Source: Blasia pusilla (taxonomy: Eukaryota). Taken from it: a stretch of DNA of 64,000 bases. The notes under the pieces were generated by a model that saw only the letters and a list, made by a program, of their open reading frames with translations, did not search any database and had not been told where the DNA came from. Of this stretch, positions 1 through 64,000 are shown piece after piece. The translations under genes were made by a program, and so were the position numbers. The stretch lies in contig CM114271.1 of the NCBI GenBank assembly GCA_050084515.1, forward strand, positions 33,852,001-33,916,000, in the 5' to 3' direction. Positions within the stretch are counted from its first letter, which is position 1; the number at the start of each line of letters is the position of its first letter.

Positions 1-1595
1 CAGCTGTAGACTCCATGGTTGCTTCCATGGATGACTTTTCACTCGTTGCCTCCTCCGTGATGGTTGCATTCGCCTTGAATTTTAGTAATTTTTCCTCCAA
101 GGCGACCTTCGTTGCTCTCATCTCATCCAATGCCTTCTCCATGGCTGATCTTTCCTCTACTGCTTGTGTCTCTGCTGCCTTCTTCTCCGTGTCTTCCTTC
201 TTGGTTTCCCTCCTTTGCCTCTTTTCTGATTGGAAGGCGGATTCCATGTCCTCTTCATCTACAAACACTAGAAAGGAGGGATGTCAGTTCTCCTGCCCTA
301 TACACCAAGGCAAAAAAAAGGAGGAATGATTTGGAACAATCATTTGACTATACCTGATGAACATGTAGTCTCAGCATCCTCAACATCTTTTGATAGCCTT
401 CCTTCTTGTGTCTCCTCCTCGTCATGTGAGGTATCCGGATCTCCTCATCTATACAACCCTACATATGAAAAACATTACAGCATGTTAGTAGAGATAGAAC
501 ATAAGTAGAATTGTGACATTCCAGTCTGAACAGTCGCTCCATAGTGTTCGAACACTGAAACAAGTGGTCACATCCAACATATGATAACCAGTAACATATA
601 AAAAAAAAAAAGGAAATTGGCTACATTGACACAACACAAGGAAATTTTACCTACACTCTCGCCTCCTCCTTTGAAGTGCCTAAGTACTTCTTCATGCGGG
701 CCTCAACTACTCTTTTAAGGAACCCAACCAAGACCTCCTCCTTTGAAGTGCTTAAGTACTTCTTCATGCGGGCCTCAACTACTCTTTTAAGGAACCCAAC
801 CAAGACCTCCTCCTTGTGGCTCTTCTTCCATGCGTGGTAATCTCTTGTGGCAAGTGGCTGCCAATACTCCTTGGTCTGCATGTGCTTGTAGGTTGCAAGG
901 CGTTCTTGACTCTCTTGATGTGGTCCACAGTCATGTTCACTTGCCCCTCTCTCTCAGGATGAAGGGCCTCTAGGTCTTCCTCTCTATACAAAGTGGAGGA
1001 AGACAATGCTCGGAACAAAGCTGAGTTAAACATTCTCGGCCTAAACCGCACGCGAAGGGTTGCTACAACCCCTCGAAGACGATACCAAGTCCTACTAAAT
1101 TCCAAGTCACCATTAGGTGGTGGCTCAGCAAGAAGTTCAGACTGAACTTTGTCACACCACTGCCACACTCGCTCATCCACAAGATAGAATTGAATGCTCT
1201 TGAGCATGTCATGCTCGCAAGCAGGATCAGAAAATGCATCCTAGGAGCTCATACCAAACTCTTGGAAGCGGTGCTAAATCAACTCAACTAACAAACAAAA
1301 AGATGAGAGATTGGGGACCTTCCCTGTGTTGCAGTAAATCTGCCACGCCCTATCAAGCGTAGCCGCCTTCGTCCTTTGGGCACACTCCTTCTTCTTATCT
1401 GCCTTGCGTTGCTTCCATCGAGCAGACACATTCCTTCGCAGGTGTTCATAGTGCTCCCTGCTAGTGGATGCAAAATAGAAATGACGTGAGTGATAGACGT
1501 TGTTGTTCAATGAGCTCGTGAATTCCATATACATAACAATTTGCGTCTAGGGGTGATGGTGTTTTCACTCGGGAAGATCTGACCGGTCTAGACAT
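1..1595 (-). pseudogene. Degenerate spliced coding region of unknown function (possibly transposon-associated), running off the window start
   Basis: Minus-strand ORF pieces 1274-1534, 779-1207 and 651-881 lie in different frames. Apparent GT/AG-bounded exons occur near 353-457 and 1-259; the last reads as an acidic coiled-coil (DEEDMESAFQSEKRQRRETKKEDTEKKAAE...). Frameshifts and stops are present and no domain was recognised. Confidence 0.3.
662..815. repeat. 72-bp tandem duplication (2 copies, in frame)
   Basis: cctcctcctttgaagtg...aacccaaccaaga starts at 662 and 734; it translates on minus as KEEVLVGFLKRVVEARMKKYL(S/G)TS twice. Confidence 0.95.
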
Positions 1596-1766
1596 CTATA
1601 AAAGAACAGCAAATAAATTTACATAAAATTTAGACAAAGAATGAAAGAACCATGCAAACATTCTCATCCGGAAATCTCCCTTTATTATATTATATTTTGA
1701 ACATCTGAACATTTCTCGTAACATCTAAATTGCAACTGTTCCTATCTTTTCAGAATTGGATAATTG

Positions 1767-1770
<4 letters not shown>

Positions 1771-1823
<53 letters not shown>
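1771..1823. repeat. (CT)n microsatellite
   Basis: Uninterrupted CT dinucleotide run. Confidence 0.98.
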
Positions 1824-1827
<4 letters not shown>

Positions 1828-2259
1828 ACAAGCAATCCCACAAACACAAACTAGTACCACACATTGGTTAGGAAACATGACTTACATTAAATAAATTAAT
1901 ATTACAATACACAAGATTTTAGTTCCACCCACAAGACTTATCACATGAGAAGAAATTCACAGGAGACAATAAATCGTGCTATTGCTTAACATGCCCTAAT
2001 TGAACTCATGGCCATGAATATTGAATCAACCAAAGGCACATTGCCAAGCCTTACTCTTGAAATTTTTCTCTACATCCGAACTAAGTTTTTAGGGCTCCTC
2101 AACCTGGGACCACCGCATGCAGCTCAGGCCTGTTGCCACTCGGGCTTGAGAGCTTGGACGCAGGAGCTCAAGCTCCCTCACCCGTAGCTCATCTCTCGTC
2201 CTTGCTTGCCCGTGTTCCGTGCTCTCCTCTCGCCCAATGTTCCCCGCTCTTGCCTCGCC

Positions 2260-2990
2260 GCACATTCAAGCTCGAGCTTCTACACCACCGCGTCTGCCTC
2301 GCCCCTCTAGCTCGACCTCAATCTCCCTCCCCGCTTGCCGTGGCCAATCTTGCTCGCCCAAGCTCGAGCTCTAGCGCCCTCTCCCCACTCGCCCTCGCCC
2401 CTCGCACATCTCGCTCACCCGACGTTGCTTGCTCTAGCGCCCTCTCCCCGCTCGCCCTCCTGATCGAGCTCGCCTTGGCCGATCTCGCACGCCCAAGCTT
2501 CAGCTCCAACGCCCTTTCCCCAATCTTGCTCGTCCCCCCCCCCCCCCCTCCCCTCTCCCCGCTCCTCCTCCCGATCAAGCTTGCCCTCTCGTTGGAGCTC
2601 CAACGCCCTCTCCCCAATCTTGCTCCTCCCTCCCCTGGAGCCCAACTCCTCTTGAGCTCCCGCTCGTCCCTCCGCTCCGTGCTCAAGCTCCCCACCTCTA
2701 GCGCCCTCTCCGATTTTCTTCCCTCGCCGCTCCCTCTCCGATCCCTCCCTCCACTCATCCCTGCTCAAGCTCAAGCTCCCTCGCTCGTCCTTGTCCTCAT
2801 CCGCGCTCGAGCTCCCACTCGTTGCTGCCCTTGCTCATCCTCCCACTCGTCCTCGCGCTCAATCCCTCCTGCCGCGCTCAATCCCTCATCCGCCCCGCTT
2901 GAGCACTCATCCTCCCGACGACGGTTCTCGTCCTCCTGGTGACGCTAGTCCTCGGGCAGCTCGGGCAGCCCCGCGTCGACCTTGAGTTAG
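2260..2990. repeat. C/T-rich low-complexity region with a recurring gctctagcgccctctcccc motif
   Basis: Motif variants recur several times, giving GERALEL-like peptides on minus (ORF 2318-2758). Confidence 0.7.
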
Positions 2991-4072
2991 CCTAACCCAA
3001 GGATGAATAGGTGCGAGGCTAACGCTCAGCAAGTAAACCAGGGAGAGAAGTTTGTGGGCAAGGTCGAGGTAGTTTTCTTGAGAGAACCAGTTCATTTTTT
3101 TTCTACATAAAACAAGACCTTATATTTTGACATGTTTCTAATTCTGGCCGGCTATTACAATACTAATACAAAGGAGACTTTGTATATTCCGAGGGTTTTT
3201 GGCCGGTGTTTGAGAAACTGAAACGTCAGTTCTGAAATTCATCCGGCTAGCTCAACACGTGATGTTGGTTCTCCTTGTTCTTGTTCGTGGGAAAATTTTG
3301 TCTTGAGTCTTGAAAGCCCAACAAGTCATTGCTCCTTGGATTACAGTTGGATCAAGTAACTCGTAGAGGATTGGAAACCACTTTTTTTTTAACAATAATA
3401 GTTATTTCAATTGCTTTTTTTTTTTTCAATTATATTATGATCGAAGAGTGCCTCTTTATTTTGGAAACACCTATCCTTTCGACACTTAGCATTTTGAGTT
3501 GACAGGATTGTTCACCTTATAAACCAATAGAATCCTTCAAAATTGATTTAAATTGCACTTGAAATTTCATTATGGGAGGTAACTCAAACCCATGCATTGC
3601 AATTTGCTAATATGCGATTCTATCCAAACTTGCTTCTAATATATATAAATTCTTAAGGAGATAAGAAATTATTGACTTTGTTTTCTTGTGTTCTAATTAT
3701 TTTCTATTAGACGAAACTTTAAATCTGTGATTCATACATAATGGCGTGTGATTTGGAGATTCATTTTATTTCATTCCCTAAGCAACTAATTTTTCTTTCT
3801 TCTTTGTAAAAATGTTTCATTTTTCTTCCAAAAAATTCTCCTTCTCAAATTGATGTAAATAAATGAGAATTTTCTATCCATCTTGAAGAAATAGGATCCA
3901 TGTAGGTATGGAGTTTACATCATACACTCTTTCAACTTTCCATGTTTAGGTGGAGGCATGAGACGAAATTATGTTGTGTGTTAAAATTTTCTACTAGAAT
4001 AATCGAGTCATTGGTGACTACCCATCTACGTGTTGACATTTCGTTTCTTTTGTGTTATAGAATGTTTTCACA

Positions 4073-4313
4073 CTAGGTGGTATGCCCATGCTACGCGCAA
4101 TAAAAAAAGCAGAGTGGAGTCTTACATGGAGGGATTTGACGATCGGAGAGGGGGTGCCGTCTTAAATGCAGACCTCCCACGATCTTCGAAATGGGGAGCT
4201 CAACGTATGTGCATATCACTCGGACCCTAAATGGACCTTTTTTTTTTCTCCGTTGAGTCATATTGACTATTTGGTCTCATCGTGGCATATACATTTTTGC
4301 TTAATAATATAGA
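4073..4313 (-). mobile_element. Non-autonomous Helitron-like element
   Basis: On minus it starts TCTATATTATT at 4313 and ends CTAG at 4073-4076, with a degenerate subterminal hairpin, and sits between A and T. Confidence 0.55.
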
Positions 4314-4769
4314 TGAATAAATTCTCAAAACCATGACCAACACTCTAATGAAACAATTCGTAAACTACTTGAGGTATAGTCGACTCCTTGAATGGTTTGC
4401 TTCCAACTTCATTTGTAAACTTCGGAAAATACGTGGGATTTTTGTTCCCTCCTAACATTCGTGGTGCCCCATATTTAGCCACATAAATCTAAAATTCAAA
4501 GTTTATATTGCTTTCTTATATGAGAGGACGCAAGCCTCAAGAAGAGAAGACCCTTACAAAATTGTGTTCTAGAATTGTATGCATTTGAAAGGAAAAGAGG
4601 TCTCAATAAAAAGGGGGGCACCATTAGGAACATTAGTGCTCGTGAAACACATTTAAAAATTAAATTAAAAATAGATATTATTAAAAGAAGACAACTTTTG
4701 GATTCACGAAATTTTGTGTGTTTGAAACATGAGAAAATAAACCCAAGAGAATTCCTCCTTTTTACAACA

Positions 4770-5170
4770 CTAATAAACTGCCTGTGCCATGCACGGGTGA
4801 AAGGGCACATCACCGGTTACGCCTAAACGTGTTAAGTCATATGTTAAAAACGTGTTACATGTGTCAGAACGAGAGGAGGAAAAACTGTATGTGTGAATGC
4901 AGGAAGAAGGGGTTCTCAAACCCCATCCTCTTTCAATCTATACCATTAACGGAGGACTGGTTTAGAAATCCCTCCTCCTCTCAACAGCAGTCTTCCAAGG
5001 GCTTTCTTGGCATTGACACATGTCAACATTAGGGAATGAAACAAAATGAAGAAGAGAGAAGAAAAGAATTAATAACAAACTAAAATGGAATGATAAATTT
5101 TTTTTCCACAATTTCATGTCATTAGTGTTATGCTATTAGTGAATAGATGGTAACACTCTAGTAATATAGA
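4770..5170 (-). mobile_element. Non-autonomous Helitron-like element
   Basis: On minus the 5' end is TCTATATTAC at 5170; hairpin cctgtgc-cat-gcacggg at 4781-4797; degenerate TTAG end near 4770. Confidence 0.5.
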
Positions 5171-5879
5171 TGAGCATTAACTCATTCCTAACATGAGCTC
5201 CCCACTAATATTAAACTTGCAGTTGTTAGGTTTTTTTAATTTCCTTTATTTCTTCTTCGTGAATTGTTTCTGGAATTCGTCATTTCTGAAAAAGTCCAGT
5301 TCCGGATAGGAATGAAAAAACTTCCTTTTAAAGCATTCCGGTTTTAGGACCTGTGGAACACTCAATACTCTCGAATTCTTGTTCTATAATAAATACTCAT
5401 GAATTCTTAGTGGGTCCCCTCTGAATCACGAGCCTTCGGGTGAGCTTAGAATCCTAGATCGACCTAGATCTAGGGCGTAGCATATTCCAGCTTCGGGGTA
5501 TCCAGTGGCGACACGTGGCGTGCTCGAGAATGGAATGAAGGGAAGCGGACGTTTAGGGCGTCGCGTCGGACATGGGGAATCTGTGGCTCCTGTCGCTCTC
5601 CAGAAATCTCAGGATAAAGATCGAGGGCCCGTACTTCCAGAGGGCCTCCGGCGTCAATGCGAGGACCGCGCCGTGATGCTGGGCGTTAGCTCCAAATCAG
5701 ACAACCTTTATTGCTTTTAGGCAATAAAGGCCTGTCGGGGGTGACGGGTCGGCGGAAGGGATATTTTATAAATAAAAACTAGATCAGGTAGGTGAGTTTT
5801 CGTCCTCTTCTTCCTTTTCTGGTCTTGTTGTGTCCTTCGGGTTTTGACTCCTTAAGTCAAAACCCGAAGAGGCACTACT

Positions 5880-6310
5880 CCATGCGGGATTCCCTCATTC
5901 GTGCCGATCTCTACATGACATGTGAGGCTGAGGTGGTTGTGGCGGACGTGGTAGTCACAGATCCTCGGAGGCAGTGCGAGCCCAAGTGGTGGCCCAAGGG
6001 CGAATGCTACAAGGAGCGGCGGGCGGCTCGAAGAAGACACATATCTCTGATCGACTACACGAGGGACACATCTTCATCCCCTGGCCATAGAGATGTATGG
6101 GGCTATGGGGGAGAGGTTCGACTTCGTTCATACGGACTCGCCCATCATCTTTCGAGAAATGGGTTGTTCTCTCATTGTGGCGGCGGATCTCCATAGCGTT
6201 GCGGCGTGCCCAGGCTAATGGGATTTTTGGCGGGCTGTGGGAGACGCGGCGCTAGAGGCCCACTTAGTAGTAGTCATAGCTCTCTTGTTGTTGCTGATAT
6301 TGTGTTGGTG
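5880..6310 (+). mobile_element. 3' fragment of a CRE-like non-LTR retrotransposon (restriction-like endonuclease), frameshifted
   Basis: Peptides IRADL..VVVADVVVTDP, HIFIP/AIEMYG and SIALRRAQA parallel the motifs of the better-preserved copy at 8057-8750. Confidence 0.65.
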
Positions 6311-6562
6311 AGTTTGTCGTTAGGGGGAATGCCCCCTTCTTCCTTTTCTGGTCGTGTTGTGGCCTTGAGGTTTTGACTCTTTGAGTCCCCCTCTTTTGTA
6401 CTTCCGATGGGTTTTCCATCACTCGTTTTTATCGAAGTGCATCTTTCTTCTCTTAAGTCCCTTTTGTACTTCCGATGGGTTTCCCATCAGTCGTTTTTTT
6501 CGAAGTGCATCTTTATTTGGTCATTGTGGAGAGTTTGGAAAACTGGTTAGGTGGACGGGACT

Positions 6563-7316
6563 CAATGTCCGGGGAGAACCGGGGTTGAGTTGGCCGGGAG
6601 AATTTGAGAATTTCCGATTCACTTACCGGCCAAAAACCGAGGGTTCAAGGAGGGTGTCCTTTGTATTCGTATCTGTTTAGCCAGCTGGAATGACAAAATC
6701 TTCAAAAATTGCCGCTCGGTTTTGTAGAGACCAGAAATGTACCGGTTGTCACGAAAAAACTCCCCGGACCCTGCTTGGACTGATCAGGCATGGTAGTAGA
6801 GCGAAGCCGGGCAGAGGCGCGCATGCGAGCTGGAAGCCTGGAATCAATGTCCGGGGAGAACCGGGGTTACGTGTTGACATGCCGGAAGAAATTTAGAATA
6901 TCCGATTCACTTTACAAATCAACGGCCAAAAACCGGCAAAATACAGGGTTTCTTCTTTGTATTTCTTTAGCCGGCCGGATTCAAGAAAATATAAAAAAGT
7001 ACCGTTCTGGTCTGTAGATACCAGAAATGTACCGGTTCTCGCCAAAAAACTACCCGGATCCTGCCTGGAATCCGTTTTGTGGAAATCATTTCACAATTTA
7101 TTTCAAGACTTCCTTCCACCGGTGAGTTTTTTTTGACAACCAATACATTTCAGGTCTTTACAAAACCGAGCGGTAATTTTTGAAGATTTCATCATTCCAA
7201 CCGTCTAAACAGATACTAATACAAAGGACACCCTCCCTGAACCCTCGGTTTTTGGCCGGTAAGTGACAAACTGAACCGGCCAGCTGAACGCGTAACCCCG
7301 GTTCTCCCCGGACATG
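6563..7316. repeat. ~250-bp GC-rich repeat: two direct copies and one inverted copy
   Basis: atgtccggggagaaccgggg...ggccaaaaaccg...accagaaatgtaccggtt starts near 6565 and 6847; the reverse complement is at about 7120-7316; a diverged inverted copy is at about 3140-3275. Confidence 0.85.
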
Positions 7317-8056
7317 GCCTCCACCCACGCGACCAACCGAGCAGCAATAAGTGCTGTCGGCTTTGGTAATGTCGCTCTCCCGCCGTGATAGCTGCGCAGG
7401 ACTTATGGACACCCCGGCGATCGAGAGTGGCGGCTGGGAAGTGGGAGTCCGACGGCTAGGGACTGCGGACGGAGGACTGTCCGTGGGACGGGAGGGACCT
7501 CGGCGAATCTAGCGGCCGATACCGGCCGGGTTGTTTCCCGACCGACTGGTCCCTTCCAAATCTCCAGGCGCATTTCCCGGTACAACTTCTCCGTCATGAA
7601 TATTCAATATGAGATATTCACGCAGACCGCATAGACGGGAATACAAATATTTTATACTCATCGCATTTATATCTCCGACTCCTATTATAATAGGAGATCT
7701 TATATGTATAATAAAACAAAATAATGGAATAATAAAATAGCAACAAATTTGTAATTTCGTATTTTAATCCATATTTTATGGATATAGTTTAAATTTGAAC
7801 TCAAGAGTATTTACGAAAGTTGTATATTGTTCCATCTCTTTCGGTCCGCGGGTTTTCTTTATCTACGGGATGGGTTTTTCATCCCATAGATAAGTTTCTA
7901 TTAAAGTTTATGATTTTTTGATATAAATATATCCATTTTATTATAAAATTAACCTCAGAAGAGGACAAAAAAGATAATAATAATTCAGAAGAGGAGTCAA
8001 AAATTGTATACAAGAATGCAAAAAGAAAATGACAACAAACCAACGCAAACACGGGC

Positions 8057-8750
8057 TCAACGAGCTACACGATTGATAGCCTGAAACAAATATGAGAAGA
8101 ACACGAGTGGTTGGTCAGACGTGAATGGACGACGAGGCGAACGACCCCCCACCACCTCCGCACAACGTATCAATGCCAAGGCTTGTGCACGTTGTAAGGC
8201 CACTGAGATGCATTGCCGAAAATAAGTAGTAACTACCGAGAGAGAAGGACTACGGGAAGGGGCAAGGTGATGATTCTCGAGGGAGTGGTGAGCATATGTT
8301 TTCAGGAAAGTATCAAAAGACACATGTAAATGACCGAATACTTCCACTGCAAAAGGAATAAATCCATCAGTCGCATGTCTCACAGCATAACTTAACTCCT
8401 TGATTCTTGCTGCAGCTTCGGCCGCCAAACCTTTGGTATGTGCGGCCCGACACACCAAGTCAGAACGTGTTGGATCAGCAACCACCACATCACCTAGTGT
8501 CCGGAATCCACCTCGAGACATAACAAGATCCACTCTCCGACGAGAGGTTGCTTGTGTGGTTGAAGGTAGGACGTGGAGTTGCTCTTGCCCAACGGTGTAT
8601 CCTGCAGTACGAGCCACCGATGCTACCGCCTCTCTAATGACATCAAGTGTGGCTGTTCGTTTTCCATCATGTGCACATCGGAGAATATGGATACCCTTGG
8701 CATCAATGGGATCCCCGCATACACAATTCGACACACCTAAGAGAGAAGGA
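8057..8750 (-). mobile_element. 5'-truncated CRE-clade non-LTR retrotransposon: zinc knuckle plus restriction-like endonuclease C-terminus
   Basis: ORF 8057-8734 has CVCG..H...C, RVDL..DVVVADP, K..SY, FIPFAVEVFG and ISVALQRAQA, the motif order of RLE-type (CRE/R2-group) LINE C-termini. Confidence 0.8.
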
Positions 8751-10554
8751 TATTGTTTAATTGAAAAATGTTGTTATTAGGAAGAGTGGAATGTTATTAT
8801 TCTTTCAGTCTAACAAAGTAGAATTTATTTATAATAATTAAAATAAATATATTAATTTAAAAAATTATTTTTATAGACAATCATGTTAATTAATATTGGA
8901 TATTTTGGAAAAGGAAAATGATTTGAATGGAAAAAGAATTATTTAATTATTTAAAATTAACTAATAATTTAATCAATGGATGTTTTTATAATTGGAAGAA
9001 TTGAAAAGAAATAATATTTAATTCTTTAAACTTTTATGGAAGAATGAAATTATTTAAGGAGTTCATATTATTCAAATTTTAATTGATGAGTGGAGATATT
9101 TTTAAAGTATGATATTTATATTTTAAAATTTAAGGAATTTGAAATTGAATTTTCAAATAAACAATATTCATAAATTAAATGATGATAAATTTCGCACTCT
9201 AACACGGGCATGGTAACGGATTGCTATCCGAGGGACATAAGTGTTGCCATGGATTGTGAAACAAAGACATAAAGGGAGGTTGGTTCAACTTAAGTGATGA
9301 ACGTTTAGGGTTTAGGCACTCTTTCCGAGACCCAACAGTCCACTAAAAACTAGTTCACATGTTTGTGTTTGTACACCAAAATTATTTTTTATTTGGAAAT
9401 ATGTATAAACATAATTTTAATTTCTTAAATCTTGAAGGAGTAATAACATTCCACTCTTCCAAGTAATCTCATCTTTTCATAAAATTTAAAAAATATCTAC
9501 TCTTCACCATCTATTCCTCCTATCAAAATAACACTTATTAAATAATAATAATAAAGTAATAAAATTATTTTCCTCTTCCATTCAGATTTATTTCCCCTTC
9601 CCATCACATGTGAATTTAAAGAAAGAATTGCAAAAGTTTTGCTATTTTGACTTATTGTACATATAAGGTTTCCCATTATAATATATATTAGTTAGATAAT
9701 AATAATTATTAAATAATAAAATAAATTCCTCCTCTGATCCATTCAAATTCATTTTTCTTTTCCATCAAATGCGAATTGAAGGAAAAATTGCAAACTTGTT
9801 ACTATTTTGTCTTATTATTCCACTATTTTTTTTTAACATATGCGACAAACTGCTTGAAAATAGTGGGATAATAATCTATATGTACAATAAGAAAAAAATC
9901 TGTATGTAAATTATGTGATCATTGTAAAAATTTGAAATATTTCTCTTTCAACTCTTAGAAGATAAAACATTTACGTGGGAAGAATGTGGGAAGAGATTAT
10001 TAGGGGTAAATTGTTGGTGAAATCCAAGTAGATAGGCTATATGAGAAGGACTTGTGTGTATATATGCACATATACAAACAAGTCCTGTATATATTGTTAT
10101 GTTATTTTCAAATAATTGAATACTAGTGAGTTGCACACGTGTTTTAATAATAAATTATATATAAATGGGCATGTGAAAAAAAAAAACATGAATATTTATT
10201 CCTTCCAATAATTTCTTTTAAACTACGTTTCATGTATAGTTCCCCTATTTTAGTGTGCTTCATTTCCAATTGTACTATGTACTAAAATTCTTTGTCCTAC
10301 TCTAGCCTCTAGGTAGTGCATTAATAGTTGTAGCAAAAGTTGGACGAATAAAGGAATTGAAACCCGCGTGAATCACAAGGCACATAAAAGTCAGATGCAA
10401 CCAATACAATATGTGCATTCAAAACTTATATTCTACCCTCTTATGATTTTGGCATATATCAAATATTGTATGAATCCATCAATTACCAATCTAGTATCAT
10501 TTGCTTATCCCTTGAATTCATTCATGATCCGTAACTCGTAAAAGCATGATTGGA

Positions 10555-10850
10555 CCATTCATGCACATGGAAAAGATCCATGCCCACGGACATTTCTGTG
10601 TCCGTTGACTTATGTCCGTCCCTAAGATGGATATGACCATGTGGACTTGGGTACCTACGGCCCGCACTTGATACGGACCAAGCAAGAGCTCATAGCTTGC
10701 ACACATATTCAATCCTTGCCTGCCTCCCTTAAATCTGAGCTTGCACATGATCCGGGGTCTCGTGCCCGCGTGGACCACCGAGGTACCAAAGAGACCGAGG
10801 CGGGATACCCGTAGGGCATCTATGGACAAGTTTGTTTCCTTGCAACCTTG
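10555..10850 (-). mobile_element. hAT-like MITE, diverged copy of the 18227-18653 family
   Basis: Right TIR tgcaaccttg at 10841-10850; internal gacttatgtccgtccctaagatgga is shared with the 18227 element in reverse orientation; flanks tgattgga/tgattggt resemble an 8-bp TSD. Confidence 0.65.
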
Positions 10851-13800
10851 TGATTGGTGCAACAATCTTCAATCACAGGTGATATATAAATAACCCAAAA
10901 TACAAATATATGTTTAAGAATTGAGTTGGATGTATATGACTAATCCTCTCATTCATAATAGAGTCAACGTTGAGGTAATTAAGCTCTTGTACGCACTATA
11001 TTATGAATTAGTAAGAAGAGGTGTTCTTTATTCAAACTCACAAAATAAATTGGAAATTGTAAAGAAAAAGTGAAAAATAATTGTTAGCTCTCCAAGAAAT
11101 TGTGACACGGCTTATGCGTTTATATCATCACTATTTCTTTCCTTGATGTCAAAGGAGTCATATTTCCCAAAAATTCAATGTCATAAAATCAGCAATGAGC
11201 ATTTCTATAGATAATATCAATAACTTCAATTATCTTATTACTTTTAATAAATAACCATACCATGTGGCAAACGTAGAAATTCGTCTCCCAAATGAGGGTG
11301 CAAAGATACTCAACCCTTTTTCACCTCTTACGACCAATAAGCAAAAACCTACTAATGAGCATATATATGACCTTCCAATATTTAAACTCTCATATTTATT
11401 TAGAGATGGTGGAGGATTCAAGCAAATATGATTGAGTTTATCATTTATAGCATCCCAAATTGTACATTGGCCTTCATTTGAGCTTGCTTCTCGAAATTTT
11501 ATCCATTAATGTACTTCCTCTCTATCATATAATAACTCTTTTTCTTTTAAATATGAATTTGGATGAAGGCTTTGGAAGTTAGTTTGAGTTATGTCTGTTG
11601 TTCATATAAGAGATGTTTTATGAGTAGAACAAAAAATAACTCTATAGTGTAGCAAATTGAGCGAGTGTGTAATAGCTCCATAATATGACAATCAATTGAA
11701 AGAGAATGCACAATAAAGGATTATAGGGAATCATCCAATGGTTATCCAATGAATGTTCATGCTTCATTATTGTCTTTCCATTTTTCTATCTATCAGATAA
11801 CAAATAACGATTCATCCAGATACCATCTCATATCTCTTGGAATAAATACAAGTAAGAAATGGATAAAAGAAGTAATAGCTATGATAGATTGGACCACAAT
11901 GTTATGTCTCAATGACAATCAATGTGTTAGTTATAACTTATAAAAGTCTTAGGATAGTATACTATATATATATTTTAAATTCCTTATTCATACATGGTGC
12001 ATTTTTTTTTTACTCTCCACATTAATCATGAATCATGCAATAATGTAGAATAGAAAAAAGTATTGGAAGGATAGTGCAATCCGGGATTTCTATTGCAACT
12101 CTATGGTCATAATCAGAATTGATACATGGTTATTCTCACGACCTAAAATAATGATGATGTACATAATTTTGCACTTATGATGATAAGTTGTAATAAATCC
12201 TTCTTTTTCATCAAATAAATTCACACAACCAAATCTTTTTGGCCAAAAAATTTAATGTAATCTGCTCCCATTTAGAATTGCATATCATGGTAAGAAAGAA
12301 ATCAAGCTTTCCTAAGTGTCTCACAATGGCAATTGCATCAAGATAAAATTTGTGCATATGATGTAGACTTTTGGTACACCTGAACAGCCCGATGACTCTC
12401 TATGTAGTCGACGCGATAGAACTTTACCTACGTCGAAATAAGATATGATAAATTTGATAAGATTCCAATTTCCTCGTTAGGTTGGCGTTTGCTATGACTA
12501 TTAATAAGCCATGAGGTCAAACACTACACAACACTACATGAGATCCTTCAACAATTATTTGTTTCCCCAAAGTCAATTAAATGTTGCCTTATGTAGAATA
12601 GGTGCAAGGATTCATCATGATTATGTTGGGAAATTATGGTTCTTCGAGAAACCATACGTATTTACATGCAATATTTTTTAGGAATTAATTCTTGAATATT
12701 GCTTTCCTATATGTGAACATATGACACAACACATTCCGATCCCACTACATTCACATGCACCTTAGTACAAGTAGTCCAGATTTCCTTTATTTTTGCTTTA
12801 GGAGTTACGAGTGTGTGGATGGTATATGTTTAAAAAAAAAGAAGCTAAAATTAGTTCTTTCCATAAATATTAAAATCTATAATTTATTTATTTTGAAAAT
12901 AATTTCATTTTCAATTTTTAGGTAATCATTTTTGTTCTTTGCACAAAAGGTACTTCCTAAACCTTGGTAGCACAATGATATGAATAACATCCATTTTTTT
13001 TACAAAAAATCGTGGTTCTTTGAAACAAAAGTCTAAAATTGTAAGAGTTATTAACTTTCAATTGAAACTTGAGAATAGATAGAATATTTCCATATAGGAT
13101 TTATGTTGTAAATCCCATAATATGTTAACGGAGAAATTACCAAGTATGAAAGATTCCTTGGATATGAGTGTCTTTCAATTTTAAACCCATTCCAAATTAT
13201 ACAGTCATTTTTGCGTATGAAATAGTTACTTCTCCAAGATTCTTGTTTCTTTCCATCTTCAAGAATAGGTTTCCATGTTGAAACAACGTCTTTATGATCC
13301 CCTTATCATTATTGAGTCTCTATCACCCTATAGTTAATTATGAAAAGTATAATGTTCTCTTTCCTCCAAAACCCACATCTAGGAAATCCAAACATTTTTC
13401 TTGCTCCCAAACTAATGTCTATGTGGGGGATCTTTAAGATCTCATATTTTAGGTTTTAGAATGTCCTATATGTTAGAATTTGATCTTTTGGATTCTTTCC
13501 CACTTTAAAAGACGAATTCAACATAATGTGCCATAATAATGAGTGGGTTTTTTTTTTTTTTTTTATAGAAATCTCTACAATGGAGTCACACACATAATTC
13601 AATTAGAAAAGATCAATGCTGGGGGCATCCCTTTCCATCTCTAGCTACATTTCTCCATCATTTATTATATTATATATTAGAAATTTCCTTGTTTTGCCAA
13701 TCCATGTAGTCTACATAACATGTTGAAACCAAGTAACTATAACGTGAGAAAGATATGAAGAGAATTGATGAAAGATTTATAAAAAAATTAAACCCATAAA

Positions 13801-14752
13801 TTTAGAAAAATAGAAATAAAAAAGTTGAAAAAAACCAACCAGTTAAAGATCTTAAACAAAAATTCTTTGCTAATCTTATTTTAAGAAATTAAAAAAATCT
13901 GAATTGTTGTTTTTAAGAAACAATACTACACCACATTGAACTATAACTTTATAATCAAATCTCTTCACAAAAAGAATTAACTACGCTAACCCTAAATATA
14001 CATTATCTATACTATTGAGAGAGGATGGACTTAGAAGAGGAGTCTATTGGGTTAGTGTTCTTTCAAGTCATGTTTGCAAGTGACATCTGTCCTTTCGAGG
14101 AAAAAAAGACTAAGGATAGTGAGAGTAGAAGTTAAGTTAAGAGAAGGGAGGGAGTATTAGGAGGAGAGGGGGGATTTTTACAATTCTCGATTTAAGAGCT
14201 TTTAGGAGTAGAGGTTACATTTAACTATTTTTTTCATGAACTTTCCCTTCATTAAGAAAAAAATTTCTCAAAAAATATTAGGAGGACTAGAATTTTTTTT
14301 AAATTATCCCAATTAATTCTTCATAAGTGTTTTTCCCCTTAAAATTTGAATCTTGACCAATCTTAGGATACAAAAATTCCATTAAAAAATAAAATTTATA
14401 TAAATAAATAAATTCTAGAAGATGCACAAAGTCAAATTTTCATATCTTATCATGCTTTTATTTTTATGATTTCCTTTTTCCTTTTTCTCTTTGTCTTCTA
14501 AAATTTATTTTGGTTTTAAAAAATCCCATTTTTACATTTTATTTTAATAAATTTTAAAATATAAATTAAAAATTGCATCGCAAAAAACTCATACTAAATA
14601 TTATTGGAGGATTTTTTTTATTTAAGCTTTTCCAAAGATTAAAACGTATCATTAGTGTTCATGTTACTATTTTATTTGAGTTGGAAGAAAAATGAAGCTT
14701 CCATTCTATTATTCTTGTTTCTTTACATGATAAACATGCTTTATATTACATA

Positions 14753-14970
14753 CTAGTAAGGTGTGCGTGCCATGCACGAGAAATAAAAGAAGTGTTTTAG
14801 AGTTAGTGTATAGCCCGTGAAAGAAAGCGATTAATGATTTTGCATATAAATTCAAATTTTTTCCTATTGCCCGTAGTATGTGAAACATTTTCTTGCTGCC
14901 CAATTGCCATGTGTCAGGCAAATAGGTGTCTGCAAATCAAGAAGGCACTCTCCCATAATAATATAGAAGA
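14753..14970 (-). mobile_element. Complete ~218-bp non-autonomous Helitron
   Basis: On minus: A|TCTTCTATATTATT...cgtgcatggcacg (hairpin 14766-14778)...CTAG|T. It has the TC start, CTAG end, subterminal hairpin and AT target. Confidence 0.8.
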
Positions 14971-17900
14971 TAAACTAGGATCTAACATAAGTAATTTGTG
15001 CAAAATTTAATGCCAAAATCTGAAATATAGTTCTATGCAATTAGTTCATGGTGCATTTCTTTGTATGAGTGCATTTTTCTACCAACACAAATAAAAAATG
15101 TATGTTTATGATCAAAACATAAACACCTTTGCCAAAGCATACCTAAAATCTAGGCTCAAAGAGATTAACAAAACATCCCCTCGAATTTGGAATGAAATGA
15201 TACTATGAAACGTAAGTTACTATCAAATATTTTCCATTGGTCATCTAACGAGGAACCAATCGCTACTCTTCCGTGCTCCTCCAACATCTAAGTTTCTATG
15301 AAAGAGGTACTCCTTACCTTTCAAATCAATAGAAAAAACACAAAATTTATGTGAGTCCTGACTCCTAAGTATCCATCTCAATACAATGGAATTTGATATT
15401 TTAATTTTCTACTTTGAATTCAATATATATATCTTGTATCTTATGTTGCAACTACAATTCAATCCTTACACATTCACTTTAATTATAGATTTTCCAAATT
15501 TTACATTATCTCCTTTTAAAAAATGATGTACTCTCTTGATGAAAAGTTGGATTTATACAATGATCTTTTCTACCACAAAACCTTCCCCATATCTACTTTC
15601 ATACATACCGAGTGTAAGGTTTATGATATAGTTTTTCTTCTTAAACTTCTCCATGTTGGAAACTCCTTCATATTTCTTATTAAGTTAGTTGTTAGTCCCA
15701 CAAAGAATAAAAGAAACCTATGGAGGCACATCCTTTATCATGAATGAATTCTCCTCAATATCATCATAGATATGTATCCTTGTCGTCTTCTAATACACCA
15801 ACCCTTGAACTTTTTCAATCTATAGAACTCTTTTGAATATCTTGTGAGTAGGTTTTGGATTCCGTGCCAAGAGAATCACTAAGATAGACCTATCAATTTG
15901 GAAACCCTCATATTGAATCATATAGTGGAATAACTCTCTTTATAAAATATGAATCATCAAACTTTGAGGGATATATTTATACAATGAAAAGTAGACAGTA
16001 AGCATTTCGAAACTTACAAAATCATCTTCATGATTAGATGAAAAATGAAGGGCATTTCCCCACTTTGGATTTTTTTTTATTCAAAATATAGTGCTCTAAA
16101 ATCCTTCAAAATTTTCAAGGTTGTTGGTGATTCCTCTTATAATGCTACACCTAAAGGTTAGATATTCTTGGGCTTTTTTCCAAGGAATTAATTAGGAGTA
16201 AGGGTAAGCTTATACCGAAAGAAAAGAACTCGCCCGTATCGATCATCTAATTCTCTCTCTTTTGAATTCCATTCTATCGTATAAGATATTTTTTACCATT
16301 GGACGAACATGAGACTTCTAGGGATGGATTAAGATTATATCAAGTTGCTAATTAATGGTTAAAATCTTGCTAAATTATCTCTATGATCAAATGAAAATGA
16401 AAGGTCTTATCTCCACTTTTGAATTTTTAATTGGAGATGTGGAGCTCCAAAATATTTGAAACTTTTCAAGGGTGTTAGTAATAATTAGTAACACTTGTAA
16501 GAATACAATACCTGAAGTTTCAAAATTTATGGGCATGTATATATTGAAAAAATTCGGGACCCTTAAGGTAAATTTGCACATGAAGAAGAGAGTTCAAGAA
16601 TATCAATCACATAATTTTCTTTTCTTTATACTCTATTCAAAATCTACTGTATAGGAGATTATTTTATTGTTAGATAGATATATGCTTGTAGGGAGATATT
16701 CCTATCATATAAATGAGATAGTGAATTGTTTAAATCTTGCTAAATTATCTTCATCAATAGTTGAAAATTGAAGCACCTTGTCTTCAATTTTGGATTTTTT
16801 TATTGGAGGTGGAGATTTTTTTCTTCCAAATAATTGAAAATTTTCAGAGGTATTGGCGAAAACTCTACGCATACTATACCAAAAATACATCTATTCATAG
16901 ATTTTTTTGGGGAAAATTTACGGAAAATAATTTTAAAGTTTGTTAAGGAAGACAATGGTTTACACACAATAATAAGATAATTAAGTGCTATGATAAGTTT
17001 TTGACATTTGTGTCCATAATTTGGAAACTTTGGGACAAGAATGGCAAGTTTGCAAAGAAAAAAGAGGATTACTACTTCGAGTTCATTCAATTGCCTCCAT
17101 TCAATTATTTCGATGGGAATATACTAGTCCATACTCGTATATCATGCAAAAGTGAAAATAAATCCCAACCTTATTTCTTTGTCTAATTAACTCACTTCCT
17201 TTAAAAATTATTCAAAAATTGAATTTGTTATCTTTTATCAGGAAAACTTCAATCCTCCTTTCCATCCTTAGGTACTTCTCTTTATTTTCAAATCCATTTC
17301 TCCCGCTGTTTTTTTTTTTCTTTTGGAAAACCTCCTACTCCTAGATCCTTATTTTAAAAAATAAAGTTTCCGAGAGTAGATTGGTATTGGAGATATCATA
17401 ATCCCCCTTCTAGTCTTTTATGCACTCATTTTCATTTCAAATTCCATTCCTCCTCATCTTTAATGTGTGTGCCTCATATTTTCATTTGGAATCCTCCCAC
17501 TTCTACATCACATTTCGAAAAACCCGACACTCTTTGCTTCTTCTTTTTTGAAAAAAAAAAACGTTGGAAATATCCAATTAGGAGAGTTTTCAAATGTGTT
17601 TTCTTTGTGGTGAAAAATATTCTATACAAAATAGACAACCACAAGTTTTTCCCATTGTTATAATTTCATGTTTATACGTCTTTTTGTAACCATTTTTATT
17701 TCTATCTCTATGACCCAATACATGATATGAGATTCAACTACTATGTTTTACTGAATGAGTGGAACAAAGAATTGAGGAGGTTTAATTCTAGAAAATGATA
17801 GCCTTCTAAGAATTTATCTCATTAAGGGTTTTCCGTATGAGAGGGAAACACACTTTATTCCGTAAGGGAGAGGGGGAGGAAGAGAGAAAGAGTAATTTTT

Positions 17901-18226
17901 CAATAAGGGATGGGGGAGGAGAGACAATGTTTAAATATAAGCATCAGACGGTAATTAATGTGAAGGTTGTTGAGTAGATCATAGTAGGGGTGACGTCAAT
18001 TTTATTCAATTGTAGAAAGCTTTAGCTTAAGATGAAAAGGATAATGTTCACTAAAACAAATGTACCCCTTCACTCAATTATTCTGATGTGATGCAAATTT
18101 TACAAAAGCGATCGTAAAGAGTCCTATAAAGTCATTTTACAATTATTTGTGGCTCTTTGAGAGTTGGAAAATCTTGTTAAATGTTTATCTTGGATTTTAG
18201 TTGCTTTCATGCAATTGTATGATAAT

Positions 18227-18653
18227 CAAGGTTGCAGAGAAACAAAATTGTCCGTCCATAGGATGAACGTGCCAAACAAGTCTCCCTGGTGGGTTTAATT
18301 GGGATGTGAGAACAAGTGCGGGCTTGGATTAAGGGTGTTGGACAGGTACCGAAAATTTGAGTGGATTTCTTGCCCATATCGAGATTACGCCTTGCTTGCA
18401 ATGGCTTGTGCGGGCCAGGGCGGGCTAGGCGCAGGCCAGTGCGGGTTGGTTGGGTTGGATGCACGCTAAGATATGGGTGGCATGAGTTGGCGGCAGGTCG
18501 CATTATTGGGGTACGAACTGGCTGAGCTTGGATCTACGTTGCCGACGAGTCGAGCCATAAGAACCTCGATAAGAACCTAGGCGTGCACGGATATGTCCAT
18601 CTTAGGGACGAACATAAGTCCGCGGATACAAATTTTGTCCATGTGCAACCTTG
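18227..18653 (+). mobile_element. hAT-like MITE (427 bp)
   Basis: Perfect 10-bp TIRs caaggttgca (18227-18236) and tgcaaccttg (18644-18653); 8-bp flanks atgataat/atgacaat (one mismatch). Confidence 0.85.
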
Positions 18654-19685
18654 ATGACAATGGAATAATAGTTGCAGGTTGTCACTCTCGGACTCTCCTC
18701 CCTTTATCTTGAAAATTGCATATGTTTTTTCCTCATTTGATGATTCTTACTATACGGTTTCCTCTCTCTTTAACAAAGTCTATGTCCTCGGAATTTCAAT
18801 CATCTAGTCATTGAGTCAACATGATACACATTAGGCAGGTTGCATCTGTGGCCATAGTCAATAGCCACCACTTCCAACATGATGAGAGGGCCCCATAGTA
18901 GCTAAGATGCAAACATTATCATGTATTATAGGGGTTGAGTTTGAAATGCGAACAAGCATTGAATACTCCCAAGAGTACCCCAAAAACTTATGGGAGGAAG
19001 TAACATTAGGTTCAATAATACTAGCTAGTGAGATATCGATATAATAGTACGCATGGCGGCATTGGTGTAGGTACCTAGTGCATACGAGCATAGATGTAAG
19101 CACTGCTAGATAGACAATGTCGAAGGGTATGCCTCTTGTAGTAGTATTTCCTCTCGCAGCAAGACTCATGCCATTTCAATAGTATTGAGTACATGAAATT
19201 AAGTGTCATTATCTACGCTGTTAAGCTTTACCATATGATAGATTGGCAAGAGCCTCCATATTTAACATGTGCTTGCAATTTTTCACAAAATAGTTAAAAA
19301 AAGACATTTTTGTGAATAACTTCCCTATTAACTCTATAGGGGTTTCTAATATAATGGAATTTTCTTACAATAAATCAAGGAAATTGATTAGACATAATTT
19401 GCATAAATTTACTCCGTTAAGTTTTCTTTTTTTTTGTGATTCACCTTAGTCTCCATTTGGTGAACTCATTCTTAGGGCGCTACCCCCATCCAAAACCACA
19501 ACAACTATCCTTAATAAATCTGCTAACTTGTTAAAATAAACCTCAATTATCCTTACTCATTTTATCTATGTCTATGTTATTCTTAGAGGCACACCGCTCA
19601 ATAAAAAACATATCCCTATTTGACATGTTTTCGTTTGGTTGATCTCATATTTGACACATGCCCCATATAATTAGTTAGTTATTTA

Positions 19686-19963
19686 TCTATCTATATAATT
19701 AAAAGAAGATAGGATTTGACGAGTCTCTAAGTGATGTGAGATCCATGCCACTGTGAGAGAGGGAATTGAATTAAAGAGAGATTAAATATCTCTAGTGCAA
19801 CCACTAGTGTCTAACTAAGTTAGGGCAAAGTATGTGTCATTATTAGTCTCATCATTTTGCAAACTCCTCTTCCTTTTAATACTTGTCCCAATATAACATA
19901 AAATTGATTAAAAATAACATTTTAAAATTTATAATTCAAACTGGGTTCGCTTTCTTACGCTAG
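19686..19963 (+). mobile_element. Possible non-autonomous Helitron
   Basis: TCTATCTATATAATTAAAAG 5' motif and CTAG|T at 19960-19963; the subterminal hairpin is weak. Confidence 0.4.
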
Positions 19964-22274
19964 TAAACTTTTAAGGCATAGCTGGGCCAGTTTTACGTAC
20001 CATATGGTTCCTTTATTTGCTTTATTCCCCATGATTTGCTACTTTACTTTAATGTTTTTCTTTACATTAAATTAATAGGGTCCCATTAAGAAAGACGCAA
20101 TGATGACGAGAGGGCCCCTAAGGTCGCCACTAAAAAAGACGCTACGATGACGAGAAACACACGCACATGCAGTCTCATCATGCATCGTGAAAAAGGAAAG
20201 GAGTGAGTGATAAAGCGAAAAAGGAAAGGAGTGATCGAAGAGCGGATCATGGAACTCGGACATATTGCGATTCCGATGGAGAAGTGATCTCACCTCCATC
20301 GCTCCCTTCGCACGAAGTGATCGAGTTGAGATGTGAAGCAGCGAAATTAGAAGGAGTTCAGTTGAGAAGCCGCGAGATCTGAAGTGGAAGCAGTTGAGAA
20401 AGAGCGATATCAGAATGAATTGAGTAGAGTCCATTTGAATTGGGATGCATTGGATCGAGTGGAAGTGAGGGACAGTGCGATCGGAGGAAATGTAGTGTTC
20501 GCGTGGAAATCGACCTTTGGAAGCTGCGGCGGATGGTTGCTTGCACTTTGGAGTGGAGAGGGGAATGGCGATGAGACTCTCAGGAATGAGCTGTTTCTGG
20601 CGCGTCCTAGAACAATTATGGCGATGGCGAGGATCTCTGCTGAGCAGCGGAGCCTTTGAAGCGGAGGGGGGGATTGAAAGTGAGGCGCAGGGGAATCCTG
20701 TGAGCGGCTGCCTGTCTGCGATGGAGCTTCCGTTCCGATCTTATCTTCAGCATCGAAAAGCAGGGAATCCACGACGTCATCAGCACGCGCTCACATTCTC
20801 ATGGACGCGCAGATTCGCTCGCTCAATGGATGTCTCGGGTTTTCCGCTGTCTGATTGCGCGCGCTCATGATTACAGGAGAACATGGTGAACCGCCATGCG
20901 TTGAAGCGTTTCGCTTACATTCACAGGGCCTAAAGCCCTGTGAATGTAAGCGAAGGGTTTAGGGTGCCTTATCGCTGCAGTGCCCTACAATTTCGAAGAA
21001 TTTCGTGTCATTTCCTGCGGGGGCTGAGAGAGAGAGAGAGAGAGGTCTCTGCCCTGACTCAGGGAGCACCCGGAGCAACAACCAATCCTGCTCAAGATGA
21101 TGAACCCCTCCTCCATCTCCACAATCCGATGCAAAAAATCCCGAAAGACTCACTACGAGTCCGCACCCGCTGACGCCACACCCTCTCCCTCCCATCCTCC
21201 TCACCGGCCCCCGACGTCGAACGAATCCCTCCCCAGCAGCCGATTTCACCACCCGCACGATCACCAGCATGTGCTCCAAGATCCCCACCCTGCGCTTTAC
21301 GATTCCATTTGCCTATCCCTCCAAATCGTCAACCCCGCATCCGATTCTCCCTCATCTGTCGCTCCCCACTTCTCCTCCCCCACACACCAACACACAAGCT
21401 CCGCATACACGAATCCTTACGCGGAGCTCCATATTCACTTTCCTCTCAGTCGCGGCATTTTCTGCCTGCCCCCAAAACTTTTGGGGCAGGCATTTTCTGT
21501 CCACCGTCGCGGCGACGCTACTAGTCGCGACATTACAGATATCGGACGGACATGTCTCTGTTATCCGCTGGAAAATAGCTCCAGCTAGGACCCTAGGTTG
21601 AAAGACGTTGCCGCGACTAGTAGCGGTTGACGTAGAAGGGGCCTGAAGGACCGTCCCATGGAAAGGCCTCATCCGTCTGATCCGACCAGAACAGTCGTAC
21701 ACAGAAATTCTTGGCAAGAATCCCTGAAACTAAAGTCAACACGTGGACTTTCAGTTATTCGTGCCACGCTAATTCTTGCCAGGAGTTATTAGTGAAAGTG
21801 CGCGTTTAGCCAGTTAAGAAATAAAATCAGAAATTGCCGGAAATGAGGCATCTGAAAACAGGTCCGACAACAGAGATGACCGTTCCCGATTGTGGAATAG
21901 CGGTGATGGTATACCGGTTACTATGGGAAGAACTCCCCTGAGCCCGACGCGTGGGGGTGTTGCTTCTGTCGTCCGATTTACTTGGTTAATAGAGTATTTA
22001 GTTATCAGTTTTTTCGTTTTGTTTAGTTCTTAGGATGTGGGAAGATAGGCTTTAAGAGCTTTGTTTATTGGTTTTAACGGATGTGGAATTAATTTGTTTG
22101 AGTTTCGTGTATTTTTTAAAACATTTGGGAATGTGTGTGGTGTAATTAGTATTTTAATGATTTCTCGGATTTTGGTTTTTTGAGATTTTTATAAAATAAT
22201 TTTGGAATAAGAATTTTTTTCGGGCATTATGATTTTACAATTTTTTATTCGAATACATCAGATATTTATTTAAA

Positions 22275-22434
22275 CTAGTGGCCAGCCCATACCATGCACA
22301 TGAGTGAAAAGACTAATCAGATTACACATAAATTTATTTATTTTTTGTCCAAGAAAGAGAAATATTTTTTTATTGCCCGTAGAATAGAAAAAATTTTCTT
22401 GTTGCCAAGTGGAGCTCTCCCAATAATAATATAA
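22275..22434 (-). mobile_element. Non-autonomous Helitron, same family as 14753-14970
   Basis: CTAG at 22275; shared blocks tattgcccgtag, ttttcttg(c/t)tgcc and ctctccca..ataatata. Confidence 0.65.
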
Positions 22435-22649
22435 TTTTTTTTTCTTTATCAATTTTTCTGTTTATGACATCTATTTTTGGTCATCTCAAGTGGATGTCAT
22501 AAGAAGGAGTAGAAAAAAATTTGCGTCTTCCAATTAGTATATAATTTTTGTAATATTTAAATTCTTAATTTTTTAGGGGTCTGAAAAGTTCTATTTATTA
22601 ATTTGAAAGATTTTGGTTGTATTTCAAGTATCTCCATCCATTACATAAA

Positions 22650-22675
22650 CTAGTTAGCATCCCGTGCTACGCACG
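22650..22675 (-). mobile_element. Helitron 3' terminus
   Basis: CTAG at 22650-22653 with hairpin cgtgc-tac-gcacg at 22663-22675. Confidence 0.7.
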
Positions 22676-22736
22676 AAAAGAGATATCATTATAAATAATT
22701 ATTAGAAAAAAAATGAAATTAAAGAGTGGATATTTG

Positions 22737-23192
22737 TTTTAATCCACTTCTCACGTACATAAAATCATCACTAAAACACTTCCCTCATAAATATAATCCC
22801 CATCAATCAAATTAAACCCCACAACTTCCTTCAATAATTTATACCCAAGTTTTAACCCACTCTTCGCATACATAAAATCACCACTAAACCACTCCCCCAT
22901 ACATATAACCCGGGGCACCAATCAAATTAAATCCCACTACTTCCTACAATAATTACTACTAAATTTTAACCCATTCCTCAAATACATAAAATCACCACTA
23001 AACAACTCTCCCATAAATATAACCCTCACCAATCAAATAAAATCCCACTACTTCCTATAATAATTACTACTAAGTTTTAATCCATTCCTCACATACATAA
23101 AATCACCATCGAACCACTCTCCCATAAATATAATTCCGACCAATCAAATTAAACCCCACTACTTCCTAAAATAATTATTATCCAAAAATTTT
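22737..23192. repeat. ~113-bp tandem repeat, 4 copies
   Basis: ttttaa(t/c)cca...acataaaatcaccacta...atcaaattaaa.cccac.acttcct starts at 22737, 22850, 22964 and 23075. Confidence 0.92.
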
Positions 23193-25725
23193 AATTTCTT
23201 TTCAAACCCATAGCAAGTTACAAAATGAATATATGAAAGAAAAATTAGTAACATGTTACTATCTTGTCGTATTATGCTATCTTGTCCTATTCTACTTGTG
23301 GGGTTGCATATTATAGTATGGATAAAGAGGGGTTACAATCCTCTCTCTTGCAAAAGTAACATTGCCATAAGTACATGGAATATAGCAAAAATCTCATACA
23401 TCATAATTTTTTTCATGATGACAAGATCCAATAGTAAATTGATTTATAAGGATTGTTAGAAGGTGTCCTCACAATACTTGAATCCTTCCCTTTAGGCGAG
23501 ACACAAAACAATGTGAGAGTCATTATTTCTCAAGGATAACATATTGAGATCTCTATAAATGGCACAATTTATGTATGAGGTTTTTTGGGAGCTAGTTGGA
23601 GGGCCACTTTATTGAGGGTTGCATGGATTTTCCAAGCTCGCCCATTTTTGGACACTCAAGAGGGTCTCATAGGAAATATCCAAATACTTGCCCGTTTTTT
23701 TAAAACTTTTCACAAAGAAATTGGATTTTCCAGGTTGCATTTTTTTAAAGTTTTGCAGGTCGAATTGAAAATTCTTAGATTTTACCATTTGGTATTACAA
23801 AGAATACCGGTTCTAGGTGCCTCTAGAACTTTTCAGGAACATTCTCCTAAGCACTAAATAGCGTTTAATTTGTTCACTAGAGGTCCCATTAAATGCCTTA
23901 ATAGATGTATGCTATTATGAAGCTCATAGCTTCCGAATTAAAGCAATTAAAATTTGGTGGTTTTAATTTTAAAATCATATGCATAATTAATTTTCGTAGG
24001 GGGATCAATATCAAGTTTTCGTAGTGAGATCAATATCAAGAAAGAAAAAAAAGGTCAACTGGGTGAAATTCCAAACCCTTTGGCCACAAGGATTCTCCTA
24101 TGGCCTCGTCCCAAGCCCACACATTTTACCTCTTTCTTCCCTCGTTCTTATATGGGGATGATTTTGAGATGGTCGGATTGGTTGAAGTATTTTTTGATTA
24201 ATCTATATTATTGATTTATCAATAGTATAATTACATCCCATGATGACATCTCTATTTTACATGTAATACAACTATGCACCTCCCTCCTAACACATGTCAA
24301 ATTTGAAAATATAAGTTTATTAATTTTGTATAGTGGATTTGGTTTTACTTGTAAATAACATAAGGATTGTGAAATGCATGGACTCATGCATGGGATAAAT
24401 AGGACTCAAAGCTTACCCATTTATGGGGTCATGAACACCCTTCTTTCATTTCTATTTTCTTTTCATCCAAAGGGGTAGCGCATATTTTGCTGGACATGTG
24501 TCACCAAGAGAGAAATGGCACCTCTAGCAAGAGTTTATAGGCTTAAGACTTCAGGATAATTTTTGGGTTGGGGTCTGACGGAAGTTCTTTGATATTATTG
24601 CCATTATTTAGACCCTCTTAAGGTGCACTTTATTCTCCCATGGTTGGAAGAGAGGGTAGTATCCATTAAGGTAGTGATGAAATATACTTCTTTTCTTAAA
24701 AAGTGTGGAAGTGAAACCTATTATTCCGTAACTGATCTCTACTTGAGAAGTTGCATTTAAAACTCTTTAAGTAAAATGATGATTTGCTATCTTCATAGGA
24801 CATGATGAGAGTTATCGTTAAAAATTTCATCAAACACAATATCGCAACAAAGAAAAAGGGCCCTCCTCATTTTTTAATCCCATCTACATCCGCTTTCTTC
24901 ATTAGAGAATCTCTATCCTAACCTCGTGATTTAGGAGAAGAAATTACCTTAACTCCTCTTACTTAACCCAATACCCTCCCAATCAATCTCATTCATTCTC
25001 TTATTCCTAACAACTACTACTCAAATTCAAATTGGATTATTTTGTCGTATTAGGCTCTCGTCAATGTTTACTTACATAGATGCTATCTTCAATAAGTTAA
25101 AAATTGTTAGGATCAAATGGATGGCTTGTAAAGTTGAGCCATTCTCTTTTTCAATCAATTCAATCCCTACATGGACTTCCTTTTCTTTCCAATTAATTCA
25201 ATTGCTTATAGTTAAAGAGACCGATCACCGATCTTCTTGGCGGAAACCCTTTTTGGCAGCATACAAGATATGGTTATTCCTTAAACCCAAAACATTTGGT
25301 GGCCTTCATTGGCCTGTGTTAGCACCAAAGATTCAATTCAAACCCTAGATCTCTGGGAGGCAGGTTTCACTTGACGAAACGTCGCAAGGCCATACCTGTT
25401 CAACGAGCTTTGCCAGGAGTTGTAAGCCGCCAGTGATCAGTTGAACCATCACCAGATCACTACTTCACCCACAATTGTCTCAGCTGAATGTCATTTGCCT
25501 TCAGAAACAAATTGTATTATAAGCTGAATGCTACATCACTTTGAAAACTGTTGGGCATAGCTCACCATAATGTGGGACTCGTGTGGATGGGATAACACCC
25601 ACCGCTAGGTTTGATGGACCGAGGACTGCTATCACAAGGTTATTACCAGATGGTCGAAGAGTCGGACGGTCAGGGGATGACCGGTTCTGATGTCGGTTTT
25701 GTTGCAGATTCGCCATGGAGATTTG

Positions 25726-26490
25726 ACAGGTGGGGAGATGAGCACACCTCCAGTGGACAAAGTGTTACATAAGATCATATCTGGACTTGGCATCTTGGCT
25801 GTCTATCAAAGCAGGGGATGACTGAAATGTTCATTTAGTACGACTAGGATAACCAAATATTGATGCAGGGGGTGACTGAATTGTTCGTCAGGTAAGATTC
25901 AGGTAACTGAAAGAGGGGATGACTGAAATGCTCATCTGGTACAACTCTGCTAACCAAAACTCAAAGCAGGGGATGACTAAGCAAGTGCCGGTGATTAGGG
26001 TAAATGCACCAGGTTTGATACTAGTTTTGTCTGAGACTTCAATATGAAGCCCTCCTCAGGCAGGTAGAAAGATGGGCAGGCATACAAAAGACGAACTCTT
26101 CTAAAGATCATATCTAGCGCTGGCAGCATTTTTGATGTCTATCAACGCGGGGGATGACAGCCACCATTAAGTTTGAAGGTGGGTGTCAAGTAAGGAGATC
26201 AGCACACCTACGACACAAACTTGTCATCAATATCAAATCCAGACTTGCCATCTTTGATGGCAGAGCCGGGGATGCGTATGAAATGGTCATCTAGAGTCAG
26301 GGACTCCCGTGAATGAACTGCCACCATCCATCAGGTTTGATGTAACTTTTTCCTTTAGCTTCGACATGAAGATCCTCTCATGACAGGTAGGGATATGAGC
26401 AAACCTGGAACAGAAACTCTTATTGTAGATCATTTCTAGACTAGGCATCTTTGATGTCTATGAAAGCAGAGGATCACTATGAAATGGAAT
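25726..26490. repeat. Diverged ~100-bp unit, about 4 dispersed copies
   Basis: caggt..gagatgagca.acct...agatcatatct.gact.ggcatctttgatgtctat.aaagcaggggatgact near 25726, 26060, 26186 and 26382. Confidence 0.7.
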
Positions 26491-27883
26491 CCGAAGAGAA
26501 GTACATTCAGAAGGACATTAAGACTCTCAGATCAAAATATTGTCCGCACTATGTTTGAACCATATCCCTGAAGAAAAGAGCGGTTCCGATAGATGTTAAG
26601 ACCCTCAGGTCACCACATTGTCAATACTATGATTGAACCATACTCTGAAGAAAAGAATGACTATGTCCAGATGTACACTGCATTACCAGCTCCCGCAAAC
26701 CCAGCTTCCAAACATGGGGCTACAGAAATGCATGTCTAAAGGTTCTGTCCCATATAGACATGTCTGTAGTCGACATCAAAACAGTAGCATGATTCACTAT
26801 TGGCATCTAGGGGTGAAGAAATGAAGAAAGACTGGTGATATATAAACACTGTAGCCCAACTGCCTTTCACGAGTCTGCAGAAGATAGGGCATACCTTAAA
26901 TCACGAGACAAACCAAACTAGGTCACTGTAGGGTGTCTCTATTCGTGAATTTAATCCATTGAAGGTGACAGAATTCAGGTCACCTTCTATGAAGGAAATG
27001 CAAGAATACTCAACCGATTCGATTGTTGTAGATGAGATCTCACACCTCCTAGCTTGAATCTACATGTTGATTCAAAGGACCTCATCGTGAGGTGCTCTGG
27101 CGTTTGTGTCAAATCCGTGAACTAGACTCAACAGGCACCAAAGCCCCTCCGGATTATATTCAGCCTGCAGGATCTACATCAATTCTGGAGGGAAACGCTG
27201 ACAAAGGCTTCACCACAATCTCAAGGCCCCAGGAGGAAGAAGCATTAAACTCCTGACCAAGAGTCTGAGCGATTAGAAATCGCAGAGCTGTGCTTCTGGA
27301 AAGATGTTTCCCGATCGAGAAAAATCAACCAGCCTTCATAATCAGTTGTTGCACCACTGTACTTGGGTGTTCATACCTAACAGATGATCTCCTTGAGGGT
27401 GTTGGAACAGGAGAAAGCATCCTCCTTTAGTTTTCTGATGTACTGACGTTCGAAGTCTGCCGTCCACCACTTATCCAGCCGAAATAAGCAAACAGACTGA
27501 TGGTTACCTCAGTTTTGGTTCTACAACAAAAGAAAAAAAAGAAGAAAAAAGAAAAAAAAGAAGAAAGAAACTATATGCTTATGAAAGCGCACCCGACCGG
27601 GCATTCATCCCCATCACCTAGCATGAATAAGGCTGGCAATGACAAGTACCGGAACGAGCTACAGAAAAATTCTTGGAGATCCAGAAACTACATCAATCAC
27701 AAAACAAGAGCTTGATGTATGTTCAATTACTGAGCTGCCTCAACTACTCTAAAGCTGTACAATAATGATAGGGATCCCCGGGCTTGACCCTGGGGATTCA
27801 TATCGAAGGCGGAAGGCGCATTCGATCTGGCGGAAGGCGCATTCGATCTGATTCGTGCCATCACTAGAAGGAGCAATCCTCAC

Positions 27884-29467
27884 TCAAAGTAGATCGAATC
27901 CGTTGATCAACTCGATTCTCACTCTTCCCAGAGTCCCTGAGCCCAGAGACACGGCCGGGTAATAAACTCCCTCTGGCAAATTGCTCCAGGCAACTCCAAA
28001 CTTCTGCCCGTCTATGGTGTAGGAACAAGTATGTTCGAACATGTCCAGCTGCACTCGGACCCGGGCACCTTGGTATCCAAACTTCTTGCCATACGGCATC
28101 CATGGAAAACCAAGAACATTGCACTGGTTGATGAGAGTTCCACGATCGTCCATCCTCAAAGCCCATCCTGTGGGTTGTTGGGTCAAGCTGGCACCATTGA
28201 AATTGGGCTTCCCCGAATGCAAACTGCTGACCTTGTAAAGGCCCACCTCACAGAACTGGTAGCAGAGTTCTTCGATCACGATATCCCACTCGTAGACACC
28301 ATAGGGCTGGAAGATGGCATTGGAAGCTCTGGCGAAGCCATTGCCCAAATCGCACTTTTCGATGACGGATCGATCTCTCCCGATCCTGTAGAAACTGGCA
28401 TGAGCTCCGTCCTCCCATGTGCCCTTCGCAACCCTCGGCCTCTGCAGCGCATGGAACCGAAAAGCGTCCATGAGACTGGCGCAAGGAATGATGTCCAGGG
28501 GCTCTATGACCTTGATGAGAAGCTCAGGGTGGATGCGTCGCAGATCGACCATGGAAATCAAGCTCGCCACGGACGAGGCTATGTCGTCCCTCAGCTGCAT
28601 GAACTGATCGAACTGGGAGCCGGACTCGTCGGAGCACCCATCCTGCACGTCTTGCAGAGGAGACGAGAAATCCATATCCTGGGGATCGTTGAGCAGAAGG
28701 AGAGCCTTCTTGGCGTCTGGAAGGTACAGCCTCACGATCTCCTCCGCCTCCTCATCTGCAGAAGCTCTGCAGCTGCACCACAGAACGATCTGCCTGAAAC
28801 GGAGGTACTCACCCAGAGACAGAATCGGACTGCCCATGTCTTCGGGCTCCTTCTTCGTCTTCGACAGGAAGTACTGGAACGCCTTTTCGGACAGGTTTCG
28901 AAGATGCACGGGCTCCAGGCACTTGGAATTCAGAACCCTCACGAGCTCCAGAGGAATCACATCCATGGAGCTGCTGATGGCAGGGAAGTCCATGGCCACG
29001 GACAGATTGCTGGCGGCCACGGTCATGTCGATGCTCAGCTCGAAGGTGCCGTCCACCAGATACTCCCACACGATGTCCTCCAGGTTCTGCAGAATGAAGT
29101 ACCTCGCGGCGCTGATCACTTCGAACGCCTTCCTCCAGCTCAAGGGGGCGTGCTCCACCATCATGCCCGTGTACAGAAACTCCAGAATCGACAGCAGAAC
29201 GGGGGACGCGATTTTGGGGAGGGAGATTTCGGACTTGCGAGAATCGGCCTTTCCGGTCATGAGCAGGCCCTTGAGAACGGGGGACCTCGCGCACAGCAGA
29301 AGGCGGCAGGCGTGCACCCGATCCCCGTCTTCGCACAAGAAAATCACATCGCTGAAGTCCACATTGTTCAGCATCTTCCTCTGATCCGCAAGCAGATCTG
29401 CAGCTGCCTGCGTCTGCGCTTGCCCTGCCTTCTCCAGAAACCTCGCCTTCACGGATGGAGCTTCCAT
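27884..29467 (-). CDS. Intronless BTB/POZ - helical (BACK-like) - SPRY/B30.2 domain protein (putative CUL3 substrate adaptor)
   Basis: The frame is open from 27884 to 29923. BTB signature FSDVIFLCEDGDRVHACRLLLCARSPVLKGLL...ILEFLYTG; SPRY signature YEWDIVIE...LDMFEHTCSYTIDG...LPEGVYYPAVSL. Start placed at MEAPS (29467) because the upstream 152 codons are tandem-repeat low complexity. Confidence 0.88.
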   Translation of the reverse strand: MEAPSVKARFLEKAGQAQTQAAADLLADQRKMLNNVDFSDVIFLCEDGDRVHACRLLLCARSPVLKGLLMTGKADSRKSEISLPKIASPVLLSILEFLYTGMMVEHAPLSWRKAFEVISAARYFILQNLEDIVWEYLVDGTFELSIDMTVAASNLSVAMDFPAISSSMDVIPLELVRVLNSKCLEPVHLRNLSEKAFQYFLSKTKKEPEDMGSPILSLGEYLRFRQIVLWCSCRASADEEAEEIVRLYLPDAKKALLLLNDPQDMDFSSPLQDVQDGCSDESGSQFDQFMQLRDDIASSVASLISMVDLRRIHPELLIKVIEPLDIIPCASLMDAFRFHALQRPRVAKGTWEDGAHASFYRIGRDRSVIEKCDLGNGFARASNAIFQPYGVYEWDIVIEELCYQFCEVGLYKVSSLHSGKPNFNGASLTQQPTGWALRMDDRGTLINQCNVLGFPWMPYGKKFGYQGARVRVQLDMFEHTCSYTIDGQKFGVAWSNLPEGVYYPAVSLGSGTLGRVRIELINGFDLL

Positions 29468-29554
29468 GTTCGCCTTGCCCTGCCGCTCCACTCCTCGCCC
29501 ACCTCGGCCTTGGAACGGAATTCTGCTCGGTCGGTGCGATTTCTGTCGGGTTCG

Positions 29555-29830
29555 GGGGATGGGTCCCGAGGAGGCAGAGGAGGAGAGTGGGCGATGGAGG
29601 AGCCCGACAGAAGTGATTGTTCGGGTGCTGTGTGAAGAGGAGGTTTGTGTCTGCTTCGGGGGGATGGGTCTTGAGGAGGCAGAGCGGAGTGGGCGAGGGC
29701 GATGGAGCCCTAGAGAGGTGATTGTTGTTCGTTCGGGTGGTGTAGGGAAGAGATTCGTGTCTGGTTCTGTTGGGGATGGGTCCTGAGGAGGCAGAGGGGG
29801 AAGTGGGCGATGGAGCCCTAGGGAAGTGCT
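29555..29830. repeat. ~105-110-bp tandem repeat, 3 copies, upstream of the BTB gene start
   Basis: ggggatgggtc..gaggaggcagag...gggcgatggag near 29555, 29659 and 29771. Confidence 0.85.
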
Positions 29831-31713
29831 TGTTCGGGTGGTGCGAGGTGAGATTTGTGCGCGGTTTGCTTCATGGGGCCGGGACTTACTTGGCCCGAGC
29901 GAGAAAGGATAGACAGCATCCACCGAACTCTAGAGCGGGCTGCAGCCCCATCACCTGCTACATGCGAGTTCGAAATTCCATGCCTTGAAGGAGAGGGCGA
30001 TTTCCATTTCGGAAGAGACTGTCTTCGGAAATCTCGCTGCCATGCCTCTTGCAGCTCTCGAGTCGGTCGGACTATTCGAGGTCAGCTCGCTCATCCTTCT
30101 TTTCTCTCTCTCTGTCTCTTCTCCTCTTCTCTCCTCCTCTTTTCTTCTAGCCTAAGACGGACAGATTCGGTCAGACTATTCCTTCACTTCCCTCTCTCTC
30201 TGTTTGCTCCACTTCACTCCTAGAGCAGGACTGGCAGAGTCAAACTACTCCAGTGTAGCACTCCCACGCACACCTCCTTTCCTTCTTTTCTCTCTCTCTC
30301 TTTCTATCTATCTGTCTGTGCTTCACTTCTATCTGAAGAACAAACGAAGCCTATCCCAAGATAGATAGGCATGCTTCTCCACCCACGCCTTCATTCCTTC
30401 ATTCCTTCTTTTCTCTCTCTCTCTCTCTCTCTCTCTGTGGCAAGCACAAACATAGCCTACCTACAACAGCTCTGAGAGGCTTTCTCTCCAGCTCCAGCAC
30501 AGAACGACAGACAGCTTCAGGCACCGCCAATGCAGAACAGCCAAGCTACCCCGTCTCCCCACCCAGCAACCCAGAAATCCGGATACCCTTTGCTCCATCC
30601 CTTCTGACCTGCCTCCCCCTCTCACCCTCCTCCTCCTCCTCTTTCGACCACACGACTCTCAACGCACTGCCTCTATAGCCTCGCTCTCTCGTACGGCCCA
30701 TCGCATCGATGGGCTTTCCTCAGCCGCCTCCGATGAGTTGCTGACGCACTGAGATTCTGGCGAAAGTGGAGACGCATTCGGAGGGTGAGGTTGTTACGAT
30801 GAGCAGGAGTAGGAGGGGTGTTTCCCATGTCGAAGCGAGCGAGTCGAGGGAAGAGCGCACTCTGATCCTCCCTGATATCAGAGCCTTCTGATCCTCCCTG
30901 ATTGCAGGGCCTTCTTGGCCTCGAGCTACTTGTTCGTGGGGTTGCGAGATCGTCGGAAGAGGCCTGTCTGATGATTCCTGATACTAGATAGAGCCTTTTT
31001 GGCCTCGAGGCCTCCTGGTGGGGTTGTGAGATCCGTGGAATAGTGTACTTTGATGCCTTTTGAGATGGGAGGCATCGACGACCTCTTCGTTCATCGATGG
31101 TTTGCTCGAGCAAAGATCGATCGATGGCGCTCTCCTGATCTCTTGGTGGATCGAACTTGGAGGGTTTGTCGGTTGTTCGTGGCGAATCTCAGCCACAATG
31201 CTCGGGTGGGTATTGGCTGGGCGAGTTTGAGTAGTTGCAACCAAGTCGCGTGGAATCGTCTCGGCATGGGAAGGACAATAGTTTCGTTCCCCAGTAGGTC
31301 GATTACCTCGAATCTATGTCAAGCGCATGAATGGAACTTCGGTGAGCTCCCACTCTCTGGCTCAGTTCCTCTGAAGGTCTGCAGAGGGATTGGATAATTT
31401 GCAGAAAGGGAGTGTTGGCTCGATTTGCCTACTATGTCCTATCATGGACGATCGAATCGAGACAATTCGGCTTCTGCTTATTCTCATCATCTGGACCGAA
31501 ATTTCGCGAACTGCTGGAGAGAACTCCCAGAAATGGACATGGGAACTTGCCATGTTTGTCGTCAGCTGAAGAGATCGAATTGTAGGTGCTGAAACCCATA
31601 GCAATCCAATTTTTCTACATATCAAAGAGCTCACTTTACAGCAAAAGCAGCAGAGGCGACTGTAGCGTTTCATCTTTCTTCGTAGCATCTACCAAGAATA
31701 TTAGGAGACGCTG

Positions 31714-34111
31714 TTAGTCATAAACAGAAAAGTTCTGAGACAGAGGTGCTAGACCCCGTGCCGATCCTCGTTTCCTCGATTGCTTTCCATGTCCACGTTG
31801 TCTTCTTCTCTCCTTCATGAGCCTCTTTGCTTGCAGAAGCTTTGAATGACGAGCCTGCATATGTGATTTGAGACCGTGCTTTGTATCGAATCGTTGTCCG
31901 CAGTGAGGGCACTGCCCAACCTCTGTATGCTTTAGCCCTGCAGCTCATTCCAAGATTGCTTACTTTCAGAACACGTCCAACAAGGGATACCAGGAACACC
32001 TAGCAAGCAGTACCAATTCATCGTAGAAATGTGGCATGAGACACGTTTATAATCGTGACTCCACTCCCAAAACCTTTCAGATGACGAACCTTTTTCTAAA
32101 CGGGATGACGGTGATTTGGAGTCATGTGGATCCGAGAATTCCTCCAGGAGTCCCGAACCCGAATAAAGAAGATGCTCCTTTGAGCTGCTTGGAACAACCG
32201 CAGAAAGGTCTCTCATGAAAGTCTCCTCTTCTTCAGCTGCTTGAATCTTCTCCAACTGTGAGTAAAATCAACAGCTTCAGAGGTAGATCGACTGCCACAA
32301 CAAGACTGCAGCTCACTTGATTGGTGAAAACCAGAAGGTTCCCAAGCATATGCTCCATCCATTGTCGGAATCCCGGTGAGAAAGGCGAGCCCACCTTACG
32401 CTGGAGTTTTCGGTCACGCTCTTCACGCTTTGCCTTTTGTATTTGTCTGATCTCTTCCTGTGCGGCTTCATGTGCAGCATTTGGATTGAAACCTAGGCCT
32501 ACAGTCCAGAACAGCATCCACAATCAAAACCAGAACGGCAAGAAACATTCGAGCCACCAAGCTTGCAAAATTCTGAAACGAGTCACCTCCAACCGTGAAG
32601 AAAGAATATTAGAAATGATATCCAGTAGAGCTTCAACCCATGCACGAAAAGCAAAATCCAGCATGCTTAGAGGAGAGATGTGGTCATTCCCCTTCAGCAC
32701 ACTTGCAACGACATAAAAACCCATGTACAATACTTCCATGAAGAGTTCGTGCGCAAGCCATGAAAAGTTCAGGGCTCTGAAAGAGAAGTTCACATCAGTG
32801 CAAAAAATCCAGCCTACTTAGGAGAGATGAAGGTCATTCCCCTTCAGCACTCTTCCAACAACTTACAAACCCATGTACAATACTTCCATGGAAAGTTAGT
32901 GAGCAAGCCATGAAAAGTTCAGGGCTCCGGAAGTAGTTCACATGAGTGCAAACAATCCAGCCTACTTAGAGGAGAGATGTGGTCATTCCCCTTCAGCACT
33001 CTTCCAACAACTTACAAACCCATGTACAATACTTCCATGAAAAGTTCGTGTGCAAGCCATGAAAAGTTCAGGGCTCTGGAAGTGGTTCACATGAGTGCAA
33101 AAAATCCAGCCTGCTTAGAGGAGAGATGTGGTCATTCCCCTTCAGCACTCGTCTAACGATTTACAAACCCATGTACAATGCCTCCTTGAAAAGTTCGTGT
33201 GCAAGCCATGAAAAGAGGTTCACATCAGTGCAAATCACTCTATCCAGCAATGCACTACAAGCAAGACAGGATTGCAGATCATACCCAGGTGACCAAGCCT
33301 CTGTGTAGGTAGGATAGGTTCAACGATTCCCTTCCTCGACTGCCCCAGGCCTGTGTTCTCAGTCTGCACCAAGACAACACAAAATTCGTTGAGAGAAACT
33401 TCCAATGGTCATGCGGCTTCGAGATTGCAGTGAGTGCATTTTAAGATCTCGTTCTGTTGAAACACGAGCTCAAACAAACTCCTCCAAGGATCGAAAGAAA
33501 TCGTGGTTCACTAGACCCCAATTCCCCACGGAGAAACGCTTGGCGCGAAGATATGGCAAGTCGGCAGGGAACGAACGAGAACAAAAATTAGGGTGCATTA
33601 CCGTTCCACAGATCATCGGACGTTTTCCACAGATCATCGGAGGTTTTCGTCAGACATAGGATACACATCGAAACTAAAACACTCCCACGAACTCCTACAT
33701 AGAACTGCAGCAGAATAGCAGCAAAATTGCAGGAGAAGTGCAGAAAAGAAATCACACGAATCTGTACAAATGCGATCAAGACGAGTCTCGGAGAAAATTC
33801 CCACAGCCAACACAATCCTTCGAAACCTCGCAACACCCAATCCCACTCACCCAACCCATCGATCTGAGCATACGAAACCCGACCCCACCGGCAATCCGCG
33901 CTCCCCCATCCCTCAATTCTGCACCCGTCGAGGCCGCCACCTTCGAATCCCCAACCGCTCCCACCGTCAAAGCCCCCACACCCCCCAACTTCACATCGGC
34001 AGGAATCGCAGCAGCAGAATCCACAGCCCCTCTGACGCCATCGCCATCGCCTTCGACATCGACTTCGGGCGATTCGGTGTGGCGAGGGCGATAGTGGCGA
34101 GTCTTGTTCAT
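31714..34111 (-). CDS. G-patch domain protein with a C-terminal C2H2 zinc finger (5 predicted exons, ~277 aa)
   Basis: Exons 34111-33851, 33363-33285, 32498-32395, 32255-32090 and 31937-31714 have GT-AG borders and compatible phases. Splicing rebuilds GVGFRMLRSMGW|TENTGLGQSRKGIVEPILPTQRLGHL|GLGF (G-patch); the last exon has CPHCGQRFDTKHGLKSHMQARH. Donors of exons 3 and 4 have alternatives. Confidence 0.8.
32653..33233. repeat. ~149-bp tandem repeat, 4 copies, in intron 2 of the G-patch gene
   Basis: aatccagc.t.cttagaggagagatgtggtcattccccttcagcac... with periods 151, 148 and 149. Confidence 0.95.
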
Positions 34112-34307
34112 AGGGCTTTCTTTGGCACAAAGCAGACGCAAGGTCCCAACAATCGGTAGCCTAGAAAGTCCACCGGTGGAAGTATTTAGCACTTGCCACC
34201 TCCGCTATCTCACCCACTGCCTCCTCCTCCTCCGTCCCTGCCTCGCTTAACCGACTCCCTTTCAAACCGACTCCCTTTCAAACCGACTGCTTCAGTCACT
34301 GAGTGTT

Positions 34308-34320
34308 TGAGTGAGTGAGT

Positions 34321-34356
<36 letters not shown>

Positions 34357-34366
34357 GTGAGTGAGT

Positions 34367-34406
<40 letters not shown>

Positions 34407-34604
34407 AAGGACAGAGAACCAGTGCTTGTCAATACTAGAATTGCCAGAGAGGGAGTTGCAAGTCGAGTTGGATTTCTAGTCCACGGAGAGAGAAAGAGAG
34501 AGAGGATTTATTGTCCAAGGGAGCAAGAGCAAGGACAGAGAACGAGTGCTTGTCGACACTGATTTGCCAGAGAGGGAGTTTCGAGTTGAGTTCGATTTCT
34601 AGTC

Positions 34605-34635
<31 letters not shown>

Positions 34636-34742
34636 GGTTTATTGTCCAATGGAGCTAGAGCAAGGATAGAGAACGAGTGCTTTTCAACACTAAATTGCCC
34701 GAGAAGGAGCTTTGAGTTGAGTTGGATTTCTGCTCCACGGGG
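34308..34742. repeat. (GAGT)n/(GA)n microsatellites and a ~125-130-bp unit repeated 3 times
   Basis: aaggacagagaac.agtgcttgtc...gatttctagtccacgg at 34407, 34531 and 34662, separated by GA runs. Confidence 0.9.
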
Positions 34743-34973
34743 AGCCTACGGGACCTCACCCATATGTGGGCGCAATAGTGACATCGCATCCCACAGGCAC
34801 CTTTGCATCTGTCCGGGGTTCCCACGGCTGAGCTTTGCCTTTTTAGTGAAAGCTTGCAATTTTTTTCTTGACCCGGGAGAAAAGTCAAGTCACACACATG
34901 AAAGGAGTTCGCTCTCTCGAATATGTACCCTAGCTAGGAGACTCCACTGCCCTGGGGTTGGTGGGAATTGAAG

Positions 34974-35006
<33 letters not shown>

Positions 35007-35333
35007 TCTATCTAACCAGAGAGGAAGTAAGTGACCTGCGTTTTGGTCTTAGATGGGGGGAGAGGACTGAGGAAAATGGGGGTGTGAGTGGGACGGTATT
35101 CGCTACTTGCAGGTTCAATCCCCGAGGTTGTGTGAAGTGGGAGGAGCTGGTGTGCTTGATCGAAGGGGAGTAGGAGTTTGGGTGAATCGGTGGGGGAGAG
35201 AGGATGGGGATGGTCGTGAGTAATATGGGGAGGATAGAAGATGGTGGGTTGTTGTAGCGAGTGCTGGAATTAGTGAGGGGGTGAGGGTTCTGGGAATGAG
35301 CTTTGGAGGCGGGGAGGGAAGTGTCTGGTGGAG

Positions 35334-38300
35334 ATGAAGGCTGAGGAGAACAGTGACGCCAGGGCGCAATCGGTGAAGGGCGATGGGTCTGCTTGCTCAG
35401 TTTTGAAAGTGGCCTACAACGATTGTTTCAATAGGTGCGGTTCGATTTTCATTTGTGCTCGCTTTGCGAATTTCAATGAGCCCCGTTCCTGACTTAGGCA
35501 TGACTGTGCTCTGCTGGGAAGCCGCAGAATTGCAGATAATTTGAGTGCATTCTTGAGGAGGCTTAGGTTCTGTGATGCATGTCCAGGATTCACTGAATCG
35601 GGTGATTAGTCCTGGGAAGTTGGGTAGGGCATTCGACCGATGCTTTCATACAGCAGAGCTCCATCTGATGGACCCACGGAGCTCCTGCTGGAAATTGGTT
35701 TTCGATATGGGCATTCACAATAGCATATGGCAGTGGTCTCCAGGAGGACGTTCTTGCAAAGATCGTAGTTGAGCTGAGTACTCACTAACATAGCATTGGA
35801 ATGCCGTGATACTTCCTTCCCTTCGTCACGTGGGTACTGGATGAATTGGATGTGAACTGAAGGAACTGCTCGCAACCCAAAGACATTGGTGCTTTCCTTG
35901 TGAAGACCCAATTTAATCTAATAGAGAGCATCCTTACGGTGATTGCCAGATGATTCATGTCGAAGCCGGCTTATAACTCTGGATTGGAGCAGCCCGGCTA
36001 TGTGGGTCAGATGCGGAATCATCTTCAAGGTTGTGAGCGTTCATTCAAGAAAGGAAGGGATAACCCCAGACATTTTTTAGATGAGTGGAGATTTCACCTG
36101 CACAGCGCAGAGATCATCTTGTGAATGACATCGAACTCTTGAAATTAGGGTTCTTGGATTCTGGTTTTCTTTTCAATAGTCACTTACGTGACTATGCCAT
36201 AGACCGTGCAATTGGTGTAAGGAATCTGTGAAAACGTAATAATCCTGCACTTAGGTCAAATTTTCCACCAACCAAATTGAGAGTTCATGGAATGGTTCAT
36301 GGGATACTCACAAAAGATCGCCATTGATACAGAAAAAGACGACTGTCCAATACGCAAAAAAGTTTCTCATATGCTTTTGTTATAAGTGCTGTCCACAGCA
36401 CTTCCAGTCAAAATTGTGTGCTGATTGGTATCTTGGGTTTTTTGTGTGGTCACACAGATGGTATACAGACAAGTTTCTGAAAGGTCAGTGGGAGAAAGAG
36501 GAGTGCACCGTAGAATGGGAGGCATATCGAGCCTGCCTTGCGGTATGTACTCTATCCCCTTCTTAAACTGGGCTCTCACCCAGTTGATACAGCTGAAGCA
36601 CCTGCATTCTATTTCTGTCTTTTGCCACATTAAATGGGATTGCTGCAAGTTCTGTGGATATTTTATTTTGTTGCTGGAATGCATATCTTAATTTCTCAGT
36701 ACTTTGGAAAACACTGTAAGGAACAAATGATTGGTTGATTGGTTGATAGAGACTGAAAGTCCACAGGAAACCAGAAGGACCATAGGAGTGAGAACTACAG
36801 TGCCATATGTGAGGGAATTCCATTTGTGGGTGGTGATTTGTGCATGGTGAACATGATGCTCGGGATGGTAGTGAGCCAATTTTTGTGATCCTAAGTGTAC
36901 AAAAACTTACCCACTGTTGGAATCAAGGGTGGAAACCAGTCAAAAAGTTGCAGTGAATTATCTTTATGCAGACTGCACCTGAATGATTCTTGTTACCAAT
37001 TTCCTCAACTTCTTAGTCTGTGCACATCCTCAATCGTTCAAATGTGGTTGACCCTTGCGTCTCCATCCAAGTTATGGGATCCCCAACTAAATCTAGAGCT
37101 GTCCCGGTTGCTGTGGACGTAGGAGCTGCCCAGGGTTCAAACTTAGGTTGGATGACTTGGGAGTATCTGCTACTCGTTTGACCTTTTTGTGTCCTGATTA
37201 TTCGAATGAATGAAATGATTTATTGTCCATGGGGGTCCAAGAAGGAAGATGGGACTTTGATTCGTAGCTTTTACGAATCAAAGTGAGAACCCAAATGAAG
37301 AGAACCTAAGAGGTCATCTGGTCCAGGTGGTGTTCCCTGGCCTTCACACACCTGTGTACGAATTTGGCAATCTGAACTTGCTTGTTGCTAGTCATGAAGT
37401 CAGCAACCGTGAGGGTAAGACCTTGGAAGAGATCTGGGAACTCAAGTCTAGTGTACCCGTGGTAATTGCACTTGGATAGAAAATTTTCTACATCATCTAA
37501 AATTCCTTAGCTACAATGCTTACATAATCTGTCCTCTCTTTTGGTTTGTGAGAACTTTCCTCTCTCCAATTCTAAGTGTGTGGAGCCACATCTGAATCTA
37601 GCAATGTCATGATGGAGTTTCATGGACATATTGGCAGCGTGTTCAGTAGATCACTGGGTATTCATGAAAATGCAGTAACTTTGCATCCTTTCACCGTCTT
37701 TCCCAGACTGATTGCACCTCCTCTCGCATAGCTTTTGGTGGTTATCCCAGGTAATAGAGATATAGTTGTTACGCAAAATCTCCATAAATCTCCACAAATC
37801 CATTATCTAGTACTTGTAGTAGATCGTGGGGGATTGTCATTCTGACACCAAGGCATCTACGCATGAAGGGTTTTTATGGGATTTCTAGTCCCTTGGGCCA
37901 TTCATGGGTACTTGGACCCCAAACTTGCGAAGCATATGGAGTGGTTGGAATGACTATTGCTTGTAAGAGGTGGAGTTTTTGTGGTATGTTTCACATTTCC
38001 ATTCTCTTGCAATTGGAGTCCAGCAGGTGAAGACATCACATCCCTAGGTTTGCTCTGCTGCGACTGCCTTGGTTCGCCAATTGTTGTTGGCAATGAGAGC
38101 AGGTGATCAAGATTGCTGTATGCTCGCGGAAAGCCAGCTTGTCCGCAAGCCCAAGCATTGATCTCGTCCACCCAGTCACTCAACTCCCTCTCTAACAATG
38201 TTCCATACAGGTTAGTTTGGCCATGAATGAACTCGCCATAATAATTCTATAGTTGGAGCCCACCATTGGGTCCCAGGCCGTGAAAAGTGGATGTATGGTA

Positions 38301-39843
38301 TTCATCTGTGATTTGGAAGGGAATCCTTGTCGAACAGCAGGATTGAACGTGGATGTGATTGTAGGAGTAATAGCCTCATGAACATCTGAGCATGACATTG
38401 TTGGTCATCTTCAGCTTTTTTGTGTAGCTTGCGGATGCCTGATTTGACTTCTTCGAGGGTGTAAAGGTCTGGTAGGTCCATGTCCCCATCCGGCCATGGA
38501 TTGGTGGGCGTGGCAGAGTTAGAATGATACAGTTTGCGACCTTTTGTGGTTGTCCAGACCTGGAGATCTTGGACAGGAATGGAATCTTTCTTATTTCTGA
38601 ATGTTCTCCAGTGGCAGGCTGGTCTGTATTTCAGCTGCTCTATAAATTGTGAGCTCTTATCAGCAATGTACTTGAATTTCCTTCGACGCAACAGCTGTCT
38701 GGATTTGTCCCATAGCTGTTGAGTGTGAGCAGGTTGTGCTTCTCTTCTCATAGAAAGGGGGAATTTCCCCGCGCATCAACTTATATTCTTGGTCAAACCA
38801 AGGTTTGTGAAGAACGTACTTGTCGGAGTGATTCTCTTTCCGCCATACAACTGGAATGGGAAAACTTTCTTGCAACTCTCATGAAGAATACGCGCAGTTG
38901 TGCGGTGCTCAACTTTGATGAGCGGTTCTTCAATGTGTCCCTGACTAGTGCGTTGAATTCATCTGCTTTGTCTCGCATGAAAGTGTAATGGTATTTCACG
39001 GGTGGAATACCCTGCTATTCTATCATGGGCAGAGAATTGGAGAGGCATAGGTTGAAGTAGATTGGTTCATGATCAGATTCAAGCACAGGAGTAACCAATG
39101 ACTTTGGTTACCCGCGTTGGGAGCCGATGTACTTCACCGATCAGGTAATCCATTATTGACTTCGAGGTTCCTCTGTTGGATTCTGCGTGTCCCCTAGACA
39201 TTCGTCCTCCTGAGCTTGGTCAGAGAGGGATACTGTTGCCAATGGCTAAACAATGGGTAGAGCGCAGTTCCAACAGCCTGTCTCCATACTCGGATGTGCG
39301 TTTGAGGTGTGGGTGAAATTCCTCCTCCATGAGAGAGCTGTAGTCTTCTTGTTTATGTATCTCTTCCCCGGTGATGATTGGTAGATAAATTGGAGCTTGA
39401 TTGCTAGCTATTCTCCAGTGATACTATTCAGCAACATGGATAAAGCCTTCGCTCTTTGGAAAGGATTTTGGAAAAAAGAGGAAGAAAAAAGCTAACAAAC
39501 AACCTTCTCAATCTAGCTGCAGTTGGAGATCCAATTTGGAGTATAATCCTCTCAATTGCCGTCTAGTGGATTGATCAATATGATCACTGATTCTCTGATG
39601 GATCAGCGGAGGCTTTCTGGTTCAGCACTGGAGTTTAGTTATTGAGACACACTAGTCCTCAAATTCTTGTGAGATTTGATGATCCCTAAAGACTGTGTAA
39701 AGAAAAGTTGGATGGAGGAAGCTGAGCAGTTGTCTGTTGGACTTCATGATTGGGGTCGGGAGCAGAAGCGGTTGGAAGATCGAAACCTCAGCCATCTACT
39801 AAGAATGGAGACTTCCCTGAATGCTTCTAATCGCAACAATTGA
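35334..39843 (+). CDS. MDM35: MDM35/TRIAP1 (UPF0203) family twin-CX9C mitochondrial intermembrane-space protein, 3 exons, 87 aa
   Basis: Exons 35334-35434, 36458-36542 and 39766-39843 (GT-AG, in phase) give MKAEENS...SACSVLKVAYNDCFNR|WYTDKFLKGQWEKEECTVEWEAYRACLA|KRLEDRNLSHLLRME..., with two CX9C motifs and the W..KFLKG family motif. Confidence 0.9.
37650..39360 (-). mobile_element. Decayed APE-type LINE fragment (endonuclease C-terminus plus RT N-terminus) in intron 2 of the MDM35-like gene
   Basis: Minus-strand peptides SIMDYLI and ESDHEP (APE), YTLEEVKSGIRKL, IHPLF..DP..SNYR.I...S..AKL and QAGF....S.LDH (RT), broken by stops and frameshifts. Confidence 0.75.
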
Positions 39844-42681
39844 CACCAGAGAGGTTGGAATGGTGCCCAAGAAGAATGTGAGTTTCTGAGTCCTGTGTAT
39901 CTGTTCATTGATTTGTGTGTTAAGCACTTTTAAGCTTTGAGTTTTGATTATTCAAAAGTTATATCAGAAGATTGAGGAGACTTGCTTAATAAGATACATG
40001 TCCATAATACAGGGAAGGGGATCTGTTTCGTCCCTCTCCTCATGATATTCAAGAGTTGAATCCCCAGTGTGTTGAGAGCTTATGAATGGTTAAGTTTTTA
40101 TAACCTGTTTGCCGTGGAAGCTTGATAAACTTCCTCAACCCCGCGGACATAAAACATAGTTTAGCCCCTTGGCATAGGGGCTAAACATAATTTCCGGTTC
40201 CAGGGAATCGTTATCTGGGCCTCTTCTCATCATATCCTTTTAGCTACCCCTTTACTCCAGTCCCTATCAATTTAAGATTGAAAGCCGTCATACTGATCTG
40301 CTTGCTCAATTCATACCCTTTTAATCCTTTCCTCTCAATTTCAGGAACAAGATTACCAGTATCATTGGTCACAGACCCAGTTCTCCCATGGAGGAGACTC
40401 GATTACTTTTGTGCCCATGAACTCAATCTTGTGTACTTTGCTACCTCTGCAAGGGCAGCAAGGATTGTCTATATAATCAAATGAGTAGCCTTGTATGGAA
40501 TACCTTTCTGTCTTCATCTTGGTGCCAGTTTTGTCCAGGAATGAGATGCATGACCTTTTTGTGGAATACTTTCTATCTATTTCCTAGCACCAGTCTTTGA
40601 ATTCAAGAATAAATGCATGTTGGTCCAGACACAGGGAGAGTCTGTGTTTTCAGCGTTTGAAGGCAGGAAATATTTTATGAGCCCCAACATGAGAACCACC
40701 CGGTAATAGCTTCCATCATGATGTGCGTTCAATTCAGAACTATGAGTGTCAATGTCTTTAGTCCATTTCTGCAGTGGTATTCATAAGAAATGTCCCTTGC
40801 TGATTAATCCGTCGGCTGTGGTGTGTTTTTGGTGGGACAGGCATACTCATGGACTCACAAGTTGTGCTGATGAGCAACACATTCCAACTAATTCAGCAGT
40901 TGTTCCAGTTGACCTCTATAGGCATTTGTACATAGGTGGAATGAATTGCGATATTGCAGAGTGCAGAGGTACATTTTCAGCTATCTGTGAATTCATTTAG
41001 GAGTTTTTGTGAGTTTCTGCAGCGCCAGTTTCTTGCTGCACTTGAAGCAGTGCTTTTGGTGTACACAGCTCTTGTGACACTGCTTCAAAGTGCTTGTGTG
41101 CACACTGTGAAGGTCATAAGGTACTATCAGGTTTCCAATTCCCAGTTCCATGTATATCATTCGATCTCTCAAAACGCTGCAGTAAGAGGTTGAGCAGTTT
41201 GAAGTCTCCCTCTGCTGGAAAGGAAAGACTTCGAGATGTTTCTCTCTATTATCAAGTACTGAATCAGAAAGCTTGGAAATCTGGAATTCCGAAGTTATGG
41301 CTCAAACTTTTCCATGGTCAGGAATGTTATATCCACAGGGAATGTCACTCGAATATCAACTAGTTACAGTCAGAAGAGCCATGGATAGGCGATTTTGTTT
41401 TCAAACCTTTGGCAGTTTGTCAAACATTTAATTCAATCCTGCTTGGCAGTTTGGCAAGTTGCTCCACATTTAAGGGCAATTTTGGGCTTTCGGTGACGCC
41501 AATAATTGCCTCCCCTGAAGACTACTATCTGGCACTGTTTCACTACCACTTTTCATGGGCACTCATTGGGTTTCTTCCCAAACTCAACTCAACCTTTCAG
41601 TTACTTACCAACTCCAACGATACAAAAACTCTAATTTCAGCCATTGACTGCACGTTTCTCGATTGGAACTCGGGGGCATCATATGAAATGACACAAATTG
41701 CTTCTTTGTCTGCGCATGCCAAAGTGGCTAATTCTTGCCTTTGACCCTACAAACTAGTGACTCAAAATGCAGAGCAGATGCTTTGAGCAAAATACTGTGA
41801 GCGCATAACCATATCATTTATACATGATTCTCCAATCATTTGTGTGTATGAAACCCCCGGGCACTGCCTGCAGATCCAAGGAATCCTACATCGAGTGAAA
41901 GTAGGAATTCCAAACAATGGAAGAAATCTATGTCCAATTCTACAATCTACAAAACCAAGGTTTCTACCTTTTCACTTCAATGTCAAGTAGGGAGAATGAA
42001 ATTAAGTATTTGATGATGGTCACCACCACAGACCCTATTTGGATTGGGGAACTGCCCAATCCATATAGCAGGCCAAGATTATACTCTCTTTCACAACCCC
42101 CTTATAGAATCTACTTCCAACCATCTTGAATGGAGGTGATATGATAAGACGAGTTGTCCATAGAATCCAACCGTCAATAGAGATAGAGAAGGTATTGTAC
42201 ATCGACATAAATTTTGTGGGGAATCTCACTGACTTAAACTTTTTCAGTAGTATTTAAGTACATCAACTTTGTATATTACCACTCAAGAGCAATGAACATT
42301 GTGGATTGAAATAAAAGATTTGGTATGAAAGGGCCAAAAGTTTTCTTATGGCGGATGAAATGTACCAATTAAAACATCTTCAATGATATTGATGTCAAAA
42401 TACCTTGAAGTGACATAATTTTTTTTTGTCAACCATTGGGAAATTTTGACATGAAGCACATACATGTCATAATTTTATCAAATAATGTGTATTCATTGAT
42501 AAAAAGATCTAAAAACAGAAATAAAATCACAAGTCCTATTCCATTGTTCAAGACTTCAACCAAGGAAAAAATTGATATCTTTCCTCTTGGTGGAAGGCCC
42601 AAGAAAACTTTCCCTACAAAGCATCTTAAAACCATCCATTCTGGCATCCGGCACCTGAAAACAACATTCCTATATAACAAA

Positions 42682-42843
42682 CTAGGGTAGAGCTCGTGCT
42701 AATCTCGTGATAATCATACTACCCAACAATTTTCCTTTTTCAAATTCTTCCTGCCCATCTTGTTAAAACCCTTTTTTCCCCCTCTGCCATGTGTCAATCA
42801 AGTATTTGTAAATCAAGAAATCACCCTTCCATAATAATATAGG
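42682..42843 (-). mobile_element. Non-autonomous Helitron, same family as 14753-14970
   Basis: CTAG at 42682 with a degenerate hairpin; shared tgccatgtgtca...aaatcaagaa..cac.ct.ccataataatatag. Confidence 0.6.
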
Positions 42844-43534
42844 TTTTATGCAACTAATGAGTTTGCAACCTAAACAAAAGTTCACTAATATTGTATCATG
42901 GGGCCTCCGGCCCTAAGAAGATTGTAAAAGTCCACCAAGTAGAGTAGTATTCCAAGCCCTAACCAAAGGTTTTATGTCATGAGTCTCAAAGTGGGGTGAA
43001 GCCATATATCATAACAACATTGTATTAAGTACCCTCTTTAGGGCTAGGCCACATACCCATTGAAAGAATGATATAAGTATGAGTTTGATAAAAAAAAAAA
43101 TCAAATAATAAATACAGAAAACAAAACACAACCAATATCCACACAATTTCTGCACACGGGCTTTTTTGAGACAAACTATTATCCATTACCACAAAACGTC
43201 CACACCTAAGAAAACCTACGTGACAACCCTTAGGAATAACCTAGCATTCGTCCACAAACCCAATGTGATGATGCTCATAAGATCCAAGAAGTGTTTGGGG
43301 TCCCTTCGATTCCCAAACACACATAACGGTACACAAGGTTTCAATGATCAGCAGCACCACGAGCTAGTCTGCCTAAAGGTGCATTCAAGTGCAGCTAGCA
43401 TGGTGAGAATTCCATGGTGAGAATTCCATGGTGTGGGTACTACCGCCATCCCCACACGTACCAAGACTCATTCTTTCTCATGGTACGCCTTTGTGTAGGT
43501 AGTGGTGAGTGATACGTATTCCTCTTCCAATATG

Positions 43535-44020
43535 ATGGGGTCGATGGGTCTTAGACTCGAGGGCCTGCAAAAAGAGAGTATTAGGGGGGGGATTGGTGGG
43601 TTTAGACTCTATGCTCGAACTCTTAGCCCAAGGGCCTCCAAGAGGGGATTATTTTGTGGGTGTGGCAGTAAGAGCTTGAGACTATGTAGGGGGAAGATCG
43701 ATGGGTCTTGGACTCTTAGCTCAAGGGCCTCCAAAAGTAAGAGCTTGAGAGTATGCAGGGAAGACCTCGAGAGTACGTAGGGGGAGGATCGATGGGTCTT
43801 AAACTCTATGCTCAAACTCTTAGCTCGAGGGCCTCCAAAATGCACGCCCACCTCCATCACCATAGGGGATTCTCTTGTGGAGTCCCAGTAAGAGCGTGAA
43901 ACATGTAGGGGGAGGATCGATGGGTCTTGGACTCTATGCTCAAACTCTTAGCTCGAGGGCCTCCAAACTGCACGCCCACCCCAAATAACCAGAGGGGATT
44001 CTCTTGTGGGTTTGGCAGTG
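43535..44020. repeat. Imperfect tandem repeat (longest unit ~135 bp)
   Basis: gggggaggatcgatgggtctt..actctatgctcaaactcttagctcgagggcctccaa recurs 4-5 times. Confidence 0.85.
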
Positions 44021-45354
44021 TGCATACTGAAGAAATGTCAGCTGTGGTGGGGTGGGAAAGGGTGGAGTGGCTGGAGGCTGACCATAAAGTGACATGAGGT
44101 GACTAGAAAAGTTGGAGGTGAAGAGCGGCCATAAAATGACATGAGGTGAATAGAAAAGCTGGGGGTGAAGAGAAAATACTTGTCCCATGAACATGAGAAA
44201 ATCTCTCGTGTCTGCCCTCTACATGCTAGCATTTTGATGCAGGTGTGATGATCGGGAAGACATAGGTAGGTAGGTGAGTAGCTAGGTAGCTATCTAGCTA
44301 GGCGGCATCACCTCTGATGGTATAACATCATCTGAATGAAGAGAAAGTGAAGATCTGCAGACACGCAGCTCAGGGCAGAAGATCTCCATTTCCGAAGCTT
44401 GGATCCTGCACGATGTGGGTGGTGTGGGCACAGGAGGAACATTTGCGATGCGGCTGCACCGCAGCAGCTATGGACATGTTCATGATTGGCTTCACGAATG
44501 GGCAGAGAAAGGTAGGACAGTAGTAGTACTGGCTGGCTACTGGATAAGCATGATCACTTTGCATCGTGGTTGCAGAGAATCTGAGTGAGTGGAGGGCTGG
44601 CACATGCAAACCTCTGCTGTTTAGGAGATGCTTTTCAGGATAAGCCCAACGAAGAATGTCAGTGACGCCATGAGAACATAGCCATCTCTCGATTGCTCGA
44701 CCAGCCAGTGTTCATGATGCAGTGGGTGCAGTGTAAGTGTTTGGAAACTCGAGGAGCTCCCTGCCCTCGCAAACCATGAAGGTCTGGGAGTATTTAGCCA
44801 CTTCTGGGAGTTCACAAAGCAGTTCGTGATTGATTGTATGTTTTCGTTGGAGAATTATCCCTCCGAAATACCGAGTTTCTAATTGGAGTAAGGGAGTTGT
44901 CGAGATGGAGTCGCCGAAGCCTTTTGAATTGGGGATGGAGTTTAGGGTTGCATTGTATTCTCATCGGAATGTAAAGAAATCTCGTCCTCTGTCGTCGTCC
45001 ACCGGTGTAGTAGTGTCATCCTGAACAGAGCAGAAGTCGATCTTGTGGATGTGTTAAAGGTGTAAGAAACTCTTCTCTAAGCTCTCCCAGGATAGATCAT
45101 TTGGAGAAAAACACATTGAGGATCCGATTTCATTTGCTGCACTGTTGGGTGGCCGGGAACCGATTCCAGGGATGTTTGATTGGGCACTGGATCTACTTGG
45201 ATGACTGCTTGCATCTATCGTTCACAATTAGCAATTATGTCATTGTCTTCGCATCAGAATGTAATGAAACCTGGTCCTCTGCCCTCTGGTACATGCGAGT
45301 GTAGTCTCTTCCTGCCAAAAATTTCGAGAGAGTCTTCTAGCTGTGCCCAGGTGT

Positions 45355-46158
45355 AGAAACTCTGCTCTTGGCTTTCTAACAATTTTATGGGTGTTCAATT
45401 TGGTCGTGGCTCTACTTGGATGACTCATCTGATCGTTCTTTCATGAGTAGATAAGTCTATTCACACCATAATACAATGAAATCTAGTCCTGTGCCTTCTT
45501 GCACGCATGCAGCAGTCTCATCCTGCCAAGCTGTCTCATCCTGCCAAATATTAAGATAATCTTCTAGATGTTCCAAGACCAAGGTGTAAGAAACTCTTCT
45601 CTCAGATCTCTCAAGATACAACTGCCCTGCCATAGCCCAGAGAAGTGGCAGCCTCTACCATCCATGCTCTACATAATCGATTCTCAGCTCTCCATTTTCC
45701 CACTCACCACTCGGAATTTCTCCAAAATGGCACTCATCATCACTCGCCCTCCCCAGAGAAACTCTGCTCTTTGCTTTCTAACAATTTTATGGGTGTTCAA
45801 TTTGGTCGTGGCTCTACTTGGATGACTCATCTGATCGTTCTTTCATGATTAGATAAGTCTATTCACACCATAATACAATGAAATCTAGTCCTGTGCCTTC
45901 TTGCACGCATGCAGCAGTCTCATCCTGCCAAGCTGTCTCATCCTGCCAAATATTAAGATAATCTTCTAGATGTTCCAAGACCAAGGTGTAAGAAACTCTT
46001 CTCTCAGATCTCTCAAGATACAACTGCCCTGCCATAGCCCAGAGAAGTGGCAGCCTCTACCATCCATGCTCTACATAATCGATTCTCAGCTCTCCATTTT
46101 CCCACTCACCACTCGGAATTTCTCCAAAATGGCACTCATCATCACTCGTCCTCCCCAG
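45355..46158. repeat. Recent 402-bp tandem duplication
   Basis: Copies start at 45355 and 45757; three substitutions were seen by eye. Confidence 0.95.
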
Positions 46159-46477
46159 AGCAGCCCTCTCACATCTGCATTCTTGACAGCTGCAAAAGAA
46201 TGCATATTCATCACTCTCAATCATCTGAACTGTTGGGCTGCTTCAGGTGACCTGACAAGTTCACTCGAATGCCCTCTCCTGAATTCTTATTCGATTCACC
46301 AAAGGCCTCACCTTCATCTGAAGTGAAGAATCCATCGAGAAATGAGCTCACAGTCAGAAGATTGTGTGTTCTGTCTTCTCACTCCTTAGTTGTGGATGTC
46401 ATCCCAAACATGTCAAATGAACCATTGCTTCACCTGACTAGTCTGCCCACATACTCTCCCCATGTCCTGAATTCTTG

Positions 46478-46549
46478 TTCTATGCTTCACTTTGTGTGGA
46501 AGTAAGGATTGGATCCAATCCCTACTAACACACAAAGTGAAGCATAGAA
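46478..46549. repeat. 72-bp near-perfect palindrome
   Basis: Arms ttctatgcttcactttgtgtg / cacacaaagtgaagcatagaa are exact reverse complements; centre ggattgga|tccaatcc; 33 of 36 positions pair. Confidence 0.95.
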
Positions 46550-49500
46550 GAAAAATGAATTCTTGGAGGCCTATCTCTATCCATCCCAAGCACGAGAACG
46601 CACATTGAGTCCCTCATGTGATGACAATCTGGATAAGTTGGGGGATGGGGAGGAGACTCTATGGTCAAAACTTCGATTGAATCTTGACAGATATTGATGG
46701 CACTCTCTTATTCTAAGGTATCACTTTGGATGAAGACTGCCTACATGGTTTTTCAAGTTGGAGAGAGGATTTGGTGTGTATCTATATCAGTGATTAGAGG
46801 ACACCTTCTTGAATTGGGTCGAAGTTGATAATAAAGGGTTCGAGACGTTTTTTGGATGAATGATTATGTTCTTTTTGAGACTAAATGAAGTGACCTTTGA
46901 GGACAAAAAGTTTTTCACATGAGCATTTTGGATACTCATCCCTCCTTTGATTAAAACCAAAAGTGCTTTTCAAGCTTGGAATTGTCCAAATGTGCCAAGG
47001 AAGAGAGGGACATTCTTAGACCTTAGAATTGCAATTTTATCCAACTGGAAATGACACTCCTAAGGAAGTTTCAAATCAGAGTGGATTATGGGCTTGTGTT
47101 CCTCATTAGGTGATTATTGTGGTTTTTGTCTTGGACAACCAGTATCCATGTTTTTGTGTGAGAATCGAATTGTTGAAACTTGAACCCTTCCACTTCTGAA
47201 TCTCCTCAAGCTGCCAATGCCCACCACTTATGAGCCCAAAAAATCCCATCACAACATCAATTGAGATTGACCATGCTCCCCCCATCACGAGAAAAAAGAA
47301 AGGTCTCAATTTCTCCTCTCCCACTTCAATCTCCATCTCCTCACACTCCCAACACCCATCACAAACACCACCACTTCTTGGCCAAAAGATTGTTGCGACA
47401 TGGATCAAGATGGACCACGCTCCTCCAAATCCAAGCACGCGTGAAACTTTTCGCATGTCCATCTCCTCGCCCTTCCAATACCCAAAACCACCACTTCGGT
47501 CCACCTGTGACCGAAAAAAACCACCACAACATCGATCGATTTTTGCGACGCACCTCCACACACAACTCATGCACAATCCTCCAATTATCCATCTTCTCGT
47601 CCTCCCATGGCCCCCAACACCAACACTTGCGGCCCAAAAAACCGTAATTATATCGATCAATCTCCACCACACTCATCCAAAACACAACTCATGCACCCAA
47701 GCAAACTAACTCAACTCAACTCCACTCCCCAACTCCAAAAACAACTCGAGACCAACTCCCTCCCCAACTCCAAAAACACCTTTTCTCTATCATTCAATCC
47801 AAAGATACGCCCTCAAGTATCCTACTAATACCAATCCACTGCATAAAAAATAGTGATAATAATCGAGGGCCAGAAATGATCCAGGAACGAGAGCCTTACG
47901 TGTCGGAATCCGCAGCGAATCCACCGCGTAGTGGGCCCCCCCCCCGAGGCCGCCGATCCGGATAGTTGAGCGAGATTTTCCGTTCGGCTTTTTTGGAGCG
48001 AGCAGCATGCAATGCGATGGGGACGCGGATGGAGGCCTAGATGTGGATGTGGATGTGGACGGAGATCGCGCGGTGGACGGGGTGCCGTTGGAATGCGTAC
48101 GGAGAGAAGAAGTGGGGATTCGTACGCCTCCAAAGAACAAATGGATGGAGAGAGCGAGAGTGGATGGATGTGAAGTCATGAGAGGTGGGATTCGAAGAGA
48201 CGTAAGTATTCGTCGCTGACGTCCTTCCGTAACTCGGACGGAATCGGAGACGAGAGTGGACTTTGAGTAGTTATTTCAACCGAATCCTACGAACTTTTTG
48301 AGATGAGATGAGATTATTATTTCCACTATTTATTCCAGGGATAAACCGACTTTTTGAGAGGTGAGGAGATTAGACTTTGGGGGTTTCAAGTGAACCAAAA
48401 TTCTTTCTCGATCTCTTCCCTATGACATGAAATGAAGTGAAGTGAAGAGCTTCGATTTTAGAAGTGAACCTTCTCATGGCTACCGATGAACCCAACAAAT
48501 GAAGAGACTTTGAGTGATGAAGTGAACCGTCTCTCTACAAATATATGAAGTCAAAGCTTTTCATGTTTGAAGTGAAACTTTCTCATGAACCAAATTTTCT
48601 CTATTTCAAACAAATGAATTGAGGCGTGCTTAAGGGTTCATTTGAAGGGTGCTTAAGTAAAATATCTCATGGGTACTTACAAACCATATCTCTTCTTTTG
48701 TTGAAATGAAATGAAGAGACTTTGCTTGTTCAAAATGGACCTTCCCATGGCTAACTCCGGTCCAAATCCTTTTCTCTCCATTGAAATGGAAGGGAGAGAC
48801 TTTAAACCATCTTTATACGACCACTGTGCAGCCCTTTGAGAGGGGCGCGGGAAGGAAATAATTAACACATACGCATGATGGACACGTAGATAGCCTAGAT
48901 GGTGAGAAAAAAAATGACGAGTATATGTAAGGGTCGTAAATATGTGAAGTGAAAATGCTTGTAGCATTCAAAGTGGAGTTTCTCATGACTTCTAGATGCA
49001 AACCAAATTTCTTTTCTCCATATGAAAAAAAAATACTTTGTGTAGTTAATCCAAACCTTCTCATAGCTACCTTGGAACCAATTTCACCAATTTATGCCTC
49101 TCTATTGAAATAAAAATAATTTAGGCCAATGGGATATATGTAGTATTCCAAATAGGTATTGGTGTTGAAAAAATATGGCAAAGTATTATTATTTTCTCTT
49201 AAGTCCATTTGTATGGACTTTGATTGAATATGAATATTTAATTAAACAAATTAAAGAAAACTAATCTTGTTAGAAAGGAGACTTACTCTTGTTTTTTAAA
49301 AGCAATATTTCTTCCCGTGAACCCCATAAGGTACCTCCCCTTGTAGCCCATTTGGGTAATGGCAAATCGCCATAACCCAGCTCTCAGAGTGACTCTCCAA
49401 GATGTCATTGACTAGCCCTACTGGTATAGAATGAAATTTAGTGACCGTTGAATTAAACTAAATGTATTCTCATCGCTGCCTTTAAACTAAATTCATATAT

Positions 49501-51309
49501 TCAAATTGCTCACTCAATAGAATGAACTAGTATAAAACCAACCAACTAATCCTAAACCTCTCTCTTTAATGAAACTCATCAAAGCTTATGCAATATAGAG
49601 AATATTATCATACTTATTGTCATTTGAGATATAATAGTCACAACTAAAATTAAATTTTCCTTGTGTTCAACCTTAATAACATATGTTCAATATTCTGAAG
49701 ATGAAAAATTGAAAATATTCTCTCTTTATGACTTAGGTGGAAACATATTTGATGAGAAACTTTTCACTGCAACCTTCGAACAACTTCTTTGATTTTTCTC
49801 TAAATCAAATGAAATGAAGAGATTTTGCATCTTCTGAATTTTCAAAATCATATAAATCTTCGTAGAACTCAAATTTCCATTTGTACATATAATAAAAGGA
49901 GATGGAGCCGTTCTTTTCTCCTAGGACACACTTGATCACTTCTACAAATGTGTGCTTTTTTATTTCAAGTGTATGTATCTATGTTGGTTTTTCTTTCATA
50001 TCAATTAAAAATAACTATCCTTGGTTTTTTTCCAAGGCAATGGATTTTTAAGATATGGTTACAAAATCAACTTGCAAGTTGAAGTCCAAAACCAATACAA
50101 CTGAAAAGACAACAAGAAATATGGCCCACTAGAAACTAACTTTATCATAAATAAAAAAGAGCTTAAACGAACGAAACATAACTATAAAAGATAATTCCTC
50201 AAATGGTCCTACATGGAACCATATGAGAGTGAACTTAAGAGTCACATGATACCAAATTGACCCACCTTGATACTCACAAGTTTCTTCACCGAGAATTACT
50301 ATCTTTGTGATTCTAGGGTAATGATAACATTTTGGCTTTTTCTTCTTACAAAAATGCAAGGATTGGCACAACATCCAGTTCCATGACCTTTTTTGTTACG
50401 TGAGAGGTGTTAACTTCCATCTTCTATGCCCACCAAAAAAATTTTGGTCTGCACTTAAAGTGCATTCTTCACAACCCTAAATTCCAAGGAAAAATGAAAT
50501 TCTTGTGACTAAAACAAAGACATCAAGAGTCATTTGATCAAAGCCAAAACCATTTCAAACTAAAGGTGGAACATCCTCTTATGGATTCGAATACCTTGCA
50601 AAAAATACAAATGATAGTATAAAATAAAACTTAAATCCAAAATTTCATATGCAATTCCAATTTAAATTCACCTATAAACCTCATTGGCTAGGATGTATTA
50701 CAATGTCCTAAACAAAGTATACATTTCATAATTTATATTCTATTATATATCTCTCTCATTAATTGAATATGATCGTGCATTTTTCATGCATATCTTTTTG
50801 CTATTGATCATTAATAATTAAAGAACTCCTAAGGGTATAAAGTAGTTTATATTAGTTAGAATATCATGATGGATGAATTTTTCATATTCATTTTTCATTG
50901 AAAGTCTACATAGACTCCTTATATGTGAGTGCCATCACACTTAGTCAGTATATATCTAGCCTCAGCCCTAGTAGGATTAAATCAATTTTTATCCATTCAA
51001 CCACATATATTTCATAATATTTATGTGAAACCAAAATAAACAAGCTAGAAATTTTGGCAAACAACATATTAGAAACTTTTGGCCACAAAATTTCTTATTG
51101 GTATCTAATTAGCAATGTTTAAAGTTTGAAATTTATGGAATCTTTATCCATTTTATTAGAGACTTAATTTGTAATAGTATATGTGCAAAGGGGAATCATA
51201 AATTACACATTCATTTTTGAAGGGGCACACTCTTCAACATTATTAATCGGTTTGCTTCGCTTTGATATTACTAATCAAGCTGAACTATTCATGGACGAAA
51301 CCCACTCTA

Positions 51310-51791
51310 ATTGCTTGATGAGACAAGTAGAGAAGACTACAAGCGACAGACGCAGAGATAAGGATTCGGCTTCAAGGGGAACCCCAAAAGTGCTCTAGAG
51401 AGTAGTGACGGAGTTTGGTGATGTCGATCATAACATAGAGGTCATCCTTGAATCTCAACCACCTTCAAAGATCCCATACATATTGAATCAAGAAGAACTT
51501 GTTGAGCTGAAAAGAGAGTTGAGTGAGCTCTTAGAGAAGGGCTACATCGGAACTAGCAAGTCACCTTATGGAGCGCTTCTCGTCTTTGTGAAGAAGAAGG
51601 ATGGGAAGATGAGACTCTGTGTTGATTACCGTGCCCGGAATAAAGTGACGGTGAGAAAAAATTACCCTCTTCTGAGGATTGATGATCTCTTCCATAGATT
51701 ATCAAGAACAAAGTACTTCAGTAGGATTGACTTGACGTAAGGATATTACCACATTCAGATTGCCGAAGCGGATGTGGAGAAGACTGTGTGT
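51310..51791 (+). mobile_element. Older Ty3/gypsy element (host): RT N-terminal part
   Basis: VDHNIEV...[51 protein letters not shown]...KYFSRIDL...QIAEADVEKTVC. Confidence 0.92.
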
Positions 51792-52023
51792 ACTCTGTTT
51801 GCTTGGCAGGTCACATACGTTTTCACATATTGAGCAACATCCTCTTTCATGTTGGGCCAGAAGAACCTCTTAATTAGAAAAGCTAGTGTGGATTTCTCCC
51901 CTTTATGTCCTACCAAGTGTCTGTCATGACATTCTACTAACATATTGGTCCGCAACGTGCATTCGCCCACATATATCCTGCTATGCTTAAACCTTACTAA
52001 GCCATGCCTCAAACTTATGTTGG
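51792..52023 (-). mobile_element. Host Ty3/gypsy: integrase zinc-binding (HHCC) part, inverted
   Basis: CHDRHLVGHKG...FFWPNMKEDVAQYVKTYVTCQANRV on minus. Confidence 0.88.
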
Positions 52024-55000
52024 TGTCACGTATTTTAGGATAGATCAGTGAGATCTAGTAGAGCGCCTTCGTGAGTAGTTGACGACATGCTCAATAGGTT
52101 GAGGATGACCTATTGAGGCCCCGGGAAACCTGAGAGACGAGGTTTCCCTTTCGTTTCGGCTCATTTGGAGCCATATTGAAGAACTTACTATTTTAGGTAA
52201 GTATCATTTTGAGTATATGGTCGACTTCATATTTTTGGTAATGGCCCTTGAACTCCTACATCAGGTCAAGAGCCAAGGAGGTGACTTGGGAGAATAGATT
52301 ACCATGGAGAGAGCTTGGGAGAGGGGAAGGGTATACCTCAAGGAGAGAGAGCTTGAGAGCTCCTTCTCTCTTTGTTGAACCTCTTGGCATGAGGCGGCGG
52401 AACTATGGTCTTGCTTGCCTTGTGTGTGTAACCCAAGCCTCTCATTAGGAGAGTGGGTTTGGTTTGACATTGAGAGAGACATGTGAGAGTGCACACATGT
52501 GAGAACTATGGTGTTGTGAGAGAATGAGAGAATGACAAAGTGAGAGAGCTTCATGGGGAAGTTCGCTGGCACTCGCTATTTTTGCAAGTTGGGGATCGTG
52601 TTCCCCGTTCAGCGGCTCATGGGAGTGCTCACTAGAGCAAGGGCTGATTTGATTGTTCTTTGTATTTGCCGATTTTCCGTGTGGAAGAGTGGCGCGCGGA
52701 AGCATTGCCCAATTTCTGATAGGGATTGATTATGGGGGCTCGTTGCCCCATGCCGGTGCTTTCGAGAGCACCATGCAGCTTGCTGATTTGTATTTTTATA
52801 GGTTTTACATTTTGGTTGGGAGAAATCGGCGCAGAAGTGCTGCCGAATTTTTTGTAGGAGAAAGAGACATTGGGCTTTACGACAGTACCCATAAATTTTT
52901 ACTCAAATGTCCAATTCAAATAGTTTTTGACATTGTTGTAGATGGTGAAGCTGTGCAACAAATGGTGCGCAATTTGGAGTTGTGAGTAAGAAGTTATGGT
53001 CAATCTTGAAAAAATGCCATTGCTAGGAAATTTTTTGGGTTAAATTGTTCAAATCCTAAACCAGCCGTCGCCTTCATAGTCACCGGTCACCGGTCAACTC
53101 TCTTTCTCTCACCGTCAACGTTTCACCGTCCACCGGCCACCGTCGGCCGTTGCTGTTGCCCAGCGTTGCTTAGAGCCACATTCGGCCGTTGTCCACCCTT
53201 TGGTTGCCATTGCGCCATTACGAAGTGGAGGGTCTTCCATGACGTTCTTTGATTCTCTGACTTGCGTCGGCACCACGTACTTTATTTTGGCCGCCACCAT
53301 CATCGAAGTTTCATCGTAAACCAGTGACGCCAGATGAACTCTCGTTATGATGTTTGAGTTTTGATTTCATGCTGCTATGTTGTGATTGATAGCCACTCGA
53401 CAACGATCGAGTACCATGCCCTGATACTCGTAGCCCCAACCCGCCGCCGATTGCCGCGCCGTGCCGCTCGTGGGCGCACCGCACCGTCTCGATTGCAGAG
53501 TCGCACTGTCATTGTGGAGCAGAGTGTGGGCTTATTGTTGATTGAGGAGGGTATGCCGCCGAGTGCCGCATCCCACCATCGAGGGTCGTGTTGTTCGTAG
53601 CCGTTCCGTGCCGCGTGCAACGCCGCACCGTTCCGCTGGAACCGCACTGTCTATCGAGGAGTTTTGAGCAGCGTCATTCCGGGAGGAGTATGACTTGCTG
53701 ATTGGAGGATTGTCTCCACGACCGAGGTTGGGGTTGAGATTTTTAGTTGGATAGGAGCGACATCGACATGTGATCAGGTTACCCATTCTGGTCCTTTACT
53801 CTGCACGCGTGAGGGATTCTGGGATTTGGGTAGTTTATTTGGGGATATTGGGTTGTGTGGATGCGGAGAGCATCATTTAAGTATGTGGTTTAGGGGACAT
53901 AGACCTGTGTGGGATGTCCGGAGTTGAGGGTAGGTTGTCGATGAGATGATAGTCTGGTCAATTTGCTGCACCACGCCGCTTATTGCTGCACGTTATACGT
54001 CTCGGGGAGGGAGAGTGTAGATCGACTCCCGTATGTTTGGGATGAATGATTGAGGGATTACTCACAAGGTTGAGAGTGATCGTGTGAGAGGGGCACGAGG
54101 GTCATCACCGCGTCCTTTCATAATTTTGAGAGGCGAGGTAGTGGACCTTAGAGTAGCTCTGGAGGGTTTACCCGGAGTGGTGCGAGGTTTCGAGGGTCTC
54201 TACGTGAGAGATCACCTCGATCTCCTTCTGTGTCATCTTCAGACGAGGGGGAGTGTGTAGAGGAGTTTATGAGCACATCGCCACACATTATGAGTGGTCC
54301 TACTAGTTGGGCGTTGTCATATAGTAAAATCAGCTAGTGTGTAAACTCCTTCCTCGTTAAGTGTTAGATAGAGTTTTATTAGTATTAAGTAAATTAGCTT
54401 AGGAAAAGGAAATCCCCATGTTTAAACCTCTTCATGGTGCCTCTTTTATATGGGCCCAACTTTAGAAAAGAGCTAATAAATAAAAGATGACTTTATAAAA
54501 GTAAAGTAGTGAGGTTGGTGCTTTAATGAAAACCAAAAGTAAGCTTGGTTGGTGGCTAGGTTAGTTGGGGTAATTTGGAAAATATCAAGTAGGTAAAAGA
54601 GGATATTTTGGAAGAGATAAGAGGAAATCTACTTGTGTCAAAATGTGATTGGCTAAGCCTTGAGAGGAAGTCATGTGGCACAAGATAAGATTAACTCTAT
54701 TTCGTACTCTTGTAGGTCTCTTGTGAGTATATAAAGAGGAGGGATCTTCAAGGTCCATCACCTTCTATTCCACATCTTGAGTCTTCCGTGTCACTCTTGA
54801 GTGTATGACTTTGGGATTGCTTGCTCTTCCAATGAGAGTGGATCACCCCTCTTGGGAGAGTAACTTGACCATGGTCTGTTCTTCGAGAGGTTTCTAGAGT
54901 GTGGTGTGTGTGTGGAGATGAGAGGTTTGTCACCTTAGAGGAGTTTAGTCATACTAAAATAGTGAATATTTTGGCTTGTTACTTCCCCAATGAGAGTGGA

Positions 55001-55599
55001 TTACCCCTCTTGGGAGAATAACTCCGCCAAAACCCATTCTTAAGGAGAGTAGAGAATGTGTGTCAAGCATGGATAGGGGTGGAACACGAGTTGTGCCCGA
55101 CTTTCCTTTCCTTAATCCATACCATGTCAAGATACTCTTTGTAGATAGGCACTGGTTCACTCGCTATTTAGTTTATCATTTTGGGGAGGCGTTCATGAAC
55201 CACGTCATTCAATCTCCAACTCCGATGATCCTTCCTATTGTCACATATGGAAGGATATGGGATTGTACTTTATATGTCCTTTTATAGCAATCCATGGACG
55301 TTAATAGGCCTGCTCAAGTAGGGTTTAATACTAACTGTGCTATCTTCCTCTTATACAAGCGTAAAATAGTCTATAGGGATTTTATAGTTAGGAATTTTGG
55401 GTTCCGATGTTACGAAAAAATGATCGCCTCGGCACTTCCATTTGTGATACCTGTTGTGAGAGAATGGAGAGTATACATAATAATTTTATATTGAAAAAGG
55501 AGATCTTCTCAGAGAATTCATCTTGCATCGACCGCGTCTGCCGCAGCTAGAAGGCCTGCCCTTACTCGAAGAAAGGCTCTCAACATGATAGCGTAAGAG

Positions 55600-56690
55600 A
55601 TGGACGACCGGGATAGAGGACCGCGTAGGTTTTCAGGTGCAGTAGGCACGATTGAGTTGCACGATTTCATAGCAGAGTTTAGGAGTTGGTGCGACTCCCA
55701 GCGGGCCAGGAACTCTAGAGAGTTCAACCCATTTACAACATGGAATGATATGTTCCAACATTTAGAGAGGGCGCCCATGGACTATTACCATGAGTTCTCT
55801 CAGAGATATGCACGTGAGATCGAGGCATGGAGGCTCTACTATGACCCACATTATGTGTCATGGACGGAGCCGTTCCCAGATGAGGAGGAGGAGTCAGGAG
55901 AGGCTACTTCCTCTTCCACTAGTGACGTTTTAGGAGGGGTCACTCACACGGGAGTAGTTGCACCGTCTAGTCAGGTTCGTCCAAGGTTCAACCTTGTGGT
56001 TGAGTTCTTTGCTGAGTTGAGGGCGAGCTACCAGGAGGTACAGACGGAGAAGTTGCGGAGCATCCACGATTTCTAGAGGCTCCCGGGTGAGAGTTTGCGT
56101 GAGGCTTACACTCGCTTGCGCCGGTTGATCAACGTCACTCAGGGGTGACAGAGGCTCAGGCTATCCAGTCATGGTACGCGATGCTGGACCGGACCCTGCG
56201 GACACGGGTGCGGGAAGGGGTGCTTCTTATGAACACCTCCCCTACATTGAGAGATGTTTTTAGGACCACCGAGAACATTGAGCGCAACATGGCGGAGGAG
56301 AGCGTAGCCACCATGGGTTCTGGGCGAGAGCAGTCACGATTGCGTGTAGTATCTGTACAGCAACGTGGACTCCGAGATAGGTCGACTGTGGCACCACGAG
56401 CTCAGGGAGAATACCAAGGGGGCGTGCCACAGAGACATGCGCTTTCATATGGGGCTCAACAAGAGCCGCCTACTATTACTTGTTGGTCATGTGATGGAGC
56501 CCATCATCAGCGCGATTGCACTCATCAAGGTTATGGACGTGTGCCTCAGCATGGAGGAGGAGATGGTGCTGCGCCAAGAGGTTATCAGTGTGACTATTTT
56601 CAGAGGTATGGTCATACACACGCGAGGTGTTTCAATTTACATCCTGAGTGACGTCCGGATCGAGGGCCACAAAGGGCACCAGAGCGAGTA
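55600..56690 (+). pseudogene. gag of the DNMT-carrying element, with two zinc knuckles
   Basis: PRRFSG...F*RLPGESLREAYTRLRRL (major homology region-like); CWSCDGAHHQRDC and CDYFQRYGHTHARC; stops and frameshifts present. Confidence 0.8.
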
Positions 56691-57545
56691 GCCGATCCGG
56701 ATGGGCCTAGAGATCGTGCACCAGGTGGTCCCGTTGGGGGACGAGGAGCTAGAGTTGCTCGACAGGGTGGTGGAGCTTCCCATGGAGGAGGTAGAGTACC
56801 ACCACCTAGATGTGCCGAGGGCCACGCCGGACGTGAGGCTGGGATGGTTGTTCAGATACAGCAGCTACAAGAGCATATTGCCGCTATGGCATTGAGGTTA
56901 CCCGATGTCGGATCTGTGGCATCGACATCATATGGAGCAACCAGAGATCTGGAGGATCCTTCTTGGATCTGTGGGGTTGCCATGATGGAGGCCGCCGCAG
57001 TTGTGACGCGTGGAGCAGCCGCAGAGTTGGATCCACAGCGAGGGAAAGCCAGGAAACAGACTAGGCTTCCTCAGTCTTTCACGTTGTCCGAGGCGATGAG
57101 GATCCCATCGATGGGTCCTGATCTGAGTTCCTGGAGAGTTTGGTGATATTTTTGGTATGCAGGCACGGAGGGCGATGGGAGAAGCAAGTACGAAGACTCC
57201 TATTGTTGATGCTAAGGAGAGGCATGTGTCGAGCACGTTGTTGTGTACCGCACTCCTTTATGTTCTGCTTTAGATGTTATGATGTTGGGGGGTATGCCGG
57301 CCGAGGCTTTTTGGCTGGCCGCTTCACTATGTGAGCGCGGAGTTGGAGTTCCTGCATCACGTTCAGAGGTGATTCCAAAGGAGGTGATGGACTTGCCCTT
57401 GGGGCGGATGCTCGGGCCGTCCACGTTAGTGTCATGGCAGGTTGCCACTTCTAGGATGGCGGAGATGCCCGCTAGACACGCGATAGAGCGTGCCATGGCT
57501 TCTCCTGGTGTTGTGTTTCTGGATAATTGAGGAGAGGTCTTATAC

Positions 57546-57900
57546 TTGGTGAGTCCCGCAAGTAGAGCTTTTAGTCCGCAGCGCGTCTTGTTGGATTCAA
57601 GAGCGCAACTCCTGATGTTGGGAAAAGCGTCATTCAGAGGATTGGGCTTGACGAGAGCCGATGTGGAGCGTTGTCCATTCCGGATACAGACATCCTTGGG
57701 TAGAGCGAGTACCACACAGTATATCACCAGGAGGTCGTGGTGAGGATTCGCCCAGGACATCCTACAGATGAGTCCGTGGTGCAAGCGAAGGCGATAGTGA
57801 CTGATGCAGAGTCCTACGACATCTTGGTTGGTGGAGCAGTGTTATACCCGATGGGGTTTTCCCTGAATTACTGGGAGGATTGAGCCACCTACAGACCAGG
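57546..57900 (+). pseudogene. Retroviral-type aspartic protease remnant
   Basis: RVLLDSRAQ (degenerate LLDSGA) and downstream YDILVG. Confidence 0.7.
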
Positions 57901-58289
57901 ATGGCACTCATGTGATGGGCGCCTTAGCTCATTACCAGTTCGATTCACAGGTGTAGTGATCGAGCAACGGCCATGAGAGATGGCGACCTAAGCAGCATTC
58001 AGCAGTGCCATTACTTGGCCTAGTGATTTGATTGAGGGACATGTCTATGCAGAGGATATTCCATTTCTATGGAGAGGAGTGTTATGGTAGCCGCATCATT
58101 CCGTGGAGGAGAGGTGCCATTGTGGGGCTCGACTGAGGAGCTTTGACGATTGGCAGATGAGCATGTGCAGACCGCATGGAGCGAGGCGTTTGCACCGAAG
58201 CTTGACGGGTCTGAGGAACCCAAGGTAGCATGGAGTGTTACGATGACACCCTTGGATACCACACCCATTGTGTGGTGTATCCCGGAGGA

Positions 58290-58868
58290 GGGTATTCAAG
58301 TGTTCGATCTCTTTGGAGGGATTAGCACCAGGTTAGCTGTTGTTTTGCAGGTAGGAGTGCGAGTGCAGCATGCAGTAGTACATGTATGTGGAGAGTGATG
58401 ATGTTGCGAGGCGCATCTCACTACGATATGTGGCGCAGTTACGCCTACGTTTTCCCGACTTATTGTTTGCGTCCGCGATACAGGGGTACCAGAGTTCCCT
58501 ACCGAGGGATATTTTGTTGCTGGGGGCGCAAGATTTAGACCGATTAGGCACCATTGATTTGGTCATTGCCGGTTGGCCATGTCAAGGCCAATCGTATGTT
58601 GGACGAGGCAGCGAGCTGGCTGACACTCGGTCCAGGTTATTTTGGGAGATGTTGAGGGTCTTACGGTAGTTGTAGGAGCACCAGTCTCATTCTCCAGCCT
58701 ATATTCTGGAGAATGTGCTGATCTTAGGAGACTCTAGGTTACGGGTGGTGATGAGTGCTCATCAGGTGCGTGCCTGGATCGGACCAGCAGTGTTCTTAGA
58801 TGCAGCAAGTGTAGGTTCTAGAGCCCATCGCCCGCGTCTATGGTGGACCAACTTAGTGCCCCATGCGG
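58290..58868 (+). pseudogene. C5 DNA cytosine methyltransferase domain (DNMT3-like), C-terminally truncated
   Basis: Motif I VFDLFGGIS (~58300-58326); motif II YVE; motif IV DLVIAGWPCQG (GWPCQG at 58571-58588); RSRLFWE; motif VI YILENV (ENV at 58709-58717); motif VIII AHRPRLWWTNL (RPRLWWTN at 58829-58852). One frameshift near 58370 and TAG stops at 58667 and 58673. Confidence 0.9.
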
Positions 58869-59505
58869 TATGAGGGTGAGTGCTTGGCTGCAGTGTGGGT
58901 TGTCGCGTATTTCAGGTGTTACTTATTCGGAAACCCCTTTATCATCATCACTGATCATCAACCACTGAAGTGGTTGATGTAGTCCGACAAGCTTACAGGG
59001 AAGCTTGCAAGATGGGCTCTGTTGTTGCAAGAGTATGATTTTCAGGTGGTACATAGACGTGGGATGCTCAACCAGGATGCAGATGGATTGAGTCGTAACC
59101 CATGCCCGAGTCAGCGAGATGCAACTGGAGCTCTGTGGCATGGAGAGAGTGATGAGGAGTCAGTGCCAGGATGGCACACGTCAGCCTATTTAGGCATGTT
59201 GGCTATGGAGAGCCGGAGTGTGGAGACTTCGATGGCAAGGTCTAGTGGAAAGTCCTTGGATCCCGAGGCCAGTGAGGAGACCACATGTGGCTGAGATATT
59301 CATGATGATGGAGTAGTCTTGGAGTACCTTCGTACTGGTAGCGTTGCAAGCATCGTGGGTGCTAGAGAGCAGGATCGGATCCTACATCGGGCCAGACGGT
59401 TCCGTTGGGAGGGGACACGTGTTTTGAGGGTTTAGGAGGATGGTAGAGTACGCGTAGTGCCACATCCTTTGCATAGAGCACGACTAGTGCAGCATGCCCA
59501 TGAGG
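58869..59505 (+). pseudogene. Ty3/gypsy RNase H C-terminal part and start of integrase zinc-binding domain
   Basis: YEGECLAAVW...ITDHQPLKWL...[34 protein letters not shown], then RVVPHP...LVQHAHE. Confidence 0.88.
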
Positions 59506-60850
59506 TGTCGTGCACCTACTCTCCTTGAACGTTAATCTTGTTTGTTGCGGAAGCGTGCGTTCAGTAGGTCACGCTCTCAACGCTGATCTGCATCCAAACA
59601 CGCACTTCGGTTAGTCGGGTCTTGGATCAATCAGCGGGAGTACTTTCCGAGTTCTCGTCTCGGACTCTCTCTTCAAGCTCAACCTTCCTAGTTTCGCGGT
59701 TTCCAACACGGGCAAGTCTCGAAAGACTTGGGGAGACTTTACAGTCGGTTCGGGAACTGAAACGGCGTTTCGCGCCTAGCGGTTCCAACTGTCCGATGAA
59801 CATCCAATGAGTTCCTCACCAAGACTCACACGAAGTGAATCTCGGGTTGGAATCCAAGTGTGGCGTACAAAGTCCACTCCCTTGGATCAGGTTTGGGTTT
59901 CGGGTTTCCGCGCCAAACTCCCGTTTCATCACGTGCCTCTGAAACGCCGTTTGGCGCCCAAAGTGGGGTTTCGTTTCCCGAGACATCTCAGAGAAGGTAC
60001 TCCCCTTACTAGTACTTCTGGGGATCTCGGGGCCCCTACATTTAGGGGAAAGACACCGGGCCCCTCCAATTGGCCCTCAACCCGATTGCTCTCTGAATCG
60101 TTTTCGGCCAATATCTCAGCCTGTACTTATGCGTTTGCTGAGATCTTTAATGCGTTGGAAGCGTCTTGAGATCAGCTTTCCAACGCGCCCTTACTTGTCT
60201 CAAACGCATCTCAGAGCTCAACGTTATGGTCCTAAACACAGTCAGATTCTCCCAAACGCTAGTCATGTTCCGAACTGGTTCTCACCTCTTTGGCAACCAA
60301 CCTCCAAGACTCAACTCATCTCAAGTCTCGGCTCGCGTTTGGTTTAGGTTTCCTGGTCGCGACCATTAACGCATGAAACGCACAACTCTGTTCCGCATTT
60401 CGTCTCTTAGACTTTTCCAAGAGACTCTTCCAAACGCCTCTCCAAAGCGCAAACCTCGCGGCGTGAGTTCCTTTGAGTTCTGATGTTTCGCTTGGCGCGT
60501 ATTTGGTGTTGTTTGGTTATGAGGGTCGCGACACTCACCCCTCCTTAGAAGGTTGATGTCCTCATCAACGCAAACCTTATTGATGTTAAGTTCTGGGAAG
60601 CCGACCCCTTAACACAGAATCGCGTTCTGGTAGCTAACCCGCAATTCCTCTTTTTGGCTTTAGTCTTAGGTTTGTCGCTTATAAAGACTTAGACTTATTA
60701 GCTTGTGCTTTCTGATGAGCCTAGACTAGTTCTACCAAACTAATCTAACTATCAAAATAAGCTCACTAAGTCTGCAACCTAACACTTCACTCACTATTTG
60801 TAAACAACCGCCTGTCTACCTAGCCAACTCGTACCTAGCCAACCCCGTGT
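59506..60850 (-). mobile_element. Nested third gypsy-type fragment: 1028-bp LTR (59506-60533), PPT and 3' internal sequence
   Basis: On minus the PPT aaggagggggtgag is followed by TGTCGCG...CACGACA; it interrupts the integrase right after HAHE. Confidence 0.75.
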
Positions 60851-60854
60851 TCTC

Positions 60855-61118
60855 TTGTTGGAGGGACGCGATGGTATGGTATGGAAGGACCATGTGCGTA
60901 ATTGTGCGCCATGTCACCTTCCTAACATTGATGGTACAGTAGATCCAAGCTTAGCAGTAGTTCCTGCAGGCTTGCGTTGTATGTTGTGTGGTTTTGCTCG
61001 TGGTGCGGCCACGATGCTAGTCTGTGATGGATGTTCGAGAGGTTGGCATATGGCATGTCTGACGCCACCTCTCACTAGGGTTCCTCTGAGACAATGGATG
61101 TGTCCGAGATGTACATAG
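60855..61118 (+). pseudogene. Integrase C-terminal tail fused to a PHD finger
   Basis: LEGRDG..WKDHVRNCAPCHLP followed by CMLC...MLVCDGCSRGWHMACLTPPL..VP...WMCPRC (C4HC3), then a stop ~180 bp before the PPT. Confidence 0.88.
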
Positions 61119-61434
61119 AGGAGATACTAGGTAGATTTTGATTCTGACTTTTTTTGTGACATGGATGACATGAAGGCGACTAACGATGGGGCCACATGAG
61201 CACCCGGCCTTTCTGCTCTTAGAGTCCTAGAGATGTATGTCATGGTAGGTAGGGATAGATGGCTATCTGGAGTTAGAGGGACCTAACCACCAGCTTGGGG
61301 GGCAATTGGAGATATTTTAGTACTTCTTGTCTCGTTGTTTGGATGCCATGAGTTAGCATGGGATCGTGCGTGTTTGTGTGTGTGTTTGGTGACAGCGATG
61401 TATGTTGTGTAGCGATGTGTATGCGCACGACAAC

Positions 61435-62078
61435 TGTCACGTCTTTTAGGATAGATCGGTGAGATTTAGTAGAGCGCCTTCATGAGTAGTGGAGGACAGG
61501 CTCAGTAGGTCGAGGATGACCTGCTAAGGCCCCTGGAAACTAGAGAGACTAGGTTTCCCTTTCGTTTCGGCTCATTTGGAGCCATATTGAAGAACTTACT
61601 ATTTTAGATAATTACCATTTTGAGTATATGATCAACTTTCTATTTTTAATAAATGGCCCTTGACCTTCTACATCAGGTCAAAAGCCAAGGAGGTGACTTG
61701 GGAGAATAGGTTACCATGGAGAGAGCTTTGGGAAGGGGAGGGCTGTACCTCAAGGAGAGAGAGCTTGAGAGCTCATTCTCTCTTTGTTGAACCTCTTGGC
61801 ATAAGGCGGCGGAGCTATGGTCTTGCTTAGCTTGTGTGTGTAACCCAAGCCTCTCATTAGGAGAGTAGGTTTGGTTTGACATTGAGAGAGACATGTGAGA
61901 GTGCACACATGTGAGAACTATGTGTTGTGAGAGAGATTGGATCTTACTTTATTGGAGATATTTTAGTACTTCTTGTCTCATTGTTTGGAGGCCATGAGTT
62001 AGCATGGGATCGTGCGTGTTTGTGTGTGTGTTCGGAGACAGCGATGTATGTTGTGTAGCGATGTGTATGCGCACGACA
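61435..62078 (+). repeat. 3' LTR of the DNMT-carrying element (644 bp)
   Basis: TG...CA ends; the first ~500 bp match 52024-52520 at roughly 90% by eye. Confidence 0.8.
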
Positions 62079-63130
62079 TTGGCCACCTTCTCCTCCTGCT
62101 TCAACTTCTTTAGGTACTCGCTTGTTTGGGTGTCCTTCATGTATCCTTCACAAATACTTCTCTCCAGATCTGTTTCCTTACGGAAACATTGCTCTCAAGA
62201 CTTGTGTGGTCGATGGCATGTCCTCATCCCTACGATTCAACGCATCTAGAATGACATTATCCTTCCCTAGCTTGTGGATTAATTACACATTCATTAACAC
62301 CAAGTATCATGCCATCACAGTTGTTTCGGTGTCACTTGATCATGGGTCTCAAAATACTTGAGTGATACATTATCGGTGAATACTCGAGTCGTGTGAAGTC
62401 CCTAATAGTGACACCACTTGCTCAAGAAATGGACCACCGTGAACAACTCTTTCTCATGAGTGGGCCACCTCCGTTTAGTGTCACTAAGCTTCTTGCTCTC
62501 GTACGCTACAGGTCTCCCTTCCTGTACCAACATCCTTGCGATGGTGAAATCACTAGCATTAGTATGCACCTCAAAGCGGTTTTCAAACTGTGGCAGCTTT
62601 AGAACTGGCTCCTATGATAGGATCTTCTTGACTCGATTGAATGCCTCATTCACTTCTTGGGTTTAGGTTGTGTTAGCAAACTTGGCGGTCCAATCAATGA
62701 GTGGTCTCACTATTCCCAAAAAGTTCCTTACATAAGTTCAGTAAAATTGAAGTGCGCCAATGAACCTCCTCATTCCCTTCATTGTAGAAGGTGGCTTCCA
62801 CTTGGCGATCGCTTTCATCTTATCCATATTAGGACTAACTCCATGAGCGTTAACCACATGACCCAAGAACTTGATCTTGCGTAATCCCTACTCACTCTTT
62901 TCCATATTCCTATATAGCTTGTTTAGCCTTGGTTTCCACACCACCGCTCTCAAATGTCGAACGTGCTCCTCTTGTGACTTCGAATAGATAAGTTTGTCAT
63001 CAATGTAGATGATCACGTACTCATTTGTCTCCTCGTGAAAAATGGAGTTCATCAATGTGGGGAATGTTGGAGGCGCATTACATAGACCAAAAGGGCATCA
63101 CTAAAACTCAAACGAGCCATATCTCGTCCT
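62079..63130 (-). mobile_element. Host Ty3/gypsy: RT C-terminal part and RNase H, inverted
   Basis: Minus strand RTRYGSFEF..MPFGLCNAPPTF...IYIDD.LIYSKSQEEH..HL...KFLGHVV, continuing to EYLKKLKQEEKVA. Confidence 0.9.
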
Positions 63131-64000
63131 TTCTTATGAGAAGAAACAAGGCTTGTTGCACCCTTTGCCAATTCCAGATGGACTCTTGCTGAGTGTAAGT
63201 ATGGACTTCATTACGAGTCTTCTGGAGTCTGAGGGATACAATGTTATACTTGTGATAGCTCATGAGTGCAGCAAGTCGGGGAGATTTGTGCCAATGGTGG
63301 GCTCCACGATGACCTATACGACTTCTTGATTGTTCTTGGATATTTATTGGCGCGCTTATGGGTTGCTTAGGAGTACTGTTTCAGATTGGGATCCGAAGTT
63401 TACCGGTGCTTTTTGAAAGCACTTATTCATAAGGTTTTGAGTACTTCCTTTTATTTGTAGACGGATGGATAGAAGGAAGAGGTAAACTTGATCGTGAATC
63501 AGTACTTAAGGAATTACGTGAGTGTGGATCAGCGAGATTGGGCAAAGTGGCTAAGTATGGCTGAGTACTCTTACAACTCGACCAAGCATTGTGCAACAAG
63601 AGAATCTCTATTTCTTTTGGCTCATAGACTTGAGCCAGAAGGACCTCTTGACCTTGCGCTTCCAAGGGTACTACATCGGCATAGACCCGAAAAATAACGG
63701 CAAAAGGTTTGTTAGTGGAGATGCGAGAACCAGAGGAGAGAGCAAGAAGAAGTCTTGCAAAGGCTCAACTAAGGTAAGTTAAGCATGCTAACAAGATTCA
63801 GCGCCAAGAATGATTCCATGTAGGGGAGCAAGTGTGGTTGAGTGTGAAGAATTTCACTCTTTTGAAGGAGTTGTCTGCGGGCTATCTGCCATGTATGTTG
63901 GACCGTATGTGATCAAGGAAAACCCGTTTAAGGACATGTATACATTGGAGCTTCCAAAAGAATACAATTCATTTGACTTTCCATGTGCCATTATTGAAGA
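63131..64000 (+). mobile_element. Host Ty3/gypsy: integrase core and GPY/F region, degenerate
   Basis: GLLHPLPIP....VSMDFITSL, SDWDPKFTG, NQYLRNYV...DWAKWLSMAEYSYNS, GPYVI...YTLELP...TFHVPLLK. Confidence 0.9.

Follow-up and report, generated by a model that had tools for sequence, protein, structure and literature searches.

A probable Gypsy-DNMT3 retrotransposon copy in a liverwort: half of a DNMT3-like domain in a dead, rearranged Ty3/gypsy-type element

The closest described counterparts of the element considered here are retrotransposons with a DNMT3-like domain in the Pol frame. KnitGypsy-Dnmt3 from the charophyte Klebsormidium nitens carries an intronless version with unrearranged motif order inside a gypsy-type Pol, is present in 'fewer copies' in that alga, retains its DNMT under purifying selection, and combines gypsy domains with A-coding-B-A-B repeats 'as in DIRS' (de Mendoza et al., 2018; PMC5890265). 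SymbioDIRS-Dnmt3 from Symbiodinium likewise has the domain in the Pol frame and A-coding-B-A-B repeats, and is reportedly the only retrotransposon DNMT3 with demonstrated de novo CG methylation, as assayed in yeast; the authors deemed the two acquisitions independent (PMC5890265). In more distant LTR retrotransposons, viz., the EpiLTRs of Cymbomonas and Euglena, chromatin modules including a cytosine methyltransferase are stacked, and a recent preprint separates these from 'streptophytes (Gypsy-DNMT3)' (bioRxiv 10.64898/2026.05.21.726589). The chromoviruses, another part of the Ty3/gypsy radiation, bear a small histone-tail reader, the chromodomain, fused at the C-terminus of the integrase, which fits integration targeting by chromatin state (bioRxiv 10.64898/2026.05.21.726589).

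The window, i.e., the entire stretch of 64,000 nucleotides of Blasia pusilla DNA that was analyzed, contains at 52024-62078 on the + strand an element which, as regards identity and layout, is very probably a dead and rearranged Ty3/gypsy-type Gypsy-DNMT3 copy in a liverwort (Table 1). Both borders stand as first drawn in an earlier note made from the sequence, which took the element to be bounded by a target duplication: TTGG is present at either end, and 4-bp duplications also flank L026 (AAGG) and L055 (TCTC), two near-complete copies from metagenome contigs. Its insertion site is in pol of a second gypsy element. A single-exon BTB gene 22 kb away (27884-29929) is 81% identical to that of Marchantia polymorpha, 80% to Riccia, and 69% to Calypogeia; hence, the host is a Marchantia-like liverwort, in line with the earlier surmise of a seed-free land plant. 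This neighboring gene makes it extremely improbable that the window derives from an alga or a contaminant and merely repeats the published Klebsormidium case, an idea to which the algal source of the nearest published description and the many metagenomic relatives lend themselves. The closest DNMTs are those of liverworts and a moss (Marchantia, Calypogeia, and Sphagnum; 60-70% identity to the window copy versus 35-45% for algal relatives), and the element has read coverage in both the genomic and the RNA raw data from the labelled organism.

Table 1. Features of the element and its borders (window coordinates).
Feature	Position	Strand	Evidence or remark
Left target duplication	52020-52023	+	TTGG; same four bases follow 62078
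Repeat A1 (5' terminal repeat), begins TGTCAC	52024-52523	+	91.6% identical to 61435-61934
Leader between A1 and gag	52524-55614	+	gag homology starts at 55615
Nested 1.28-kb insert in leader, GCGT on either side, begins TGTCAT	54315-55590	+	265 DNA reads skip 54311-55590; end sequences
gag, two CCHC knuckles (56481-56519, 56589-56630), frame change near 56142	55615-57240	+	38-52% identity to Marchantia protein P0180
Aspartic protease region, LLDSRA (57588-57605), YDILVGG (57815-57835), frame change near 57710	57243-58063	+	Relatives, motifs
DNMT3-like C5 cytosine methyltransferase, N-terminal half, motifs I, IV, VI, VIII	58069-58870	+	Pfam, motif positions, relatives
Motif I, FGGIS	58312-58326	+	Motif location
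Motif IV, GWPCQG	58571-58588	+	Motif location
Motif VI, ENV	58709-58717	+	Motif location
Motif VIII, RPRLWWTN	58829-58852	+	Motif location
Private deletion joint, ~550 residues lost (DNMT target-recognition region, motifs IX-X, RT, first half of RNase H)	58868-58869	+	P0064 residues 1159 and 1711 abut; reads
RNase H C-terminal part and lead-in to integrase zinc finger; TDHQPLKWL (58950-58976)	58869-59505	+	52% identity to P0183 residues 1043-1190
1.34-kb stretch in place of integrase core	59506-60846	+	641 DNA reads diverge past 59505, 1088 before 60847
PHD finger region, C-terminal end of pol; CMLCG 60978, CPRC 61101	60849-61112	+	Pfam PHD (PF00628), 43 bits vs cutoff 24
Polypurine-tract-like block, ends in G run, directly before B1	61269-61304	+	Same block in L026, L050, L055
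Repeat B1, ends CGACA	61305-61432	+	96.9% identical to 61951-62078
Repeat A2, two bases past B1	61435-61950	+	Repeat comparison, reads
Repeat B2, 3' end of element, ends CGACA	61951-62078	+	Repeat comparison, reads
Right target duplication	62079-62082	+	TTGG

In the interval between the protease and the RNase H, all four methyltransferase motifs that the note had reported were located in order and at the places it gave. The Pfam check it proposed recovered DNA_methylase (PF00145) from one of three open pieces (58379-58669; E=4.3e-8; 33.4 bits, cutoff 22), while the other two (58147-58398 and 58676-58873) matched no Pfam family when searched singly. A 164-residue stretch of the domain, with both TAG stops read through as X, retrieved 1569 library representatives at E≤1e-3, 282 at ≤1e-10, and four at ≤1e-30. 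Its top solved relatives are DNMT3A/3B/3C (E=1.1e-6 with the window piece; 1.3e-9 with the full relative P0184), which outrank M.HaeIII (4.7e-5), a DRM chain (2.2e-3), and DNMT2; together with the Pfam match, this upholds the assignment as a Ty3/gypsy element with a DNMT3-like domain in pol. Motif I lies in one frame and motifs IV-VIII in another, with the change near 58375, and in-frame TAG stops occur at 58670 and 58676, 3' of motif IV. The domain is thus present inside pol as claimed, but as the note had overlooked, it stops directly after motif VIII, lacks motifs IX and X along with the target-recognition region, and is a half domain because of a private deletion. Across the joint, 648 host DNA reads differ from the window past 58869 and 910 before 58868. 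Since reads run on past the joint, the window copy has lost the C-terminal half of the DNMT, the RT (none was found between its protease and RNase H), half of the RNase H, and the integrase core.

Relatives of the element retain what this copy lacks. A search for longer proteins of the family (E≤1e-8) yielded 60, of which 19 carry an organism name, viz., Marchantia polymorpha (15), Calypogeia fissa (3), and Sphagnum (1); eight of these were searched against Pfam, with a DNMT in seven and a downstream RT and RNase H in two. The full motif set I-X is found in relatives, and polyproteins of Klebsormidium, Closterium, and Scenedesmus represent more distant ones. The K. nitens protein KFL_009030040, possibly one of the published KnitGypsy-Dnmt3 copies, matches the family profile and has the order DNMT-RT-RH-IN, and a Closterium polyprotein and one from a metagenome show CCHC-PR-DNMT-RT-RH-IN; the Pfam domains rve and Integrase_H2C2 in relatives identify the integrase as a DDE enzyme. 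Metagenome contigs contributed 130 relatives. Most fetched relatives are degraded (an open frame of >500 residues surrounds motif IV at 2 of 80 metagenome loci); L026 and L055 nevertheless display the complete Gag-PR-DNMT-RT-RH-IN-PHD layout that the note had anticipated.

Host reads point the same way. The DNMT bins have a DNA read depth of 528-687, compared with 600-1330 for gag, ~1260 for RNase H, and 50-97 for the flanking sequence, values that only bracket copy number; coverage of the DNMT is roughly similar to that of gag or RNase H, and reads continue where the window copy breaks. Three stranded RNA runs (2555, 2963, and 2849 reads aligned) are sense-biased by about 10:1, and 52 RNA reads (X21) extend beyond the deletion joint. 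The family is abundant and sense-transcribed in its host, and its copy number looks far higher than that of KnitGypsy-Dnmt3 in K. nitens. The CpG observed/expected ratio is 0.75 in the element, 0.75 in the neighboring gene, and 0.65 in the window; by this measure, the sequence carries no special mark of methylation. The presence of only the front half of the domain, abruptly joined to RNase H as a chance fusion could produce, might suggest a one-off event, in which a single gypsy element took a host DNMT3 or DRM fragment or landed beside a DNMT pseudogene. We consider such an event, private to this locus, exceedingly unlikely: the abrupt end is the private deletion, the PR-DNMT part shows collinearity both with Marchantia proteins, across gag, PR, and DNMT, and with the Klebsormidium and Closterium polyproteins, and the depth over the DNMT, the reads passing the joint, and the metagenomic relatives all speak against it. 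It is contradicted by the further DNMT-bearing copies in the host reads. The DNMT is a family-wide feature, seen both in these reads and in other bryophytes.

The initial description as an LTR element is right in that terminal repeats are present, but these are split in the order A-coding-B-A-B, rather than forming two equal LTRs, such that the 5' repeat (52024-52523) pairs with only the first 500 bases of a 644-base 3' repeat unit. A1 and A2 differ by 41 substitutions per 499 aligned bases, and A1 lacks ~20 terminal bases that other copies retain, as judged from reads. The outer ends are inverted (TGTCA...GACA), and 625 DNA reads pass out of B at its end into sequence that neither resembles the window nor agrees from read to read (agreement 0.34). 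Given the heavy rearrangement of the window copy, the layout could be chance debris of tandem or recombined LTR elements with no bearing on replication. However, L026, L050, and L055 repeat this layout, including the purine block ahead of B1 and a B1-A2 spacer of 2-3 bases, and each has its own flanks; separate 4-bp duplications border L026 and L055, and the KnitGypsy-Dnmt3 paper reports the same repeat structure (PMC5890265), leaving the debris reading little probability. In distant copies, the nucleotide sequence of the polypurine-like block is conserved. Such a tract in front of B1 does not agree with a plain LTR cycle ending at A and B. The full arrangement is A, the coding part, the polypurine tract, B, A, and B, and insertion yields the 4-bp target duplication.

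The remainder of the window copy is also damaged. No primer-binding site was recognized in the leader, and, given that its TGTCAT start resembles repeat A, the insert there probably represents a solo A-B unit from a related family. The stretch replacing the integrase core is repetitive in DNA, has RNA depth near 0 over bins 59662-60774, and has no second match within the window. Carrying five or more frame changes and several stops in addition to the deletions, the copy is dead, as had been stated, and rearranged. A single deletion took the rest of the DNMT along with the RT and half of the RNase H, leaving motifs I-VIII; the copy also lost the integrase core and gained the leader insert.

In the DNMT tree, whose rows exclude host DNMT3, DRM, CMT, and MET1, the window falls in a 15-row clade (SH-aLRT 100) with Marchantia (7), Calypogeia (2), Sphagnum (1), and metagenome (4) sequences. 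The Klebsormidium row lies in an unresolved fork; therefore, the tree does not establish common descent with KnitGypsy-Dnmt3. Median dN/dS is 0.87 in close pairs (dS<0.1, 65 pairs), indicating no constraint on the copies themselves, then 0.57 (784 pairs), 0.39 (6 pairs), and 0.20 (dS>1, 60 pairs), the last value resting on saturated dS. The DNMT is under constraint along deep branches.

In intact copies, the domain is predicted from its sequence to be an active SAM-dependent DNA cytosine-5 methyltransferase, which we favor by a modest margin. It is rather unlikely, though by no means negligibly so, that the family is real but its DNMT no longer methylates DNA, having instead another role such as nucleic acid or SAM binding, action on RNA, or service as a polyprotein spacer. 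The algal domain gave no methylation in yeast, an outcome not treated as decisive in the paper; human DNMT3B likewise failed in the same assay (PMC5890265). Motif X in bryophyte copies is GQAMD instead of the usual GN, and the Pfam match in most relatives spans only positions ~47-158 of the 324 in the profile; against this, FGG, PCQ, ENV, and RxR are retained from chlorophyte to liverwort copies, the motif IV cysteine is among the invariant columns of the alignment, and dN/dS along deep branches is 0.2-0.4. If the domain is an active methyltransferase, it may, tentatively, act on newly made cDNA or a new insertion of the element itself, since it would be made beside the RT inside the particle.

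The PHD region shares 44-48% identity with the PHD-bearing ends of P0019 and P0231, and its nearest solved relatives are CHD4, PHF12, KDM5A/B, KAT6A, DPF3, PHF21A, AIRE, and UHRF1, which we take to be readers of unmodified H3K4. No chromodomain was found. By analogy to the chromodomain of chromoviruses, from which it differs as a PHD finger (PF00628), it may, again tentatively, steer the integrase or the methyltransferase to silent chromatin.

Intact relatives encode a single polyprotein, in which Gag with two CCHC knuckles is followed by PR, a complete DNMT3-like domain, RT, RNase H, a DDE integrase, and, at the C-terminus, a PHD finger. The family differs from SymbioDIRS-Dnmt3, which has a tyrosine recombinase and no target duplication, in its DDE integrase and 4-bp duplications, and from the EpiLTRs, whose DNMT stands beside DNMT4, at the 3' end of pol, together with an adenine methyltransferase and a chromodomain (bioRxiv 10.64898/2026.05.21.726589). 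Compared with KnitGypsy-Dnmt3, it resides in a land plant rather than a charophyte and has a C-terminal PHD finger, the word PHD being absent from PMC5890265. The suggestion of a little-described lineage accordingly holds for its land-plant extension and not for the kind itself, streptophyte Gypsy-DNMT3 being already in print. Through this bryophyte family, the named Gypsy-DNMT3 kind extends to land plants, related elements having so far been described only from algae.

The window copy, a rearranged gypsy-type retrotransposon at 52024-62078 (+ strand), is a dead member, in a land plant, of the known Gypsy-DNMT3 kind, which was described as KnitGypsy-Dnmt3 in Klebsormidium nitens (de Mendoza et al., 2018; PMC5890265). 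As in that element and in two metagenome-contig relatives (L026 and L055), a DNMT3-like domain lies without introns in the Pol frame alongside gypsy domains. Three-frame reading combined with tblastn searches using relatives recovered the layout tabulated below, in which the DNMT occupies a collinear PR-DNMT-RH frame, and the reverse transcriptase (RT) and integrase core are absent. The place of the integrase core is taken by a 1.34-kb stretch that is repetitive in the host DNA (depth 440-670) and yields almost no RNA; it shows no protein homology to the Gypsy-DNMT3 family and no second match within the 64-kb window.

Domains and terminal repeats of the window copy (window coordinates)
Feature	Position	Strand	Basis
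Gag with two CCHC knuckles	55615 to ~57240	+	three-frame reading, tblastn
Protease	up to 58063	+	three-frame reading, tblastn
Methyltransferase stretch	58069-58870	+	three-frame reading, tblastn
RNase H last part and integrase lead-in	58869-59505	+	three-frame reading, tblastn
Stretch without homology, 1.34 kb	59506-60846	+	three-frame reading, tblastn
PHD finger region	60849-61112	+	Pfam PHD, 43 bits vs cutoff 24
Repeat A1	52024-52523	+	direct repeats
Repeat B1	61305-61432	+	direct repeats; two-base spacer before A2
Repeat A2	61435-61950	+	direct repeats
Repeat B2	61951-62078	+	direct repeats

The earlier note had placed methyltransferase motifs between the protease and RNase H, and this is confirmed both by their positions and by a Pfam score above the cutoff. 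C5-methyltransferase motifs are named I (FxGxG), IV (PCQ, with the catalytic Cys), VI (ENV), and VIII (RxR), and their counterparts FGGIS (58312), GWPCQG (58571), ENV (58709), and RPRLWWTN (58829) follow one another on the + strand in canonical order. The motif-IV-bearing piece (58379-58669) matches PF00145 (DNA_methylase) with 33.4 bits against a curated cutoff of 22, and the two adjoining open pieces of the region have no Pfam match individually. The order of motifs is unrearranged, unlike that of plant DRM, running I-IV-VI-VIII in the window copy and I to X in its relatives. Missing here are motifs IX and X and the target-recognition region, which the relatives and, according to reads, other copies of the host have kept; the frame passes directly from motif VIII to RNase H. 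A 164-residue stretch of the domain, with two TAG stops translated through as X, served as the query against 1.84 billion proteins and recovered 1569 representatives at E≤1e-3, including 282 at ≤1e-10. Among solved structures, DNMT3A, 3C, and 3B rank on top for this stretch (E 1.1e-6 to 8e-4), with M.HaeIII and DNMT2 lower; for P0184, a full-length relative, the matches are DNMT3A (1.3e-9), M.HaeIII (4.7e-5), and a DRM chain (2.2e-3), with DNMT1 not among its solved-chain matches. By this ranking of matches, which is no phylogeny, DNMT3 appears to be the group nearest to the domain, ahead of DNMT1, DNMT2, DRM, and bacterial enzymes.

The host of the element is, as judged from a gene sequence, a liverwort. 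A BTB/POZ gene on the minus strand (27884-29929), with a single open frame in a single exon, codes for 681 residues that are 81% identical to Marchantia polymorpha MPTK1_8g14270, 80% to two Riccia proteins, and 69% to a Calypogeia protein (seven matches altogether), in agreement with the seed-free land plant proposed in the earlier note. No other host gene is evident across the 64 kb, which otherwise looks repeat-rich. The element itself sits within a second gypsy element on the minus strand, which has RT and RNase H at 63097-62402 and an integrase zinc finger at 52054-51755, in that order and with no DNMT; with a further RT fragment on the + strand (51399-51740), the additional gypsy pieces that meet at this site number two or more. 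The leader of the window copy has an insert of 1.28 kb (54311-55594), flanked on both sides by GCGT, starting with TGTCAT and ending with CATGATA; 265 host DNA reads skip 54311-55590. The insert resembles repeat A at its start and is thus probably a solo A-B unit from a related family, nested here. RNA molecules often start inside it at 54410 (22, 45, and 31 in three RNA runs), which suggests a promoter within the insert directed towards gag.

The family is abundant in this genome. About 1.97 billion letters of one genomic run (~1% of the run) were matched at ≥90% likeness, with depth summed over both directions, giving depths of 528-687 over the DNMT bins, 600-1330 over gag, ~1260 over RNase H, and ~1150 over the PHD region, against 50 and 97 in the flanks. 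Of the 65789 matching reads, 54155 lie at 90-95% likeness and 647 at ≥99%; if this locus accounted for all of the latter, a single copy would have a depth of no more than ~9 and the DNMT part would amount to at least ~60 copy-equivalents, a figure that would rise to hundreds with a larger genome. At the deletion joint (58868/58869), where the DNMT piece ends, 648 reads depart from the window sequence at 58869 and continue, and 910 arrive from elsewhere at 58868; the same kind of break occurs at 59505 (641 reads) and 60847 (1088 reads). Hence, both the deletion that follows motif VIII and the missing integrase core are private to the window copy or to a few copies. The family is also transcribed: raw reads of three stranded RNA runs matched to the window number 2555, 2963, and 2849, ~10:1 in the orientation of a sense transcript, with depths of 11-28 over the DNMT bins and 63-83 over RNase H. 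RNA is near nil over bins 59662-60774 despite a DNA depth of 440-670, which argues against carry-over of DNA. Moreover, 52 RNA reads of run X21 continue beyond the deletion joint; hence, transcripts with an unbroken DNMT exist.

The full layout predicted by the earlier note, Gag-PR-DNMT-RT-RH-IN-PHD, runs end-to-end through both L026 and L055, each of which has a few frame changes. These two came from a scan of metagenome contigs that gave 130 relatives, 80 of which were kept; most are degraded, and an open frame of >500 residues around motif IV is present in two of the 80. The relatives have the rve and Integrase_H2C2 domains and the pol order PR-RT-RH-IN with a DDE integrase. Pfam detected DNA_methylase in 11 and RT in eight of 13 library matches, which include two distinct organizations: RT-RH-DNMT-IN-PHD (P0019, P0028, P0054, P0078), represented by a 'pol' protein of Scenedesmus and by several metagenome proteins, and CCHC-PR-DNMT-RT-RH-IN, represented by Closterium and by a metagenome protein of 2188 residues. 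Thus, the same DNMT module occurs at two different positions of pol in related elements. One protein of the former type, P0072, additionally contains a G-patch domain. The K. nitens protein KFL_009030040 (P0258; 1575 residues) has the order DNMT-RT-RH-IN seen in the element family and matches the family profile with 293 bits. The possibility that the DNMT is absent from other copies, raised in the earlier note, is set aside by its presence both in the pol of relatives and in host reads. Ten low-identity matches considered as potential host DNMT3 genes were rejected, since nine proved to be Closterium proteins and the tenth a metagenome protein.

Among longer proteins, a word-based search returned 60 matches at E≤1e-8, 19 of them with a named organism: 15 from Marchantia polymorpha, three from Calypogeia fissa, and one from Sphagnum, at 57-67% identity to the window stretch, with no vascular plants among the 19. 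When eight of these longer proteins were run through Pfam, seven showed the DNMT domain and two showed RT and RNase H after it. A tree built from 35 element-borne DNMT parts, without host DNMT3, DRM, CMT, or MET1 rows, places the window DNMT in a 15-row clade (SH-aLRT 100) comprised of seven sequences from Marchantia, two from Calypogeia, one from Sphagnum, four from metagenomes, and the window copy; the Klebsormidium row of this element-only tree lies in an open fork shared with a chlorophyte-type clade. The M. polymorpha DNMT parts (P0177, P0180, P0196, and others) are near-alike, with end branches of 0.007-0.07, and these small branch lengths point to a probable recent amplification in this species. 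Annotation of the Marchantia relatives goes no further than 'hypothetical protein'. In two air metagenome runs (X6 and X11), a share of 0.05-0.07 of the DNMT stretch's words is present, a word overlap alone that we counted as no evidence; the same run index listed no RNA run.

Selection was gauged on 46 ungapped 164-codon segments (the window copy and 45 loci) from the N-terminal half of the domain, for which 925 of 1035 pairs were computable. Median dN/dS is 0.87 at dS below 0.1 (65 pairs), 0.57 at 0.1-0.3 (784 pairs), 0.39 at 0.3-0.6 (six pairs), and 0.20 at dS above 1 (60 pairs, dS saturated). The contrast between the 849 closer pairs (0.57-0.87) and the deep ones (0.20-0.39, with saturated deep dS and on the front 164 codons) would fit copies that lose constraint once inserted, their source lineages having remained under it, with the reservation that the deep values are saturated and pertain to the front half only. 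For the window copy itself, dS is saturated, so that dN/dS was computable for just one pair with the 45 relatives. The CpG observed/expected ratio gives no signal (element 0.75, BTB gene 0.75, window 0.65).

The terminal repeats are split into two parts, A and B, arranged as A-coding-B-A-B, which is also the layout of KnitGypsy-Dnmt3. The same arrangement is seen in L026, L050, and L055, i.e., three of the 31 metagenome loci of ≥9 kb, which rarely span a whole element, and a further locus (L079) shows a B-B pair. In the window copy and these three loci, a purine-rich block with a terminal G run, conserved at the DNA level, directly precedes B1; GACA ends B, TGTCA begins A, and the B1-A2 gap is 2-3 bases (4/4 full cases). 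The earlier claim of a gypsy-type element bounded by target-site duplications holds, with direct repeats at 52024-62078 and TTGG outside both ends; perfect 4-bp duplications likewise flank L026 (AAGG) and L055 (TCTC), i.e., three of the four full cases, and that of L050 is uncertain due to its damaged 5' end. Beyond the end of B, 625 host reads run into sequences that differ from one another (agreement 0.34), so B is the 3' end of many insertions. The linker between A2 and B2 is variable (16, 1, 0, and 17 bases); its reading as the junction of an end-joined circle was rejected, since the 16 bases also follow A1 in other host copies and are therefore assigned to A. Divergence is 41 of 499 aligned bases between A1 and A2 and four of 128 between B1 and B2 (~7% overall), which at commonly used plant substitution rates corresponds to an insertion about a few million years old, though the host's own rate may differ.

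Split repeats recall the DIRS-like elements, but these use a tyrosine recombinase and make no target duplication, whereas the Gypsy-DNMT3 family has rve/Integrase_H2C2 and 4-bp duplications, leaving the repeat layout as the sole common feature. With canonical Ty3/gypsy elements, the family shares the pol order, the DDE integrase, the TG...CA ends, and the short target-site duplication, but not equal LTRs: the 5' repeat is A alone, and the purine block precedes B1 rather than A2. No TGG-type or tRNA-type primer-binding site was recognised after A1 in the window copy, L026, L050, or L055, and there are no tRNA genes in the 64-kb window. The textbook LTR cycle gives no account of how a DDE-integrase element remakes such A/B ends, because plus-strand DNA primed at the purine tract would have B at its start, and the integrated copy has A there. 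Two candidate routes are a DIRS-like bridging step on an RNA longer than one unit, or the use by the integrase of the internal CA-NN-TG joint.

The family combines sense RNA, a complete DNMT3-like domain between the protease and RT, and a PHD finger behind the integrase. The DNMT domain of open copies is predicted to be an active, SAM-dependent cytosine-5 DNA methyltransferase and, being made together with RT, would act on new cDNA or a fresh insertion. The nearest solved relatives of the PHD finger are those of CHD4, PHF12, KDM5A/B, KAT6A, DPF3, PHF21A, AIRE, and UHRF1, many of which are readers of unmodified H3K4; this putative reader would steer the integrase or the methyltransferase towards silent chromatin. 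The sole assay in print of such a domain, that of the algal Gypsy-DNMT3 in yeast, speaks against an active methyltransferase: it gave no methylation and was called inconclusive (PMC5890265). We offer, tentatively and as an unlikely picture when taken whole, that an old streptophyte Gypsy-DNMT3 lineage was carried onto land and remains abundant and transcribed in liverworts, including M. polymorpha; that it couples its own DNMT3-like writer beside RT with a PHD finger on the integrase that probably reads unmodified H3K4, so as to mark or choose landing sites; and that it replicates by a non-textbook route via longer-than-unit RNA from an A-int-PPT-B-A-B copy, its DDE integrase working on side-by-side ends, i.e., the CA-NN-TG joint within the repeat unit.

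Retrotransposons with this class of host-silencing enzyme are published from a dinoflagellate and a charophyte alga (PMC5890265), in a paper that does not mention Marchantia or liverworts. Two later papers that cite the 2018 work, one of them a 2026 preprint (10.64898/2026.05.21.726589) with the wording 'streptophytes (Gypsy-DNMT3)', refer to 'streptophytes' only; further related papers are PMC11982613 and PMC6453930. Full-text searches gave no description of Gypsy-DNMT3-type elements in a land plant, and the gene identifiers of five Marchantia relatives are absent from the searchable main texts, though supplementary trees may already contain bryophyte copies.

What makes the find of interest is the family rather than the window copy: abundant and transcribed, the family occurs in Marchantia, bears a PHD finger, and has split repeats. 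M. polymorpha offers good genetics, methylome data, and transformation, and because close relatives of the element sit in this species, presence in liverworts would shift the question of what use the enzyme is to the element into a testable system. Further, element-borne copies can pass for host genes, which bears on counts of bryophyte DNMTs and on DNMT3 trees.

What the first reader, a model, noticed from the sequence alone, without database searches (positions are those of the whole stretch)
60855..61118. PHD finger where chromoviruses carry a chromodomain, pairing a chromatin reader with the methylation writer
Seen: a complete C4HC3 PHD finger (60978-61112) is in frame with an integrase-like C-terminal tail and ends ~180 bp before the PPT. 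Established: PHD fingers commonly read the histone H3 tail, chromodomains at this position guide integration, and animal DNMT3 uses a PHD-like ADD domain to sense unmethylated H3K4. Inference: the element may couple chromatin-guided integration with de novo methylation, a self-contained epigenetic module.
Basis: partly seen in the sequence, partly recalled or inferred. Interest (0 to 1): 0.7.

Follow-up and report, generated by a model that had tools for sequence, protein, structure and literature searches.

The report
PHD finger on a methyltransferase-carrying retrotransposon integrase
The PHD finger is real and is the normal C-terminal end of the integrase of a large green-plant and green-alga family of Ty3/gypsy retrotransposons that also carry a DNMT3-like DNA methyltransferase, but the copy in this window is a dead, internally deleted one.

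Summary
Window 60978-61112 encodes a complete C4HC3 PHD finger (Pfam E=4.6e-11). It is in frame with the last about 50 residues of an integrase C-terminal domain and ends at a TAG stop, 179 bp before a G-run.

Intact relatives in Marchantia, Calypogeia, Sphagnum, Volvox, Pleodorina, Haematococcus and many unnamed sequences read RT-RNaseH-integrase-PHD in one ORF. PHD and DNMT belong to the same element: 53 of 120 and 81 of 150 relatives carry both in one protein. The window holds gag-protease-DNMT...RNaseH...PHD between one pair of ends with a 4-bp target duplication.

The window copy is dead:
- The DNMT C-terminal half, the RT and the N-terminal half of RNase H are deleted.
- The integrase core is replaced by 1.3 kb of unrelated DNA.
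- The protease motif DSG has become DSR.

The terminal repeats are split direct repeats (A1...B1-A2-B2), as reported for KnitGypsy-Dnmt3 of Klebsormidium.

The PHD most resembles readers of the unmodified H3 tail (BHC80, DPF2/3, CHD4, KDM5 PHD1, ATXR5) and lacks the aromatic-cage tryptophan. The most likely role is tethering integration to H3K4-unmethylated chromatin. This is inferred, not shown. I rate it a new variant of a known kind, of moderate interest.

The parts
52020..52023 (.). Left copy of the 4-bp target-site duplication TTGG
   Evidence: TTGG lies directly before the element's first bases, TG. The same TTGG follows the last bases, CA, at 62079-62082.
52024..52523 (+). Terminal repeat A1, which begins with TG
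   Evidence: blastn gives 91.4% identity over 501 bp to 61435-61934.
55597..57440 (+). gag region with a CCHC-like zinc knuckle (CWSCDGAHHQRDC), interrupted by stops and frame changes
   Evidence: It is colinear with the Marchantia protein P0071 (Mp_4g09160), residues 9-680, in several frames. ORFs are listed. Pfam zf-CCHC is found in the relative P0082.
57441..57946 (+). Aspartic protease region. The active-site motif reads LLDSR (57588-57602) where relatives have LLDSG or LLDTG
   Evidence: tblastn to P0082-P0086. Pfam Asp_protease_2 is found in these relatives. Alignment A1 shows the motif in relatives.
58285..58870 (+). N-terminal half of a DNMT3-like cytosine-5 methyltransferase: motif I 58303-58320, IV (PCQ) 58577-58585, VI (ENV) 58709-58717, VIII 58823-58837. 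Motifs IX and X are missing
   Evidence: Pfam DNA_methylase E=4.3e-8. 28 homologues. Colinear with P0071 up to residue 1070 of 1278. The best solved relatives of the intact homologue P0082 are DNMT3A, 3C and 3B. Coordinates.
58857..58873 (+). Internal deletion junction. DNMT motif VIII is joined, in another frame, to the middle of RNase H. The DNMT C-terminal half, the whole RT and the N-terminal half of RNase H are absent
   Evidence: Pfam RT_RNaseH matches only model positions 50-86 of 105 at 58857-58979. tblastn of P0044 starts at residue 415. There is no RVT_1 hit inside the element.
58869..59504 (+). C-terminal part of RNase H and the RNase H-integrase linker
   Evidence: P0005 residues 85-316 match at 61% identity, E=5.5e-83.
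59505..60824 (.). 1.3 kb of unrelated, unique sequence in the place of the integrase zinc finger and catalytic core
   Evidence: No Pfam hit in its + strand ORFs. No tblastn match to family pol proteins. No other copy in the window.
60825..60977 (+). End of the integrase C-terminal (SH3/Tudor-like) domain and the linker, including a conserved H-x3-C-x2-C-H motif at 60891-60917
   Evidence: tblastn. In the model of P0004 the beta barrel spans residues 100-150 and precedes the PHD. In the family C37 is 99% and H38 95% conserved.
60978..61112 (+). C4HC3 PHD finger. The stop codon TAG follows at 61116-61118
   Evidence: Pfam PF00628 E=4.6e-11. Ligand coordinates. Ligands are 96-100% conserved in 172 relatives. 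Codon 61089-61091 is R where 92% of relatives have G.
61119..61304 (+). 3' non-coding internal stretch with the G-run at 61297-61302
61305..61432 (+). Repeat B1
   Evidence: 96.9% identical over 128 bp to 61951-62078.
61435..61934 (+). Repeat A2, which begins with TG
   Evidence: 91.4% identical to A1.
61951..62078 (+). Repeat B2, which ends with CA and marks the 3' end of the element
62079..62082 (.). Right copy of the target-site duplication TTGG
62312..63094 (-). RT and RNase H of an older, different Ty3/gypsy element into which this element inserted. Its integrase zinc finger continues at 52012-51758 (-)
   Evidence: tblastn. Pfam Integrase_H2C2 E=3.6e-17 at 51758-52054. After the insertion and one TTGG are removed in silico, both parts lie in frame -3, one alignment spans the junction, and a 126-aa ORF crosses it.

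Best explanation
The finding is the C-terminal end of the pol protein of a Ty3/gypsy-type retrotransposon, window 52024-62078.

Shown:
- The element has the order gag-protease-DNMT / RT-RNaseH-integrase-PHD.
- Its ends are split direct repeats (A1...B1-A2-B2) with TG...CA termini and a 4-bp TTGG duplication.
- It is nested in an older gypsy element.
- It belongs to a large clade found in bryophytes and green algae in which the integrase carries a PHD finger right after its C-terminal beta-barrel. Nearly all members that can be judged also carry a DNMT3-like methyltransferase.
- This copy is an old, dead, internally deleted member.

Inferred for active members:
- The PHD finger binds the N-terminal tail of histone H3 when lysine 4 is unmethylated. 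It thereby tethers the integrase-cDNA complex to transcriptionally silent or promoter-distal nucleosomes. New copies then land away from active promoters, the job a chromodomain does in chromoviruses through H3K9me.
- The element's DNMT separately methylates the new copy or its cDNA, as proposed for other DNMT-bearing retrotransposons.
- Reader and writer are thus paired at the level of the element, not as one allosteric enzyme.

The confidence of 0.5 is for the whole statement. The identity and anatomy part I hold at about 0.95, and the H3K4me0-tethering mechanism at about 0.45.
For: Identity of the domain:
- Pfam PHD E=4.6e-11.
- 64 of 181 scored longer proteins match the ORF. 57 of the 64 list PF00628 and 15 list rve plus PHD.
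- Intact ORFs P0044, P0045, P0048 and P0049 hold RVT_1, RNase H, Integrase_H2C2, rve and a terminal PHD.

Breadth of the clade:
- 118 of the 120 listed relatives of the integrase-PHD region list PHD and none lists Chromo.
- 138 of 150 representatives at 50% identity have the PHD. 10 of the 12 without it stop within 63 residues after the C-terminal domain.

Constraint on the PHD:
- Zinc ligands are 96-100% conserved in 172 proteins.
- The PHD is as conserved as the catalytic core: mean top-residue frequency 0.60 against 0.57-0.65.

Same element as the DNMT:
- The window is colinear with gag-protease-DNMT proteins and with RNaseH...PHD, inside one pair of ends with a target duplication.
- DNMT and PHD occur in one protein in 53 of 120 and 81 of 150.
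- All 43 representatives with a long RNaseH-integrase gap hold the DNMT there.

Reader type:
- The best sequence matches among solved structures are CHD4 PHD2, PHF12, Lid/KDM5A/KDM5B PHD1, KAT6A, PHF21A, DPF3, ATXR5 and AIRE.
- The best fold matches of the PHD are DPF2/DPF3b (rmsd 0.6-0.8 A), BHC80, MOZ, ATXR5-H3, BAZ2A-unmodified H3K4, CHD5 and UHRF1-unmodified H3. No H3K4me3 cage reader appears among the ranks listed, 1 to 50, from which the tool leaves out similar further chains past rank 10.
- The residue two before the zinc histidine is Gly (95%), not the cage Trp. That the cage Trp sits there is recalled.
- Asp after Cys3 is 94% conserved.

Context: this copy sits inside another retrotransposon, which fits silent-chromatin targeting but is a single case.

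Precedent:
- Chromodomains guide integration (Gao 2008, as quoted in passages of PMC6673714 and PMC12477314).
- The PHD-bearing Gypsy-7a_cRei inserted into intergenic DNA 2.6 times more often than expected (passages of PMC9940879).
Against: - No binding or insertion-site data exist here.
- The bryophyte subgroup, including the window, lacks the acidic residues ahead of the first beta-strand that contact K4/R2 in several known H3K4me0 readers. It has G/A/S there, while algal members often have D/E. The role of those residues is recalled.
- In the larger algal clade the PHD is not terminal. It is followed by 72-471 further residues of unknown role, so its function may depend on more than the finger.
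- PHD fingers also bind non-histone partners.
- The window copy has R at a 92%-conserved Gly, and its integrase is missing, so nothing can be said about activity from this locus.
- A nested insertion can result from selection after integration rather than from targeting.
- The AlphaFold model is of moderate confidence (mean pLDDT 75.7, pTM 0.39).
Confidence: 0.5

Rival explanations
1. The PHD serves the methyltransferase rather than the integrase. It brings or licenses the element's DNMT3-like enzyme on H3K4-unmethylated nucleosomes, a functional analogue of the ADD domain of animal DNMT3. The new insertion and its surroundings are then methylated.
For: PHD and DNMT co-occur almost without exception where it can be judged: 43 of 43 long-gap representatives and 30 of 31. 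In the larger clade the order is RNaseH-DNMT-integrase-PHD in one ORF, so a DNMT-integrase-PHD polypeptide is possible. The DNMT is DNMT3-like. The PHD type matches H3K4me0 readers.
Against: In the window's clade the DNMT lies upstream of the RT or in a separate gag-protease ORF, about 1000 residues away from the PHD. A nested subclade (P0139, P0155, P0164, P0180) keeps the PHD without a detectable DNMT, so the PHD has a role without it. Protease cleavage sites are unknown.
Confidence: 0.15
2. The PHD reads a methylated mark (H3K4me3, or a repressive mark such as H3K9me or H3K27me) and steers integration to promoters or to marked heterochromatin.
For: Some PHD fingers read methyl-lysine. A conserved aromatic residue (W 79%, Y 16%) precedes the zinc histidine, and W98 is 89% conserved. 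Targeting to marked heterochromatin is the chromovirus precedent (passages).
Against: The aromatic residue is at position -1, where non-cage PHDs also have F/Y/W, as the alignments show. Position -2 is Gly in 95%. No methyl-lysine cage reader appears among the best sequence or fold matches.
Confidence: 0.1
3. The PHD is not a histone reader. It is a structural zinc module or a docking site for a host protein or nucleic acid needed for nuclear import, intasome assembly or particle formation.
For: PHD folds are used for non-histone contacts in some proteins (recalled). A further conserved CxxCH motif lies just upstream, which hints at a larger zinc-bound unit. The fold search pairs the barrel plus PHD with Tudor-PHD modules that act as units, such as PHF1 and UHRF1.
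Against: Sequence and fold are closest to well-characterised H3-tail readers, at 44-48% identity over the finger. The P-x-G-x-W loop and the Asp after Cys3, which in those readers hold the H3 N-terminus (recalled), are conserved.
Confidence: 0.15
4. At this locus the PHD ORF is only a relic with no present function. The apparent pairing with the DNMT fragment is the debris of a dead copy.
For: - The DNMT is truncated, the RT is absent and the integrase core is replaced.
- The protease motif is mutated.
- A conserved Gly in the PHD is changed to Arg.
- The terminal repeats have diverged to 91.4% and 96.9% identity.
Against: This is true of the copy and is part of the best explanation. It does not explain the conservation of the PHD and DNMT in hundreds of relatives.
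Confidence: 0.9

Closest known systems
KnitGypsy-Dnmt3 of Klebsormidium nitens (de Mendoza et al. 2018, PMC5890265; section 9 and passages read)
   Same: It is a Gypsy-type pol with a DNMT3-like methyltransferase inside the coding region, and its repeat structure is described there as that of a DIRS element. The window shows A1...B1-A2-B2 and a DNMT3-like fragment.
   Different: The main text and legends of that paper never mention a PHD, Marchantia or green algae. No Klebsormidium protein appeared among the named hits, so direct kinship is untested. In the window's subgroup the DNMT lies in the gag-protease ORF, whereas the paper places it in the Pol ORF.
Chromoviruses (chromodomain-bearing Ty3/gypsy, e.g. 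MAGGY, Tf1)
   Same: A histone-reader domain is fused to the C-terminus of the integrase, after its C-terminal barrel. The presumed role is guiding integration (passages).
   Different: None of the 120 listed relatives has PF00385. The likely ligand is the unmodified H3K4 tail rather than H3K9me. The phylogenetic position relative to chromoviruses was not tested.
Gypsy-7a_cRei and other PHD-bearing transposons of Chlamydomonas (Craig et al. 2022, PMC9940879, passages read; Perez-Alegre 2005, not held)
   Same: It is a green-lineage Gypsy element whose Gag-Pol holds a PHD finger, and targeted insertion is suspected: intergenic insertions were 2.6 times more frequent than expected.
   Different: No DNMT is listed for Gypsy-7a_cRei, and the figure legend names the PHD before the integrase. 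Relatedness to the window's family was not tested.
EpiLTRs (bioRxiv 10.64898/2026.05.21.726589, passages read)
   Same: A single LTR retrotransposon combines a chromatin reader with DNA methyltransferase(s).
   Different: EpiLTRs combine a chromodomain with an adenine methylase and a DNMT4-related DNMT. Here the combination is a PHD with a DNMT3-like DNMT. No adenine methylase domain was found in the Pfam scans of relatives.
PHD fingers that read the unmodified H3 tail (BHC80/PHF21A, DPF2/DPF3b PHD2, CHD4/CHD5 PHD2, KDM5 PHD1, ATXR5, BAZ2A/B, AIRE PHD1)
   Same: They are the best sequence and fold matches, at 44-48% identity and rmsd 0.6-1.0 A over 45-48 residues. There is no cage Trp, and the Asp after Cys3 is conserved.
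   Different: These are host chromatin proteins, not integrase fusions. The bryophyte subgroup lacks the acidic patch ahead of strand 1.
PAT-like, Ngaro and VIPER tyrosine-recombinase retrotransposons (PMC6681497, passages read)
   Same: Their split direct repeats are ordered A1 at the 5' end and B1, A2, B2 at the 3' end, as in the window.
   Different: Those elements use a tyrosine recombinase. This family has a DDE integrase (rve), TG...CA ends and a 4-bp target duplication.

Membership tests
PHD finger (Pfam PF00628) | C4HC3 zinc-ligand pattern with canonical spacing | tested here: met
   Ligands are C59, C62, C74, C77, H82, C85, C100 and C103. They are 96-100% conserved in 172 relatives.
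PHD finger (Pfam PF00628) | Profile score above the curated cut-off over the full model | tested here: met
   43 bits against a cut-off of 24, model positions 1-47 of 47, E=4.6e-11.
PHD finger (Pfam PF00628) | PHD fold | tested here: met
   The test used a model of the Marchantia relative P0004, which is 79% identical to the window ORF. Its PHD part superposes on DPF2, DPF3b and BHC80 at rmsd 0.6-1.0 A. The window ORF itself was not modelled.
Reader of the unmodified H3 tail (H3K4me0-type PHD) | No aromatic cage for methyl-lysine | tested here: met
   The residue two before the zinc His is Gly in 95% of family members. That the cage Trp occupies this position in H3K4me3 readers is recalled.
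Reader of the unmodified H3 tail (H3K4me0-type PHD) | Acidic residues contacting K4 and R2 | tested here: inconclusive
   Asp after Cys3 is 94% conserved. The acidic patch before strand 1 is present in many algal members (D/E 22-34% per column) but absent in the window and its bryophyte relatives.
Reader of the unmodified H3 tail (H3K4me0-type PHD) | Measured binding to H3K4me0 peptide that is lost on K4 methylation | not testable with these tools
   This needs a peptide array or calorimetry.
Chromovirus | Chromodomain at the integrase C-terminus | tested here: not met
   There is no Chromo hit in the window ORF. None of the 120 relatives lists PF00385, and none appears in my Pfam scans.
Chromovirus | RT or integrase phylogeny inside the chromovirus clade | not tested
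   No labelled reference sequences of the gypsy clades were available. The Atlas look-up gave only generic integrases with scores below 0.9.
Gypsy-DNMT3 retrotransposons (de Mendoza 2018) | Ty3/gypsy domain set (gag, protease, RT, RNase H, DDE integrase) | tested here: met
   The set is complete in relatives. In the window gag, protease, part of RNase H and the integrase tail remain.
Gypsy-DNMT3 retrotransposons (de Mendoza 2018) | DNMT3-like cytosine methyltransferase in the element's coding region | tested here: met
   The window has motifs I, IV, VI and VIII. Intact relatives keep motifs I-X. The best solved relatives are DNMT3A, 3C and 3B at E=2e-6, ahead of bacterial enzymes.
Gypsy-DNMT3 retrotransposons (de Mendoza 2018) | DIRS-like (split) terminal repeats | tested here: met
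   The window shows A1...B1-A2-B2 with TG...CA ends and a TTGG duplication. Only this one copy could be examined.
Gypsy-DNMT3 retrotransposons (de Mendoza 2018) | Sequence kinship with the Klebsormidium elements | not testable with these tools
   No Klebsormidium sequence was returned by any search, and eukaryotic genome contigs cannot be fetched here.
EpiLTR (2026 preprint) | Chromodomain plus adenine methylase plus DNMT in one element | tested here: not met
   No chromodomain and no adenine methylase domain were found in Pfam scans of 36 relatives.
DIRS-like, PAT or Ngaro elements | Tyrosine recombinase instead of DDE integrase | tested here: not met
   Relatives carry Integrase_H2C2 and rve. 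The window copy has TG...CA ends and a 4-bp duplication.

The most novel reading that the evidence does not exclude
An ancient clade of Ty3/gypsy elements, spread across green algae and bryophytes, is a mobile reader-writer unit. The integrase-borne PHD picks H3K4-unmethylated nucleosomes, and the element's own DNMT3-like enzyme at once methylates the new copy. The element thereby installs its own chromatin state, following the same H3K4me0-to-DNA-methylation logic that animals built into DNMT3 through the ADD domain. It does this with DIRS-like split repeats on a DDE-integrase element, a replication scheme that has not been worked out.
Probability: 0.15. Interest if true: 0.85.

Novelty: new variant of a known kind. 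Interest (0 to 1): 0.55.

Why it matters
Retrotransposons that carry their own DNA methyltransferase are known from few lineages. Readers fused to integrases are known mainly as chromodomains.

This work shows that the DNMT3-bearing gypsy lineage carries a conserved PHD finger on its integrase. It spans chlorophytes and bryophytes, with more than 150 clusters at 50% identity. The PHD is as conserved as the catalytic core.

This gives a concrete, testable case of chromatin-guided integration by a PHD finger in plants. It also offers a natural system for asking why a transposon would pair a reader of unmarked chromatin with a de novo methyltransferase. Marchantia, which has chromatin maps and genetics, holds many copies.

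In my literature searches I found no paper that describes this PHD-DNMT pairing or this family in bryophytes. PDF supplements, the figure images of de Mendoza 2018, Perez-Alegre 2005 and the Craig 2021 thesis could not be seen and may bear on this.

Tried and rejected
- **Ordinary LTR model, rejected.** An LTR of B+A at 61305-61950 needs two independent truncations at the same B/A boundary and gives ends without TG...CA. The split-repeat model gives TG...CA ends, a TTGG duplication and a restored reading frame in the disrupted host element.
- **Two-element model, rejected.** The idea was that the PHD belongs to a different element from the DNMT. The window is colinear with both family ORFs, and single-ORF relatives carry both domains.
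- **Accessions and contigs, not obtained.** I wanted to learn whether P0082 (gag-protease-DNMT) and P0048 (RT...PHD) share a contig. All that remains is that both report a longest contig of 8955 nt, which is only suggestive.
- **ESM Atlas look-up, a lead only.** I queried the integrase-PHD part with PHD clusters excluded. It returned generic integrases with scores of 0.84-0.88, and one cluster with Chromo in 44% of members at 0.84.
- **Representatives search, partly useful.** The profile included the integrase core (611 positions). Its totals (132,676 at E<=0.001, 55,463 at 1e-10, 8,597 at 1e-30) therefore count gypsy integrases in general and are not a family size. Only the best 150 were used.
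- **Papers and supplements not seen.** Perez-Alegre 2005 (PMC1291216) is not held. The one supplement of de Mendoza 2018 held as text has no PHD, Gypsy or Marchantia.
- **Not attempted.** No complex prediction was run, because no eukaryotic histone sequence is admissible. The prokaryote genome-contig collection was not scanned, as it is irrelevant here.
Full report
**1. The observation**

The + strand ORF 60804-61118 (104 aa, stop TAG) contains a complete PHD finger. Pfam PF00628 matches residues 59-103 over the whole model, with E=4.6e-11 and 43 bits against a cut-off of 24.

The 51 residues before the finger are in frame. They are homologous to the end of the integrase C-terminal domain of relatives: by tblastn, P0005 residues 632-725 match 60825-61112 at 76% identity without gaps. 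The G-run GGGGGG at 61297-61302 lies 179 bp after the stop.

This is not chance. 64 of 181 scored longer proteins match the ORF at E<=0.001, the best at 3.5e-45 and up to 85% identity. 57 of the 64 list PF00628.

**2. The element around it**

On the + strand upstream lie the following parts:
- gag with a CCHC-like knuckle
- an aspartic protease region
- the N-terminal half of a cytosine-5 methyltransferase (Pfam PF00145, E=4.3e-8; motifs I, IV, VI and VIII)
- the C-terminal part of RNase H (RT_RNaseH model positions 50-86 of 105, E=9.8e-12), followed by the linker that normally leads to the integrase

The stretch 55615-58870 is colinear, through several frame changes, with residues 9-1070 of the 1278-aa Marchantia protein P0071 (Mp_4g09160). 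The stretch 58869-59504 matches residues 85-316 of P0005.

Four defects make the copy non-functional:
- The DNMT C-terminal half, the whole RT and the N-terminal half of RNase H are deleted at about 58860-58870.
- The integrase zinc finger and core (P0005 residues 317-631) are replaced by 59505-60824. This sequence has no family match, no Pfam hit and no second copy in the window.
- The protease motif reads LLDSR where relatives have LLDSG or LLDTG.
- ORF1 is broken by stops and frameshifts.

In the PHD itself, codon 61089-61091 gives Arg where 92% of relatives have Gly.

**3. The ends of the element**

The repeats are not ordinary LTRs. Repeat A occurs at 52024-52523 and at 61435-61934 (91.4% identity over 501 bp). 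Repeat B occurs at 61305-61432 and at 61951-62078 (96.9% over 128 bp). The order is therefore A1 ... B1 A2 B2.

A1 begins with TG and B2 ends with CA. TTGG flanks both ends, at 52020-52023 and 62079-62082.

The flanks are two parts of one older, different gypsy element on the minus strand. Its RT and RNase H lie at 63094-62312 and its integrase zinc finger at 52012-51758. I removed 52024-62082 in silico. Both parts then lie in frame -3, one alignment spans the junction, and a 126-aa ORF crosses it. So 52024-62078 is one insertion of 10,055 bp with a 4-bp target duplication.

The A1...B1-A2-B2 order is the definition of split direct repeats in PAT-like, Ngaro and VIPER elements (PMC6681497, passages). 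De Mendoza et al. 2018 state that the repeats of KnitGypsy-Dnmt3 have the structure of a DIRS element while the domains are those of Gypsy (PMC5890265, section 9 read).

Only this one copy could be examined. How a DDE-integrase element regenerates such ends is unknown to me, so calling the G-run the polypurine tract is unsafe.

**4. Integrase-PHD continuity in intact relatives**

Pfam scans give these architectures:
- P0044 (1106 aa), P0045 (1083), P0048 (1039) and P0049 (1043): RVT_1, RNase H, Integrase_H2C2, rve and a PHD at the very end.
- P0005 (728 aa): RNase H, integrase and PHD.

Named sources of close relatives are Marchantia polymorpha, Calypogeia fissa and Sphagnum fallax.

A search with the integrase-to-PHD part of P0045 found 378 proteins at E<=1e-10 among the 8000 scored. 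Of the best 120, 118 list PF00628 and none lists the chromodomain PF00385. Named sources there are Haematococcus lacustris, Volvox reticuliferus, Volvox africanus and Pleodorina starrii.

A profile search of 1.84 billion representatives returned 150 best hits, all with E<=1.1e-153. By my family HMM, 138 of the 150 have the PHD. Of the 12 without it, 10 end within 63 residues after the C-terminal domain and so are truncated, and 2 have room for it. The totals of that search are not a family size, because the profile also covered the integrase core.

**5. PHD and DNMT belong together**

The DNMT fragment has 28 homologues among longer proteins. They come from Marchantia, Calypogeia, Sphagnum troendelagicum and unnamed sources. 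P0082-P0086 (1427-1451 aa) are gag (CCHC), protease and DNMT in one ORF. Motifs I, IV, VI, VIII, IX and X are conserved across eight such proteins. The best solved relatives are DNMT3A, 3C and 3B (E=2.2e-6 to 1.2e-5), ahead of M.HaeIII.

A family DNMT profile finds a full-length DNMT domain in 53 of the 120 integrase-PHD proteins and in 81 of the 150 representatives.

Two arrangements exist:
- In one, the DNMT lies upstream of the RT (P0099, P0106, P0188, P0202, P0323, P0328) or in the separate gag-protease ORF. The RNase H-integrase gap is short (118-351 residues) and the PHD ends the protein, with 0-14 residues after it. The window belongs here.
- In the other, the DNMT lies between RNase H and integrase (gap 563-811 residues), and the PHD is followed by 72-471 further residues.

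Of proteins that show both RNase H and integrase with a long gap, 30 of 31 and 43 of 43 have the DNMT there.

An integrase tree separates the two arrangements 42 to 78, with support 0.999. It used 120 sequences, 423 columns, FastTree LG and a midpoint root. A subclade nested in the second group (P0139, P0155, P0164, P0180) has a short gap and no detectable DNMT but keeps the PHD, which looks like secondary loss.

Of short-gap proteins with 400 or more residues before the RT, 3 of 5 have the DNMT among the representatives. In the list, 4 of 6 short-gap proteins with about 330 or more residues before the RT have it.

**6. What kind of PHD**

Across 172 family proteins:
- The ligands are 96-100% conserved.
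- Also conserved are Asp after Cys3 (94%), Gly80 (95%), the aromatic residue before the zinc His (W 79%, Y 16%), Pro88 (93%), Pro94 (96%), Gly96 (92%) and Trp98 (89%).
- The finger is as conserved as the integrase zinc finger and core: mean top-residue frequency 0.60 against 0.57 and 0.65, and 13 of 45 columns at 90% or more.

By sequence, the nearest solved chains are CHD4 PHD2, PHF12, Lid/KDM5A/KDM5B PHD1, KMT2D, KAT6A, PHF21A (BHC80), DPF3, ATXR5, AIRE and UHRF1.

An AlphaFold model of the Marchantia fragment P0004 (219 aa, 51-row alignment, mean pLDDT 75.7, pTM 0.39) shows a long helix, a five-strand barrel at residues 100-150, and then the PHD. Foldseek against the PDB pairs the whole with Tudor-PHD modules (PHF1, MTF2, UHRF1 TTD-PHD), though with large rmsd. 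It pairs the finger alone with these structures:
- DPF2 and DPF3b (rmsd 0.6-0.8 A, 44-46% identity)
- BHC80 (1.0 A, 48% identity)
- MOZ/MORF
- ATXR5 bound to H3
- BAZ2A bound to unmodified H3K4
- CHD5
- UHRF1 bound to unmodified H3

No H3K4me3 cage reader appears among the ranks listed, 1 to 50, from which the tool leaves out similar further chains past rank 10.

I recall, and did not test, that these proteins read the H3 tail with unmethylated K4, and that cage readers carry a Trp two residues before the zinc His. Here that position is Gly.

Against a simple assignment, the acidic residues ahead of strand 1 are common in algal members but replaced by G/A/S in the window and its bryophyte relatives.

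**7. Mechanism**

Shown:
- domain identity, position and conservation
- co-inheritance of the PHD with a DNMT3-like enzyme
- the dead state of this copy

Inferred: in active members the PHD tethers the integrase complex to nucleosomes whose H3K4 is unmethylated. Insertions then avoid active promoters, a role parallel to the chromodomain of chromoviruses (Gao 2008, as quoted in passages of PMC6673714 and PMC12477314).

The DNMT would act on the cDNA or the new copy, as de Mendoza et al. proposed for other DNMT-bearing retrotransposons (abstract and section read).

The PHD is fused to the integrase and, in the window's subgroup, lies in a different ORF from the DNMT. The pairing is therefore at the level of the element and is not an ADD-like intramolecular switch.

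The nested position of this copy inside another retrotransposon fits the idea, but it is one case and could reflect selection. The rivals are given separately: the PHD serves the DNMT, reads a methyl mark, or has a non-histone role.

**8. Comparison with what is known**

- PHD fingers in transposons are on record in general terms. [quoted passage not shown]
- PHD and Chromo are the reader domains most often fused to RT and integrase domains in 172 genomes (preprint 10.1101/2021.11.30.470311, passages).
- PHD is a common accessory domain in Chlamydomonas transposons, including Gypsy-7a_cRei (PMC8557442 and PMC9940879, passages).
- DNMT3 in a Gypsy element is known from Klebsormidium. A 2026 preprint refers to "streptophytes (Gypsy-DNMT3)" and names elements that combine a chromodomain, an adenine methylase and a DNMT as EpiLTRs (passages).
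- I found no text describing a PHD on the integrase of the DNMT3-bearing lineage, or that lineage in bryophytes or chlorophytes. The term Gypsy-DNMT3 occurs in 2 papers. De Mendoza 2018 has 0 mentions of PHD or Marchantia in its main text. A 2025 review of plant transposon localisation has 0 mentions of PHD.
- Not seen: figure images and PDF supplements of de Mendoza 2018, Perez-Alegre 2005 (not held) and the Craig 2021 thesis. They may already show such a domain.

**9. Verdict**

The locus is an old, broken copy of a retrotransposon family whose general kind is known: Gypsy with DNMT3, and transposons with PHD. The added value has three parts:
- The two features are a conserved pair in a large green-lineage clade.
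- The split-repeat ends are documented with a target duplication.

I rate it a new variant of a known kind, with interest 0.55.

The host species could not be named. The best named matches of the element's proteins are liverworts and Sphagnum.

Noticed in passing
window 52020-52523 and 61305-62082: The terminal repeats are split direct repeats A1...B1-A2-B2 on an element with a DDE-integrase family background. The ends are TG...CA and a 4-bp TTGG target duplication flanks them. A1/A2 are 91.4% identical and B1/B2 96.9% identical.
   Followed up: yes
window 51758-52012 (-) and 62312-63094 (-): The element is nested in the pol gene of an older, different Ty3/gypsy element (28-31% identity to the PHD family). 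That element's reading frame is restored when the insertion and one TTGG are removed.
   Followed up: yes
window 51444-51788 (+): A third gypsy fragment (the region upstream of and entering the RT, 29-32% identity to the family) on the + strand abuts the minus-strand integrase fragment. The neighbourhood is a pile of retrotransposon debris.
   Followed up: partly
window 60891-60917: A conserved H-x3-C-x2-C-H motif lies between the integrase barrel and the PHD. Family conservation is C37 99%, H38 95%, C34 73% and H30 75%. It may be an extra zinc site that extends the PHD, like the pre-PHD of UHRF1. Model coordinates could not be inspected.
   Followed up: partly
window 59505-60824: 1.3 kb of unique sequence of unknown origin replaces the integrase zinc finger and core. 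It has no Pfam hit, no family match and no repeat in the window.
   Followed up: partly
window 52524-55596: About 3 kb lie between repeat A1 and the start of gag, longer than the contig lengths reported for intact relatives would leave room for. The stretch contains a 37-bp direct repeat (54829-54865 and 54987-55023) and may hold further insertions.
   Followed up: no
window 57588-57602: The protease active-site motif is LLDSR in this copy, where relatives have LLDSG or LLDTG.
   Followed up: yes
relatives P0128, P0142, P0152, P0160 and others (not in the window): In the algal clade with the DNMT between RNase H and integrase, the PHD is followed by a further 72-471 residues with no Pfam assignment in my scans.
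   Followed up: no
window 27887-29929 (-), 36255-36563 (+): Host-like genes lie elsewhere in the window. One is a 681-aa uninterrupted ORF with BTB/POZ (E=3.6e-16) and SPRY (E=4.4e-6) domains in a G+C-rich block. Another is a UPF0203-family fragment (E=6.8e-8).
   Followed up: no
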